From a virus (Duplodnaviria > Heunggongvirae > Uroviricota > Caudoviricetes): a stretch of 15,800 nucleotides of DNA. The notes under the pieces were generated by a model, which had not been told where the DNA came from, searched no databases, and was given only the letters and a program-made list of their open reading frames with translations. Position numbers and translations under genes: made by a program. Positions 1 through 15,800 of this stretch are shown piece by piece (positions within the stretch are counted from its first letter, which is position 1; each line of letters begins with the position of its first letter). The DNA lies in the IMG/VR virus record IMGVR_UViG_2693429605_000015, positions 1 through 15,800 of that record; one strand, given 5' to 3'.

Positions 1-90
1 TCCAAACTCAATATCCAGTGCATCAAAAAGCCAAAGCGGCGTTTGCCAGCAGTCCTTGTCGTGTGCCGGCGTATTTGATTTGATAGTCAT
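1..90 (-). CDS. Phage Dam-like DNA N-6-adenine methyltransferase, N-terminal 30 codons only (gene continues beyond window start)
   Basis: Reverse-complement of 1..90 translates MTIKSNTPAHDKDCWQTPLWLFDALDIEFG; the WQTP..LFDALD motif is recalled as typical of the phage Dam methyltransferase N-terminus. ATG at 90..88 overlaps the ninB stop (ATGA arrangement). Fragment only. Confidence 0.45.
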   Translation of the reverse strand, partial: MTIKSNTPAHDKDCWQTPLWLFDALDIEFG

Positions 91-533
91 GCAGCCTTCC
101 CTTTTCGTTGTGACCATTCATACTCTCGCCGGGAGTCATCACTCCACCGCACGTTGCGCTCTGAGCCGAACCAGAACATGATTTCGATAAGCTCAGTCAT
201 GCTGGCCTTTCGCATTTTGCTGGTACGCACGCCAAGCATGACAACGCCACCGTCGATACCAGGAACACTTCGTTGCTCCAGTTTTTTGGTCTTAAGCCAC
301 AGGGCAGTGAACAGGTCTTTCCAGTCTTCCGGTGCCAGCCGTTGACCATGCCATAGCACCTGACGCGAAACATCGTTCAGCATCGGCCACATACGGTCAT
401 TCTGCGCTTTGCTGCGTTTGGGTTCTTTAAGGTGGACTTCGTGGGGTGACTTGTCGTCGATGGGAAGTGAGAGTATTGCGTCTATGGCGTTATTTCTGAT
501 TGCTTCGTTGCGAAGCATGTATATTTGCTTCAT
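87..533 (-). CDS. ninB: NinB recombination protein
   Basis: 148-aa ORF colinear with lambda NinB as recalled (DVSRQV.WHG, C-terminal ERNV/GVKWSD...EW). Location in the nin region downstream of the helicase gene. Confidence 0.8.
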   Translation of the reverse strand: MKQIYMLRNEAIRNNAIDAILSLPIDDKSPHEVHLKEPKRSKAQNDRMWPMLNDVSRQVLWHGQRLAPEDWKDLFTALWLKTKKLEQRSVPGIDGGVVMLGVRTSKMRKASMTELIEIMFWFGSERNVRWSDDSRREYEWSQRKGKAA

Positions 534-819
534 CGAAATTCTTCTCTTTAATTCCAGCGGATCTGATAGCTTTCATTACTGCAATTACCGTTTTGTCTCT
601 CCCATCCTCATAACCCATCGCATAAGCACCTTCTTCACCATCTTTCCAAAAGTCGTCATTCGATTCGGGCCAGTCGATATCCAGTTCAATAGCTGCTCGC
701 GATGCCTGCCATGCCTCCCATGCAATCTCGACCTTGATGTGCATAATCTTCATCACGTCACTTGAAACGTGATATTTGTTTTTAAACCATTCTTCAAACT
801 GCTTTCTTGATTCGTCCAT
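490..819 (-). CDS. Hypothetical nin-region phage protein (109 aa)
   Basis: ATG at 819 with GAGGG Shine-Dalgarno about 8 nt upstream; overlaps the ninB start by 44 nt, typical phage packing. No family recognised. Confidence 0.5.
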   Translation of the reverse strand: MDESRKQFEEWFKNKYHVSSDVMKIMHIKVEIAWEAWQASRAAIELDIDWPESNDDFWKDGEEGAYAMGYEDGRDKTVIAVMKAIRSAGIKEKNFDEANIHASQRSNQK

Positions 820-836
820 CGATACTTACCCTCAGT

Positions 837-1043
837 TCAACTCACAAAACGCCACGCCATTTTTGCTACGACAACAGGCATAACACCGATAATCACCCAG
901 ACAAATGCAGCGCCAAACAACGTATACCATGGGTCTTTACCGTCATTCACAAGACGAATGTAGCTATTCAGAACAATAAAAAACGTCAGAAGAATCCATC
1001 CAACGCCAACGCATTTGAATGCGACGAGCATAAACTCAGCCAC
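837..1043 (-). CDS. Small hydrophobic (2 predicted TM) protein, 68 aa, likely GTG start
   Basis: GTG at 1043 preceded by GGGGGAGAG; translation has two hydrophobic stretches (GWILLTFFIVL, AAFVWVIIGVMPVVV). Sits just downstream of the tR2-like terminator. Confidence 0.4.
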   Translation of the reverse strand: MAEFMLVAFKCVGVGWILLTFFIVLNSYIRLVNDGKDPWYTLFGAAFVWVIIGVMPVVVAKMAWRFVS

Positions 1044-1056
1044 GATTTACTCTCCC

Positions 1057-1090
1057 CCAAATAAAAAGGCCTGCGATTACCAGCAGGCCT
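1057..1090 (-). terminator. Rho-independent terminator after the helicase gene (tR2-like position)
   Basis: Perfect 8-bp inverted repeat AGGCCTGC (1067-1074) / GCAGGCCT (1083-1090) with 8-nt loop; on the minus strand it is followed by TTTTATTT (plus 1059-1066). Confidence 0.55.
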
Positions 1091-1118
1091 GTTATTAGCT
1101 CAGTGATGTAGATGGTCA

Positions 1119-2555
1119 TCAGAATCCTCCTTTCTTCTTGGACTGCGGTTCCTCGCGTTCACGGCGGCGCATTTCAGCAGACTGTTGGTCTGTGTCATAA
1201 ATAGCGCCATTTGCCTGAATGCAATACACCGTGCCGGTATTGCCATGACGATTGAGGCGAAGGATTAGTTCGGTTTCACCAGGAGGAACGCTGTCATCAA
1301 AAGCGCCTTCACGATGGATCCCCACCCAATAATCGCAATCCTGTTCAATCTGCCCTGTATCTCGTGAGTCACTTGGTAATGGGCGTTTATTGGTTCGGCT
1401 TTCCAGTGCGCGGTTAAGCTGTGTCAGAAGCACAACAACGCAATCAAGCTCTTTGGCAAGGTTCTTCAGTCCTTTGGTGATCATGCCGTAAGCAAGGTCG
1501 TTGCGATCGGCCTTCTCAGCGGTCATTAGTGTCAGGTAATCGACCAGAATCATGCCAACACATCCTTTTTCTCGCTTGATTCGACGGCTTTCGCTGACGA
1601 TTTGAGCCAGAGATAATCCCGGCGTGTCGTCGATGTAAAGCAGGTCGATTTCACTCAAGCGATTGGCTGTTTCGATCGCCCTGTTGAAGTCACCATCGTA
1701 ATCACCCTGATAGCCGTCATCAGCGTCATTTGTCGCCAGAAGGTAAAAAATATTGGGGTTAACACCTGACTTTTGCCCTACCAGTTTTTCCAGTATCTGG
1801 TCACCTGGCATTTCAAGGCTGAACATCAGAGCGGGCTTTTTCTCATGCACTGCGCAGTTGATTGCCATCTGGCTGTATAGCGTCGTTTTCCCCATCTTAG
1901 GGCGAGCGCCAATGACAAACAAAGAGCCTTTCACCAGACCTTTCGGTGACAGCATCCTGTCCAGCGATGGGATCCCTGTGCTCATTCCTCGTTGTTCGCC
2001 TGACGGGTCAAATCGCTTCTCAAGGTCGCTAACCCAGTCTTCCATGACCTCACCAAATGAGCGAAGGCCGCGACGCGATCCGGTTTTTGCATGGTCTGTC
2101 AGTTGCGTGAAAATCGCCTGAATAGCTTCGTACTTCTGCGTTGCAGTCATTCCGTTGCGGGAATAGAGCAATTCCGTCGCTTCAGTCATGCGGTTGATGG
2201 CGTAGCGTTCCATTGCGGTTTCACGAACCTGCATTGCATAGGCAACGATGTTTGCTGCGCTTGGCGTGTTCTTTGCGATCTCAGCGATATAAGCAAAACC
2301 GCCAACAGACTCCGTTAACGATTTACGCTCCAGTTCATCGAAAAGCGTCAGGCCATCTACTGGCTTTTGCTCCCGGTGCATTATGGTTATTTCTTCGAAA
2401 AGGATTTTGTGTGGCCGGCTGTAAAATGAATCAGGCTTCAGCATCGCCAGAACTTTCTGGACGCGCTCACTGCTGTCATCATCCAGAAGCAATCCACCAA
2501 TCACCGCCTGCTCTGCCTCGATGCTATGGGGCGGCGCATAAAAATTATCGGTCAT
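1119..2555 (-). CDS. Replicative DNA helicase, DnaB family (lambda P / P22 gene 12 position)
   Basis: N-terminal PHSIEAEQAVIGGLLLDD and Walker A GARPKMGKT, colinear with E. coli DnaB as recalled. Start placed at ATG 2555 (GAGGGTG SD upstream) rather than the GTG at 2570 used by the ORF track. Confidence 0.9.
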   Translation of the reverse strand: MTDNFYAPPHSIEAEQAVIGGLLLDDDSSERVQKVLAMLKPDSFYSRPHKILFEEITIMHREQKPVDGLTLFDELERKSLTESVGGFAYIAEIAKNTPSAANIVAYAMQVRETAMERYAINRMTEATELLYSRNGMTATQKYEAIQAIFTQLTDHAKTGSRRGLRSFGEVMEDWVSDLEKRFDPSGEQRGMSTGIPSLDRMLSPKGLVKGSLFVIGARPKMGKTTLYSQMAINCAVHEKKPALMFSLEMPGDQILEKLVGQKSGVNPNIFYLLATNDADDGYQGDYDGDFNRAIETANRLSEIDLLYIDDTPGLSLAQIVSESRRIKREKGCVGMILVDYLTLMTAEKADRNDLAYGMITKGLKNLAKELDCVVVLLTQLNRALESRTNKRPLPSDSRDTGQIEQDCDYWVGIHREGAFDDSVPPGETELILRLNRHGNTGTVYCIQANGAIYDTDQQSAEMRRREREEPQSKKKGGF

Positions 2556-3444
2556 CGTGTTCACCCTCACGAACTTTCAGGTAGGTATTATCGTTAAGCA
2601 GGAAATCAAATCCCTTTTTGTGCCAGACGGTTCCGCGTTGATGGTTTGGGCGCTCTTCGAACATCCATCGGCAATTTTCGCCTACGTAGCTCAAATAATT
2701 TCTCCAGTCCTGCATCGTGAACCCATGCCCGTCAAGCTGGCGGGTTATCACTCCGGCTTTGCGCCAGAACGTTCGGATCTGGTTTTTACGCTTGTCATTC
2801 AGTGCGCGGATTCTTGGCGCTTCAGGAAGGATTTCGTGGTAAGCATCGACAACATCCTGACAGCTAACGGAAGGTTTTTTCTTGTCAGACTTTTTGTCTG
2901 CTGCGGTACTCTCTAATACGTCAGTATTAGAGATAATATTATTATATTCTTTATCTGTGGTAATTTGCTGGTAATCTGCTGGTACAGTATTGCTTGCAGG
3001 CATTGGTATTGCTGGCTTTGAGGTGGTAATTTGCTGGTAATCTGCTGGTACAAAATTTGACTGATAATCGTCATATTTCTCTACCGAGAAAACTGAGAAT
3101 TTACCGTGTGAAACCCAGTCAATCATGCCGAGTTTTTTGAACTTTCTAAGCAGGTACTGAACGCGATCTGGTTTGAGTCCTGTTTCAAACGCCAGAGAGT
3201 TTCTACCGCCAAGTAGCTTCCCTCTGCCTACCAGAATTTCTCCTGCGTCAGTCATTACATACTCAGGCGTATGCTTTGCTTTGAGGATTAAGTGAACCCA
3301 CAGATGCGCAGCTTCTGCGTCCTTGTAAAACGGCACATCCATAATTTTACGGTGCAGCAAGGCATACCCCTTACCGCTGCTTTGATGCGGTTGTTGTAGC
3401 CTTCTGGCCTCTCTGGCTTCGGCTAGATTAGATATGTTACTCAT
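2545..3444 (-). CDS. Replication initiator, lambda O / P22 gene 18-like, with ori iterons inside the coding sequence
   Basis: 299-aa ORF between cII and the DnaB-like helicase; contains internal 30-bp direct repeats encoding the duplicated peptide [10 protein letters not shown]. Assignment is by synteny and the iteron-in-gene architecture, not by remembered identity. Confidence 0.7.
2957..3052. repeat. Candidate origin of replication: two identical 30-bp direct repeats with GCTGGTA sub-repeats, flanked by AT-rich DNA
   Basis: GTGGTAATTTGCTGGTAATCTGCTGGTACA occurs at 2957-2986 and 3023-3052; the motif TGCTGGTA recurs four times plus one TGCTGGC; AT-rich stretches at 2925-2955 and 3053-3110. 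Confidence 0.65.
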
Positions 3445-3583
3445 GACCTTTCTCCTTCTGCATCAGCTTCACTTTTTCCAACTCAGCCCGGAATCGACCA
3501 GGCTGCTTGAAGCTGGACAGGAAGCGATCACGTAGTATGTGTTTGTGAATTTTGTCCTGGTAAGGACTGAGTTGTTTTGTCAT
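3437..3583 (-). CDS. Small hypothetical protein (48 aa) between cII and the O-like gene
   Basis: Hand-translated: [51 protein letters not shown] at 3583 with AGGAG 5 nt upstream; stop overlaps the O-like start by 8 nt. Below the ORF-track length cutoff. Confidence 0.4.
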
Positions 3584-3617
3584 AATTACTCCTGTGGATT
3601 GATCCAGTCTTTCTACA

Positions 3618-3896
3618 TCAGGCCTCGAAGAATTTGCCGTTCTTCGGGGCTTTTTCTTTTGTCAGCATTCTGGCTACTTTCTTAGCCAGTTCCGCCAACT
3701 CCTCGTCTTCAACACCCCATTCAAGAACAGCCAGAAGCATTCCCATTTTTGGGATGAAGCTGTCTTTCCATCGCGAAATTTGCGATTCATTAATTCCTAA
3801 CGCGTCAGCAACCTTTCGCTGGCCACGTACAGCAATTCGATTCAGGATGTTGCTTGTAATTGCATTCGCTTTCTTGCGAGTACTTGTAAGTTGCAT
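3618..3896 (-). CDS. cII: CII transcriptional activator
   Basis: [26 protein letters not shown] matches lambda [29 protein letters not shown] as recalled; the translation-initiation region AAGGAAATACTTACATATG matches the lambda cII start region as recalled. Confidence 0.9.
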
Positions 3897-3905
3897 ATGT
3901 AAGTA
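3850..3905 (+). promoter_or_regulatory. Candidate PRE (CII-activated promoter reading toward cI) with TTGC-N6-TTGC-type sites
   Basis: Perfect TTGCttgtaaTTGC at 3850-3863; a second, imperfect TTGCgagtacTTGT at 3874-3887 sits at the lambda-equivalent distance from a TAAGTA -10 candidate (3900-3905). Both lie in the antisense of the cII 5' end, as in lambda. Confidence 0.4.
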
Positions 3906-3911
3906 TTTCCT

Positions 3912-3947
3912 TAACTAATAAGAAGTTATGCGCATCAACTTATGCGC
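3912..3947 (-). terminator. tR1-like hairpin between nutR and cII
   Basis: GCGCAT (3930-3935) / ATGCGC (3942-3947), 6-bp stem with 6-nt loop; followed on the minus strand by the A/U-rich AUAACUUCUUAUUAG. Weak intrinsic terminator geometry at the position of lambda tR1. Confidence 0.4.
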
Positions 3948-3953
3948 GTTGTA

Positions 3954-3998
3954 TTCCCGCATTTCGGCGGGAATGAGGACCATGACTGTTAAAGAGCG
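3954..3998 (-). promoter_or_regulatory. nutR: boxA (CGCTCTTTAACA) plus boxB hairpin
   Basis: On the minus strand: CGCTCTTTAACA (plus 3987-3998), 13-nt spacer, then hairpin TTCCCGC-CGAAAT-GCGGGAA (plus 3954-3973). The boxB is identical to the one at 5651-5668 downstream of PL. Confidence 0.6.
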
Positions 3999-4004
3999 GT
4001 GTTA

Positions 4005-4199
4005 CTATTTGTTTTTCTTGTTGCTTGGGAAAGGACGAACTTCCTCTCCAATCACACTGCCATCAGGCTTTACCGTAACCATGATGTTACGGCCTGCCAG
4101 AATGGCCTTGCTGATAGCGCACTGGATTACACCAAAGTCACTGGCTGCTTTAGCCTGTCCATGGATTTTGGCGTAATCGGCAAGTGTCATTCGAATCAT
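4005..4199 (-). CDS. cro: Cro repressor
   Basis: [39 protein letters not shown]...[11 protein letters not shown] is colinear with lambda Cro as recalled. Start placed at ATG 4199 (GGAG 7 nt upstream) rather than the track's GTG at 4205. Confidence 0.85.
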
Positions 4200-4228
4200 A
4201 TGCACTCTCCGTTATTAACCATGAACAA

Positions 4229-4299
4229 AGAATACTACAGGTATTCAAAGCAATCAATACTCAGGGTATTTTTAGTTTAAGTACCTTAGCTATTAGAAT
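4229..4299. promoter_or_regulatory. OR operator cluster with divergent PR (toward cro) and PRM (toward cI)
   Basis: Three 15-bp sites of form AATAC-N5-GTATT: 4231-4245 and 4256-4270 (perfect half-sites) and 4280-4294 (AgTAC...cTATT), centres 24-25 bp apart. PR on minus: -35 TTGATT (plus 4252-4257), 17-bp spacer, -10 TATTCT (plus 4229-4234). PRM on plus: -10 TAGAAT 4294-4299, 7 nt before the cI ATG, implying a near-leaderless cI mRNA as in lambda. Confidence 0.65.
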
Positions 4300-4305
4300 T
4301 AAGCT

Positions 4306-5022
4306 ATGGAAAATAAAAAATCACTGACGACAGAACAGCTGGAAGACGCTAAGCGGCTTAAGGCTTTGTATGAGTCAAAAAAGAAAGAATTGGGAATAAC
4401 CCAATACTCAATCGCTGATGAACTGGGTATCACCCAAGGAGCGGTAGGGCATTATCTTAATGGCAGAAATGCGCTAAACGTTGAGGTTGCATCTGGTTTT
4501 GCACGATTGTTGCAAGTCTCAATTGCTGATTTTAGCCAGTCAATTGCTGCCAAGGTTGCAGAACAGGCAGAAAGCCTTAAGAGCGATGCCAACGTAAGGT
4601 ATGCAGGGGAATACAGAGCAGGAAAGAGGTATCCGGTGTTAAGCAGTATCCAGGCTGGCTCGTGGTGTGAAGCATGCGAACCATACACCATTAAAGACAT
4701 AGATGTTTGGCTTGAGTCTGACGCGCATATTCAAGGTAATGCGTTCTGGCTTAAAGTGGAAGGTGATTCAATGACGGCACCGGTTGGGTTAAGCATTCCA
4801 GAGGGAACATTCGTTCTTTTCGATACCGGAAGGGAGGCGATCAACGGCAGCTTGGTCATAGCAAAACTTTCTGACTCTAACGAAGCAACATTCAAGAAGC
4901 TGATAATCGACGGCGGAAATAAATACCTCAAGGGACTTAATCCTGCATGGCCTCTCGTGCCAATCAATGGAAACTGCAAGATTATAGGCGTTGCAATTGA
5001 GACAAAACTAAGGCTGGTTTGA
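4306..5022 (+). CDS. cI: CI repressor (HTH N-terminal domain, LexA/S24-type autocleavage C-terminal domain)
   Basis: LTTEQLEDAKRLKALYESKKKELGITQ colinear with lambda CI as recalled; candidate Ala-Gly cleavage site in IQAGSW; Ser and Lys motifs VEGDSMTAP and TFKKLI match lambda VEGNSMTAP / TFKKLI. Confidence 0.9.
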   Translation: MENKKSLTTEQLEDAKRLKALYESKKKELGITQYSIADELGITQGAVGHYLNGRNALNVEVASGFARLLQVSIADFSQSIAAKVAEQAESLKSDANVRYAGEYRAGKRYPVLSSIQAGSWCEACEPYTIKDIDVWLESDAHIQGNAFWLKVEGDSMTAPVGLSIPEGTFVLFDTGREAINGSLVIAKLSDSNEATFKKLIIDGGNKYLKGLNPAWPLVPINGNCKIIGVAIETKLRLV

Positions 5023-5039
5023 TCACGCAAGGGGCGATT

Positions 5040-5408
5040 ATGGTTGGAACCGCTATAGCAAGCTTTTTTGGGATGTTGGCAATCTCGACAATTTACGGCT
5101 TAGCGCATGCTTTTATTGCGAAATCTCTATCAGAAAAAATAAGCCAGGCTTGGGCGCATAGATCAGCTCGTTTCATGATTCTAGTGATCATAGCAATACA
5201 AGGGATATCTGCATTTATCCTCTATGGTTCAAGCTTATACCTGTTGTATCAAGGCGCGACATTTACGCCTTACACCAGTGATTACGGAACTCTATACGAT
5301 GGTAGTGAAGACATCTCTATGGCTTGGATTGTCTTTGGTTTATCTATGGCCGTGTCTGTTGTAGCAGATATCATTAAGGTAATTCTCGTCTTAACCTTCG
5401 CTGACTAA
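5040..5408 (+). CDS. Small integral membrane protein (about 3 TM) co-transcribed downstream of cI, in the rexA/rexB position
   Basis: ATG at 5040 with AAGGGG SD 5 nt upstream, 18 nt after the cI stop; three hydrophobic segments (VGTAIASFFGMLAISTIYGLAHAFIA; FMILVIIAIQGISAFILYG; MAWIVFGLSMAVSVVADIIKVILVL). No recognisable similarity to lambda RexB from memory. Confidence 0.6.
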   Translation: MVGTAIASFFGMLAISTIYGLAHAFIAKSLSEKISQAWAHRSARFMILVIIAIQGISAFILYGSSLYLLYQGATFTPYTSDYGTLYDGSEDISMAWIVFGLSMAVSVVADIIKVILVLTFAD

Positions 5409-5494
5409 CCTATAATCCCGGCAGCAATAGCTATCGGGATCCACTTCACATATCCCGCATAAAAAGCACTGAACAAGCAGACACCGAAAAAATA

Positions 5495-5581
5495 AATATC
5501 CTTTGTATTCATTTGCTTATCATTATTTCATCAAAAATAAATACCTTGGGTATTTACACAATAAAATACCTACAGTATTCT
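5495..5581 (+). promoter_or_regulatory. OL operators and PL promoter
   Basis: AATACCTTGGGTATT (5540-5554) and AATACCTACAGTATT (5565-5579) share the OR half-sites; a third, weaker AATATCCTTTGTATT at 5495-5509. PL: -35 TTTACA 5553-5558, 17-bp spacer, -10 TATTCT 5576-5581. Confidence 0.6.
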
Positions 5582-5627
5582 TTAGCCATCAGCAGGACGC
5601 TGGAAGCCAAACGGAACAGATTGGCAG

Positions 5628-5668
5628 GCTCTTTAACATTGATGGGATTGTCCCGCCGAAATGCGGGA
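5628..5668 (+). promoter_or_regulatory. nutL: boxA (GCTCTTTAACA) plus boxB hairpin
   Basis: GCTCTTTAACA at 5628-5638 (matches the rrn/lambdoid boxA consensus as recalled), 12-nt spacer, hairpin TCCCGC-CGAAAT-GCGGGA at 5651-5668, identical to the nutR boxB. Confidence 0.6.
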
Positions 5669-6112
5669 ACTGAGTTTAACCAAACAGGAGGTGCCGTAAT
5701 GGTGCACTAACGCGGTTAGACCGCAGCCGAAAGGAAATGCAGCAGTAATGATGCTGCCCTGAGTCGCCATTGAGCGAGCCTGCTTAGCATCGGGTTAGGG
5801 TCAATATATTAAAAGTAGCTCCGGTAAAGCAGCGCGAATGCCAGACGCGCACCGGTTATCAGCGGCGATGAAGCGGCAGAGACTCAAGGGCATGAGCGCG
5901 CTCACTGCGAGAGTGTGAGTCAAAGAGTAGTTGGCTTTGGGATTGGATGAATGAGCAGGCTGATGCTCGACCAATGTATAAACAGCGCTCATGGCAAGCA
6001 GTAACCAATCTGCGCCTCAAGACAGCGTCACTGGTAGTGCGGGCGCTCTAACCAGTAAGCCGGAATTCAGCACCGGCCATCCAATCACCAAAGTCAATCA
6101 TCGGAGGTCAAC

Positions 6113-6385
6113 ATGACAGTAGTCATTACATATCTGGCTGACGATAACGCCAGAAATCGCCGCAGAGCACGCAGACAGGCTCAACGTGAGCAGGCAATGC
6201 AAGAACAGCGACTGGCGCGAAAAATTGCGCTAAAGCTCTCTGGTTGCGTCAGAGCAGACAAAGCAGCATCACTCGGAAGCCTTCGCTGCAAGAAGGCAGA
6301 TGAATGCAGTGGAAGTATTTGCCTGCCAAACGTAGCCATTTACGCGGCAGGCTACCGGAAATCAAAACAACTGACGGCGAGGTAA
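6113..6385 (+). CDS. N: N-type transcription antiterminator (P22 gene 24-like)
   Basis: N-terminal arginine-rich motif NARNRRRARRQAQREQ; C-terminal VAIYAAGYRKSKQLTAR resembles the P22 gp24 C-terminus as recalled; GGAGG SD; sits downstream of PL/nutL. Confidence 0.75.
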   Translation: MTVVITYLADDNARNRRRARRQAQREQAMQEQRLARKIALKLSGCVRADKAASLGSLRCKKADECSGSICLPNVAIYAAGYRKSKQLTAR

Positions 6386-6387
6386 TT

Positions 6388-6780
6388 ATGGGTCAGGAAG
6401 AAAAATATGAGCTTAAAAAGCTCATTGAAGAAGACGCCATAGAAGAAATTGCAGCATTAACAACAGCTATAAATAATATTAGGTATGCGCTAAATACGCT
6501 TATCTCCTCATGCGACAAAAATAGCAGGGAATTTTTGATACTTGGCGCAGCTCTAGGAATAGTTGATGCGGCAACGCTTCACCTAATTACTCATGACGAT
6601 ATTCTTATTGAGCCGTATGAAACATTACTGCTTGTCAGGCAAAAAATGGCTGATGCCGCAGCAAATGGAGACCTTCAACTTTACATCGACTTAAGGAAAG
6701 TATTAAGGCGAATGGTCAGAACTGAAGGAGATATCCCACTGAGCGATGCTAAACAAGGCATACAAGCAAAGCTGGAATGA
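6388..6780 (+). CDS. Hypothetical early-left protein (130 aa)
   Basis: ATG at 6388 three nt after the N stop, with GAGG SD; acidic/helical composition; no family recognised. Confidence 0.55.
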   Translation: MGQEEKYELKKLIEEDAIEEIAALTTAINNIRYALNTLISSCDKNSREFLILGAALGIVDAATLHLITHDDILIEPYETLLLVRQKMADAAANGDLQLYIDLRKVLRRMVRTEGDIPLSDAKQGIQAKLE

Positions 6781-6840
6781 CCATTATCCTGATGAAGTAT
6801 CGAAAGCACAGTCAGCAATTAGCAAAGCTCTTGGGGAAGA

Positions 6841-7002
6841 ATGATGAATAAGAAATACATTGTTGAAGTTATAGAGCGAGAAACGAAAGAAGTAATCAAA
6901 CATTTCGAATTTGATAATTATAGAAAACCTGACCGCGTAGAAGAAGGATTGTTGCGACAAAGTAATCTCGAAAAATTTGATGTTGTCATGCGATGCGAAT
7001 AA
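6841..7002 (+). CDS. Small hypothetical protein (53 aa)
   Basis: Hand-translated MMNKKYIVEVIERETKEVIKHFEFDNYRKPDRVEEGLLRQSNLEKFDVVMRCE; GGGGAAG just upstream; followed by the hairpin at 7009-7032. Confidence 0.35.
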   Translation: MMNKKYIVEVIERETKEVIKHFEFDNYRKPDRVEEGLLRQSNLEKFDVVMRCE

Positions 7003-7095
7003 GCGCCTATAGCAGATTTACGAGTCTGCTATGTGAGCAATGTCGCTCGTAACTAAACAGGAGCCGACTTGTTCTGATTATTGGAAATCTTCTTT

Positions 7096-7120
7096 GCCCT
7101 CCAGTGTGAGGGCCTTTTTA
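7096..7120 (+). terminator. Rho-independent terminator (tL1-like, between the N module and cIII)
   Basis: GCCCTC (7096-7101) / GAGGGC (7108-7113), 6-bp stem with 6-nt loop, followed by CTTTTTA. Confidence 0.5.
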
Positions 7121-7185
7121 TATGCATACCAATAACGCTTCACTCGAGGCGTTTTCGTTATGCAATCAAACAGAAGGAGCATCCT

Positions 7186-7356
7186 ATGCAACAGTTCGCT
7201 ATTGCAGGGGCGGCATCGGTTCGCCCTTTCAACCCGATTTTATCGGTACAGCATTCACGAAAAAATATTTTAACCGGAGCAGACTTTAAACAACCAAGAA
7301 TGAAAAGCTTGCTCGAAAAGCTTTGGGATATTTTGAAACAACAAGGCCGTCCATGA
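7186..7356 (+). CDS. cIII: CIII-like protein (FtsH inhibitor that stabilises CII)
   Basis: 56 aa; MQQFAIAGAAS and central KSLLEKLWDILKQ resemble lambda CIII MQYAIAGW...ESLLERITRKLRDGWKRLIDIL as recalled; strong AAGGAG SD 6 nt upstream of ATG 7186. Confidence 0.65.
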   Translation: MQQFAIAGAASVRPFNPILSVQHSRKNILTGADFKQPRMKSLLEKLWDILKQQGRP

Positions 7357-7382
7357 GTTTTACCAATAAGGGGAGCAAGTAA

Positions 7383-8474
7383 ATGGCTATTCAGACTAAA
7401 ACATTGCAGGTACGCGTCAAAGACCGCCACGCCGCCTTGTTGCGTCAGATGGCCTTTGAAGTGAACCAAGTTTTTAACTTTATCAATGAAATGACTGCGA
7501 CTGAATACAGCACTGTCAGCGAATACGGACCAAAACAAAGAGTTTGGTTAACTGAATTTGACGTAGATAAACGCATTGCTGGTATTCAAAAGGAGCGCGG
7601 ATACCACATACAAGCAGCTACTTGTCAGGAAATCTCAAAACATCACGCTAAAGCGCGTAAACAGTTTAAACGCAGTAAGCTGCGCTGGCGTAAAAGTGGC
7701 GGTGCTGGGCGTAGTCTTGGTTGGGTTCCGTTCAAAGGTGCTCAAGTGAAATGGGTAAACGGCTGCATCAAGTTTGCCGGGCACTATTTCAAAGTGTGGG
7801 ATAGCTATGGATTAAATGGCTTTAAATTCCGTGCTGGTAACTTTGCAGAAGATGCGCGCGGTCGCTGGTATTTCAATGTTGCAGTTGAATACGAATGCGA
7901 ACCAACTAAAGGCACTGCCGACGTGGGTATCGATCTTGGTCTGAAAGACATTGCCACCACTTCGGATGGTGAAAAACTTCCTGCTAAACGTTGGTATCGT
8001 GAATTAGAAGGCAAATTAAAAATTGCTCAACGTGCCCATAATAAAAAACGTGTTAGAGCTATCCACGCAAAAATCAAAAATCGCCGTAAAGATGCACACC
8101 ATAAGTTTTCTACGGCGCTGGTTAATAAATACGCCGCTATTTTTGTAGGCGACGTAAGCAGTAAAAAGTTATCAAAAACAAATTTGGCAAAAAGTATCTA
8201 CGACGCCGGCTGGTGTCAGCTAAAAAATCAGATTCAGTATAAAGCGATTGCGCGGAGTGTGGTTTTTGAGGTCGTAGATGAAGCGTACACCACCCAGACT
8301 TGCTCGTGCTGCGGAGCTATTAGCTGCAGTAGTCCGAAGGGTAGGGTAGGCCTTGGAATAAGAGAATGGATCTGCGTGGAATGTGGTGAACTCCACGACC
8401 GCGACGTAAACGCGGCAAAGAACATTCTCGCGGCGGGACATCGCCGTCTCGAAGGAGGAATCCACGCCCTTTAG
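7383..8474 (+). CDS. tnpB: TnpB-family protein (IS200/IS605 OrfB-like; RuvC-like nuclease fold with zinc finger), 363 aa
   Basis: RuvC-I VGIDLGLKDIATTSDG; zinc finger TQTCSCCG...WICVECG; RuvC-III HDRDVNAAKNI; DAGW...YKA helper motif. GGGGAG SD upstream. No tnpA-like (HUH) ORF nearby. Confidence 0.85.
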   Translation: MAIQTKTLQVRVKDRHAALLRQMAFEVNQVFNFINEMTATEYSTVSEYGPKQRVWLTEFDVDKRIAGIQKERGYHIQAATCQEISKHHAKARKQFKRSKLRWRKSGGAGRSLGWVPFKGAQVKWVNGCIKFAGHYFKVWDSYGLNGFKFRAGNFAEDARGRWYFNVAVEYECEPTKGTADVGIDLGLKDIATTSDGEKLPAKRWYRELEGKLKIAQRAHNKKRVRAIHAKIKNRRKDAHHKFSTALVNKYAAIFVGDVSSKKLSKTNLAKSIYDAGWCQLKNQIQYKAIARSVVFEVVDEAYTTQTCSCCGAISCSSPKGRVGLGIREWICVECGELHDRDVNAAKNILAAGHRRLEGGIHAL

Positions 8475-8740
8475 GGCGTGGAGGATGTCAAAGATAACTG
8501 GTCAGACAAAGAATTCATTCGTCAGATGAAAGAATTAATCGGTAACGAAGGAGATATGCATGTCACTTGCAACCACAGTGAAGGAGAGCAAGTTACAGAG
8601 ACGCATGTACACGCAGAAAGCTCTCTGGTATCGCCATAATGGCGACCGCGAAGGAATGCGGGTATGCCTTAATTTGTCCCGAGTCGAAGTATTAAATCAG
8701 CGTTATTTCCTTGGGCCATGTCCATTCTGAGAACAATCAT
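8459..8740 (+). ncRNA. Candidate TnpB-associated guide RNA (omega-RNA-like) region: 3' end of tnpB plus 266-nt non-coding gap
   Basis: Perfect 9-bp hairpin TCCACGCCC-TTTA-GGGCGTGGA (8461-8482) straddling the tnpB stop; second hairpin TCGCCA-TAA-TGGCGA (about 8627-8641); unusually long non-coding gap in a tightly packed operon. Inference only. Confidence 0.25.
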
Positions 8741-9346
8741 ATGAGCAAAGAATTTTACGCAAGACTGGCAGCTATTCAGGAGAATCTGAACGCGCCAAAG
8801 AATCAGTACAACTCATTCGGCAAATATAAATACAGAAGCTGCGAAGACATTCTTGAAGGCGTTAAGCCGTTACTGAATGGCCTGTTTTTATCAATCAGCG
8901 ATGAAGTTGTGCTGATTGGTGATCGGTATTACGTGAAAGCCACGGCAACTATTACCGATGGCGAAAACAGCCATACGGCAACCGCTCTTGCACGAGAGGA
9001 AGAAAGCAAGAAAGGAATGGATTCTGCACAAGTTACGGGAGCTACAAGCTCTTATGCACGCAAGTATTGCCTCAATGGTTTGTTCGGCATTGATGATGCG
9101 AAAGATGCAGATACCGACGAGCATAAACATCAGCAGAACGCAGCAGCAAAGCAATCAAAACCATCACCTACACCTGAACAGGTTCTAAAAGCATTCACTG
9201 ACGCAGCATTGCAGAAAAACACCGTAGAAGAGCTTAAACAGGCGTTCGCCAAAGCGTGGAAGATGCTCGAAGGCACACCGGAGCAGCACAAAGCACAGGA
9301 CGTTTACAACATCAGACGAGACGAATTAGAAGGAGCGGCTGCTTAA
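8741..9346 (+). CDS. erf: Erf-family single-strand annealing recombinase
   Basis: MSKEFYARLAAIQENLNAPKNQYNSFGKYKYRSCEDILEGVKPLL... matches P22 Erf as recalled. ATG at 8741 preferred over the track's upstream TTG at 8711. Confidence 0.8.
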   Translation: MSKEFYARLAAIQENLNAPKNQYNSFGKYKYRSCEDILEGVKPLLNGLFLSISDEVVLIGDRYYVKATATITDGENSHTATALAREEESKKGMDSAQVTGATSSYARKYCLNGLFGIDDAKDADTDEHKHQQNAAAKQSKPSPTPEQVLKAFTDAALQKNTVEELKQAFAKAWKMLEGTPEQHKAQDVYNIRRDELEGAAA

Positions 9347-9729
9347 TGGCACATTCGATTACTGTAAGACTAAACAAGCCCGCAAGAGAGTTTCAGGCCG
9401 GGGAAAATATCGGATTCAACATCCGTGCTGGCGTTCAGTATTACGATCGCCAGACAAAAAAGAAAGAATGGACAAACTACAGCGCCGTTGTATTTGCCAA
9501 GCCGGGAGCGCAAGCGGATTACTACCGTAGTGTTCTTGTTGAAGGTGGCATTGTGGAAATTACCGGAGAAAACATCAGGGTTGATGTTTATCAGGGGCAA
9601 AATGGTCAATCAATCACTCTTGAATTACTGAATGCAAAGATTGGATTTGCAACTTCAGGAAACAGCCAACAGCAGCAAAGTAGCAATCATCAAAATCATC
9701 CTGAATACGACGATTCAATTCCCTTCTAG
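9346..9729 (+). CDS. Phage single-stranded DNA-binding protein (SSB-like) with acidic C-terminal tail
   Basis: ATG at 9346 overlaps the erf stop (TAATG); AGGAG SD; Q-rich linker and C-terminal YDDSIPF resembling the E. coli SSB tail DFDDDIPF. Confidence 0.65.
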   Translation: MAHSITVRLNKPAREFQAGENIGFNIRAGVQYYDRQTKKKEWTNYSAVVFAKPGAQADYYRSVLVEGGIVEITGENIRVDVYQGQNGQSITLELLNAKIGFATSGNSQQQQSSNHQNHPEYDDSIPF

Positions 9730-9752
9730 ATTAGCAAAATAAGGATTCCATT

Positions 9753-10046
9753 ATGCCAGCGCCTCTGTATGGTGCGGATGACCCGCGCCGCTGTTCCGGC
9801 AATTCCGTATCGGAGGTGCTGGATAAATTCAGAAAAAACTACGATCGAATAATGTCTCTACCGCAGGAAACGAAAGAGGAAAAGGAGTTTCGCCACTGCA
9901 TATGGCTTGCAGAGAAAGAAGAACGAGAGCGAATTTACCAGACATCAATCCGACCATTCCGCAAAGCCACATATACCCACTTCCCTGAAATCGACCCGCG
10001 CCTGCGTAATTACCGCTCACGCTATGGCGCTATCAGTAATGACTGA
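9753..10046 (+). CDS. Abc2-like protein (putative anti-RecBCD), 97 aa
   Basis: Position immediately after erf/ssb as in P22-like recombination modules; AAGGA SD. The family name rests on synteny and an uncertain memory of P22 Abc2, not on verified identity. Confidence 0.5.
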   Translation: MPAPLYGADDPRRCSGNSVSEVLDKFRKNYDRIMSLPQETKEEKEFRHCIWLAEKEERERIYQTSIRPFRKATYTHFPEIDPRLRNYRSRYGAISND

Positions 10047-10056
10047 GGAATTAACA

Positions 10057-10230
10057 ATGAAAACAATGAAGCTAAACATCGACCTCGGAAAATACGTTAT
10101 TACCGGAACAAAACACGATCTGATTCTTAGCGAAAGAGGAATTATCAAAGAAGGCGAGAATGCAGGGAAAGAAACACTAAGCCGTATCGGTTATTACAGC
10201 AAGTTTGAGCATCTGGTTAAAGAGTTATGA
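10057..10230 (+). CDS. Small hypothetical protein (57 aa)
   Basis: ATG at 10057 with GAGGAA SD; MKTMKLNIDLGKYVITGTKHDLILSERGIIKEG... Confidence 0.45.
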   Translation: MKTMKLNIDLGKYVITGTKHDLILSERGIIKEGENAGKETLSRIGYYSKFEHLVKEL

Positions 10231-10343
10231 AACCGTGAAATCCTGTTATCTCAGGCGCAGACGCTACAGGATATTCAGCAGCATATCGAGACTTTAGGTG
10301 TGTCACTTAGCATGGCTATTGACCAGTTCGTGGAGAGTAAATC

Positions 10344-10508
10344 ATGAGAGGTCTTGCATACAATCCCGGCATTCTTCCGGCAGAAATGATTATTCGCCAA
10401 CGCGTAAAGCCAATGCCATCGAGAGAGGAATTGCTTAAGAGAAATTCTTTTCCATCAGTGAATCAAAACAAATATCTGAATGCGATGTGGCGGAGTGGGA
10501 AGAAATGA
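10344..10508 (+). CDS. Small hypothetical protein (54 aa)
   Basis: Hand-translated [54 protein letters not shown]; GGAGAG SD; stop overlaps the next start (ATGA). Confidence 0.4.
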
Positions 10509-10948
10509 AACAAATGTCACTAATTGAGATGGATGGATTTCTGAAAGGTAAATGCATCCCAAGTGATTTAAAGGTTAACGAAACAAACGCTGAATATCTG
10601 GTGCGTAAGTTCGGTGAACTTGAATCAAAACTAGAAACAGCGTTGCGTGAGTGTCGTTCTGCTGGAATCACGATTGATAACCTTGAGGCCAAGTGCGCGG
10701 CGCTGGCTGTGGAGAATGCGGGGATGAAAGAATATCTAGCTCCAGTAGGGTTAGTGGTAGAGGGAACCCCAGCCACCGACGCCTTCCTGGCTGAAGTGCG
10801 GGCGCAGGGTGTGGAGATGGCTCGTAACGCGATGATTGATTTTGTTGATGGTGAAGTTGGGCCAAACAAGAACGTTCCGGGGCTGATTAGAGGCGCAGAG
10901 ATATGCGTAAGTATTGCTGCCCAGCTTCGCAAAGGAGGCAACCAATGA
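10505..10948 (+). CDS. Hypothetical protein (147 aa)
   Basis: ATG at 10505 translationally coupled to the upstream ORF; coiled-coil-like composition; no family recognised. Confidence 0.55.
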
Positions 10949-11226
10949 GCGTAATCCAGTACGTAGTTAGAGATGCAGGCACGTTTCCTGAGGATGCGTT
11001 TTTTCTCGATCCTCGACACATCGATGAGCTCATTTCTGAGTGGGAATTGGAATGCTTGTCTCAGGATGCCTCCCTTGATTATTTTGACAATCATGACGGC
11101 TTGGAATCTGACTGGCCGTTGGATATCGAGCTATTCATTGACGGTGAGAGCGTAGGTGTATTCACGGTTGAAATGGAACATGTACCTCAATTCAGCGCAA
11201 GAAAAATACCGGAGGCCGCCCAATGA
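10945..11226 (+). CDS. Hypothetical acidic protein (93 aa)
   Basis: ATGA overlap with the upstream gene; AGGAGG SD. Confidence 0.6.
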   Translation: MSVIQYVVRDAGTFPEDAFFLDPRHIDELISEWELECLSQDASLDYFDNHDGLESDWPLDIELFIDGESVGVFTVEMEHVPQFSARKIPEAAQ

Positions 11227-11726
11227 GCAACATCGACAAACGCGCATTACGTCATAGCGCAGAAAGCATAATCGGCATTCTGGAAAACATTGCCGGGTTC
11301 GAACCATCTGATATCGACGGCGACTCTGTAGAGCTCCGCTTTGAAACTGAGGACGGTTTCGATACTGGTTGTGACGTTAGCATTGTTGACCAGTGCCAGA
11401 AAACCGCTGATGTAGTTCGGGCGCTGCTGGATGAGCTGGAAAGAAACCAGCAATACATCAAACGCCGCGACCAGGAGAACGAGGATATTGCGCTAACGGT
11501 AGGGAAGCTGCGTGTTGAGCTTGAAGCAGAAAAACAGCGGGCAAAAGTTCTATTTATGGAAAATGCTCGGCTTAAGTCAGGCATAGCCGGTCTGATACAC
11601 CTCGGTATTCGATATGCAGATGTTGAGGTCATGAAAATTGCTGGAGATGCCCAGCTTTCTACCCCATGCACTGACAGCATCATAAACAGCATTGCAACAG
11701 GCATTCGCATCAACGGAGGTGAGTAG
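11223..11726 (+). CDS. Hypothetical protein (167 aa)
   Basis: ATGA overlap with the upstream gene; GGAGG SD; coiled-coil-like central segment. Confidence 0.6.
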   Translation: MSNIDKRALRHSAESIIGILENIAGFEPSDIDGDSVELRFETEDGFDTGCDVSIVDQCQKTADVVRALLDELERNQQYIKRRDQENEDIALTVGKLRVELEAEKQRAKVLFMENARLKSGIAGLIHLGIRYADVEVMKIAGDAQLSTPCTDSIINSIATGIRINGGE

Positions 11727-11898
11727 TGCGTGTGGCATGTATCGGCTTGTTACCGTACCCGACTCGTTTTTGGGCTTCTGCGCTAATTGCAAAGCCACAT
11801 GTCCTGATGGCTGACAACATCATCCCGGCACCAAAGCGCCGCCATACTGGTATTGCAGCGGCACGACGAGCAGCAAAGAAACGCAGGAGAGCAAAGCG

Positions 11899-12087
11899 AT
11901 GAAAAACCGTAAGGCAAAGATTCTGTTAGCTCGCAGAAACGGTGTTGGGGTCTGGCGATGGTTGAGGATTAGTAACAGACGAGTGAGGTTGACGGGGTGT
12001 TGCGGGGTTATGGGGCACAGTTGTTGCAAAAAGCCCAGTGCGGCGCAAAACCGCTGGAAAAACCACTTACGCACTAAAGGAGCCTGA
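11899..12087 (+). CDS. Possible small basic protein (62 aa), doubtful
   Basis: Good SD (AGGAGAG) and stop 1 nt before the next gene start, but the composition is unusual (Arg/Trp/Cys-rich, low complexity). Confidence 0.3.
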   Translation: MKNRKAKILLARRNGVGVWRWLRISNRRVRLTGCCGVMGHSCCKKPSAAQNRWKNHLRTKGA

Positions 12088-12088
12088 T

Positions 12089-12298
12089 ATGGCTATTGCC
12101 GCAAGTTACACCATGCATCTCTACTGTGATTGTCGCCAGTGTACAAATGGTAAATATCAAACGCCAGACTTCGGTGAGTATATCGGTACGTCATGGGCTG
12201 GCTGTGCAAAAGAGGCGCGCAAGGATGGCTGGCGAATAAGCAAAGACAAAACGCGTGCTTTTGCGCCCGGGCATAAAGTTTTGAGGATTAACAAATGA
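12089..12298 (+). CDS. Small Cys-rich protein (69 aa)
   Basis: ATG at 12089 with AAGGAG SD; MAIAASYTMHLYCDCRQCTNGKYQ...GCAKEA has four to five Cys spaced like a small zinc ribbon. Confidence 0.5.
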   Translation: MAIAASYTMHLYCDCRQCTNGKYQTPDFGEYIGTSWAGCAKEARKDGWRISKDKTRAFAPGHKVLRINK

Positions 12299-12939
12299 CC
12301 ACTATTACCAGAGAACAAGCTCTGAAAATTATTGAGGCAGCCGATGAGGTTATTAGTGCGCTTGCCGGAACTAACGAGGATGTTCACCCTGGTAGCGATA
12401 ACATGCTACGTCTGTGGGATGACCTGAATGACCGTTACGCGCCCCCGGAAGTAGTGCGTGAGCTGGCACGAATTGTGCTGGCATCGCTGGAAGCAGAACC
12501 TGTAAGCCAAACTTACAACTTGCCACAAACGCACTTTGAACAGGTTGCTGACCTTTACGAAATGCAATTTGATGACGGACGCACTTGTGCCTTTCATACT
12601 GATGCGCAAAAGGCTGCGCAATGGCTTCGGGCATGCGACGGAAACAGGGTTCAGGAATACGTGAAACTGGAGCGACTGCAGAACGCGCTATCGGGCAACT
12701 CTCCGGTAATTCCGGATGGCTGGATAAGCTGTAGTGAGCGAATGCCGGAAAAGAATAAGAACGTGCTTATTTCGGTGAATTTCGATAGCTCTCTGGTTGA
12801 GCCGCTAATATGCTCCGCACGCTATACCGGAAGTACATTCCGGCGTGGAGATGTAACGGTTAAGCCAGGTAATGGTATTGAGCAGGCAACCCACTGGATG
12901 CCTCTACCAGAACCGCCTCAGGAGGTTAACCGTGGCTAA
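12295..12939 (+). CDS. Phage protein with C-terminal DUF551-like domain (214 aa)
   Basis: C-terminal WISCSERMPE...VLISV...THWMPLPEPP recalls the DUF551 signature common in enterobacterial prophages; GAGGA SD; ATGA overlap with the upstream gene. Confidence 0.6.
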   Translation: MTTITREQALKIIEAADEVISALAGTNEDVHPGSDNMLRLWDDLNDRYAPPEVVRELARIVLASLEAEPVSQTYNLPQTHFEQVADLYEMQFDDGRTCAFHTDAQKAAQWLRACDGNRVQEYVKLERLQNALSGNSPVIPDGWISCSERMPEKNKNVLISVNFDSSLVEPLICSARYTGSTFRRGDVTVKPGNGIEQATHWMPLPEPPQEVNRG

Positions 12940-13213
12940 CCTGCAACTTGCCGTCAAAGGTGAATACTTCGATGCCATGATTCGCGGAGAGAAAACGGAA
13001 GAGTATCGCCTGTGTAATGACTATTGGAATAAGCGAATTATGTTCAGGGAGTATGACCGCCTGATTATCACAAAGGGATATCCGAAGCGCGACGACTCCA
13101 GTCGCAGAATTGATGTTCCGTATGGAGGATATGAAGTGAAAACAATCACACACCCCCACTTCGGTGATAAACCGGTAAAGGTATACGCGATAAAGGTGAA
13201 TATCAATTGCTAA
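12932..13213 (+). CDS. Small ASCH/PUA-like domain protein (93 aa), GTG start
   Basis: GTG at 12932 with GGAGG 6 nt upstream; LQLAVKGEYFDAMIRGEKTEEYR resembles ASCH-domain N-termini. Tentative. Confidence 0.5.
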   Translation: MANLQLAVKGEYFDAMIRGEKTEEYRLCNDYWNKRIMFREYDRLIITKGYPKRDDSSRRIDVPYGGYEVKTITHPHFGDKPVKVYAIKVNINC

Positions 13214-13325
13214 ATTAGTAGCATAGCATAAAGATGCTTGCATTAATGAAGTGTGTATAATAACGCCTCATCAATAGTAAACTACTGAAATAGCAAAAAA
13301 ATGCATATTAAAGAGGATTCGAAAA

Positions 13326-13517
13326 TTGAAAATGTTCATGCAAATAGACAGACGCATAGATATTAATGGCAATTCATACTTAGTTAGATGCGAAGAGAGG
13401 CCTAACGGTGAGTGGCGTGTATATGATATTGACCGTAAGATCAATATCAGCACCATGAACAAAGACACTGCCTTTGATGAATGGAAAGCTGAAGCTAAAA
13501 AACAACATAATTCGTAG
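13326..13517 (+). CDS. Small hypothetical protein (about 61-63 aa)
   Basis: Follows an AT-rich promoter-like gap (13214-13325); start TTG 13326 or ATG 13332; AGAGGA upstream. Confidence 0.4.
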   Translation: MKMFMQIDRRIDINGNSYLVRCEERPNGEWRVYDIDRKINISTMNKDTAFDEWKAEAKKQHNS

Positions 13518-13559
13518 AATTACAAAAACCCTAACCAATTGATGGATTTCTTTTATCTG

Positions 13560-13585
13560 AACTCGCTACGGCGAGTTTTGTTTTA
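13560..13585 (+). terminator. Rho-independent terminator
   Basis: AACTCGC (13560-13566) / GCGAGTT (13571-13577), 7-bp stem with 4-nt loop, followed by TTGTTTTA. Confidence 0.5.
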
Positions 13586-13597
13586 TGGAGATGATAA

Positions 13598-13765
13598 ATG
13601 CACTTCCGAGTCACAGGTGAATGGAATGGAGAACCATTCAACAGAGTTATCGAAGCGGAGAACATCAACGACTGCTATGACCACTGGATGATATGGGCGC
13701 AGATAGCGCATGCAGACGTAACCAATATTCGAATTGAAGAACTGAAAGAACACCAAGCCGCCTGA
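13598..13765 (+). CDS. Small hypothetical protein (55 aa)
   Basis: Hand-translated MHFRVTGEWNGEPFNRVIEAENINDCYDHWMIWAQIAHADVTNIRIEELKEHQAA; GGAG SD; followed by a terminator. Confidence 0.45.
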   Translation: MHFRVTGEWNGEPFNRVIEAENINDCYDHWMIWAQIAHADVTNIRIEELKEHQAA

Positions 13766-13780
13766 TGGCGGTTTTTTATT
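13756..13780 (+). terminator. Rho-independent terminator
   Basis: CCGCC (13758-13762) / GGCGG (13767-13771) stem with TGAT loop, followed by TTTTTTATT. Confidence 0.6.
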
Positions 13781-13787
13781 GCCTGAT

Positions 13788-13803
13788 TTGCAGGTTCGAT
13801 TCC
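13788..13803 (+). other. tRNA T-arm-like fragment (TTGCAGGTTCGATTCC) just upstream of torI
   Basis: 16 nt identical to the T-stem/loop portion of tRNA-Arg (argW) as recalled; the downstream sequence does not complete a tRNA (no matching 3' T-stem or acceptor). Confidence 0.4.
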
Positions 13804-13822
13804 CTATTCGGAGATAGCACTC

Positions 13823-14023
13823 ATGCAACACGAACTACAACCTGATTCACTGGTTGATTTGAAATTCATCATGGCTGATACTGGCTTCGGTAAGACCTTC
13901 ATCTATGACCGGATTAAGTCCGGCGACCTGCCAAAAGCCAAAGTTATCCACGGGCGAGCAAGATGGTTATATCGTGACCATTGTGAATTCAAAAATAAGC
14001 TATTAAGCCGCGCCAATGGGTAA
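13823..14023 (+). CDS. torI: TorI-type excisionase / recombination directionality factor (KplE1/CPS-53 family)
   Basis: 66-aa product MQHELQPDSLVDLKFIMADTGFGKTFIYDRIKSGDLPKAKVIHGRARWLYRDHCEFKNKLLS recalled as E. coli TorI; GGAG SD; sits at the prophage end next to the att core. Confidence 0.8.
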   Translation: MQHELQPDSLVDLKFIMADTGFGKTFIYDRIKSGDLPKAKVIHGRARWLYRDHCEFKNKLLSRANG

Positions 14024-14096
14024 AATAGCGGGTAAAATATTTCTCACATCTAAAAAATACCATTCCAATCAATCCCCTGCTGCCTCAAGTAGATGT

Positions 14097-14111
14097 CTGC
14101 AGGGGACACCA
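14097..14111 (+). other. Prophage attachment-site core (attR side): duplicated 3' end of tRNA-Arg (argW)
   Basis: CTGCAGGGGACACCA equals the 3' T-stem strand, acceptor strand, discriminator and CCA of argW as recalled, with no complete tRNA upstream; phage-type genes stop here and a host gene follows. Confidence 0.5.
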
Positions 14112-14552
14112 GATACCCTTCAAACGAAATCTACCTTCACCCCGTAAAAGATGGGTTTGGCAGCACACTTGCCTTATATCTACTCATTTTTACTGCAACA
14201 GGTTGAAATCTCAGCACTGTCAGAAAGCGCTGATGACTAAACAGCCCTGAGCCGGGCGATGTAACCATCACACAGAATCCTGATAGCGAAATATGGCGTG
14301 ACTCGATACTTCACTCCGCAATGCATTCCTTGATGAATTCGCAGGACCGTGATACACGGGACAGGTCACTGAATGACGACAATGTCCTGGAAATCAGCGA
14401 ACCGCGCATCTGAAGTACATTTGAGCGACTGTACCAGAACATGAATGAGGCGTTTGGATTAGGCGATTATTAGCAGGGCTAAGCATTTTACTATTATTAT
14501 TTTCCGGTTGAGGGATATAGAGCTATCGACAACAACCGGAAAAAGTTTACGT

Positions 14553-15800
14553 CTATATTGCTGAAGGTACAGGCGTTTCCATAACTATTTGCTCGCGTTT
14601 TTTACTCAAGAAGAAAATGCCAAATAGCAACATCAGGCAGACAATACCCGAAATTGCGAAGAAAACTGTCTGGTAGCCTGCGTGGTCAAAGAGTATCCCA
14701 GTCGGCGTTGAAAGCAGCACAATCCCAAGCGAACTGGCAATTTGAAAACCAATCAGAAAGATCGTCGACGACAGGCGCTTATCAAAGTTTGCCACGCTGT
14801 ATTTGAAGACGGATATGACACAAAGTGGAACCTCAATGGCATGTAACAACTTCACTAATGAAATAATCCAGGGGTTAACGAACAGCGCGCAGGAAAGGAT
14901 ACGCAACGCCATAATCACAACTCCGATAAGTAATGCATTTTTTGGCCCTACCCGATTCACAAAGAAAGGAATAATCGCCATGCACAGCGCTTCGAGTACC
15001 ACCTGGAATGAGTTGAGATAACCATACAGGCGCGTTCCTACATCGTGTGATTCGAATAAACCTGCATAAAAGACAGGAAAAAGTTGTTGATCAAAAATGT
15101 TATAGAAAGACCACGTCCCCACAATAAATATGACGAAAACCCAGAAGTTTCGATCCTTGAAAACTGCGATAAAATCCTCTTTTTTTACCCCTCCCGCATC
15201 TGCCGCTACGCACTGGTGATCCTTATCTTTAAAACGCATGTTGATCATCATAAATACAGCGCCAAATAGCGAGACCAACCAGAAGTTGATATGGGGACTG
15301 ATACTAAAAAATATGCCGGCAAAGAACGCGCCAATAGCATAGCCAAAAGATCCCCAGGCGCGCGCTGTTCCATATTCGAAATGAAAATTTCGCGCCATTT
15401 TTTCGGTGAAGCTATCAAGCAAACCGCATCCCGCCAGATACCCCAAGCCAAAAAATAGCGCCCCCAGAATTAGACCTACAGAAAAATTGCTTTGCAGTAA
15501 CGGTTCATAAACGTAAATCATAAACGGTCCGGTCAAGACCAGGATGAAACTCATACACCAGATGAGCGGTTTCTTCAGACCGAGTTTATCCTGAACGATG
15601 CCGTAGAACATCATAAATAGAATGCTGGTAAACTGGTTGACCGAATAAAGTGTACCTAATTCCGTCCCTGTCAACCCTAGATGTCCTTTCAGCCAAATAG
15701 CGTATAACGACCACCACAGCGACCAGGAAATAAAAAAGAGAAATGAGTAACTGGATGCAAAACGATAGTACGCATTTCTGAATGGAATATTCAGTGCCAT
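14553..15800 (-). CDS. cscB: LacY-family oligosaccharide:H+ symporter, most likely sucrose permease CscB (host gene)
   Basis: 415-aa, 12-TM MFS protein colinear with LacY; N-terminus MALNIPFRNAYYRFASSYSFLFFISW matches CscB as recalled. Start codon is the last 3 nt of the window (15798-15800). Confidence 0.85.
   Translation of the reverse strand: MALNIPFRNAYYRFASSYSFLFFISWSLWWSLYAIWLKGHLGLTGTELGTLYSVNQFTSILFMMFYGIVQDKLGLKKPLIWCMSFILVLTGPFMIYVYEPLLQSNFSVGLILGALFFGLGYLAGCGLLDSFTEKMARNFHFEYGTARAWGSFGYAIGAFFAGIFFSISPHINFWLVSLFGAVFMMINMRFKDKDHQCVAADAGGVKKEDFIAVFKDRNFWVFVIFIVGTWSFYNIFDQQLFPVFYAGLFESHDVGTRLYGYLNSFQVVLEALCMAIIPFFVNRVGPKNALLIGVVIMALRILSCALFVNPWIISLVKLLHAIEVPLCVISVFKYSVANFDKRLSSTIFLIGFQIASSLGIVLLSTPTGILFDHAGYQTVFFAISGIVCLMLLFGIFFLSKKREQIVMETPVPSAI

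Follow-up and report, generated by a model that had tools for sequence, protein, structure and literature searches.

The hkaS gene, which directly follows the cI repressor gene of an HK620-type lambdoid prophage, very probably encodes a real membrane protein of the cI operon. Whether this protein, HkaS, has an anti-phage function is an even call, and the explanation that we favor, held with the same evenly balanced confidence, is that of a lysogen-expressed phage-exclusion factor that would act as a single protein in the inner membrane. A defense role is credible on the grounds of position and analogy, bearing in mind that guilt by position is a weak argument.

The window (the whole 15,800-nt stretch of DNA that was analyzed) belongs to a mosaic lambdoid prophage, of which it covers the early and immunity region. 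Genes for NinB, a DnaB-type helicase, an O-like protein, CII and Cro follow one another on the minus strand, and the plus strand carries, in order, cI, hkaS, OL/pL, N, a TnpB-like gene, Erf, Abc2, Ead/Ea22 and a DUF551 gene, with a host LacY-type transporter gene at the far end (14553–15800, minus strand). Positions 4200–5800 are 98.6–99.3% identical to the immunity regions of HK620, HK630, mEpX2, HK140 and HF4s, and equally similar to those of two phi296-type Stx phages and two Stx2c-converting phages. The repressor itself is 99.6–100% identical to those of HK620, mEpX2 and HK140. Features of the immunity region are collected in Table 1, in which OR1–OR3 and pR were placed by transfer of the HK620 annotation (window position = L001 position + 1199).

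Table 1 Features of the immunity region around hkaS (window coordinates)
Feature	Coordinates	Strand	Basis or remark
cro	4005..4205	-	Divergent from cI; Pfam Cro, E 3.6e-26; HK620 annotation
OR operators with pR/PRM region	4206..4305	.	Between cro and cI; HK620 annotation transfer only
cI repressor, 238 aa	4306..5022	+	HTH_3 and Peptidase_S24
hkaS Shine-Dalgarno AAGGGG	5029..5034	+	From sequence
hkaS, 122-aa predicted three-helix inner-membrane protein	5040..5408	+	
Stable RNA hairpin	5415..5440	+	6 nt past hkaS stop; no U-tract; presumed 3' end or terminator element
OL region, three operator-like repeats (5487–5509, 5532–5554, 5557–5579)	5487..5579	+	Direct-repeat family D1
pL promoter, TTTACA-17-TATTCT	5553..5581	+	Same as HK620 pL; predicted
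N antiterminator, first pL-operon gene	6113..6385	+	Pfam N_peptide, E 1.1e-15

The OL2 and OL1 repeats of the window are consistent with the HK620 annotation. The third operator-like repeat (AAAAAATAAATATCCTTTGTATT, 5487–5509) lies 45 bp upstream of OL2 and is kept in L002, L004, L006 and L208. The HK620 record puts OL3 at the equivalent of 5517–5533, in a sequence unlike the other operators, and tIMM over 5490–5520; both published placements may be open to revision. The leader from pL to N (5582–6112) is about 530 nt long, that of lambda being much shorter, and contains the annotated nutL (about 5627–5668) and minus-strand ORFs of 45–63 aa (5633–5770 and 5801–5992). Also in the pL operon, between N and erf, is a 363-aa TnpB-like protein with an OrfB_IS605 and a Cas12f1-like TNB domain (7383–8474, plus strand). 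No Rfam RNA family was matched anywhere in the window. Between the DUF551 gene and the LacY-type gene (13214–14552), no integrase or excisionase was recognized and no tRNA was found; the ORFs there are short and without Pfam matches, and this end of the prophage may be degraded or of an unusual type.

The initial annotation described an ORF of roughly 122 aa with its own Shine-Dalgarno sequence, 18 nt behind cI. The ORF indeed runs over 122 codons from ATG to TAA, the AAGGGG motif stands 5 nt ahead of the start, with AAGGA or AAGGG at the equivalent place in L002, L006, L117 and L206, and the actual gap is 17 nt, the cI stop codon (TGA) being at 5020–5022. The upstream gene was correctly taken for cI, as its domains and the divergent cro indicate. 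The sequence had been reported as not recognized; no family of known function is matched by it, but the ORF is the annotated hkaS of HK620, listed in that record since 2001 with the product "unknown". A 129-aa form starting from TTG at 5019 is excluded by an in-frame TAA directly ahead of the conserved ATG in L002. We conclude that hkaS is not a chance ORF, because homologues of 52–61% identity keep its frame, length and position, because it is intact in 80 of 80 IMG/VR viral loci (the best-scoring 80, so that intactness is possibly slightly overestimated), and because its within-clade dN/dS is 0.20. A few frameshifted alleles exist (P0005, P0007, P0009).

On the opposite strand, a 35-aa hydrophobic ORF (MNTKDIYFFGVCLFSAFYAGYVKWIPIAIAAGIIG; 5405–5512, minus strand) is convergent with hkaS, with overlapping stop codons and an ATG inside an operator-like repeat, and some phage records annotate extra hypothetical proteins around this place. 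It was considered as a type-I-toxin-like partner and rejected; since it is not conserved in L002, L004 and L006, it is probably spurious.

The order cI, hkaS, hairpin, OL/pL, N, with hkaS co-oriented with cI, bears out the earlier placement of the gene in the rexAB position and agrees with the HK620 annotation (cI, hkaS, putative tIMM terminator, OL3–OL1, pL, nutL, N), whose authors placed tIMM after hkaS. Between PRM and pL, no sigma-70-like promoter was found on the plus strand except pL itself, which is the sole plus-strand promoter-like site in 3900–6200, and no intrinsic-terminator pattern was found on that strand between cI and hkaS or elsewhere from PRM to pL. The window hairpin after hkaS has a folding energy of −15.3 kcal/mol (z −2.6), and hairpins of unrelated sequence directly follow the hkaS stop in four diverged lineages (the window, L002, L006 and L117; −15 to −18.5 kcal/mol, z −1.8 to −3.4). 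Only that of L117 has a U-tract, making it a canonical terminator, which lies 20 nt past the end of hkaS and leaves about 130 nt to pL; in the window and the two other lineages the U-tract is missing and termination is at most presumed. From this arrangement we infer transcription of hkaS from PRM, in a cI-hkaS transcript that would end before OL like the cI-rexA-rexB-tIMM transcript of lambda, and hkaS thus appears to borrow the cI promoter. In BTP1, RNA-seq shows that bstA, which occupies the equivalent position, is transcribed from the cI promoter (PMC7067206).

Hydropathy analysis (threshold 1.6) delineates three hydrophobic segments in HkaS, at residues 1–27, 42–68 and 91–122, with alternative approximate limits of 43–70 and 92–121 for the second and third. 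The loop at 28–44 is basic (K28, K33, R41, R44) and the loop at 71–91 acidic (D81, D87, E90, D91), and this positive-inside charge distribution would make the N-terminus and the acidic loop periplasmic and the C-terminus cytoplasmic (N-out/C-in). An AlphaFold2 model built from a 7-sequence alignment (mean pLDDT 92.3, pTM 0.79) contains helices at 2–29, 31–38 (short and amphipathic), 41–73 and 89–121 and a small beta-hairpin at 78–85; because the alignment is shallow and long helices are easily predicted, the model was used for topology only. Prediction from hydropathy, charge distribution and AlphaFold2 thus upholds the small polytopic membrane protein with three transmembrane (TM) helices that was originally proposed, and HkaS is predicted to be an integral inner-membrane protein. 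The protein ends within TM3 (..VLTFAD), and invariant polar or charged residues lie within the helices (Q54, D110 and K113). A cleavable signal peptide was rejected, the AHA-F motif at residues 22–25 not being kept in homologues.

The HkaS family is tiny and restricted to Enterobacterales prophages. In a search of 5.8 billion proteins, no more than 12 clusters matched, with identity falling to 52% in the most distant; a profile search against 1.84 billion protein representatives found just 2 proteins, both from the family itself, and a scan of 241 million metagenome records gave 37 hkaS loci. Across these sequence, profile and metagenome searches, HkaS was never found as a chromosomal gene outside prophages. 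As to occurrence in related prophages, a point raised with the initial annotation, 146 of the 5426 complete E. coli genomes (2.7%) carry the cI-hkaS module, with 146 of the 147 matching E. coli records covering at least 80% of the cI-hkaS-OL query, and there are homologues in Salmonella, Hafnia and Buttiauxella. Profile and structure searches identified no family of known function, but a family for the protein already exists: the sole match in PHROGs is phrog_6534 (PHROG 6534), annotated as function unknown. Pfam gave only sub-threshold matches to transmembrane segments (Cation_ATPase_C, 19 bits vs. a cut-off of 27), NCBIfam, PADLOC and PDB sequences gave none, and fold searches with the HkaS model retrieved thousands of generic helical bundles only. 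A literature search found no paper addressing the function of hkaS, the papers on mEpX2, HK630 and HK140 being silent on the gene.

All full-length members have exactly 122 residues, and 36 alignment columns are invariant in members down to 52% identity: M1, G3, A5, S8, G11, I15, S16, Y19, K33, Q36, W38 and H40 in the N-terminal half; A43–F45, I47, L48, A52, Q54, I56, Y67, L69, Y70 and T74 in the middle; and G88, W96, F99, D110, K113, I115 and V117–D122 toward the C-terminus. The predicted periplasmic hairpin loop is the least conserved region (49% mean identity, 2 of 21 positions invariant), and the predicted cytoplasmic loop (66%) and the C-terminal motif D..K.I.VLTFAD are the most conserved parts. 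Within clades (47 haplotypes), the dN/dS of hkaS compares with 0.018 for cI; hkaS is under purifying selection about ten times more relaxed than that on cI, and diversifying selection is unsupported by these values. No between-lineage dN/dS is computable, because dS is saturated. Between lineages, cI is 86–88% and Cro 82–92% identical, HkaS only 52–61%, and this faster divergence may reflect the tolerance of transmembrane helices to substitution.

Linkage to cI is close. A full-length cI lies 17–19 nt upstream of hkaS in all 79 IMG/VR loci having upstream DNA, and hkaS follows cI by 17–20 nt, with a divergent Cro, in Salmonella (L002–L005), Hafnia (L210–L213) and Buttiauxella (L117, L209); the same arrangement is seen in a Logan contig (L006, L208) and in L214. 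Phages with hkaS in the cI slot include P22-like, lambda-like and Stx phages. In L117 and L209, cI shares its C-terminal domain with HK620 cI but differs in its operators and has an N-terminal HTH domain unrelated to that of HK620 cI, so that HkaS is not bound to a single immunity specificity. The Buttiauxella repressor (L117 2495–3154; L209) is a natural hybrid whose C-terminal S24 domain is close to HK620 cI, suggesting that cI recombined at its domain hinge.

Two further loci hold an HkaS homologue of 58–61% identity that is nowhere near cI (L206 2250–2869 and L207 29–491). There, hkaS starts 21 nt past a tRNA-Met/Phe-like/Thr cluster, downstream of the Q antiterminator, and genes for a P21-type holin and a lysozyme follow about 600 nt further on. 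In Stx phages, it is this slot between Q, tRNAs and holin that harbors stx. The stretch from Q to the tRNAs in these loci contains two genes in reverse orientation, including DUF6037. Similarity to the cI-linked copies begins at the Shine-Dalgarno sequence (AAGGACTTC). Because of these copies, we regard hkaS as a moron-like accessory unit, a self-contained cassette that occurs in different slots and phage backbones and has passed between two classical sites of accessory genes.

To see hkaS among its alternatives, 80 loci around cI relatives (40–76% identity, one genome per species) were surveyed. Only L117 holds an HkaS homologue. An ORF lies within 60 nt of the cI stop in 21 of the 80 loci, and 11 of these 21 have a hydrophobic segment. 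The ten largest slot genes encode one RexA, two BstA, one PDC-S42, one PDC-M03A (HipA-like), a protein with a weak NYN-nuclease match, a DUF1275 membrane protein, an MscS-like channel and two proteins of no recognized kind. The RexA, BstA, PDC-S42, PDC-M03A, DUF1275 and MscS-like genes are the slot cargo of L093, L096, L100, L131, L138, L115 and L095. Small hydrophobic ORFs (43–52 aa) occupy the slot in L097, L104, L129 and L134. Behind the nearest phage repressors (Serratia OS31, Erwinia Eho49, Cronobacter ENT39118 and Fostie) no HkaS-like membrane protein was found, their slots being empty or filled with unrelated soluble proteins. The surveyed genes indicate that these repressors are followed by a cargo site of variable content in which anti-phage systems abound. 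It also holds genes without a defense annotation, namely the DUF1275 protein, the MscS-like channel and 434 Hex. The interval between cI and N has been described as a defense-rich site (Degnan et al. 2007, as cited in PMC8585504 and PMC7067206). BstA of BTP1 and relatives is, like hkaS, the product of a single prophage-restricted gene directly downstream of cI, and it takes the hkaS-equivalent slot in relatives of the window cI family (L096, L131). With about 300 aa, BstA is a soluble Abi protein that binds DNA and has aba as its self-immunity element (PMC8585504); HkaS is a 122-aa membrane protein without a match to the BstA model.

Closer in shape are P22 SieA, HK97 gp15 and T4 Imm, which are single small phage-encoded inner-membrane proteins acting alone. 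HK97 gp15 and T4 Imm block genome transfer across the inner membrane. The genomic slots of SieA (immI) and gp15 (tail region) differ from that of hkaS. SieA is expressed from the prophage, is sufficient for exclusion and blocks genome transfer across the inner membrane (PMC10883804). Homology of HkaS to these described Sie families (SieA, gp15 and Imm) was found neither in PHROGs, Pfam, NCBIfam and PADLOC nor in the profile search of 1.84 billion proteins.

In the mechanism that we propose, hkaS would be the distal cistron of the cI immunity operon, sharing transcripts with cI that start at PRM and, while lysogeny is being established, at PRE, and translated from its own ribosome-binding site. 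HkaS would enter the inner membrane as a three-helix bundle, with its N-terminus and the acidic, fast-evolving beta-hairpin loop facing the periplasm and its basic loop and invariant C-terminal motif at the cytoplasmic face, and would by itself protect the lysogen against other phages at the inner membrane. The preferred mode would be interference with genome entry through that membrane, as by SieA, gp15 and Imm. Several considerations favor it: (i) A membrane-only protein of 122 residues leaves no room for an enzymatic or nucleic-acid-binding domain. (ii) The single-protein precedents of this shape block genome transfer. (iii) The periplasmic hairpin is the least conserved part, and the cytoplasmic loop and C-terminal motif the most conserved. 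A variable periplasmic loop is the pattern expected of a surface that meets changing partners; the periplasmic face would meet variable phage components, and the cytoplasmic and membrane face would keep a constant partner or an oligomer interface. An entry block specifically is nonetheless a tentative proposal, clearly more doubtful than anti-phage activity as such, and a RexA-independent, membrane-depolarizing abortive response is less likely still. Against the defense reading stand the lack of similarity to any known exclusion or defense protein in the library, profile and hhalign searches, the dN/dS without sign of positive selection, and the location of hkaS in L206 and L207 in the late (Q-dependent) region, where expression in the lysogen is not obvious.

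It is possible, though somewhat short of an even prospect, that HkaS is the first member of a new family of anti-phage proteins, each encoded by a single gene and lying in the inner membrane with three helices, which are portable cargo, need no cytoplasmic sensor and work as an entry gate or a Rex-like switch. The prophages concerned would be enterobacterial lambdoid ones, Stx2c-converting prophages included, and the gate would be the variable periplasmic hairpin.

Autonomous cargo of the lysogen in two classical moron slots might instead be a lysogenic-conversion or fitness factor unrelated to phages, which would alter envelope physiology (stress, colicin, antimicrobial or ion tolerance); lambda lom and bor, with their roles in serum resistance and adhesion, are the model. 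The absence of a match to any PADLOC defense model, selection that is purifying and not diversifying, and the MscS-like channel and DUF1275 membrane protein among the other slot occupants all fit such a role. Most annotatable slot genes are, however, defense genes, and the confinement of the family to prophages also speaks against it, so that we consider a conversion factor unlikely.

The slot gene of phage 434 is the precedent for a modulator of the lysis-lysogeny switch or of prophage stability, which might be Hex-like or else a membrane regulator at FtsH/HflKC affecting CII/CIII turnover. Hex is described as protecting the repressor from RecA-stimulated cleavage, and its gene, for about 130 aa, directly follows or overlaps cI in the PRM transcript, as hkaS follows cI; apart from a signal-peptide-like N-terminus, Hex is hydrophilic and free of hydrophobic helices, whereas HkaS has three helices. 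The annotation of the 434 gene as a repressor protection protein, the high conservation of the cytoplasmic loop and C-terminal motif, and the retention of the C-terminal (cleavage) domain in hkaS-linked cI even when the N-terminal domain has been swapped can be read in favor of this role, but physical adjacency explains linkage to the 3' half of cI equally well. HkaS is not a Hex homologue (hhalign probability 0.08%), the L206 and L207 copies far from cI in the late region argue against a cI-specific partner, and the protein has almost no soluble cytoplasmic mass for contact with RecA or cI. We therefore hold a switch modulator to be improbable. The 434 gene itself (L172 2109–2513) begins with the signal-peptide-like MIRIAALLSILLTTSANSECW..., and an exported location of Hex would fit poorly with its proposed role against RecA-mediated cleavage. 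Hex-like proteins of 135 aa follow cI in prophages of Candidatus Erwinia dacicola (L145), Pseudescherichia (L146) and Citrobacter (L154).

Lambda RexB, like HkaS, is a small polytopic inner-membrane protein encoded after cI (with RexA) and before OL/pL, with expression from PRM in the lysogen presumed for both. RexB is 144 aa long and has four helices, compared with 122 aa and three helices in HkaS, and the RexA sensor gene is absent beside hkaS. This absence had been stated in the initial annotation and stands: the interval from the cI stop (5022) to the OL repeats (5487) contains a single ORF, and Pfam and PADLOC detect neither RexA nor RexB. The RexA models work, since a true RexA was detected in the equivalent slot of L093. 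HkaS is not a RexB homologue either, as hhalign against lambda RexB gave a probability of 0.7% and RexB models gave no match in Pfam (PF15968, E ≤ 1) or PADLOC (E ≤ 10); in a control, lambda RexB matched PF15968 at 8.5e-92. Class I holins of the lambda S105 type resemble HkaS in size (about 100–120 aa), in their three TM helices and in the N-out/C-in topology, but HkaS has no charged C-terminal tail, dual-start motif or holin Pfam match, and the window hkaS is encoded in the repressor operon, not beside an endolysin. These comparisons bear on a RexA-independent abortive-infection pore, a holin- or RexB-like oligomeric channel that would collapse the membrane potential upon perturbation by a phage. 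Its attractions are the holin-like topology, the invariant Q54, D110 and K113 inside helices and the rexB position of the gene; with no sensor partner, no RexB or holin family match and no tail typical of holins, and given that an unregulated pore made constitutively with cI would be toxic, we rate it as slightly more improbable than a switch modulator. An antiholin- or holin-modulating accessory of lysis timing, to which the holin-like topology and the proximity of hkaS to the holin (of P21 S type in L206) and lysozyme in L206 and L207 might point, is very improbable, because the cI-linked loci (79 in IMG/VR and about 15 others) are repressor operons far from lysis genes, a terminator-like hairpin separates hkaS from the holin in L206, and no holin family is matched in Pfam.

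The existence of the hkaS ORF is not new, given the HK620 annotation; if it is a defense gene, it would represent a new family of prophage repressor-linked exclusion genes. The cI-hkaS pair occurs in isolated phages of three virion types, Stx2c-converting phages included. Should HkaS have another role, it would still be a membrane protein that is strongly conserved and linked to the lysogen, and for which no relatives are known outside its own family. If it acts in exclusion, HkaS would shape which phages, therapeutic and Stx phages among them, infect these lysogens, and it would constitute a minimal, 122-aa, membrane-only defense module without a RexA-type partner. To our knowledge, how RexB stops phage infection is still unresolved after decades, and an exclusion function would make HkaS a tractable model for small membrane proteins that stop phage infection.

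Follow-up and report, generated by a model that had tools for sequence, protein, structure and literature searches.

Why is the interval between nutL and the N gene so long in this prophage, and what does it hold? The window, a 15,800-nt stretch of DNA, corresponds to the immunity and early-left part of a lambdoid prophage, whose early-left operon is read from the + strand. An initial annotation had described the interval as an unusually long, GC-rich, untranslated leader and proposed three possibilities: a structured leader with a regulatory role, an RNA gene, or an insertion in decay. The present analysis revealed that the long leader is a composite, made up of a portable RNA module of 250 nt and an enlarged form of the ordinary N-leader hairpin. 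On the strand transcribed from PL, the inserted block encodes a genuine structured RNA with about ten helices in about 220 nt. The idea of a structured regulatory leader or an RNA gene was supported in that the insertion carries a conserved structured RNA, but it had treated two separate parts as one.

Two sources of the extra leader length

The same PL-nutL-N cassette is present in HK620, whose published annotation of pL/OL, nutL and N was transferred to the window by alignment (Table 1). With PL at 5553-5581, transcription would start at about position 5589, and the whole leader from the PL start to N spans about 524 nt. The HK620 alignment and the consensus scan bore out the earlier description, in which nutL lies about 40 nt past the PL start and N begins at 6113, and the proposed placements of the features were correct to within 1-2 nt. 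A boxA followed by a boxB hairpin, shortly after PL and before N, is found in this flank and not in the module. The distance from the end of nutL to the start of N is about 444 nt in the window versus about 107-108 nt in HK620. The interval is also GC-rich as described, with a GC content of 52-55% over positions 5600-6400 versus 36-41% on either side. A 901-nt query around the interval showed 99% identity to the Stx2c-converting phages Stx2_5044 and Stx2_EH1904, and the module itself matched a locus of E. coli O145:H28 RM12581 with 100% identity.

Table 1 Observed and predicted features in and around the nutL-N interval, in window coordinates
Feature	Position	Strand	Basis or remark
PL promoter, TTTACA-17-TATTCT	5553-5581	+	Consensus scan; equals annotated pL/OL of HK620
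nutL	5627-5668	+	Near-identical to annotated HK620 nutL
nutL boxA, GCTCTTTAACA	5628-5638	+	HK620 alignment
nutL boxB, UCCCGC-CGAAAU-GCGGGA	5651-5668	+	HK620 alignment
250-nt block, none in HK620-type leaders	5671-5920	+	Alignment with HK620, mEp213, Hafnia yong1 and Stx2_5044
Structured RNA module	5683-5931	+	Covariance model R1, 275.5 bits, full length
Shine-Dalgarno AGGAGG	5686-5691	+	Head of module
Predicted mini-ORF, AUG GUG CAC UAA (M-V-H-stop)	5699-5710	+	Signal conservation across copies
P1 hairpin, GCGG-UUAGA-CCGC	5712-5724	+	89% of cells paired; double changes in 3/4 pairs
P2 short hairpin, usually with GAAA tetraloop cap	5726-5735	+	86% paired; double changes in 3/3 pairs
P3 hairpin, GCAGCA-GUAAUGA-UGCUGC	5739-5757	+	96% paired; double changes in 6/6 pairs
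Central three-way junction	5758-5800	+	CCY (5758-5760) / RGG (5798-5800) enclosing P5 and P6
GAG, complement of invariant CUC 5883-5885	5761-5763	+	97% of cells paired; pairs barely vary
P5	5764-5777	+	99% paired, with double changes
P6	5778-5795	+	97% paired, with double changes
P7-P8-P9 arm, GCU/AGC, CCGGU/ACCGG, GCGCG-AAUGCCAGA-CGCGC	5818-5863	+	Covariation
Most conserved single-stranded stretch, CUCAAGGGCAUGAGCGCG	5883-5900	+	Family consensus; nearly invariant
3' hairpin, CUCAC/GUGAG, cap C-GAGA-G	5901-5919	+	Double changes in 3/5 pairs
N-leader long hairpin (predicted)	5935-6093	+	Ends 9 nt before N Shine-Dalgarno GGAGG
boxA-like string, GCGCTCTAACC	6043-6053	+	Within N-leader hairpin
GCCGG/CCGGC sub-hairpin	6059-6077	+	Within N-leader hairpin; recurs in relatives
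N ribosome-binding site, GGAGG	6103-6107	+	Upstream of N ATG 6113
N gene	6113-6385	+	90 aa; 88/90 residues (98%) identical to HK620 N

The extra length relative to HK620 came from two sources, namely a 250-nt block after boxB and the hairpin before the N ribosome-binding site, which spans 159 nt in the window versus 72 nt in HK620. The block is bounded by boxB (...GCGGGAAC) on its 5' side and by the shared sequence AAAGAGTAGTTGGCTTTGGG on its 3' side, and in the alignment its boundaries relative to HK620 are clean. Owing to the module, the distance from nutL to the N ribosome-binding site is about 250 nt greater than in HK620. The flanks were matched by 205 phage records, only two of which covered at least 80% of the 901-nt query; HK620, HK630, mEpX2 and about 200 further phage records had the flanks in common and were missing the middle. 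The leader is thus unusually long among its own relatives, whose N leaders proved shorter on comparison, and its structure is conserved. No copy of the module was found by the covariance model R1 (see below) in HK620, HK140 and CUS-3. Direct reading of the boundaries (5671-5690 versus 5905-5921) revealed neither terminal inverted repeats nor a recognisable target duplication, which makes a MITE- or IS-like mobile-element origin unlikely. Of the proposed decayed insertion, the insertion stood, being missing in HK620 and others, whereas the decay was contradicted by strong purifying and compensatory selection.

In this phage group, a long hairpin normally stands before the N ribosome-binding site, and the remaining ~160 nt are an enlarged form of it. 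The enlarged hairpin runs from CUUUGGG to CCAAAG and is closed by a helix of about 15 bp formed by CUUUGGGAUUGGAUG (5935-5949) and CAUCCAAUCACCAAAG (6078-6093). Such a hairpin was predicted in 17 PL-class loci with interiors of 72-224 nt, in which the closing helices differ yet stay complementary (GGUGACG/CGUCACC, GGUGUGGUG/CACCACACC, GAUGGUG/CACCAUC and others). As in lambda-type leaders, a long duplex conserved as structure is therefore located between nutL and the N Shine-Dalgarno. The lambda N-leader hairpin is an RNase III site that controls N translation. By its position, we take the window hairpin to correspond to this RNase III-sensitive hairpin of lambda, with cleavage here being putative.

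The GCCGG...CCGGC hairpin noticed initially is a recurrent sub-hairpin of this N-leader structure. The neighbouring string that had been described as a second boxA-like element is indeed present, but its resemblance to boxA is not conserved among relatives: Hafnia phage yong1 has GCACTAACC, and HK620 is without that stretch. A second nut or boxA at 6043-6053 was rejected on this ground, and the adjacent hairpin belongs to the N-leader structure. The flanks of the module, comprising nutL, the N-leader hairpin and N, are ordinary.

The inserted block belongs to a structured RNA family

Copies of the block with 69-91% identity are present in mEp213, Hafnia phage yong1, the E. coli phages 733R5 and 716R3, the Klebsiella phages RothC and RothD, phiKO2, Edwardsiella EPP-1 and Providencia PSTCR7lys, and an RNA annotation of it was absent from all these phage records. 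A covariance model, R1, was built on an eight-sequence alignment that already displayed compensatory changes. From IMG/VR, 120 loci were fetched with a 16-nt conserved pattern, supplied by the stretch CUCAAGGGCAUGAGCGCG, and then scored by R1. As a result, full-length copies were identified in at least 85 of the 120 loci, and at least 58 copies were found among species-representative genomes. Overall, viral contigs and genomes contained at least 140 full-length copies, essentially all of them from Enterobacterales. The named hosts among the matches listed were all Enterobacterales except for one 'Vagococcus' contig, which is suspected to be contamination. Pattern matches in Arthrobacter, Coriobacteriaceae and others failed the covariance model and are chance or unrelated. 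The module was present in 118 of 5426 complete E. coli genomes and annotated as RNA in none of them.

In an 82-sequence alignment, which was fitted to the structure of the model and so favours it, standard pairs occupied 94.2% of pair cells versus 28-48% with the partners slid by 1-3 columns, and double compensatory changes were found in 26 of 47 pairs. None of 500 shuffles reached any of the observed covariation measures, and an independent eight-sequence MAFFT alignment gave the same helices. Many of the pairs are invariant G-U, which would become A-C mismatches if the opposite strand were read, and this indicates that the RNA is read in the PL direction. Folding energies of the single sequence were unremarkable (z = 0.2 and 0.4 for the two strands); it is comparison among copies, and not thermodynamics, that supports the structure.

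A search of the whole window against Rfam 15 (4227 models, among them riboswitches, ribozymes and sRNAs of phages and enterobacteria) gave no match at the gathering threshold. For the region 5400-6400, searching at E values up to 5 returned only three implausible sub-threshold matches of 12-19 bits, and twelve other family members matched only two tRNAs. No literature on this element was found by sequence string or by topic, and it is possible that it has been described elsewhere. A paper on ten thousand viral structured RNAs (PMC10690425) makes no mention of lambda or antitermination, and a preprint on intergenic features from a language model makes no mention of phages. We rate the module as a new RNA class, where new means that it has no match in Rfam 15 and that nothing was found in the literature searched.

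Architecture of the module

The helices of the module are listed in Table 1. P2 varies in length and is missing in Providencia PSTCR7lys. The hairpin at 5739-5757 that had been pointed out beforehand corresponds to P3; it is real and far above chance, as all six of its pairs are doubly compensated across 80 sequences, and its loop follows the consensus GUnaUgA. In the central junction, refinement of the model together with mutual information paired Y5760 with R5798, found as C-G in 53, U-A in 23 and U-G in two sequences. In the P7-P9 arm, P9 is 99% paired with double changes in 5/5 pairs and P8 is 97% paired, and the loop carries a conserved GCCA.

The GAG at 5761-5763 and the invariant CUC may form a long-range helix or pseudoknot, and CCY (5758-5760) has an alternative partner in GGG 5888-5890. 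As the GAG/CUC and CCC/GGG pairs barely vary, covariation is equally compatible with a pseudoknot, a triple interaction and alternative states. The 3' hairpin was only 69% paired because two subfamilies were aligned out of register, and its cap in relatives is a GNRA tetraloop (GAGA, GAAA, GUGA or GUAA). A CGCG/UGCG pairing suggested for it by RNAalifold was replaced by CCAC/GUGG with the GNRA cap. The P3 loop recalls an anticodon loop and the 3' loop recalls the sarcin-ricin loop, but both likenesses were dropped as unsupported. The two GNRA caps, the multi-way junction and the conserved unpaired nucleotides suggest a compact tertiary fold rather than a base-pairing sRNA.

A start-stop frame at the head of the module

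The module opens with a Shine-Dalgarno site and a predicted mini-ORF of three codons. In a census of 132 distinct copies, 119 were anchored on P1 and 110 were scored; the anchored but unscored copies comprised two with TTG, two with ATA and five window-type copies that were mis-anchored. ATG was found in at least 110 of the 119 anchored copies, with TTG (two) and ATA (two) at the same position in others. Among the 110 scored copies, the ATG was located 12-13 nt before P1 in 104, the frame closed after one to three codons including Met in 105, and a Shine-Dalgarno-like site lay upstream in 101. The predicted element thus combines a Shine-Dalgarno, a start codon and a near in-frame stop at a fixed position. 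The encoded peptides (M, MK, MV, MKH, MHQ, MVH and others) are not conserved. Judged from these signals, what appears to be selected is ribosome loading with prompt termination at the foot of P1, and not the product.

The leader is therefore probably not wholly untranslated, as the initial annotation had it, although its other part, the lack of a conserved protein ORF, was sustained. Across 81 loci no ORF was conserved, and the stop-free runs in the module were short and variable; the longest had a median of 43 codons on the + strand and 61 on the - strand among 81 family members. The minus-strand ORF cluster of the window had only six members among the 81 loci, and single-base indels separate relatives within the interval. 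A few records call minus-strand ORFs hypothetical proteins; these ORFs were rejected as genes in view of their rarity (6/81 loci), short variable runs, indels and compensatory substitutions at the RNA level. Neither a conserved protein ORF nor a long leader that is the norm of the relatives, two findings that would have spoken against the original proposal, was thus observed, and structure is conserved.

Genomic placement

The module was always co-oriented with the neighbouring genes and located in lytic operons; for most copies, nutL, a put-like RNA or a Q-dependent terminator is no more than about 5-20 nt away. In the first of three positions it is found just after cI/PL, about 15-20 nt from nutL (of several nut types) or a put-like RNA, and is followed by N or a different early-left gene. 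Two such loci (L088 and L090) have put-like elements directly upstream of the module that are about 80% identical to HK022 putL. The second position is just after Q, which belongs to four unrelated families (PHROGs 304, 79, 127 and 753); here only a few bases, in a near-invariant GTT-TCTGGAGGG junction, separate the end of an intrinsic terminator from the Shine-Dalgarno of the module downstream. About a third of the copies are in a late-operon leader, beside Q and the late terminator. The third position, between the lysis cassette and the small terminase, holds about a fifth of the copies, and two Morganella copies follow an N-like gene. An intrinsic terminator was present at most 55 nt after the module in about 14 of 81 copies, and many of these also have one just upstream. 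The copy in the window and the other PL-class copies have no promoter of their own and no terminator after the module.

The genes downstream of the module differ (N, rdgC, tRNAs, holin and terminase). Modules that are 82-87% identical to each other occur in unrelated contexts, which points to an autonomous cassette spread by mosaic recombination. As the copies lie behind PL, which the repressor keeps off in lysogens, or behind late promoters past Q-dependent terminators, they should be transcribed in lytic growth only, either early or late.

Placement right after nut, put or tR' could also indicate a role in cis, which is a counterpoint to the autonomous reading considered below.

Possible function of the module and alternative explanations

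Our preferred reading, held tentatively and with slightly less than even confidence, is that the module is an autonomous RNA 'gene' inside operons, which would be processed and bind a partner, and not a regulator of N. We infer such a self-contained payload from the unrelated downstream genes, the coexistence of the module with N/nut, put and Q, and the hairpins or terminators that bracket it. In the window, the antiterminated transcript from PL would carry the module as its first part. A ribosome would load on its Shine-Dalgarno and AUG and terminate a few codons later at the foot of P1, and this ribosome-binding head might protect or chaperone the 5' side, guide folding, or deliver the RNA to the ribosome. 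Flanking hairpins would delimit a stable RNA of about 250-350 nt, with boxB, a put stem or a terminator upstream and the long RNase III-type hairpin or a terminator downstream. No terminator follows the module in the PL-class copies, and a free RNA could arise from them only by processing, for which RNase III acting at the leader hairpin is one candidate. The folded body and its conserved loops would bind a host or phage partner, for which the ribosome is the obvious candidate, and this would benefit the phage lytically. Taken as a whole, the explanation by a composite leader with an inserted portable RNA module, the autonomous reading included, is one to which we give somewhat better than even credence. 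A further step, in which the module represents a new phage RNA class that recruits a ribosome via its start-stop frame and, through its compact fold, acts on the translation apparatus or on a host defence or takeover target in lytic growth, is conceivable but rather unlikely.

Among the alternatives, a cis-acting leader element survives best, although it too is unlikely. The module would then condition its own transcript and have no free-RNA function. It might load a ribosome early and so couple translation to the antiterminated polymerase, shield a long untranslated leader from Rho or RNase E, or provide processing sites; in the window, it might also alter N autoregulation through the distance from nutL to the ribosome-binding site. 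We would only speculate that, if matters stand as in lambda, the longer distance could weaken this autoregulation. A cis function on antiterminated transcripts would explain the closeness of most copies to nut, put and tR', and the co-orientation of every copy with its operon, the strong Shine-Dalgarno/AUG at the head and the PL-class copies without promoter or terminator of their own are in line with it. It sits poorly with the unrelated genes downstream and with the copies placed in mid-operon between lysis and terminase genes (about a fifth) or, in Morganella, after N. N- and Q-modified polymerases are already Rho-resistant. For a ribosome-loading pad, a fold of ten helices, with its GNRA caps and conserved junctions, is also far too elaborate, and about 14 copies have a terminator close downstream, many with another upstream, like a stand-alone gene.

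It is improbable that the module works like a riboswitch, sensing a ligand or a state and thereby gating read-through into lytic genes. The leader position, the conserved unpaired junction nucleotides and the compact aptamer-type fold would suit such an element, as would the intrinsic terminator directly after the module in about a dozen late-leader copies; CCY, with two possible GGG partners, could act as a switch. However, most copies, the window's included, have neither a linked terminator nor a platform that sequesters a ribosome-binding site, and the hairpin adjoining the module in the window is also present in HK620, which lacks the module. In place of an expression platform with coherent downstream genes, varied genes were found, and a terminator within 55 nt in only about 14 of 81 copies. 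Polymerases that cross the module have already become resistant to terminators, and no known riboswitch model matches.

Still less probable is a ribozyme, self-cleaving or processing, by which the polycistronic transcript would be cut at the module. Self-cleaving ribozymes are common in phage operons, and the size and architecture of the module (GNRA tetraloops, a multi-way junction, invariant single-stranded nucleotides) resemble those of mid-size ribozymes; nevertheless, no Rfam ribozyme family matched even at E values up to 5, no conserved candidate cleavage site was identified, and the mini-ORF would be left without an obvious role.

There is very little likelihood that the module acts as put does, modifying RNA polymerase in cis for processive antitermination. 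It does occupy the niche of HK022 putL/putR, the leaders of long phage operons, as a structured RNA on the transcribed strand. Yet it coexists with nutL and N, with put-like elements just upstream, and with Q and tR', so that such a role would be redundant; it is three times the size of put and has no similarity to the HK022 PL/PR leaders. An antitermination device of the operon that replaces N/nut was likewise rejected, as the module is present alongside these systems.

Least credible of all is that the module has no function at the RNA level and is a selfish insertion, a decaying one or a small protein gene called in error: the clean boundaries versus HK620 and the minus-strand ORFs called hypothetical proteins in a few records are outweighed by compensatory substitutions that keep about ten helices in some 140 copies from many genera, by the missing terminal inverted repeats and target duplication, and by ORFs that are not conserved.

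Significance

Few regulatory regions in biology have been studied as closely as lambdoid early and late leaders, yet a conserved fold of about 220 nt has stood there unannotated, in at least 140 prophages and phages from many enterobacterial genera, Stx-converting phages included. If it is a functional RNA, it would be a new component of the PL and PR' transcription units and may affect N autoregulation and the timing of late genes. On the further reading, that of a new, ribosome-recruiting phage RNA class, the module would be an RNA-only accessory 'gene' that moves among the strongest-expressed lytic positions of lambdoid genomes, in the manner of protein morons. The fusion of a start-stop frame with a structured RNA is an unusual design that is open to direct study, and mEp213, which grows on E. 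coli K-12, offers a tractable model. The covariance model also lets annotators label what is now a recurrent prophage 'gap' or a spurious hypothetical protein.

Comparison with known systems

The leader of the window resembles lambda-type N leaders in its PL, its nutL with boxA and boxB, and its long hairpin just before the N Shine-Dalgarno. It differs by the 250-nt module, which has no counterpart in lambda or HK620, and by a hairpin interior twice the size of that in HK620. The lambda bar minigenes are two-codon ORFs in the PL transcript. The start-stop frame of the module is similar to these and to other such mini-ORFs in that a Shine-Dalgarno and an AUG are followed by a stop after zero to two codons in a PL-transcribed RNA. 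Unlike bar, it is found at constant spacing from a large conserved RNA fold, together with which it moves; it has no sequence relationship to bar and varies freely in its peptide and codons.

HK022 putL/putR are cis-acting antitermination RNAs (structure paper, PMC9378689). The module shares with put that it is a structured RNA on the transcribed strand in an early-operon leader. When R1 was run against the HK022 PL/PR region with filters off, the best score was 7.7 bits over 69 nt; homology to put was rejected on this score and on the difference between about 220 nt with about ten helices and about 70 nt with two stem-loops. In addition, the module lies downstream of put-like elements, nutL or tR', which makes it an addition and not a replacement, and it has a ribosome-binding site and a mini-ORF.

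Short PR'-tR' transcripts include the 6S RNA of lambda and StxS of Stx phages (PMC7547250). About a third of the module copies are in the same late leader, near Q and the late terminator. Unlike 6S and StxS, the post-Q copies lie after the late terminator, so the module would be made only when Q acts; it is also much larger, does not have the form of an Hfq-type hairpin with a U-tail, and occurs in PL leaders as well. An Hfq-type sRNA such as StxS or Pas was rejected, given a highly structured RNA of about 220 nt that no terminator follows in the window. The Pas sRNAs of EPEC are a different kind of RNA from a different part of the prophage, and no copy of the module was found in prophage PP2 of E2348/69, the strain in which they were described.

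ROOL and GOLLD are orphan structured RNAs associated with prophages (PMC5737381). Like them, the module is a conserved, compact, phage-borne RNA supported by covariation and an orphan as to function. It is much smaller and so far confined to Enterobacterales, and its place within lambdoid operon leaders, the mini-ORF at its head and the lack of an Rfam match set it further apart. Of the phage elements nearest to it, the module thus resembles put in location only, StxS and 6S in neighbourhood only, and bar in its mini-ORF only.

Genomic contexts of the RNA module

Copies of the conserved structured RNA (the RNA module) were found in several arrangements, and the coordinates of the features are collected in the table. 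At Q-class loci, where the module lies just after Q and the late terminator, a near-invariant ...TTTTGCGTT-TCTGGAGGG junction linked the late-leader terminator to the module and was kept across differing Q families and differing terminator stems. In phage mEp213, which carries two N genes, the module follows a second nutL-like boxB and precedes the second of these genes, which is of the HK620 type. In Morganella morganii H1r (L147, L191), ~90 nt separate an N-like gene from the module, which here follows the gene instead of preceding it; this is a fourth genomic context. In two loci the full copy is preceded, at a distance of ~70 nt, by a partial match to model R1, the covariance model of the module; these matches may represent a remnant duplication.

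Features in and around the RNA module and related N leaders
Feature	Location	Strand	Remark
ORFs overlapping RNA	window 5801-5992 and 5859-6020	-	
ORF overlapping RNA	L006 2416-2752	-	
Small hairpin	window 5921-5939		CAAAG-AGUAGUUGG-CUUUG
HK022 putL-like element	L088 1532-1642	-	~80% identity, directly upstream of module
HK022 putL-like element	L090 3180-3290	-	~80% identity, directly upstream of module
HK140 N-leader insert	L253 about 565-755		unlike RNA module; between N-leader hairpin and N RBS
Second, partial model match	L070 3580-3691	-	weak (27 bits)
Second, partial model match	L113 4628-4739	+	weak (27 bits)
Q-class junction (examples)	L006 2440-2480; L019; L095; L133		
N genes of mEp213 (n=2)	L002 394-726 and 1879-2151		differing types

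Annotated ORFs and the adjoining N leader

Some RefSeq genomes, as well as Klebsiella phage RothC, list minus-strand ORFs over the RNA as hypothetical proteins. None of these ORFs was conserved across the RNA family, and they are probably annotation artefacts.

In the window, the small hairpin and the long N-leader helix share an arm, 3' in the former and 5' in the latter, which makes the two structures mutually exclusive. Because HK620, a relative without the module, has this arrangement too, the small hairpin belongs with the N leader rather than with the module. In L118 and L077, the N-leader hairpin 3' of the module has tRNA T-arm-like strings (GGTTCGATTCCAG; GGTGGTTCGACTCCACAACCACC) in its variable interior.

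The N leader of phage HK140 harbored another insert of ~190 nt, with its own SD and start-stop (GGAGGATTTATGTGA), that gave no match to model R1; a 41-aa hypothetical protein is annotated over part of it. Start-stop heads may be a broader trait of inserts in such N leaders.

Put-like elements upstream of the module

Besides the HK022 putL-like elements, a related motif, GAACGGGCAACACUGGCAG, recurred; apart from L088 and L090, the loci with such sequences upstream of the module include L207, L186, L161, L212 and others. The elements or the motif adjoin the 5' side of the module in many prophages showing no boxA, which suggests that put-type antitermination is common among these Enterobacterales prophages.

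Follow-up and report, generated by a model that had tools for sequence, protein, structure and literature searches.

Organization of the locus

The window, by which we mean the whole analyzed stretch of 15,800 nucleotides, contains a tnpB coding sequence of 363 amino acids (positions 7383–8474) that was identified from the list of open reading frames (ORFs) and by profile matches. All features described here lie on the plus strand unless stated otherwise. As stated in the preliminary description, the gene points in the same direction as the PL operon around it, which belongs to a lambdoid E. coli prophage. Its upstream neighbor is a cIII-like gene encoding 56 residues (7186–7356), which matches phrog_550, annotated as 'CIII anti-termination', with E = 1e-22. 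The stop codon of this gene overlaps the start codon of a further small gene (ATGA) and is located 26 nt before the ATG of tnpB, as described earlier.

The small gene is disrupted. Its 5′ stub comprises positions 7353–7382, of which ATG AGT TTT AC, up to position 7363, is the phage part. The reading frame now continues into the inserted element as MSFTNKGSK*, and its TAA (7380–7382) abuts the ATG of tnpB. In the empty site, ATGAGTTTTAC is directly followed by AGATAACTGG and the frame reads MSFTDNWSDEEF... over 52 amino acids, a full-length match to phrog_2123 (E = 7e-42) that the element interrupts after codon 3. Variable sites in the empty alleles are distributed 0/1/5 over the three codon positions. 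The remainder of the gene was found in the ORF list at 8478–8639 (phrog_2123). Its frame includes a GTG, 3 nt past the tnpB stop, that falls within the 3′ arm of the right-end hairpin and is a possible restart codon as judged from its position. Instead of being an ordinary gene between other genes, as had been assumed, tnpB is thus part of an element that interrupts a small, conserved phage gene.

Further downstream, an overlapping small ORF (8560–8730; phrog_1723, E = 9e-36) immediately precedes erf. Substitutions in this ORF are spaced 3 nt apart and fall in third codon positions. The erf gene for the ssDNA-annealing recombinase (8741–9346; phrog_155, E = 2e-57) is adjoined by an SSB-like gene (9346–9729). 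Both genes follow tnpB as described earlier, but not directly, since small ORFs intervene. Start and stop codons around tnpB are tightly chained with those of the neighbors (ATGA, TAAATG and TAG-3 nt-GTG). An ORF for 219 amino acids on the reverse strand (10435–11094) gave no Pfam or PHROG match and is probably antisense noise.

Junctions and ends of the insertion

An alignment with the empty site of E. coli A3 as the reference revealed a precise insertion of 1128 bp (7364–8491), consisting of a 19-nt leader with a Shine-Dalgarno sequence, tnpB and a right end. The mobile unit therefore ends at 8491 rather than at 8740, the end point named previously. Both boundaries are identical in 14 occupied loci. 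Comparison of the empty junction (...TTTTAC/AGATAAC...) with the occupied one (...TTTTAC/element/AGATAAC...) showed no target duplication and identified TTAC (7360–7363) as the tetranucleotide that immediately adjoins the 5′ side of the element; it is the target motif, or transposon-adjacent motif (TAM).

The right end is of the IS605 type (8458–8491). It is built up from GAAT at the position of the guide tetranucleotide, an 8-bp hairpin CCACGCCC-TTTA-GGGCGTGG (fold z = −3.0) and the 10 nt AGGATGTCAA, which end in the cleavage motif TCAA. IS608 inserts 3′ of TTAC and has the same right-end geometry as the element in the window (PMC3201880). Judged by sequence, the right end and the target motif are shown to be of the canonical IS608 type.

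The left side is different. Only 19 nt of the element precede the ATG of tnpB. No left-end hairpin was found in 7364–7470, where the fold is no better than that of shuffled sequences (z = −0.6), and no repeat of the right-end hairpin was found in the same interval. Neither the window nor 17 kb of strain A2 (NZ_CP028772) gave a tblastn match to the Y1 TnpA of a relative, and no promoter-like site was observed on the plus strand. The lack of an IS200/IS605 left end and of a nearby HUH transposase had been noted before and is borne out by these searches. Since left end, tnpA and the element's own promoter are all lost, a Y1 transposase should be unable to excise the element. The preliminary description had named canonical left and right ends with a target motif as the mark of a simple, recent IS insertion; of these, the right end and the motif were found, but no left end.

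In the IS608/IS605 group, which encodes a Y1 TnpA and TnpB and moves by 'peel and paste', elements are likewise located 3′ of TTAC without target duplication. They have the same subterminal hairpin at the right end, with the 4-nt guide position (GAAT) preceding its foot and the TCAA motif 10 nt to its 3′ side, and tnpB overlaps the right end in both cases. Unlike these elements, the one in the window contains no tnpA, no left-end hairpin, no left guide tetranucleotide and no tnpB promoter. As these parts are missing and the element occupies a single site, it should not transpose. The features of 7364–8491 identify it as the right-hand part of an IS605-group element that was recently inserted in a phage gene.

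The TnpB protein

The ORF 7383–8474 matched the NCBIfam profile guided_TnpB (NF040570) with 209.5 bits (cutoff 100, E = 1e-61), and the Pfam profiles OrfB_IS605 (PF01385; 48.8 bits, cutoff 30.5, E = 1e-12) and Cas12f1-like_TNB (PF07282; 75.8 bits, cutoff 26.3, E = 3e-21). The hallmarks recognized in the preliminary description are all present. GIDLGL with Asp184 (RuvC-I), DRDVNAAKNI with Asp341 (RuvC-III) and the four cysteines of the zinc finger (CxxC...CxxC; Cys307/Cys310 and Cys331/Cys334) are invariant in 15 family members. According to profiles and motifs, the ORF is a full-length TnpB of the RNA-guided nuclease family.

The canonical glutamate of RuvC-II, Glu278 in ISDra2, corresponds to Gly256, and this glycine is invariant in 15 relatives. 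In the strand that follows, Glu300 is invariant and Glu296 nearly so, which makes them candidates for a relocated glutamate. The exchange of Glu for Gly is also found in a tnpA-carrying relative that occupies several sites. A "rearranged" RuvC-II type (RIIr) has been predicted to be active on the basis of structural models (PMC10691335). Gly256 together with the conserved Glu300 and Glu296 would fit this type, whose activity is itself a prediction.

The TnpB proteins of ISDra2 and of Geobacillus insertion sequences agree with the window protein in the arrangement of domains, the zinc finger, the motifs RuvC-I and RuvC-III and the logic of a TAM combined with a flanking guide. Their identity to the protein in the window is ~25–30%, in the RuvC half only. 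They differ in RuvC-II, where the window TnpB has Gly in place of Glu and conserved Glu residues in the next strand.

The tnpB ORF is intact in 14 out of 14 copies. Compared with a 91% identical relative, the window TnpB gave a dN/dS of 0.06. Between two copies with another common truncated junction, which also lack a left end, dN/dS was 0.16; although based on 27 substitutions only, this value would show purifying selection on TnpB in a lineage without left end.

ωRNA scaffold and predicted guide

The 3′ part of an ωRNA scaffold, delineated by covariation in 32 relatives, occupies positions 8403–8491 and covers the last stretch of the tnpB coding sequence. It contains the helices 8403–8407/8485–8489, 8430–8436/8441–8447 and 8448–8450/8455–8457 as well as the terminal hairpin 8461–8467/8476–8482. 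The 22 base pairs of these four helices are paired in 97% of cases in the 32 relatives, compared to 79.7% for shuffles and 41–55% for slid controls, and compensatory changes were observed for 14 of the 22 pairs. All helices are intact in the window element. By this comparative evidence, the 3′ scaffold is intact and strongly covarying. Matches to the archaeal Rfam families HgcC (8381–8503, E = 1.2e-3) and sot0042 both remained below the gathering thresholds and served as a lead only, which was then tested by covariation. The similarity to HgcC is weak but specific and spans the terminal hairpin together with the GAGGAUGUCA tail.

In elements of the IS1341 group, which consist of TnpB only, tnpB is likewise the sole gene and the ωRNA scaffold likewise overlaps its 3′ end and terminates at the right end. 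IS1341 elements, however, keep both ends and are mobilized in trans; the window element has the right end only.

Sequences past TCAA are unrelated between loci. The first bases past the right end (8492–8507), AGATAACTGGTCAGAC, are the predicted ωRNA guide and correspond to codons 4–9 of the disrupted gene, which belong to the conserved N-terminal portion of the phrog_2123 coding sequence. In empty sites, AGATAACTGGTCAGAC directly follows TTAC. The predicted guide equals the adjacent flank and would point at the empty allele in related phages. No other match to it was found in the window with up to three mismatches.

Distribution and relatives of the element

Of 5426 complete E. coli genomes, a single one carries the element; many prophages in these genomes have both flanks directly joined and are empty. 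Among the IMG/VR matches listed for the 16-nt target, ~115 of 120 were empty sites and none was occupied. A protein search yielded two further occupied copies in IMG/VR. All 14 occupied loci have the insertion at one and the same site, in at least eight different sets of neighboring genes, and no copy of the 1128-bp element was found at any other site (14 copies known).

The copies differ by 0–1 nt across the 14 loci (5 nt in strain A2). Segregating sites amount to ~5% in the flanks versus 0.4% in the element, a contrast that is biased downward on the element's side, since 10 of the 14 loci (L003–L012) were found by exact protein identity, so that a fair comparison is limited to synonymous sites. 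The near-zero diversity suggests that the element is young. The flank haplotypes of occupied loci are as near to empty sites as to one another, and all occupied loci carry the same one of the two left-flank types. Locus L004 has a precise deletion of 16 nt adjoining the right end.

A relative with 75% amino acid identity has the full IS layout, including a hairpin at the left end and a divergently oriented tnpA of the Y1 type. It occurs at no fewer than four different sites in lambdoid phages, after TGAC, TCAC, TTAC or TAAC, and a search of the 5426 complete E. coli genomes did not find it. Another relative (L153; 87% identity) has kept the left end, but its tnpA carries an internal deletion. 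In the relatives, the left end is located ~150–520 nt upstream of the ATG, in sequence that the window element lacks; the left boundary in the window corresponds to a point inside their tnpA-tnpB intergenic region, downstream of the promoter. A nearby tnpA is missing for 69 of 80 viral relatives. For tnpB genes at large, a value of ~75% has been reported (PMC10055086). Left-end hairpins were also sought with k-mers among 61 relatives, but the left end was recovered for no more than 2 of the 12 tnpA-bearing loci, and the method is too insensitive for estimating how frequently left ends are lost.

Proposed persistence of the cassette and alternative explanations

We consider it probable that the insertion is a selfish TnpB/ωRNA cassette, immobile for TnpA, and a passenger rather than a phage function. 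The following course of events is conceivable. The cassette would be transcribed only together with the PL operon, i.e. on infection or induction. TnpB would load the ωRNA with the adjacent AGATAACTGGTCAGAC as its guide, and cleavage by this complex would be directed at the uninterrupted allele, TTAC-AGATAACTGGTCAGAC, of related phages that reside in the same cell or infect it together. Repair of the break by recombination with the occupied copy would preserve the cassette or make a new copy of it, in the manner of a homing endonuclease gene. By such RNA-guided cutting and recombination the cassette may persist or spread.

The TnpB proteins of ISDra2 and of Geobacillus insertion sequences are RNA-guided nucleases that restore the transposon at the donor site. 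This published role, cutting of the empty site and repair from the occupied copy, is the one proposed here. In contrast to those insertion sequences, there is no transposase step that regenerates empty donor sites, and the targets would be other phage genomes. Like the free-standing homing endonuclease genes of phages, for instance seg and mob of T4, the cassette is a selfish nuclease gene that occupies one fixed position within a conserved gene region, is found in a minority of related phages and has the uninterrupted allele as its predicted target. In the case of the cassette, however, the specificity would come from an RNA guide and not from the protein, and cutting and biased inheritance are inferred only.

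The rarity of the element argues against an efficient drive, and the glycine at the canonical RuvC-II position counts against the proposed activity as well, the published case for enzymes of this type being built on structural models. Furthermore, all occupied loci share one left-flank type, so that the same distribution could have arisen from one insertion event and ordinary lambdoid recombination in flanks of ~240 bp. A further-reaching, tentative proposition sees in the cassette an RNA-guided homing endonuclease gene of the free-standing kind, which spreads among lambdoid phages by nothing but cutting of the empty allele during co-replication and copying by phage recombinases; we regard this as possible but doubtful. 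An inert IS605-type fragment, landed once, truncated and carried along by ordinary recombination until it decays, would be compatible with the missing left end, tnpA and promoter, with the rarity of the element and its single left-flank type, and with the loss of the canonical RuvC-II glutamate. Against this, the ORF is intact in every copy and every ωRNA helix is preserved, the dN/dS of 0.16 (27 substitutions only) comes from a lineage without left end, and the glycine in RuvC-II is a family-wide feature that includes the multi-site, tnpA-carrying relative. We regard an inert remnant as unlikely.

The preliminary description had favored a TnpB homolog co-opted by the phage as a stable member of the operon, an RNA-guided nuclease or regulator. 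TldR proteins are nuclease-dead, TnpB-like repressors, some of them encoded in enterobacterial prophages, and the window protein resembles them in being a TnpB relative in a prophage without transposase. A regular PL-operon gene for such a regulator or a weapon would be in line with the orientation of tnpB and its dependence on PL transcription, with the missing transposase and left end, with the start and stop codons chained to neighboring ORFs and with the altered RuvC-II motif. Unlike TldR, however, the window TnpB is full-length, with Asp184, Asp341 and the zinc finger intact, and its exchange of Glu for Gly is common to the family. The gene is sporadic among related phages, nearly all related prophages being without the element. 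The situation of the predicted guide is that of selfish IS copies: it equals the flanking target, and nothing else in the window, a promoter included, matches it with up to three mismatches. A precise 1128-bp insertion after TTAC with an IS608-type right end, found in 1 of 5426 genomes, interrupting a conserved phage gene and young by its near-zero diversity, makes domestication very improbable.

An ordinary non-autonomous insertion sequence of the IS1341 type, with a left end hidden in the first ~100 nt, where it would overlap the coding sequence, and TnpA acting in trans, would account for a left junction exactly at TTAC, and the precise 16-nt deletion at the right end in L004 could be a TnpA-type event. 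A missing nearby tnpA is also the rule for most tnpB genes. But 7364–7470 holds no hairpin resembling that of the right end, the relatives' left end is located in sequence absent from the window element, the element resides at a single site, and the tnpA-carrying relative is absent from the complete E. coli genomes. We consider this explanation hardly credible.

Domestication cannot be concluded from the mere presence of tnpB in a phage operon that lacks a transposase, and an alignment to the empty site settles this question quickly. The cassette retains only the parts needed for RNA-guided cutting and is nearly unchanged on many phage backgrounds. If its own nuclease drove this spread, the cassette would be an example from nature of a TnpB that works by itself as a homing endonuclease between viruses, and it would provide a simple phage-cross system for measuring TnpB-driven inheritance and for testing whether the clade with rearranged RuvC-II is active. 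A limited literature search found no report on TnpB in lambdoid phages or on TnpB homing between phages, which by itself does not prove novelty.

A second, independent cassette without left end was observed in virulent Segzyvirus phages, where a 10-nt target duplication flanks the cassette. An origin of the window element by copying from RNA was considered, as its left boundary corresponds to a point a few nt past the presumed transcription start of tnpB in the relatives; this idea was dropped, since the Segzyvirus cassette starts upstream of the promoter. The duplication in Segzyvirus and the odd left junction in the window could be the mark of one-sided double-strand-break repair rather than transposition.

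Insertion site and element boundaries

A megablast search with window positions 7300–8750 against 5426 complete E. coli genomes recovered the whole stretch in one genome only, that of strain A2 (platypus, 99.2% identical). In many other prophages of these genomes the two flanks are directly joined, i.e. the site is empty. Alignment with the empty site of strain A3 gave unambiguous boundaries: the insertion comprises exactly positions 7364–8491 (1128 bp), and no target duplication was found in this alignment. The empty site reads ...CCATGAGTTTTAC|AGATAACTGGTCAGAC..., the occupied site ...TTTTAC|CAATAAGGGGAGCAAGTAA-ATG ... GGAATCCACGCCCTTTAGGGCGTGGAGGATGTCAA|AGATAAC.... An IMG/VR scan with the 16 nt 3' of the insertion gave about 115 empty sites and no occupied site among the at least 120 matches listed; a protein-based scan returned two occupied contigs. 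The insertion into a conserved small gene is recent. The preliminary description had regarded tnpB as an ordinary, co-opted phage gene and suggested an alignment with relatives, which reveals a precise, rare insertion beside TTAC and not a stable operon member.

Element ends and related elements

IS608 inserts 3' of TTAC; at its right end, a four-base guide sequence precedes the foot of the hairpin, and the cleavage motif TCAA follows 10 nt 3' of it (PMC3201880). The window element is similar in being located directly 3' of TTAC and in its right end, which consists of GAAT, an 8-bp hairpin and exactly 10 nt ending in TCAA. Folding as ssDNA resulted in z = -3.0 for this hairpin, and no left-end hairpin was detected in the first 107 nt of the element (z = -0.6). 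The window contains no tnpA, and no promoter-like site was found at 6700–8900 of the plus strand.

The 1650-bp element that encodes a 75%-identical TnpB (P0016) also has a divergent 135-aa Y1 tnpA, a left-end hairpin (CCCCGTCC-TTTGA-GGGCGGGG) and the same right end as the window element. In lambdoid phages it occupies four or more different sites, with left flanks ending in TGAC, TCAC, TTAC or TAAC. An 87% relative (L153) has kept the left end and carries an internal tnpA deletion. The window element starts inside the tnpA-tnpB intergenic region of its relatives (homologous point ...ATAGAC|CAA...); these have kept a TTGAC-N17-TATAT promoter 5' of this point. The window element therefore has neither left end nor tnpA nor a promoter of tnpB. 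Of the canonical IS200/IS605 features by which the preliminary description would have recognized a simple insertion, the right end and the target motif are present and the left end is absent. The window element, whose right end and ωRNA scaffold are intact, is most likely a selfish cassette derived from IS605 that a transposase can no longer move. Its left junction may have originated from aberrant TnpA cleavage at ...GAC| joined to a TTAC cleavage, from a nested insertion and subsequent excision, or from end-joining at a 2-nt AC microhomology during break repair.

A cassette with a 91%-identical TnpB is found in virulent Segzyvirus-type phages, 5' of their lysis genes (L013, 2920–4125; L150, Salmonella phage LPSTLL, NC_070846, 26646–27737), with phage Bas77 (L149) providing the empty site. 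It has no tnpA and no left end, but has kept the promoter. L013 and LPSTLL have a common truncated junction different from that of the window element. The cassette is flanked by a 10-nt target duplication (AGAATTAATC), and the bases preceding its right flank are GTGAT instead of TNAC. Y1 transposition does not yield such a combination.

Two copies of ATAGACCAAC flank the tnpB promoter in the tnpA-tnpB intergenic region of L153 (2415–2500); L019, the locus of a tnpA-carrying relative, has one copy (2921–3000) and ATAGACCGAA in place of the second. The start of the window element coincides with the second copy, that of the Segzyvirus cassette lies just after the first. The full tnpA-carrying element was found in none of the 5426 E. 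coli genomes. Its 39-nt left-end hairpin segment is present alone in six E. coli chromosomes (100% identity in five, 97.4% in one), and short right-end tails are present on five E. coli plasmids.

TnpB protein

The tnpB ORF (7383–8474, plus strand) encodes 363 residues. The TnpB hallmarks noted in the preliminary description were confirmed by profile matches to Pfam OrfB_IS605 and a Cas12f1-like TNB domain, to the NCBIfam 'RNA-guided endonuclease TnpB family' (209.5 bits, cutoff 100) and to PHROG 506, as well as by the motifs GIDLGL (D184), two CxxC pairs and DRDVNAAKNI (D341), which are invariant across 15 homologues. Gly256 aligns with the RuvC-II glutamate (E278) of ISDra2 TnpB (PDB 8EXA/8H1J); all members of the family share this Gly, among them the tnpA-carrying multi-site relative. 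In the strand that follows, E300 is invariant and E296 nearly so. Altae-Tran et al. described large TnpB clades with this Glu-to-Gly exchange, in which another glutamate compensates; these are predicted to be active and are as mobile as others (PMC10691335). Gly256 thus gives no support for a nuclease-dead regulator, and the nuclease is probably active. The dN/dS ratio is 0.057 for the window tnpB against its 91% relative, and 0.155, from 27 substitutions only, for L013 against LPSTLL.

ωRNA scaffold and predicted guide

At window positions 8381–8503, Rfam gave sub-threshold matches only, to HgcC (26.9 bits, E = 1.2e-3) and to sot0042. Both are archaeal RNA families overlapping tnpB 3' ends; the bacterial window element shares the terminal hairpin and the GAGGAUGUCA tail with HgcC. 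For 32 relatives (46–100% protein identity) we built an alignment of the 150 nt that end with TCAA. RNAalifold and pair counting yielded four helices with 22 pairs, in which 97% of the cells are paired, compared to 79.7% in shuffles and 41–55% with slid partners. Compensatory changes are found in 14 of the 22 pairs, and 110 cells are changed on both sides (31 in shuffles). Two helices (8430–8436/8441–8447 and 8448–8450/8455–8457) lie within the tnpB coding sequence and outside the transposase's hairpin, which speaks for an RNA scaffold. The predicted scaffold is intact. Directly after TCAA the loci are unrelated in sequence, which is what a flank-derived guide would predict.

In locus L004 (GCA_013771725.1, 4110 onward; equivalent to window 8492–8507) the 16 nt following the right end, AGATAACTGGTCAGAC, are precisely deleted (junction …GATGTCAA|GAAGAATTC). 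This block coincides exactly with the predicted guide/target and ends in AGAC, which also precedes the point at which the window element is truncated in comparison with its relatives (ATAGAC|CAA).

Disrupted gene and operon surroundings

The genes of the window form a lambdoid early-left operon set, with cII and cro (in this order) on the minus strand and cI, N, cIII, tnpB, small ORFs, erf, an SSB-like gene, abc2 and xis on the plus strand. PHROG gene calls bear out the earlier placement of tnpB in the PL operon, its ATG 26 nt after the stop of the cIII-like gene (56 aa, phrog_550). A terminator-like hairpin with a T-run lies inside the operon just 5' of cIII (7096–7113), so that expression of tnpB and other downstream genes would need N antitermination. 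At the right edge (13823–15800) an excisionase-like gene (phrog_66) is directly followed by host cscB. Since neither integrase nor tRNA genes are found within the 15,800 nt, the integrase is presumably located at the opposite end of the prophage.

The empty site encodes a 52-aa ORF (MSFTDNWSDEEFIRQM...), opened by an ATG overlapping the cIII stop (ATGA), which matches phrog_2123 over its full length (E = 7e-42). Its first 16 residues are conserved among three different C-terminal versions and its variable sites are distributed 0/1/5 over codon positions 1/2/3, which shows that the gene is real. The insertion point of the element lies after codon 3, and the predicted guide target AGATAACTGGTCAGAC corresponds to codons 4–9. 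The 5' stub runs into the element and ends at a TAA abutting the tnpB ATG. Three nucleotides after the tnpB stop, the 3' arm of the right-end hairpin contains a GTG whose reading frame is that of the remaining small gene (8478–8639). One may speculate that these closely chained stops and starts restore its expression.

At one pair of the right-end hairpin (8462–8481) the window has A-T (CCACGCCC/GGGCGTGG), whereas C-G is found in L019, L013 and L150, which are close relatives; the GTG at 8478 is a product of this double change. Six occupied loci (window, A2, L009, L010, L151, L152) carry A at position 8508, 17 nt past the right end, and the remaining occupied loci that keep this position carry G; among about 115 empty sites, at least 110 have G and none has A. 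In the small gene, the A changes DEEF to DKEF. Two small ORFs 5' of erf overlap in different frames (8478–8730, phrog_2123 and phrog_1723); both families are labelled 'recombinase' in PHROG, and the non-overlapping parts of both show coding-type substitutions.

Distribution and proposed mechanism

An identical TnpB protein is encoded on 22 contigs. The same 1128 bp with the same junctions are present in the 10 of these that were retrieved, in the window, in A2 and in two IMG/VR contigs; copies differ by 0–1 nt (A2 by 5 nt). They occur in at least eight different neighbourhoods, which differ in N type, in the presence of ral, DUF2528, GP17 and Nmad5, and in carrying Erf or Rad52 plus SSB. Common flanks extend about 240 nt per side. 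Among 12 occupied loci, 12 sites segregate in the left 230 nt and five in the 100 nt adjoining on the right, compared to five in the 1128-nt element, four of them private to A2. As occupied loci were found by exact protein identity, only synonymous variation allows a fair comparison; it amounts to one site in about 270. The polymorphisms -116, -98, -94, -56 and +67 are common to occupied loci and empty sites, and flank haplotypes of occupied loci are as distant from empty sites as from one another. With low diversity in the element, high diversity in its flanks and haplotypes shared with empty sites, the element is thus younger than the flank variation and has been moved onto several haplotypes by recombination. 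Of the two left-flank types, only one is represented among the occupied loci; 31 of 101 empty sites also have it. This would agree with a single origin.

This distribution fits nuclease-driven homing; ordinary lambdoid recombination within the short flanks would look similar. As the most likely mode of action of the cassette, we propose the following. The cassette would be transcribed from PL only, upon infection or induction. TnpB would bind an ωRNA processed out of its own transcript, with AGATAACTGGTCAGAC as the guide, and cleave TTAC-flanked empty alleles of related phages that replicate alongside in one cell. The occupied copy would then serve as the repair template, with help from the adjacent phage recombinases, and the cassette would be transferred. 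The logic is that of the published TnpB retention mechanism (PMC10055086), here proposed to act between phage genomes. The more far-reaching reading, in which the cassette is a stand-alone RNA-guided homing gene, is tentative, and we consider it rather unlikely.

The unusual trait of the window element is that it has lost its left end, yet is found unchanged on many phage backgrounds. No description of TnpB in lambdoid phages was found in the literature searched. TnpB-only elements make up the majority of tnpB genes (PMC10055086), and phage-borne relatives of the window TnpB are common: 181 viral stretches with relatives were found, and tnpA is missing in 69 of the best 80.

Follow-up and report, generated by a model that had tools for sequence, protein, structure and literature searches.

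A tnpB-only insertion with a probable omega-type guide RNA in the early-left operon of a lambdoid prophage

A tnpB element inserted in a small phage gene

The DNA analysed here, which we call the window, is a 15,800-nt stretch of a Caudoviricetes genome (IMG/VR record IMGVR_UViG_2693429605_000015, positions 1 to 15,800). It represents the early-left (PL) operon of a lambdoid prophage, in which a tnpB element has inserted 3' of a TTAC motif, upstream of ORF-B and erf (Table 1). When phages lacking the element (HK542 and 720R6) were aligned to the window by blastn, they defined a precise 1128-bp insertion, with positions 7035-7363 of the window corresponding to 1501-1829 of the element-free locus, and 8492-9400 to 1830-2738. 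In HK542, which has the empty allele, ATGAGTTTTAC is joined directly to AGATAACTG. At the junction, TTTAC-element-AGATAAC in the filled site corresponds to TTTAC-AGATAAC in the empty site, which shows that insertion occurred 3' of a specific motif, with no target-site duplication. ATGAGTTTTAC precedes the junction in 118 empty-site contigs, in two different upstream contexts. In the window, the severed ORF-A stump translates as MSFTNKGSK followed by a stop codon, this TAA overlapping the ATG of tnpB. At the other end of the element, the TCAA motif differs from TTAC at two of the four positions, and GTCAA shows no variation in 25 aligned relatives.

Table 1. Features of the window (all on the + strand)
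Feature	Position	Strand	Remarks
ORF-A start, severed by the insertion	7353-7363	+	First 11 nt, ATGAGTTTTAC; break within the fourth codon
Target / transposon-adjacent motif (TAM) TTAC	7360-7363	+	Last 4 nt of the ORF-A stump
tnpB-only element, IS200/IS605-related	7364-8491	+	1128 bp; starts CAATAAGG, ends GGATGTCAA
tnpB	7383-8474	+	363 aa, intact ORF; Pfam OrfB_IS605 and Cas12f1-like_TNB
Core omega-RNA scaffold (predicted)	8355-8491	+ (sense to tnpB)	Covariance model, covariation, conservation
Long-range helix GAGAAUG / CAUUCUC	8362-8368 with 8423-8429	+	Encloses a variable region
Hairpin GCGGCGG / UCGCCGU	8430-8447	+	Within the tnpB coding sequence, encoding ...AAGHRR...
Short 3-bp helix	8448-8457 (8448-8450 with 8455-8457)	+	Covariation
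Terminal stem-loop	8461-8482	+	Last stem of the scaffold and right-end subterminal palindrome of the element
Right-end cleavage motif TCAA	8488-8491	+	Last 4 nt of the element; junction from blastn
Predicted guide segment AGATAACTGGTCAGAC	8492-8507	+	Native phage sequence next to the right end; length by analogy with other TnpB systems
ORF-A remainder (phrog_2123)	8492-8639	+	Downstream part of the split phage gene
ORF-B (phrog_1723; = HK97 gp42.1)	8560-8730	+	56 aa, intact, directly upstream of erf
Second hairpin	8631-8645	+	Chance palindrome within ORF-B
erf, phage single-strand annealing recombinase gene	8741-9346	+	Pfam ERF, E = 2e-44

The ends of the element resemble those of IS608, an IS200/IS605 element from Helicobacter pylori that also inserts 3' of TTAC without duplication. 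IS608 uses the same TTAC/TCAA pair, its TCAA end lying ~10 nt past a subterminal palindrome (PMC3201880), and in the window 9 nt separate the right-end palindrome from the element's end. However, IS608 includes tnpA, and its left-end palindrome is placed 19 nt from TTAC, whereas the 19 nt that follow TTAC in the window lead directly into the ATG of tnpB. There, we detected no left-end subterminal palindrome when 7356-7470 was folded as DNA (z-score -0.51), and tnpA was absent among the 17 ORFs of the window scanned with Pfam and in the annotated 17-kb locus of strain A2. By eye, weak and imperfect pairing can be seen at ~7427-7452, which is unconvincing as a left-end palindrome.

L108 and L256 each contain an identical copy of the element at this site, and E. 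coli A2 a copy with 99.6% identity. This exact element occurs at one site only, in one of 5426 E. coli genomes and in two viral contigs (same site in both), and its exact 35-nt right end is absent from the one-genome-per-species contigs. A relative with 85% identity lies elsewhere, in Salmonella phage LPSTLL, with a junction that has a 9-bp repeat and is longer by 52 nt; as this junction is atypical, a second TAM derived from it was dropped. The motifs next to tnpB in Dimitile, HFM1 and LPSTLL are TGAC, TGAC and GGAC, respectively, as read solely from alignment to the left end of the window. Among the IS-bearing contigs that we compared, the element moves together with the cIII-erf module across differing phage backgrounds. 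We rejected this mosaic pattern as evidence of homing, the block boundary at 7035 being an ordinary lambdoid module junction.

A conserved RNA structure across the 3' end of tnpB

The initial annotation had proposed a guide RNA with a scaffold overlapping the 3' end of tnpB and extending downstream. The overlap is borne out by covariation, a covariance model match, an HgcC-like stem and conservation at synonymous sites, whereas the extent is not, the predicted scaffold lying upstream of the stop codon for nearly all of its length and reaching 17 nt past it, to the end of the element at 8491. A covariance model (R1), built on 23 relatives with the window left out, has a sole match at 8355-8491, over its full length (147.2 bits, E = 3e-34). 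With the tnpB genes of Ralstonia, Bacillus and Acinetobacter phages, the blastn alignment is restricted to 8257-8491 and stops at the same nucleotide. The end of the element, as given by the empty alleles, coincides with the end of both the conserved DNA and the model match, which run in the sense of tnpB over its 3' end. The frequency of identical codons rises from 0.37 to 0.44-0.52 from ~8223 onwards, and reaches 0.72-0.81 over the last 13 codons. From this conservation, at the DNA level and at synonymous sites, the scaffold may start further 5', at ~8223-8257. The folding z-score of 8282-8507 is -2.98.

Four helices covary across 25 relatives, with 97.2% of cells paired, versus 43-48% in slid controls. 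Cells changed on both sides number 109, versus 7-20 in the slid controls, there are 15 pairs with both-side changes, and the observed values were reached by none of 500 shuffles. In the long-range helix, 93-97% of cells are paired and two pairs show both-side changes, in 5 and 6 sequences. The hairpin at 8430-8447 is 100% paired in the 25 sequences, six of its seven pairs having both-side changes in 7-14 sequences, while the short helix that follows is 97% paired, with two such pairs (in 9-10 sequences). We make no claim for the helices of the MFE fold at 8292-8347, 8375-8397 and 8399-8415, which are 49-77% paired across relatives.

The perfect 9-bp hairpin at the tnpB stop codon, which had been singled out in the initial annotation, proved to be non-random. 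Its arms (8461-8470, TCCACGCCCT; 8473-8482, AGGGCGTGGA) are 10 nt long and 100% complementary, effectively forming 9 bp with a 4-nt loop in which the TAG stop of tnpB (8472-8474) is placed. A perfect stem of such length arose in 0.75% of 2000 shuffles of 8400-8760. In relatives, the stem-loop is kept with compensatory changes and is always followed by GGAGGATGTCAA, and the motif is present in at least 120 viral contigs. The same stem-loop is the portion that matches Rfam HgcC. When the whole window was searched at gathering thresholds, no Rfam match was found; in E-value mode, there was a weak match to sot0042 and a sub-threshold match to HgcC (RF00062) at 8381-8503 (26.9 bits, E = 3.4e-4), in which only the terminal stem aligns well.

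This resemblance extends to the sotRNAs of archaeal IS1341-type tnpB genes, with which the window shares the terminal stem-loop and a GGAGGAnGUCA motif near-identical to the HgcC consensus. The HgcC-type stem has been termed "RE-like tetraloop" and belongs to transcripts that overlap the 3' end of tnpB in sense, at times across the stop codon as in the window (PMC4615843). However, the score is below the gathering threshold of 50 and does not confer Rfam membership, the upstream scaffold differs, and the host is a bacterial phage. Together, covariation and conservation show that the last ~130-235 nt of the element overlap a conserved, predicted structured RNA in the sense strand of tnpB. Judging from TnpB biology, this RNA is likely to be an omega-type guide RNA scaffold that overlaps the 3' end of tnpB and lies mostly inside the gene.

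Predicted guide, empty target and TnpB

Among relatives, conservation ends at 8491, and each independent insertion has a different flank after ...GTCAA. According to the empty alleles of HK542 and 720R6, the TAM followed by the predicted guide is the element-free (donor-joint) site. At least 120 viral contigs contain TTAC plus the 16 nt of the predicted guide as an exact 20-mer. The exact empty site occurs, for example, in contigs L133-L252, whereas HK542 departs from the guide at its position 10. Of 5426 E. coli genomes, 1091 are matched by a 50-nt probe for the empty site, with 828 records at 99% identity or more.

As for the omega RNAs of the ISDra2 and Geobacillus ISGst TnpB proteins, the putative RNA of the window is a sense RNA over the 3' end of tnpB that stops where the element does on its right side, its predicted guide comes from flanking DNA, the TAM is the same as the transposase target motif at the left end, and TAM and guide together specify the element-free site. 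In contrast to these systems, the scaffold of the window lies almost entirely within the coding sequence, its last loop holding the stop codon, and TnpB has a rearranged RuvC-II site (Gly256, Glu300). In sequence, the scaffold of the window is not known to be related to that of ISDra2.

In the mechanism that we propose, the omega (right-end) RNA would be cut from the operon or tnpB transcript and would continue beyond the element for ~16 nt of phage sequence (8492-8507), which would serve as a guide. TnpB and this RNA would recognise TTAC followed by AGATAACTGGTCAGAC, i.e., the same phage locus without the element. Such empty sites, whether created by excision or present in related phages that share the cell as residents or co-infect it, would be cut, and homologous recombination would restore or spread the element. 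Homing and retention by such a mechanism have been described for TnpB (PMC10055086). We regard the account as a whole (a tnpB-only insertion, a 3' omega guide RNA, predicted targeting of the empty site, and phage coding DNA in the supposed gap) as probably correct. It is not a new kind of system.

More tentatively, the element, which lacks tnpA, has a minimal left end and lies in a lambdoid recombination module, might be an RNA-guided homing or competition nuclease acting between phages. Expressed from PL with Erf and anti-RecBCD functions, it would cut co-infecting or resident related phages and be copied into them, or exclude them, without a transposase; we consider this doubtful. As with free-standing homing endonucleases of phages such as T4 SegF ("intronless homing"), the gene for a nuclease is flanked by conserved phage genes, and the predicted target is the matching site in related phages without the gene; target recognition would be by RNA guide and TAM, whereas in those systems it is by protein. 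If the homing reading is true, the target would be the start of a small gene, to which guide plus TTAC correspond exactly and which the 50-nt probe detects in approximately one in five sequenced E. coli genomes. In this example from a temperate phage, the boundaries, TAM (TTAC), right-end motif (TCAA), guide and empty target can all be read. Since the target is frequent in E. coli prophages and TnpB belongs to a group with a relocated catalytic glutamate, the element would be a convenient E. coli-native test case for a catalytic variant, as well as for transposase-independent homing between phages.

The TnpB protein itself matches the structure chains of ISDra2 TnpB (E = 9e-22). It retains D184, D341 and both CxxC pairs, and is full length, with no shortening of the C-terminus. 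The canonical Glu of RuvC-II is replaced by Gly256, while Glu300 is kept in every aligned subfamily member, the combination being a trait of the whole subfamily. Consequently, activity of this TnpB would depend on Glu300 as the alternative glutamate, as predicted for the RIIr-5 clade. This clade has a rearranged RuvC-II, and in the 2023 survey of Altae-Tran et al. (PMC10691335) its activity was a prediction. The window shares with it the Gly in place of the catalytic Glu, a conserved downstream Glu and the RuvC-III motif DRDxN, an assignment made by motif pattern alone. Glu300 may substitute for the canonical Glu, as proposed for RIIr-5.

The same substitution, together with the left-end hairpin and tnpA that were not found (in the fold of 7356-7470, and in the 17 ORFs and the A2 locus) and the single copy at a single site, could instead mean that the RNA is produced while its TnpB partner has been domesticated or is impaired in catalysis, so that the complex would do no more than bind TTAC plus guide, as a repressor guided by RNA, or would be a decaying relic. 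We find this unlikely in view of the intact ORF with its retained residues and of the subfamily-wide Gly and Glu300, which fit a rearrangement of the RIIr-5 type predicted to be active. Moreover, exapted TnpB-derived repressors are C-terminally shortened forms, unlike the full-length protein of the window.

It is more doubtful still that the 3' structure works as DNA only, i.e., as a right-end palindrome bound by TnpA supplied in trans, with no RNA function. The distance of the stem from the TCAA end (9 nt, compared with 10 nt in IS608) would suit such a role, as would the coincidence of RNA motif and right-end palindrome (PMC4615843), and conservation of the terminal stem could partly be due to DNA recognition by a transposase. 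However, three more helices, up to ~130 nt from the end, covary inside coding sequence. To judge from IS608, a TnpA-binding role is not known that far from the end. In addition, tnpA was found neither among the scanned ORFs of the window nor at the A2 locus, and the two roles are non-exclusive, one sequence performing both in the elements that have been studied.

Phage genes downstream of tnpB

Downstream of tnpB, the initial annotation had seen a non-coding gap (8475-8740) with no convincing ORF and suggested that it specifies a guide RNA. Only 17 nt of this interval belong to the tnpB element. The rest (8492-8740) is collinear with tnpB-free phages at 95-98% identity and encodes two conserved PHROG genes, its structure as RNA is unremarkable when compared with shuffles (z-score -0.96), and R1 finds nothing in it. 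What survives of the claim is a predicted guide of at most ~16-20 nt from 8492, the other ~230 nt being protein-coding in the phage. Collinearity and family matches show that 8492-8740 is ordinary phage coding DNA, predicted to comprise what is left of the split gene, together with an intact gene of 56 codons. In annotation terms, the "gap" becomes an element end, a guide of ~16 nt, one split and one intact small gene, rather than a 266-nt RNA locus.

That the whole of 8475-8740 is nevertheless a non-coding guide-RNA locus, with a scaffold of ~260 nt downstream of tnpB that uses both hairpins, is highly improbable. In its favour, overlap with the tnpB 3' end is known for TnpB guide RNAs, long scaffolds past the stop codon are present in many relatives that share the terminal motif, and RefSeq gives the interval no annotation in strain A2. 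Against this, collinearity with tnpB-free phages extends over 8492-9400, conservation with other tnpB elements ends at 8491, R1 is silent and folding no better than shuffles where two PHROG families are encoded, and the second hairpin is unconserved and at chance level. That hairpin, initially placed at ~8627-8641, does exist, but at 8631-8645 and inside ORF-B. Its 7-nt arms (8631-8637 and 8639-8645, 1 nt apart) effectively form 6 bp, a stem of at least 6 bp arises in ~33% of shuffles, and the HK542 allele breaks the palindrome. Least credible of all is an intrinsic terminator of tnpB at 8461-8482, which the G+C-rich perfect stem at the stop codon might suggest and which we ruled out, since there is no T-run (the next bases are GGATGTCAAAGATAAC), a terminator scan reported none at 8461-8482, and the hairpin belongs to the element rather than to the operon, in which erf and the downstream genes need read-through.

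Both small genes can be assigned to families. In its empty-allele form, ORF-A matches phrog_2123 over positions 1-52 of 52 (E = 6.6e-42), and the one short frame that the initial annotation had listed in the interval (8526-8639) is conserved, being part of this family. An in-frame GTG at 8478, within the end of the element, would yield a 53-aa ORF from the remainder of ORF-A. Homology of ORF-A to P22 arf was rejected, the sole common feature being a 7-residue motif (WSDEEFI / FSDEEFI) in proteins of different PHROG families, and is kept as a lead. ORF-B has a GGAG 8 nt ahead of its ATG and matches phrog_1723 over positions 3-58 of 58 (E = 9.4e-36). It is present in 69 phage records and remains intact even at the lowest amino-acid identity, 48%, in Erwinia phage vB_EhrS_59, which has it as an annotated CDS in another context. 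Its differences from HK542 are biased to the third codon position.

A precise insertion in the PL operon

The window comes from the early region of a prophage of lambdoid type, with host genes at its end. The closest complete genome is that of E. coli A2, a platypus isolate that carries the same tnpB at an identical location. The tnpB gene is part of the PL operon and follows terminator-like hairpins (7096-7153), so its expression would be expected in lytic growth or upon induction. Two such hairpins with T-runs, 7096-7113 and 7134-7153, precede the cIII-like ORF, and the corresponding region of HK97 carries an annotated putative terminator.

In phages HK542 and vB_EcoP-720R6, both without tnpB, window positions 7035-7363 align to 1501-1829 and 8492-9400 to 1830-2738. 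Since the two flanks abut in these alleles, the alignment identifies 7364-8491 (1128 bp) as a precise insertion without duplication. The left junction reads GAGTTTTAC|CAATAAGG..., the right junction ...GGATGTCAA|AGATAACTGG, and the empty site GAGTTTTAC|AGATAACTG. The element lies 3' of TTAC and ends on the right in TCAA, 9 nt past a subterminal palindrome. These end motifs resemble those of IS608 (TTAC, TCAA), in which the palindrome-to-end spacing is 10 nt rather than 9 (PMC3201880). TCAA differs from TTAC at two positions, and in other elements a right-end/TAM mismatch protects the occupied site (PMC10055086).

As regards translation, the insertion is neat. The stump of ORF-A, the small phage gene split by the element, encodes MSFTNKGSK, and its TAA overlaps the tnpB ATG (TAAATG; window 7353-7385). 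GGGGAG is a likely ribosome-binding site. Beyond the far end of tnpB, 3 nt past its stop, a GTG (8478) is in frame with the ORF-A remainder (window 8472-8492). Translational coupling may occur at both element ends.

Features of the locus, in window coordinates
Feature	Position	Strand	Remarks
cI-like repressor, N, cIII-like ORF		+	in this order, before tnpB
tnpB	7383-8474	+	
helix 1	8362-8368 with 8423-8429	+	covariation
helix 2	8430-8436 with 8441-8447	+	covariation
helix 3	8448-8450 with 8455-8457	+	covariation
helix 4	8461-8469 with 8474-8482	+	covariation
ORF-B	8560-8730	+	56 aa; GGAG 8 nt before ATG; phrog_1723, E 9.4e-36
erf	8741-9346	+	
abc2 and ead-type genes		+	after erf
replication and nin genes		-	

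A probable guide-RNA scaffold overlapping the 3' end of tnpB

The initial annotation had proposed a guide RNA in a 266-nt gap downstream of tnpB (8475-8740). The idea and its first hairpin were right, but the extent was not: the gap is coding, only 17 nt of it (8475-8491) belong to the element, and the scaffold lies further upstream. The guide RNA is placed there by sequence evidence of five kinds, namely DNA conservation, a sharp boundary, covariation, an independent model and synonymous sites.

Queried with the whole element, a sensitive DNA search reached distantly related tnpB genes of phages of Ralstonia, Bacillus and Acinetobacter, mainly over the element's 3' part. The Ralstonia and Bacillus matches cover only the last 200-235 nt (~8257-8491) at 75-80% identity, while the Acinetobacter match starts at ~8013. 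Most matches reach 8491, the element's last base; two Ralstonia matches end 31 nt before it. Across the distant relatives, and in over 100 additional viral contigs retrieved with the terminal motif, conservation extends through ...GGAGGATGTCAA, and the sequences are unrelated directly after.

Alignment of 25 collinear relatives yielded a consensus structure of four helices (see table). Paired cells amount to 97.2%, compared with 43-48% when partners are slid, and two-sided changes to 109 cells, compared with 7-20 in the slid controls; no shuffle came up to the observed values. In the hairpin at 8430-8447, which lies within the tnpB coding sequence, six of seven pairs have changed on both sides in 7-14 sequences. 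A covariance-model search, as suggested by the initial annotation, found no Rfam family at threshold. A model built from 23 relatives, with the window and close copies left out, gave a single full-model match at 8355-8491 on the + strand (147 bits) and none in 8492-8740. For residues identical between family members, the probability that the codon is also identical is 0.37 in the first 279 codons, increases to 0.44-0.52 from about nt 8223 onward and reaches 0.72-0.81 over the last 13 codons. Folding of 8282-8507 is better than in 200 of 200 shuffles (z -2.98); 8492-8740 folded as RNA has no unusual stability (z -0.96).

The hairpin reported at the tnpB stop (8461-8482) is real. Its arms (8461-8470 and 8473-8482) are perfectly complementary, its loop contains the stop TAG (8472-8474), and among 2000 shuffles of 8400-8760 a stem of this grade (perfect, at least 9 bp, loop of 3-8 nt) occurs in 0.75%. 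The second reported hairpin exists as a repeat (8631-8637 and 8639-8645, effectively 6 bp), but about one third of the shuffles hold a stem as long or longer, and the palindrome is not preserved in the HK542 allele.

In E-value mode, Rfam returned the archaeal HgcC family at 8381-8503 (26.9 bits, E 3.4e-4), a match carried by the terminal stem and the GGAGGAnGUCA tail, which are nearly the same in both. [quoted passage not shown] By score the scaffold is not a member of HgcC; by sequence-level tests it belongs with the omega/right-end RNAs of TnpB elements, a kind already known, and it probably works like them.

The terminal motif, GGAATCC-hairpin-GGAGGATGTCAA, is common to tnpB elements with quite different scaffolds (comparison contigs L013-L132): short forms have the tnpB stop codon in the last loop, and long forms carry 100-150 nt of scaffold past the stop. 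No Rfam family was found at threshold for its bacterial or phage forms. In Ralstonia phage Eline (L011, ~1359-1645), two adjacent partial right-end/omega-like segments lie inverted without a tnpB ORF. They resemble either remnants of the element end or a derivative of it that has become palindromic.

Two small phage genes downstream of the element

The interval 8492-8740 is native phage DNA. It had been described as lacking a convincing ORF, a view contradicted by the remainder of ORF-A (phrog_2123) and by an intact gene upstream of erf, ORF-B. The insertion point falls within the fourth codon of ORF-A, which in 118 empty-site contigs starts with MSFTDNWSDEEFIRQM... and whose ATG is preserved across two different upstream contexts; its intact form matches phrog_2123 over the full length (E 6.6e-42). 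ORF-B occurs in 69 phage records. An Enterobacter phage has an intact version with 62% identity and Erwinia phage vB_EhrS_59 one with 48%; in the Erwinia phage it is an annotated CDS followed by a different gene (annotated ATP-binding protein). When the window and HK542 are compared, the ORF-B-only part contains 23 differences, 13 of them at ORF-B third codon positions, and codon changes number 9 synonymous and 10 non-synonymous in ORF-B, against 1 and 9 in ORF-A. Judged by this third-position bias and these codon changes, ORF-B is clearly a gene. ORF-A represents a recognised family, its C-terminal tail looking to be under less constraint.

The two ORFs overlap out of frame at 8560-8639 (window 8478-8730), and both are conserved. 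Annotation in public records ranges from both ORFs through either one alone to none, and the labels "recombinase" or "cIII" have no evident basis. The MSFTDNWSDEEFIRQM N-terminal module occurs in two gene forms, one of 52-56 aa and an acidic one of 35 aa (7353-7363 plus 8492-8639; viral empty-site contigs L133-L252). In P22, the gene for Arf, a cofactor of Erf, directly precedes erf. Since the motif (W/F)SDEEFI is common to the ORF-A module and P22 Arf (comparison contig L255, 3869-4012), the gene split by the element may be arf-like, though the similarity is too short for certainty.

Catalytic site, predicted target and mobility

Alignment to ISDra2 TnpB matches D184 and D341 to the catalytic aspartates. 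The position of the catalytic glutamate, E278 in ISDra2, is occupied by Gly256 (window 8142-8159, F254-S259), and Gly followed by Asp or Asn is found in all 20 aligned subfamily members. All aligned members keep a glutamate at the Glu300 position (...DEAY...; window 8274-8288, V298-Y302), where ISDra2 has none. By sequence this matches the RIIr-5 rearranged catalytic site, the pattern of the largest rearranged clade of Altae-Tran et al., in which Glu is replaced by Gly, an alternative Glu compensates, and activity was predicted as of 2023 (PMC10691335).

When TTAC is joined to the 16 nt that follow the element (AGATAACTGGTCAGAC), the result is identical to the element-free allele, and at least 120 viral contigs contain this 20-mer. 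Of 5426 complete E. coli genomes, 1091 match a 50-nt empty-site probe (828 records with identity ≥99%) and one has the element itself. Comparison establishes the element boundaries, TAM-like TTAC, TCAA end, covarying sense-strand structure ending with the element and the match of TTAC plus flank to the empty allele. By analogy with studied TnpB systems (PMC10055086), we propose that an RNA made from the tnpB or operon transcript would use ~16 nt of flank as guide, and that TnpB would cut TAM-plus-guide sites, restoring the element after excision. Homologous DNA, for example that of co-infecting phages, could also acquire the element through such cutting, which a 2026 review notes in principle (PMC13565253). 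The most interesting reading would be that lambdoid phages home into, or compete with, one another by an RNA-guided route that needs no transposase.

The search for a palindrome at the left end was negative, and tnpA was not found among the scanned window ORFs or at the annotated strain A2 locus. The exact element is seen at one site only, in at least three mosaic phage backgrounds. Window position 8508 is the 17th base past the element and just outside a 16-nt guide. The four alleles that carry the element (those of the window, E. coli A2, and contigs L108 and L256) all have A here (GACAAAG), and all but one of 118 empty-site alleles have G (GACGAAG), a difference that may reflect hitch-hiking or chance.

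The copy in Salmonella phage LPSTLL (L005; 2940-3014, 4110-4140) is 85% identical and is not a clean TTAC-type insertion. Compared with the empty phage VSt472 (L257), its left side is longer by 52 nt (CTATTGACG...ATATGGAC), and a 9-bp direct repeat, AGAATTAAT, stands on either side of it, which would not be expected of IS200/IS605 elements.

Follow-up and report, generated by a model that had tools for sequence, protein, structure and literature searches.

The window, that is the entire 15,800-nucleotide stretch analyzed here, carries near its end the attR junction of a prophage integrated at argW, together with a recombination module of the IntS/TorI type, which is known from KplE1, HK620, Sf6, CUS-3 and Kapi1. 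Read from left to right, lambdoid ORFs of the exo-xis region are followed by a terminator, a first argW-like segment (piece 1), a short leader, torI, two copies of GGGTAAAATA, the att core (piece 2) and chromosomal DNA, which starts again at position 14112 and includes cscB (Table 1). On near-identical genomes RefSeq labels torI 'response regulator inhibitor TorI', and matches to the torI region were found in 4186 of 5426 E. coli genomes. When the window was searched for a tRNA gene or pseudogene, ARAGORN returned 0 genes and Rfam 0 tRNA matches at E-values up to 5.

Table 1. Coordinates of the features at the right end of the argW prophage and its flank (window numbering).
Feature	Position	Strand	Basis
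55-aa lambdoid ORF (exo-xis region), the final gene ahead of the recombination module	13598..13765	+	ORF list
Intrinsic terminator, 8-bp stem, 4-nt loop and T run (stem-loop 13755-13774)	13755..13779	+	Terminator scan
Piece 1, TTGCAGGTTCGATTCC	13788..13803	+	argW nt 46-61
Conserved centre of piece 1, GGTTCGATTCC	13793-13803	+	Cross-genus comparison
torI leader (19 nt), Shine-Dalgarno GGAGA at 13810-13814	13804..13822	+	
Second, weaker TorI-like motif in the torI leader, CTATTCGG	13804-13811	+	
torI, recombination directionality factor (RDF, excisionase), 66 aa	13823..14023	+	ORF; RefSeq; homologs
IntS arm-type (P arm) sites, two direct GGGTAAAATA with a 12-bp period	14018..14039	+	Repeat search; TAAA
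Putative phage-side core-type arm (C), AAGTAGATGT	14087..14096	+	Locus comparison
Piece 2, CTGCAGGGGACACCA, att core of attR	14097..14111	+	argW nt 61-75
cscB, sucrose permease, chromosomal flank of the argW hot spot, outside the element	14553..15800	-	ORF; RefSeq

Homology to phage lambda, HK140, HK630 and Stx phages spans 13544-13785 and ends there, and a mosaic joint lies at the upstream terminator, directly 5' of piece 1. Among 79 E. coli viral loci we found three different terminator stems, and downstream of each an identical T-run, ATTGCCTGAT and piece 1; 74 of these 79 copies of piece 1 are exact, in a scan which comprises only E. coli copies with 100% identical TorI and which informs on mosaic boundaries, not on divergence. 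The first-pass annotation had described torI as flanked by terminators, and this holds for the upstream side, where the stem-loop is followed by its T run; on the downstream side there is a single candidate, a weak one at 14159-14173, situated past the core in bacterial DNA.

Pieces 1 and 2 were compared with the argW gene of the near-identical lysogen NZ_CM149601, the closest complete genome (98.6% identical over 13500-14550), in which ARAGORN identifies a 75-nt tRNA-Arg (CCT) beside intS, GTCCTCTTAGTTAAATGGATATAACGAGCCCCTCCTAAGGGCTAATTGCAGGTTCGATTCCTGCAGGGGACACCA. Each piece is an exact match that occurs once on the + strand of the window, against 0.01 (piece 1) and 0.00 (piece 2) occurrences expected by chance with two mismatches allowed. 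Taken together they rebuild nt 46-75 of argW, with C61 common to both, in agreement with the first-pass annotation, and the separation of 293 nt with torI inside it is also as first described: it consists of the torI leader, torI itself and the 73-nt P arm. Piece 1 spans the end of the variable loop, the 5' strand of the T-stem, the T-loop and the first 2 nt of the 3' strand of the T-stem. Its centre is identical, base for base, to argW nt 51-61, the attB arm to the left of the inferred overlap, and it contains the TorI core motif GTTCG at 13794-13798.

As regards piece 2, the attL of NZ_CM149601 reads GATTC-CTGCAGGGGACACCA-TTTATCAG and the attR of the window GATGT-CTGCAGGGGACACCA-GATACCC, and the block shared by the two is exactly 14097-14111, the attL in this comparison being that of the near-identical lysogen and not of the window's own prophage. 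Of 5426 complete E. coli genomes, 2605 have an empty site in which argW is joined straight to the right flank, the best matches being identical over 300/300 nt to the query, which was a synthetic join of argW and window positions 14112-14336. Piece 2, which the first-pass annotation had taken to behave as the att core, does so: it represents, in attR, the KplE1/HK620/Sf6 core of 15-16 bp in which IntS exchanges strands, and as an att core it is already known. The published KplE1 core is CTGCAGGGGACACCAT (PMC2951348), the att of Kapi1 is 17 bp, i.e. the KplE1 core plus one base (PMC8787464), and strand exchange by IntS in the core has been demonstrated experimentally for KplE1 (PMC2951348, PMC3509656). 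Based on the imperfect dyad symmetry GATGTC / TGCAGGG / GACACC, we infer a 7-bp overlap, TGCAGGG, at 14098-14104, with AAGTAGATGT as the putative core-type site on the phage side.

The module as a whole closely resembles the attL-intS...torI-attR modules of KplE1 (CPS-53), HK620, Sf6 and Kapi1 at argW, with TorI proteins that are 98-100% identical, the same P-arm repeats, the core CTGCAGGGGACACCA, the attP between the RDF and integrase genes, and piece 1 at the same place in all. The recombination parts do not differ from those of these modules, apart from the 16th core base, which is G here, where it belongs to the chromosomal flank, and T in K-12. It is the carrier prophage that differs, since the phage of the closest complete genome is contractile-tailed and not P22-like.

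By contrast to piece 2, piece 1 is dispensable for excision in vitro and has no part in strand exchange. A 135-bp attR supports excision in vitro (PMC3509656); its left primer is placed within the final torI codons, and piece 1 lies about 200 bp outside this fragment. Nor is piece 1 the arm-type site suggested in the first-pass annotation. IntS arm-type sites are defined by a TAAA motif (PMC2951348), and piece 1 lacks a motif of this type (GGGTAAAA), whereas the arm-type sites are the GGGTAAAATA repeats, for which the equivalent stretch in HK620 is annotated as an attP repeat.

A further suggestion had been that the RDF cassette lies inside an extended, tRNA-like attP, with pieces 1 and 2 as the two halves of a split att block. 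This is contradicted by the published 135-bp attR, which excludes piece 1, and by two further features. Firstly, the arm adjoining the core has its own T-loop remnant: the 9-11 nt to the left of TGCAGGG read (A/G)TTCGATGT(A/C/T) in Enterobacter, Serratia, Citrobacter, Pantoea, Dryocola, Rouxiella, the Erwinia phage and others, so that in most genera this arm (xTTCGATGTx) is a decayed T-loop contiguous with the core, of which AAGTAGATGTC in E. coli is the most decayed version. Secondly, a metagenomic relative (L126), whose RDF is 51% identical to TorI, carries an intact and contiguous 27-nt block, CCAGGTTCGATTCCTGTAGGGGACACCA, downstream (3') of the RDF gene, and no T-arm copy was found when we looked upstream of this gene. 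Typical tRNA 3'-half att blocks, such as that of L126, run contiguously from the T-arm to the 3' end; pieces 1 and 2 add up to one such block, but here it is discontiguous and the core arm has its own decayed T-loop. Since the core arm keeps its own T-loop and the L126 block is contiguous, piece 1 is a supernumerary T-arm copy and not a displaced half. That piece 1 comes from tRNA sequence is evident from its match to argW. As routes by which it may have arisen, tandem integration, aberrant excision, secondary-site integration and deletion were each considered and rejected: they place the T-arm beside the core, on the P'/int side, or need one more recombination to bring it upstream of torI, and none gave the observed order within one or two steps.

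To assess whether piece 1 is maintained, we compared TorI loci across genera. The motif was found in ten lineages, namely E. coli, Enterobacter, Citrobacter, Serratia, two Pantoea, Edwardsiella, Hafnia, a mis-binned MAG and an Erwinia phage, among which the identity of torI DNA is 64-93%; the conservation in relatives of the 13788-13803 match is thereby established for its centre, GGTTCGATTCC. Within this 11-mer, 10 of 11 positions are invariant, with GGTTCGATTTC in two lineages, while in the same ten lineages torI is invariant at 11 of 66 third-codon positions (17%) and at 2 of 10 fourfold sites. If the neutral per-site rate is taken as 0.167, this corresponds to about 1.6e-7 per window position for the 11-mer, a statistic that is conditional on homologous leaders, the ten lineages having been recognized by possessing the motif. 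A MAFFT alignment independent of this anchoring recovered the same conserved block. The distance from the motif to the ATG is 16-19 nt (25 in Serratia), and the leader sequence directly 3' of the motif varies between nearly all lineages. On its left, the two adjoining bases, CA, are nearly constant, within a flank that reads TTGCA in E. coli, TTACA in Hafnia and TTCCA in Citrobacter-like loci. In Serratia and Pantoea the tRNA match runs rightward to CCTG (nt 63), piece 1 of Hafnia is TTACAGGTTCGATTCC, the flanks of piece 1 in Edwardsiella pair as GACAGG...CCTGTC, and the Erwinia phage carries two tandem copies of the motif 16 bp apart. Judged from these alignments, the central 11-13 nt of piece 1, CAGGTTCGATTCC, are kept constant across genera by selection.

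The motif is absent from Dryocola, Tatumella, Rouxiella, Klebsiella, Cronobacter, Mixta, Arsenophonus, Xenorhabdus and several Pantoea loci. At these loci the upstream region is wholly different, and in Klebsiella the RDF gene overlaps the preceding gene. Among the compared TorI loci no decayed copies were seen, the motif being either intact or absent, a pattern consistent with an accessory element which is under selection yet dispensable, and which disappears on replacement of the upstream module. No T-loop copy was found upstream in AlpA-type relatives located beside tRNA-Lys (L128-L130) or in several TorI loci; the T-arm copy is a feature limited to one clade. A strict tracking of the host tRNA by piece 1 was considered and, on the host tRNAs available for a minority of the loci, rejected: the Edwardsiella core points to a host tRNA of the GCAGG type, and its piece 1 reads ACAGG...CCTGT. 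The T-stem of Proteus argW is ACAGG/CCTGT, and several copies of piece 1 also read ACAGG.

Cumulatively, our comparisons suggest that piece 1 is a tRNA-derived cis element and probably an operator for IntS or TorI, a function that we infer from its letters and position. The full proposal, with piece 2 as the attR core and piece 1 as a second argW T-arm copy that is a candidate IntS/TorI operator, is in our judgement evenly balanced between right and wrong. Piece 1 is situated between the upstream terminator and the ribosome-binding site of torI, and a protein bound there, 7 nt upstream of the Shine-Dalgarno sequence, would act on transcripts that read through the terminator. Such an operator would set the amount of TorI and in this way decide prophage excision. 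In the literature the torI promoter is called uncharacterised, and the control of excision is described as resting on RDF expression (PMC2951348).

Which of the two proteins would bind may be considered in the light of their known sites. The core-binding domain of IntS must recognize the attB arm of argW and would be expected to bind the identical sequence in piece 1. The 11-mer is identical to the attB arm with which the catalytic and core-binding domains of IntS must make contact, and this would explain why it needs to stay tRNA-like. Piece 1 shares its attB-arm sequence with the core-type (B/C) half-sites of heterobivalent tyrosine integrases such as lambda Int; it differs from them in being solitary, in its distance of about 300 bp to the real core, and in having neither an adjacent overlap region nor an inverted partner arm. 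To our knowledge no isolated core-type site is known to serve as an operator. Sequence variation is considerable in the true phage-side arm (C), and IntS therefore seems tolerant, which counts against piece 1 as an IntS core-type site.

TorI binds 8-mers with the core GTTCG, GATCG or GTCCG (PMC2951348), and by means of the published coordinates we recovered the sites CAGTTCGC, CAGTCCGC, CCGTTCGT, TAGTTCGC and CAGATCGT. Through sites of this kind, I1-I5 on attL, TorI represses intS (Panis et al., PLoS Genet 2010, PMC2951348). The 8-mer of piece 1, AGGTTCGA, resembles them in its GTTCG core, when set against the TorI pattern YNG(T/A)(T/C)CGY, and in its adjacency to a promoter or leader, but its outer positions are A on both sides in all ten lineages and a pyrimidine in all known or inferred TorI sites. 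Moreover, I1-I5 form arrays with a 10-bp period, whereas piece 1, which lies upstream of torI itself, would count as one site only, or as a pair spaced 12 bp apart if CTATTCGG in the leader is included; the counterpart of the latter in other genera is TAGTTCGG, CTGTTCGG or CTGTCCGG. TorI alone would also leave the invariance of ATTCC unexplained. On this comparison we regard IntS as somewhat more likely than TorI to be the ligand of piece 1.

In one specific version of the operator proposal, which we hold to be improbable, piece 1 would be a decoy attB half-site used in regulation. The lysogen would make IntS constitutively at a low level, and IntS would bind piece 1 through its core-binding domain and the two arm-type sites, just past the torI stop codon and about 225 bp off, through its N-terminal domain, so that the resulting loop would silence the whole of torI. 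Excision would be licensed only once this loop had been broken, by read-through transcription or by TorI itself.

Among the explanations that compete with an operator, the one that fares best, although we consider it unlikely, is that piece 1 is a neutral relic, either the leftover of a longer tRNA-identical att block or the trace left at argW by a previous integration or a secondary-site event, functionless now and persisting as the module is young and spreads horizontally. Piece 1 is plainly tRNA-derived, being exact for nt 46-61 in E. coli with variants in Hafnia, Serratia and Pantoea, and L126 retains a contiguous 27-nt T-arm and 3'-end block at its att site. The element is, furthermore, dispensable, being absent from many related loci, and within E. 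coli it is conserved no more than its neighbours. A relic core, as the first-pass annotation had suggested, may be its origin, yet this leaves unexplained the invariance of 10 of 11 central positions when flanking leader positions vary freely and only 17% of torI third-codon positions are retained. The fixed distance to the ATG, the tandem duplication in the Erwinia phage and the lack of partly decayed copies among the compared loci likewise argue against neutrality.

We think it improbable that the conserved segment belongs to a cII-activated integration promoter (pI), with TTGCCTGATTTGC (13779-13791) as the cII box and a transcript that would start near the torI start codon and express int across attP after infection. 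Such a promoter is what the databases suggest: HK620 (AF335538) is annotated here with 'promoter, phage integration' and binding of 'cII protein', and pI is also annotated in Sf6. The geometry is indeed like that of lambda pI, which is placed in the same way with respect to the beginning of the RDF gene, the transcript starting at or inside that gene. Some members of the family may use a promoter of this kind, as the Arsenophonus relative has, at the corresponding place, TTGCGTGTAATTG, which we take to be nearly the lambda pI cII box. The spacing in TTGCCTGATTTGC, however, is TTGC-N5-TTGC. The activator box expected at -35 is TTGC-N6-TTGC, N6 being the rule for lambda and P22, and HK620's own pRE reads TTGC-N6-TTGT. 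The TTGC repeats are not conserved (TTAC in the K-12 type, TTCC or none in other genera), while the 11-mer downstream of them is invariant, so that the conserved part is T-loop sequence and not the TTGC boxes. In addition, the motif-bearing module occurs in non-lambdoid carriers, a contractile-tail prophage and the Erwinia phage Midgardsormr38, and a consensus scan found no sigma-70 promoter, nor did inspection by hand reveal a good -35/-10 pair.

An element acting at the RNA level appears very unlikely. In this case the leader sequence GGUUCGAUUCC would pair with the Shine-Dalgarno region (UUCC with GGAG, GGUU with AACC) or mimic a tRNA T-arm and so gate translation or processing. In four lineages the MFE fold is a hairpin in which the Shine-Dalgarno sequence is sequestered (L011, L013, L015 and L112; z -0.8 to -2.8), the sole variable position of the 11-mer (C to T) retains a G-U pair, and Edwardsiella has a 6-bp T-arm-like hairpin. 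On the other hand, the E. coli, Enterobacter, Edwardsiella and Erwinia versions lack this shared fold (z -0.4 to +1.0), the RNAalifold consensus reaches only -3.5 kcal/mol with almost no covariation, and no Rfam match was obtained.

That piece 1 should be a true att core at which crossover occurs, or one half of a split attP, is hardly credible, even though all its 16 nt repeat argW nt 46-61 directly and without mismatch and the CUS-3 record (CP000711) labels the 16-mer both 'attL core' and 'attR core'. This record begins inside argW, with the 16-mer, TGCAGGGGACACCA, the P' arm and int, and it ends at piece 1; the K1 strain IHE3034, which is 100% identical at the right end of CUS-3, continues directly into torI, the P arm and the real core. 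Had excision used the 16-mer, torI would be fused to a broken argW, and the expected scar of excision or deletion through this repeat, argW nt 1-61 joined to the torI leader, had a contiguous match in 0 of 5426 E. coli genomes. In the virion genomes of HK620 and Sf6, piece 1, torI, the core, the P' arm and int form one contiguous run, which indicates that the circle closes at the core, and the attB deleted in the Kapi1 study was the 17-bp sequence (PMC8787464).

GenBank thus holds conflicting annotations of the same 16-mer, as an att core in CUS-3 and as a cII/pI promoter in HK620. The att-core annotation of CUS-3 is wrong, and the CUS-3 reference genome, being cut at the 16-mer, is without its own excisionase gene and true attR; the cII/pI promoter label of HK620 and Sf6 rests on weak grounds. 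No description of the cross-genus conservation of the 16-mer, or of its identity with the attB arm, was found in the accessible literature. The operator reading makes piece 1 a probable cis-acting accessory to a recombination module that has been studied in depth, and an 11-mer shared across genera between a terminator and the torI ribosome-binding site is a cheap target for mutagenesis and binding assays. This prophage family resides at argW in most E. coli genomes, and in the published view it is the amount of TorI that decides excision. Should the decoy half-site version of the operator proposal be true, tRNA mimicry would be part of the switch that maintains lysogeny in a widespread prophage family.

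In the CUS-3 reference genome (CP000711), the att core was defined as the same 16-nt copy of the argW T-arm that lies in the torI leader of the window, and the record therefore begins within argW and ends about 310 bp early, leaving out torI and the P arm as well as the true attR core. K1 strains such as E. coli IHE3034 match the CUS-3 right end at 100% identity, and there all three elements come directly after it. The attR core of IHE3034, CTGCAGGGACACCAT, is the canonical core minus one G, which is missing from within the inferred overlap region. The missing base should impair excision, and a core shortened in this way may be the reason why the true repeat was overlooked when CUS-3 was annotated.

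Locations of the features discussed (L-numbers denote comparison loci, with locus-internal coordinates)
Feature	Source	Coordinates
att core as defined in the record	CUS-3	L001 1745-1760; L004 1-16
Region with torI, P arm and true core	E. coli IHE3034	L124 1740-2080
attR core	E. coli IHE3034	L124 2056-2070
Tandem CAGGTTCGATTCCC copies	Erwinia phage Midgardsormr38	L005 2484-2515
Region with the 27-nt att block	Metagenome scaffold	L126 1705-1800
torI homolog, core, integrase gene	Hafnia	L112 1201-2601
argW homolog	Proteus hauseri	L025 3995-4067
TTGCGTGAGATTTGCGTGTAATTG	Arsenophonus nasoniae	L021 about 2455-2490
CCTGATTTGCAGGTT	Window	13782-13796
CCTGATTCACTGGTT, torI codons 7-11	Window	13841-13855
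DUF4942 fragment	Window	14322-14411
Prophage with the module	NZ_CM149601	L123 1-21000

The Erwinia phage Midgardsormr38 carries CAGGTTCGATTCCC in two tandem copies, 16 bp apart and directly upstream of its excisionase gene, and together with GATTCGATGTA, the attP arm adjoining the core, these give the phage three T-loop-like elements. Ahead of the TorI homolog of Arsenophonus nasoniae, the T-arm motif is replaced by TTGCGTGAGATTTGCGTGTAATTG, which closely resembles the lambda pI cII-binding box. This suggests that the same slot upstream of torI-type genes is occupied by different regulatory cassettes. Within the window, part of the T-arm motif recurs in the torI coding region through CCTGATTCACTGGTT, which is 80% identical to CCTGATTTGCAGGTT, a stretch across the start of the leader copy, with a spacing of 59 bp (repeat family D4); this likeness is probably due to chance.

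Downstream of an RDF gene whose product is 51% identical to TorI, the att site of a metagenome scaffold is formed by a contiguous 27-nt tRNA block comprising the T-arm with a TGT-type T-stem, the acceptor 3' strand and CCA, and its P arm is AT-rich and free of GGGTAAAA repeats. In Hafnia, the torI homolog, core and integrase gene are contiguous in the chromosome (4.87 Mb contig), which suggests either that elements lie in tandem at argW or that the attP has not recombined. The arm beyond the core is unlike the E. coli P' arm. The Proteus hauseri layout differs, with the TorI homolog about 1.3 kb from the argW homolog and on the opposite strand; the latter has an ACAGG/CCTGT T-stem and does not encode CCA.

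Between the core and cscB, the window holds what RefSeq annotates in near-identical genomes as a DUF4942-domain pseudogene fragment, a scar left when other elements inserted at the argW hot spot in the past.

Enterobacterial TorI modules, 85-92% identical, also occur on contigs of an 'Actinomycetes bacterium' MAG (L011, JAEWEJ010000341) and a 'Parachlamydiaceae' MAG (L029), both probably through contamination or mis-binning. In the closest complete genome, NZ_CM149601, the prophage bearing the module has contractile-tail, baseplate and sheath genes where HK620 and Sf6 have those of a P22-like podovirus, and the int-att-torI module has thus been shuffled among very different phage types.
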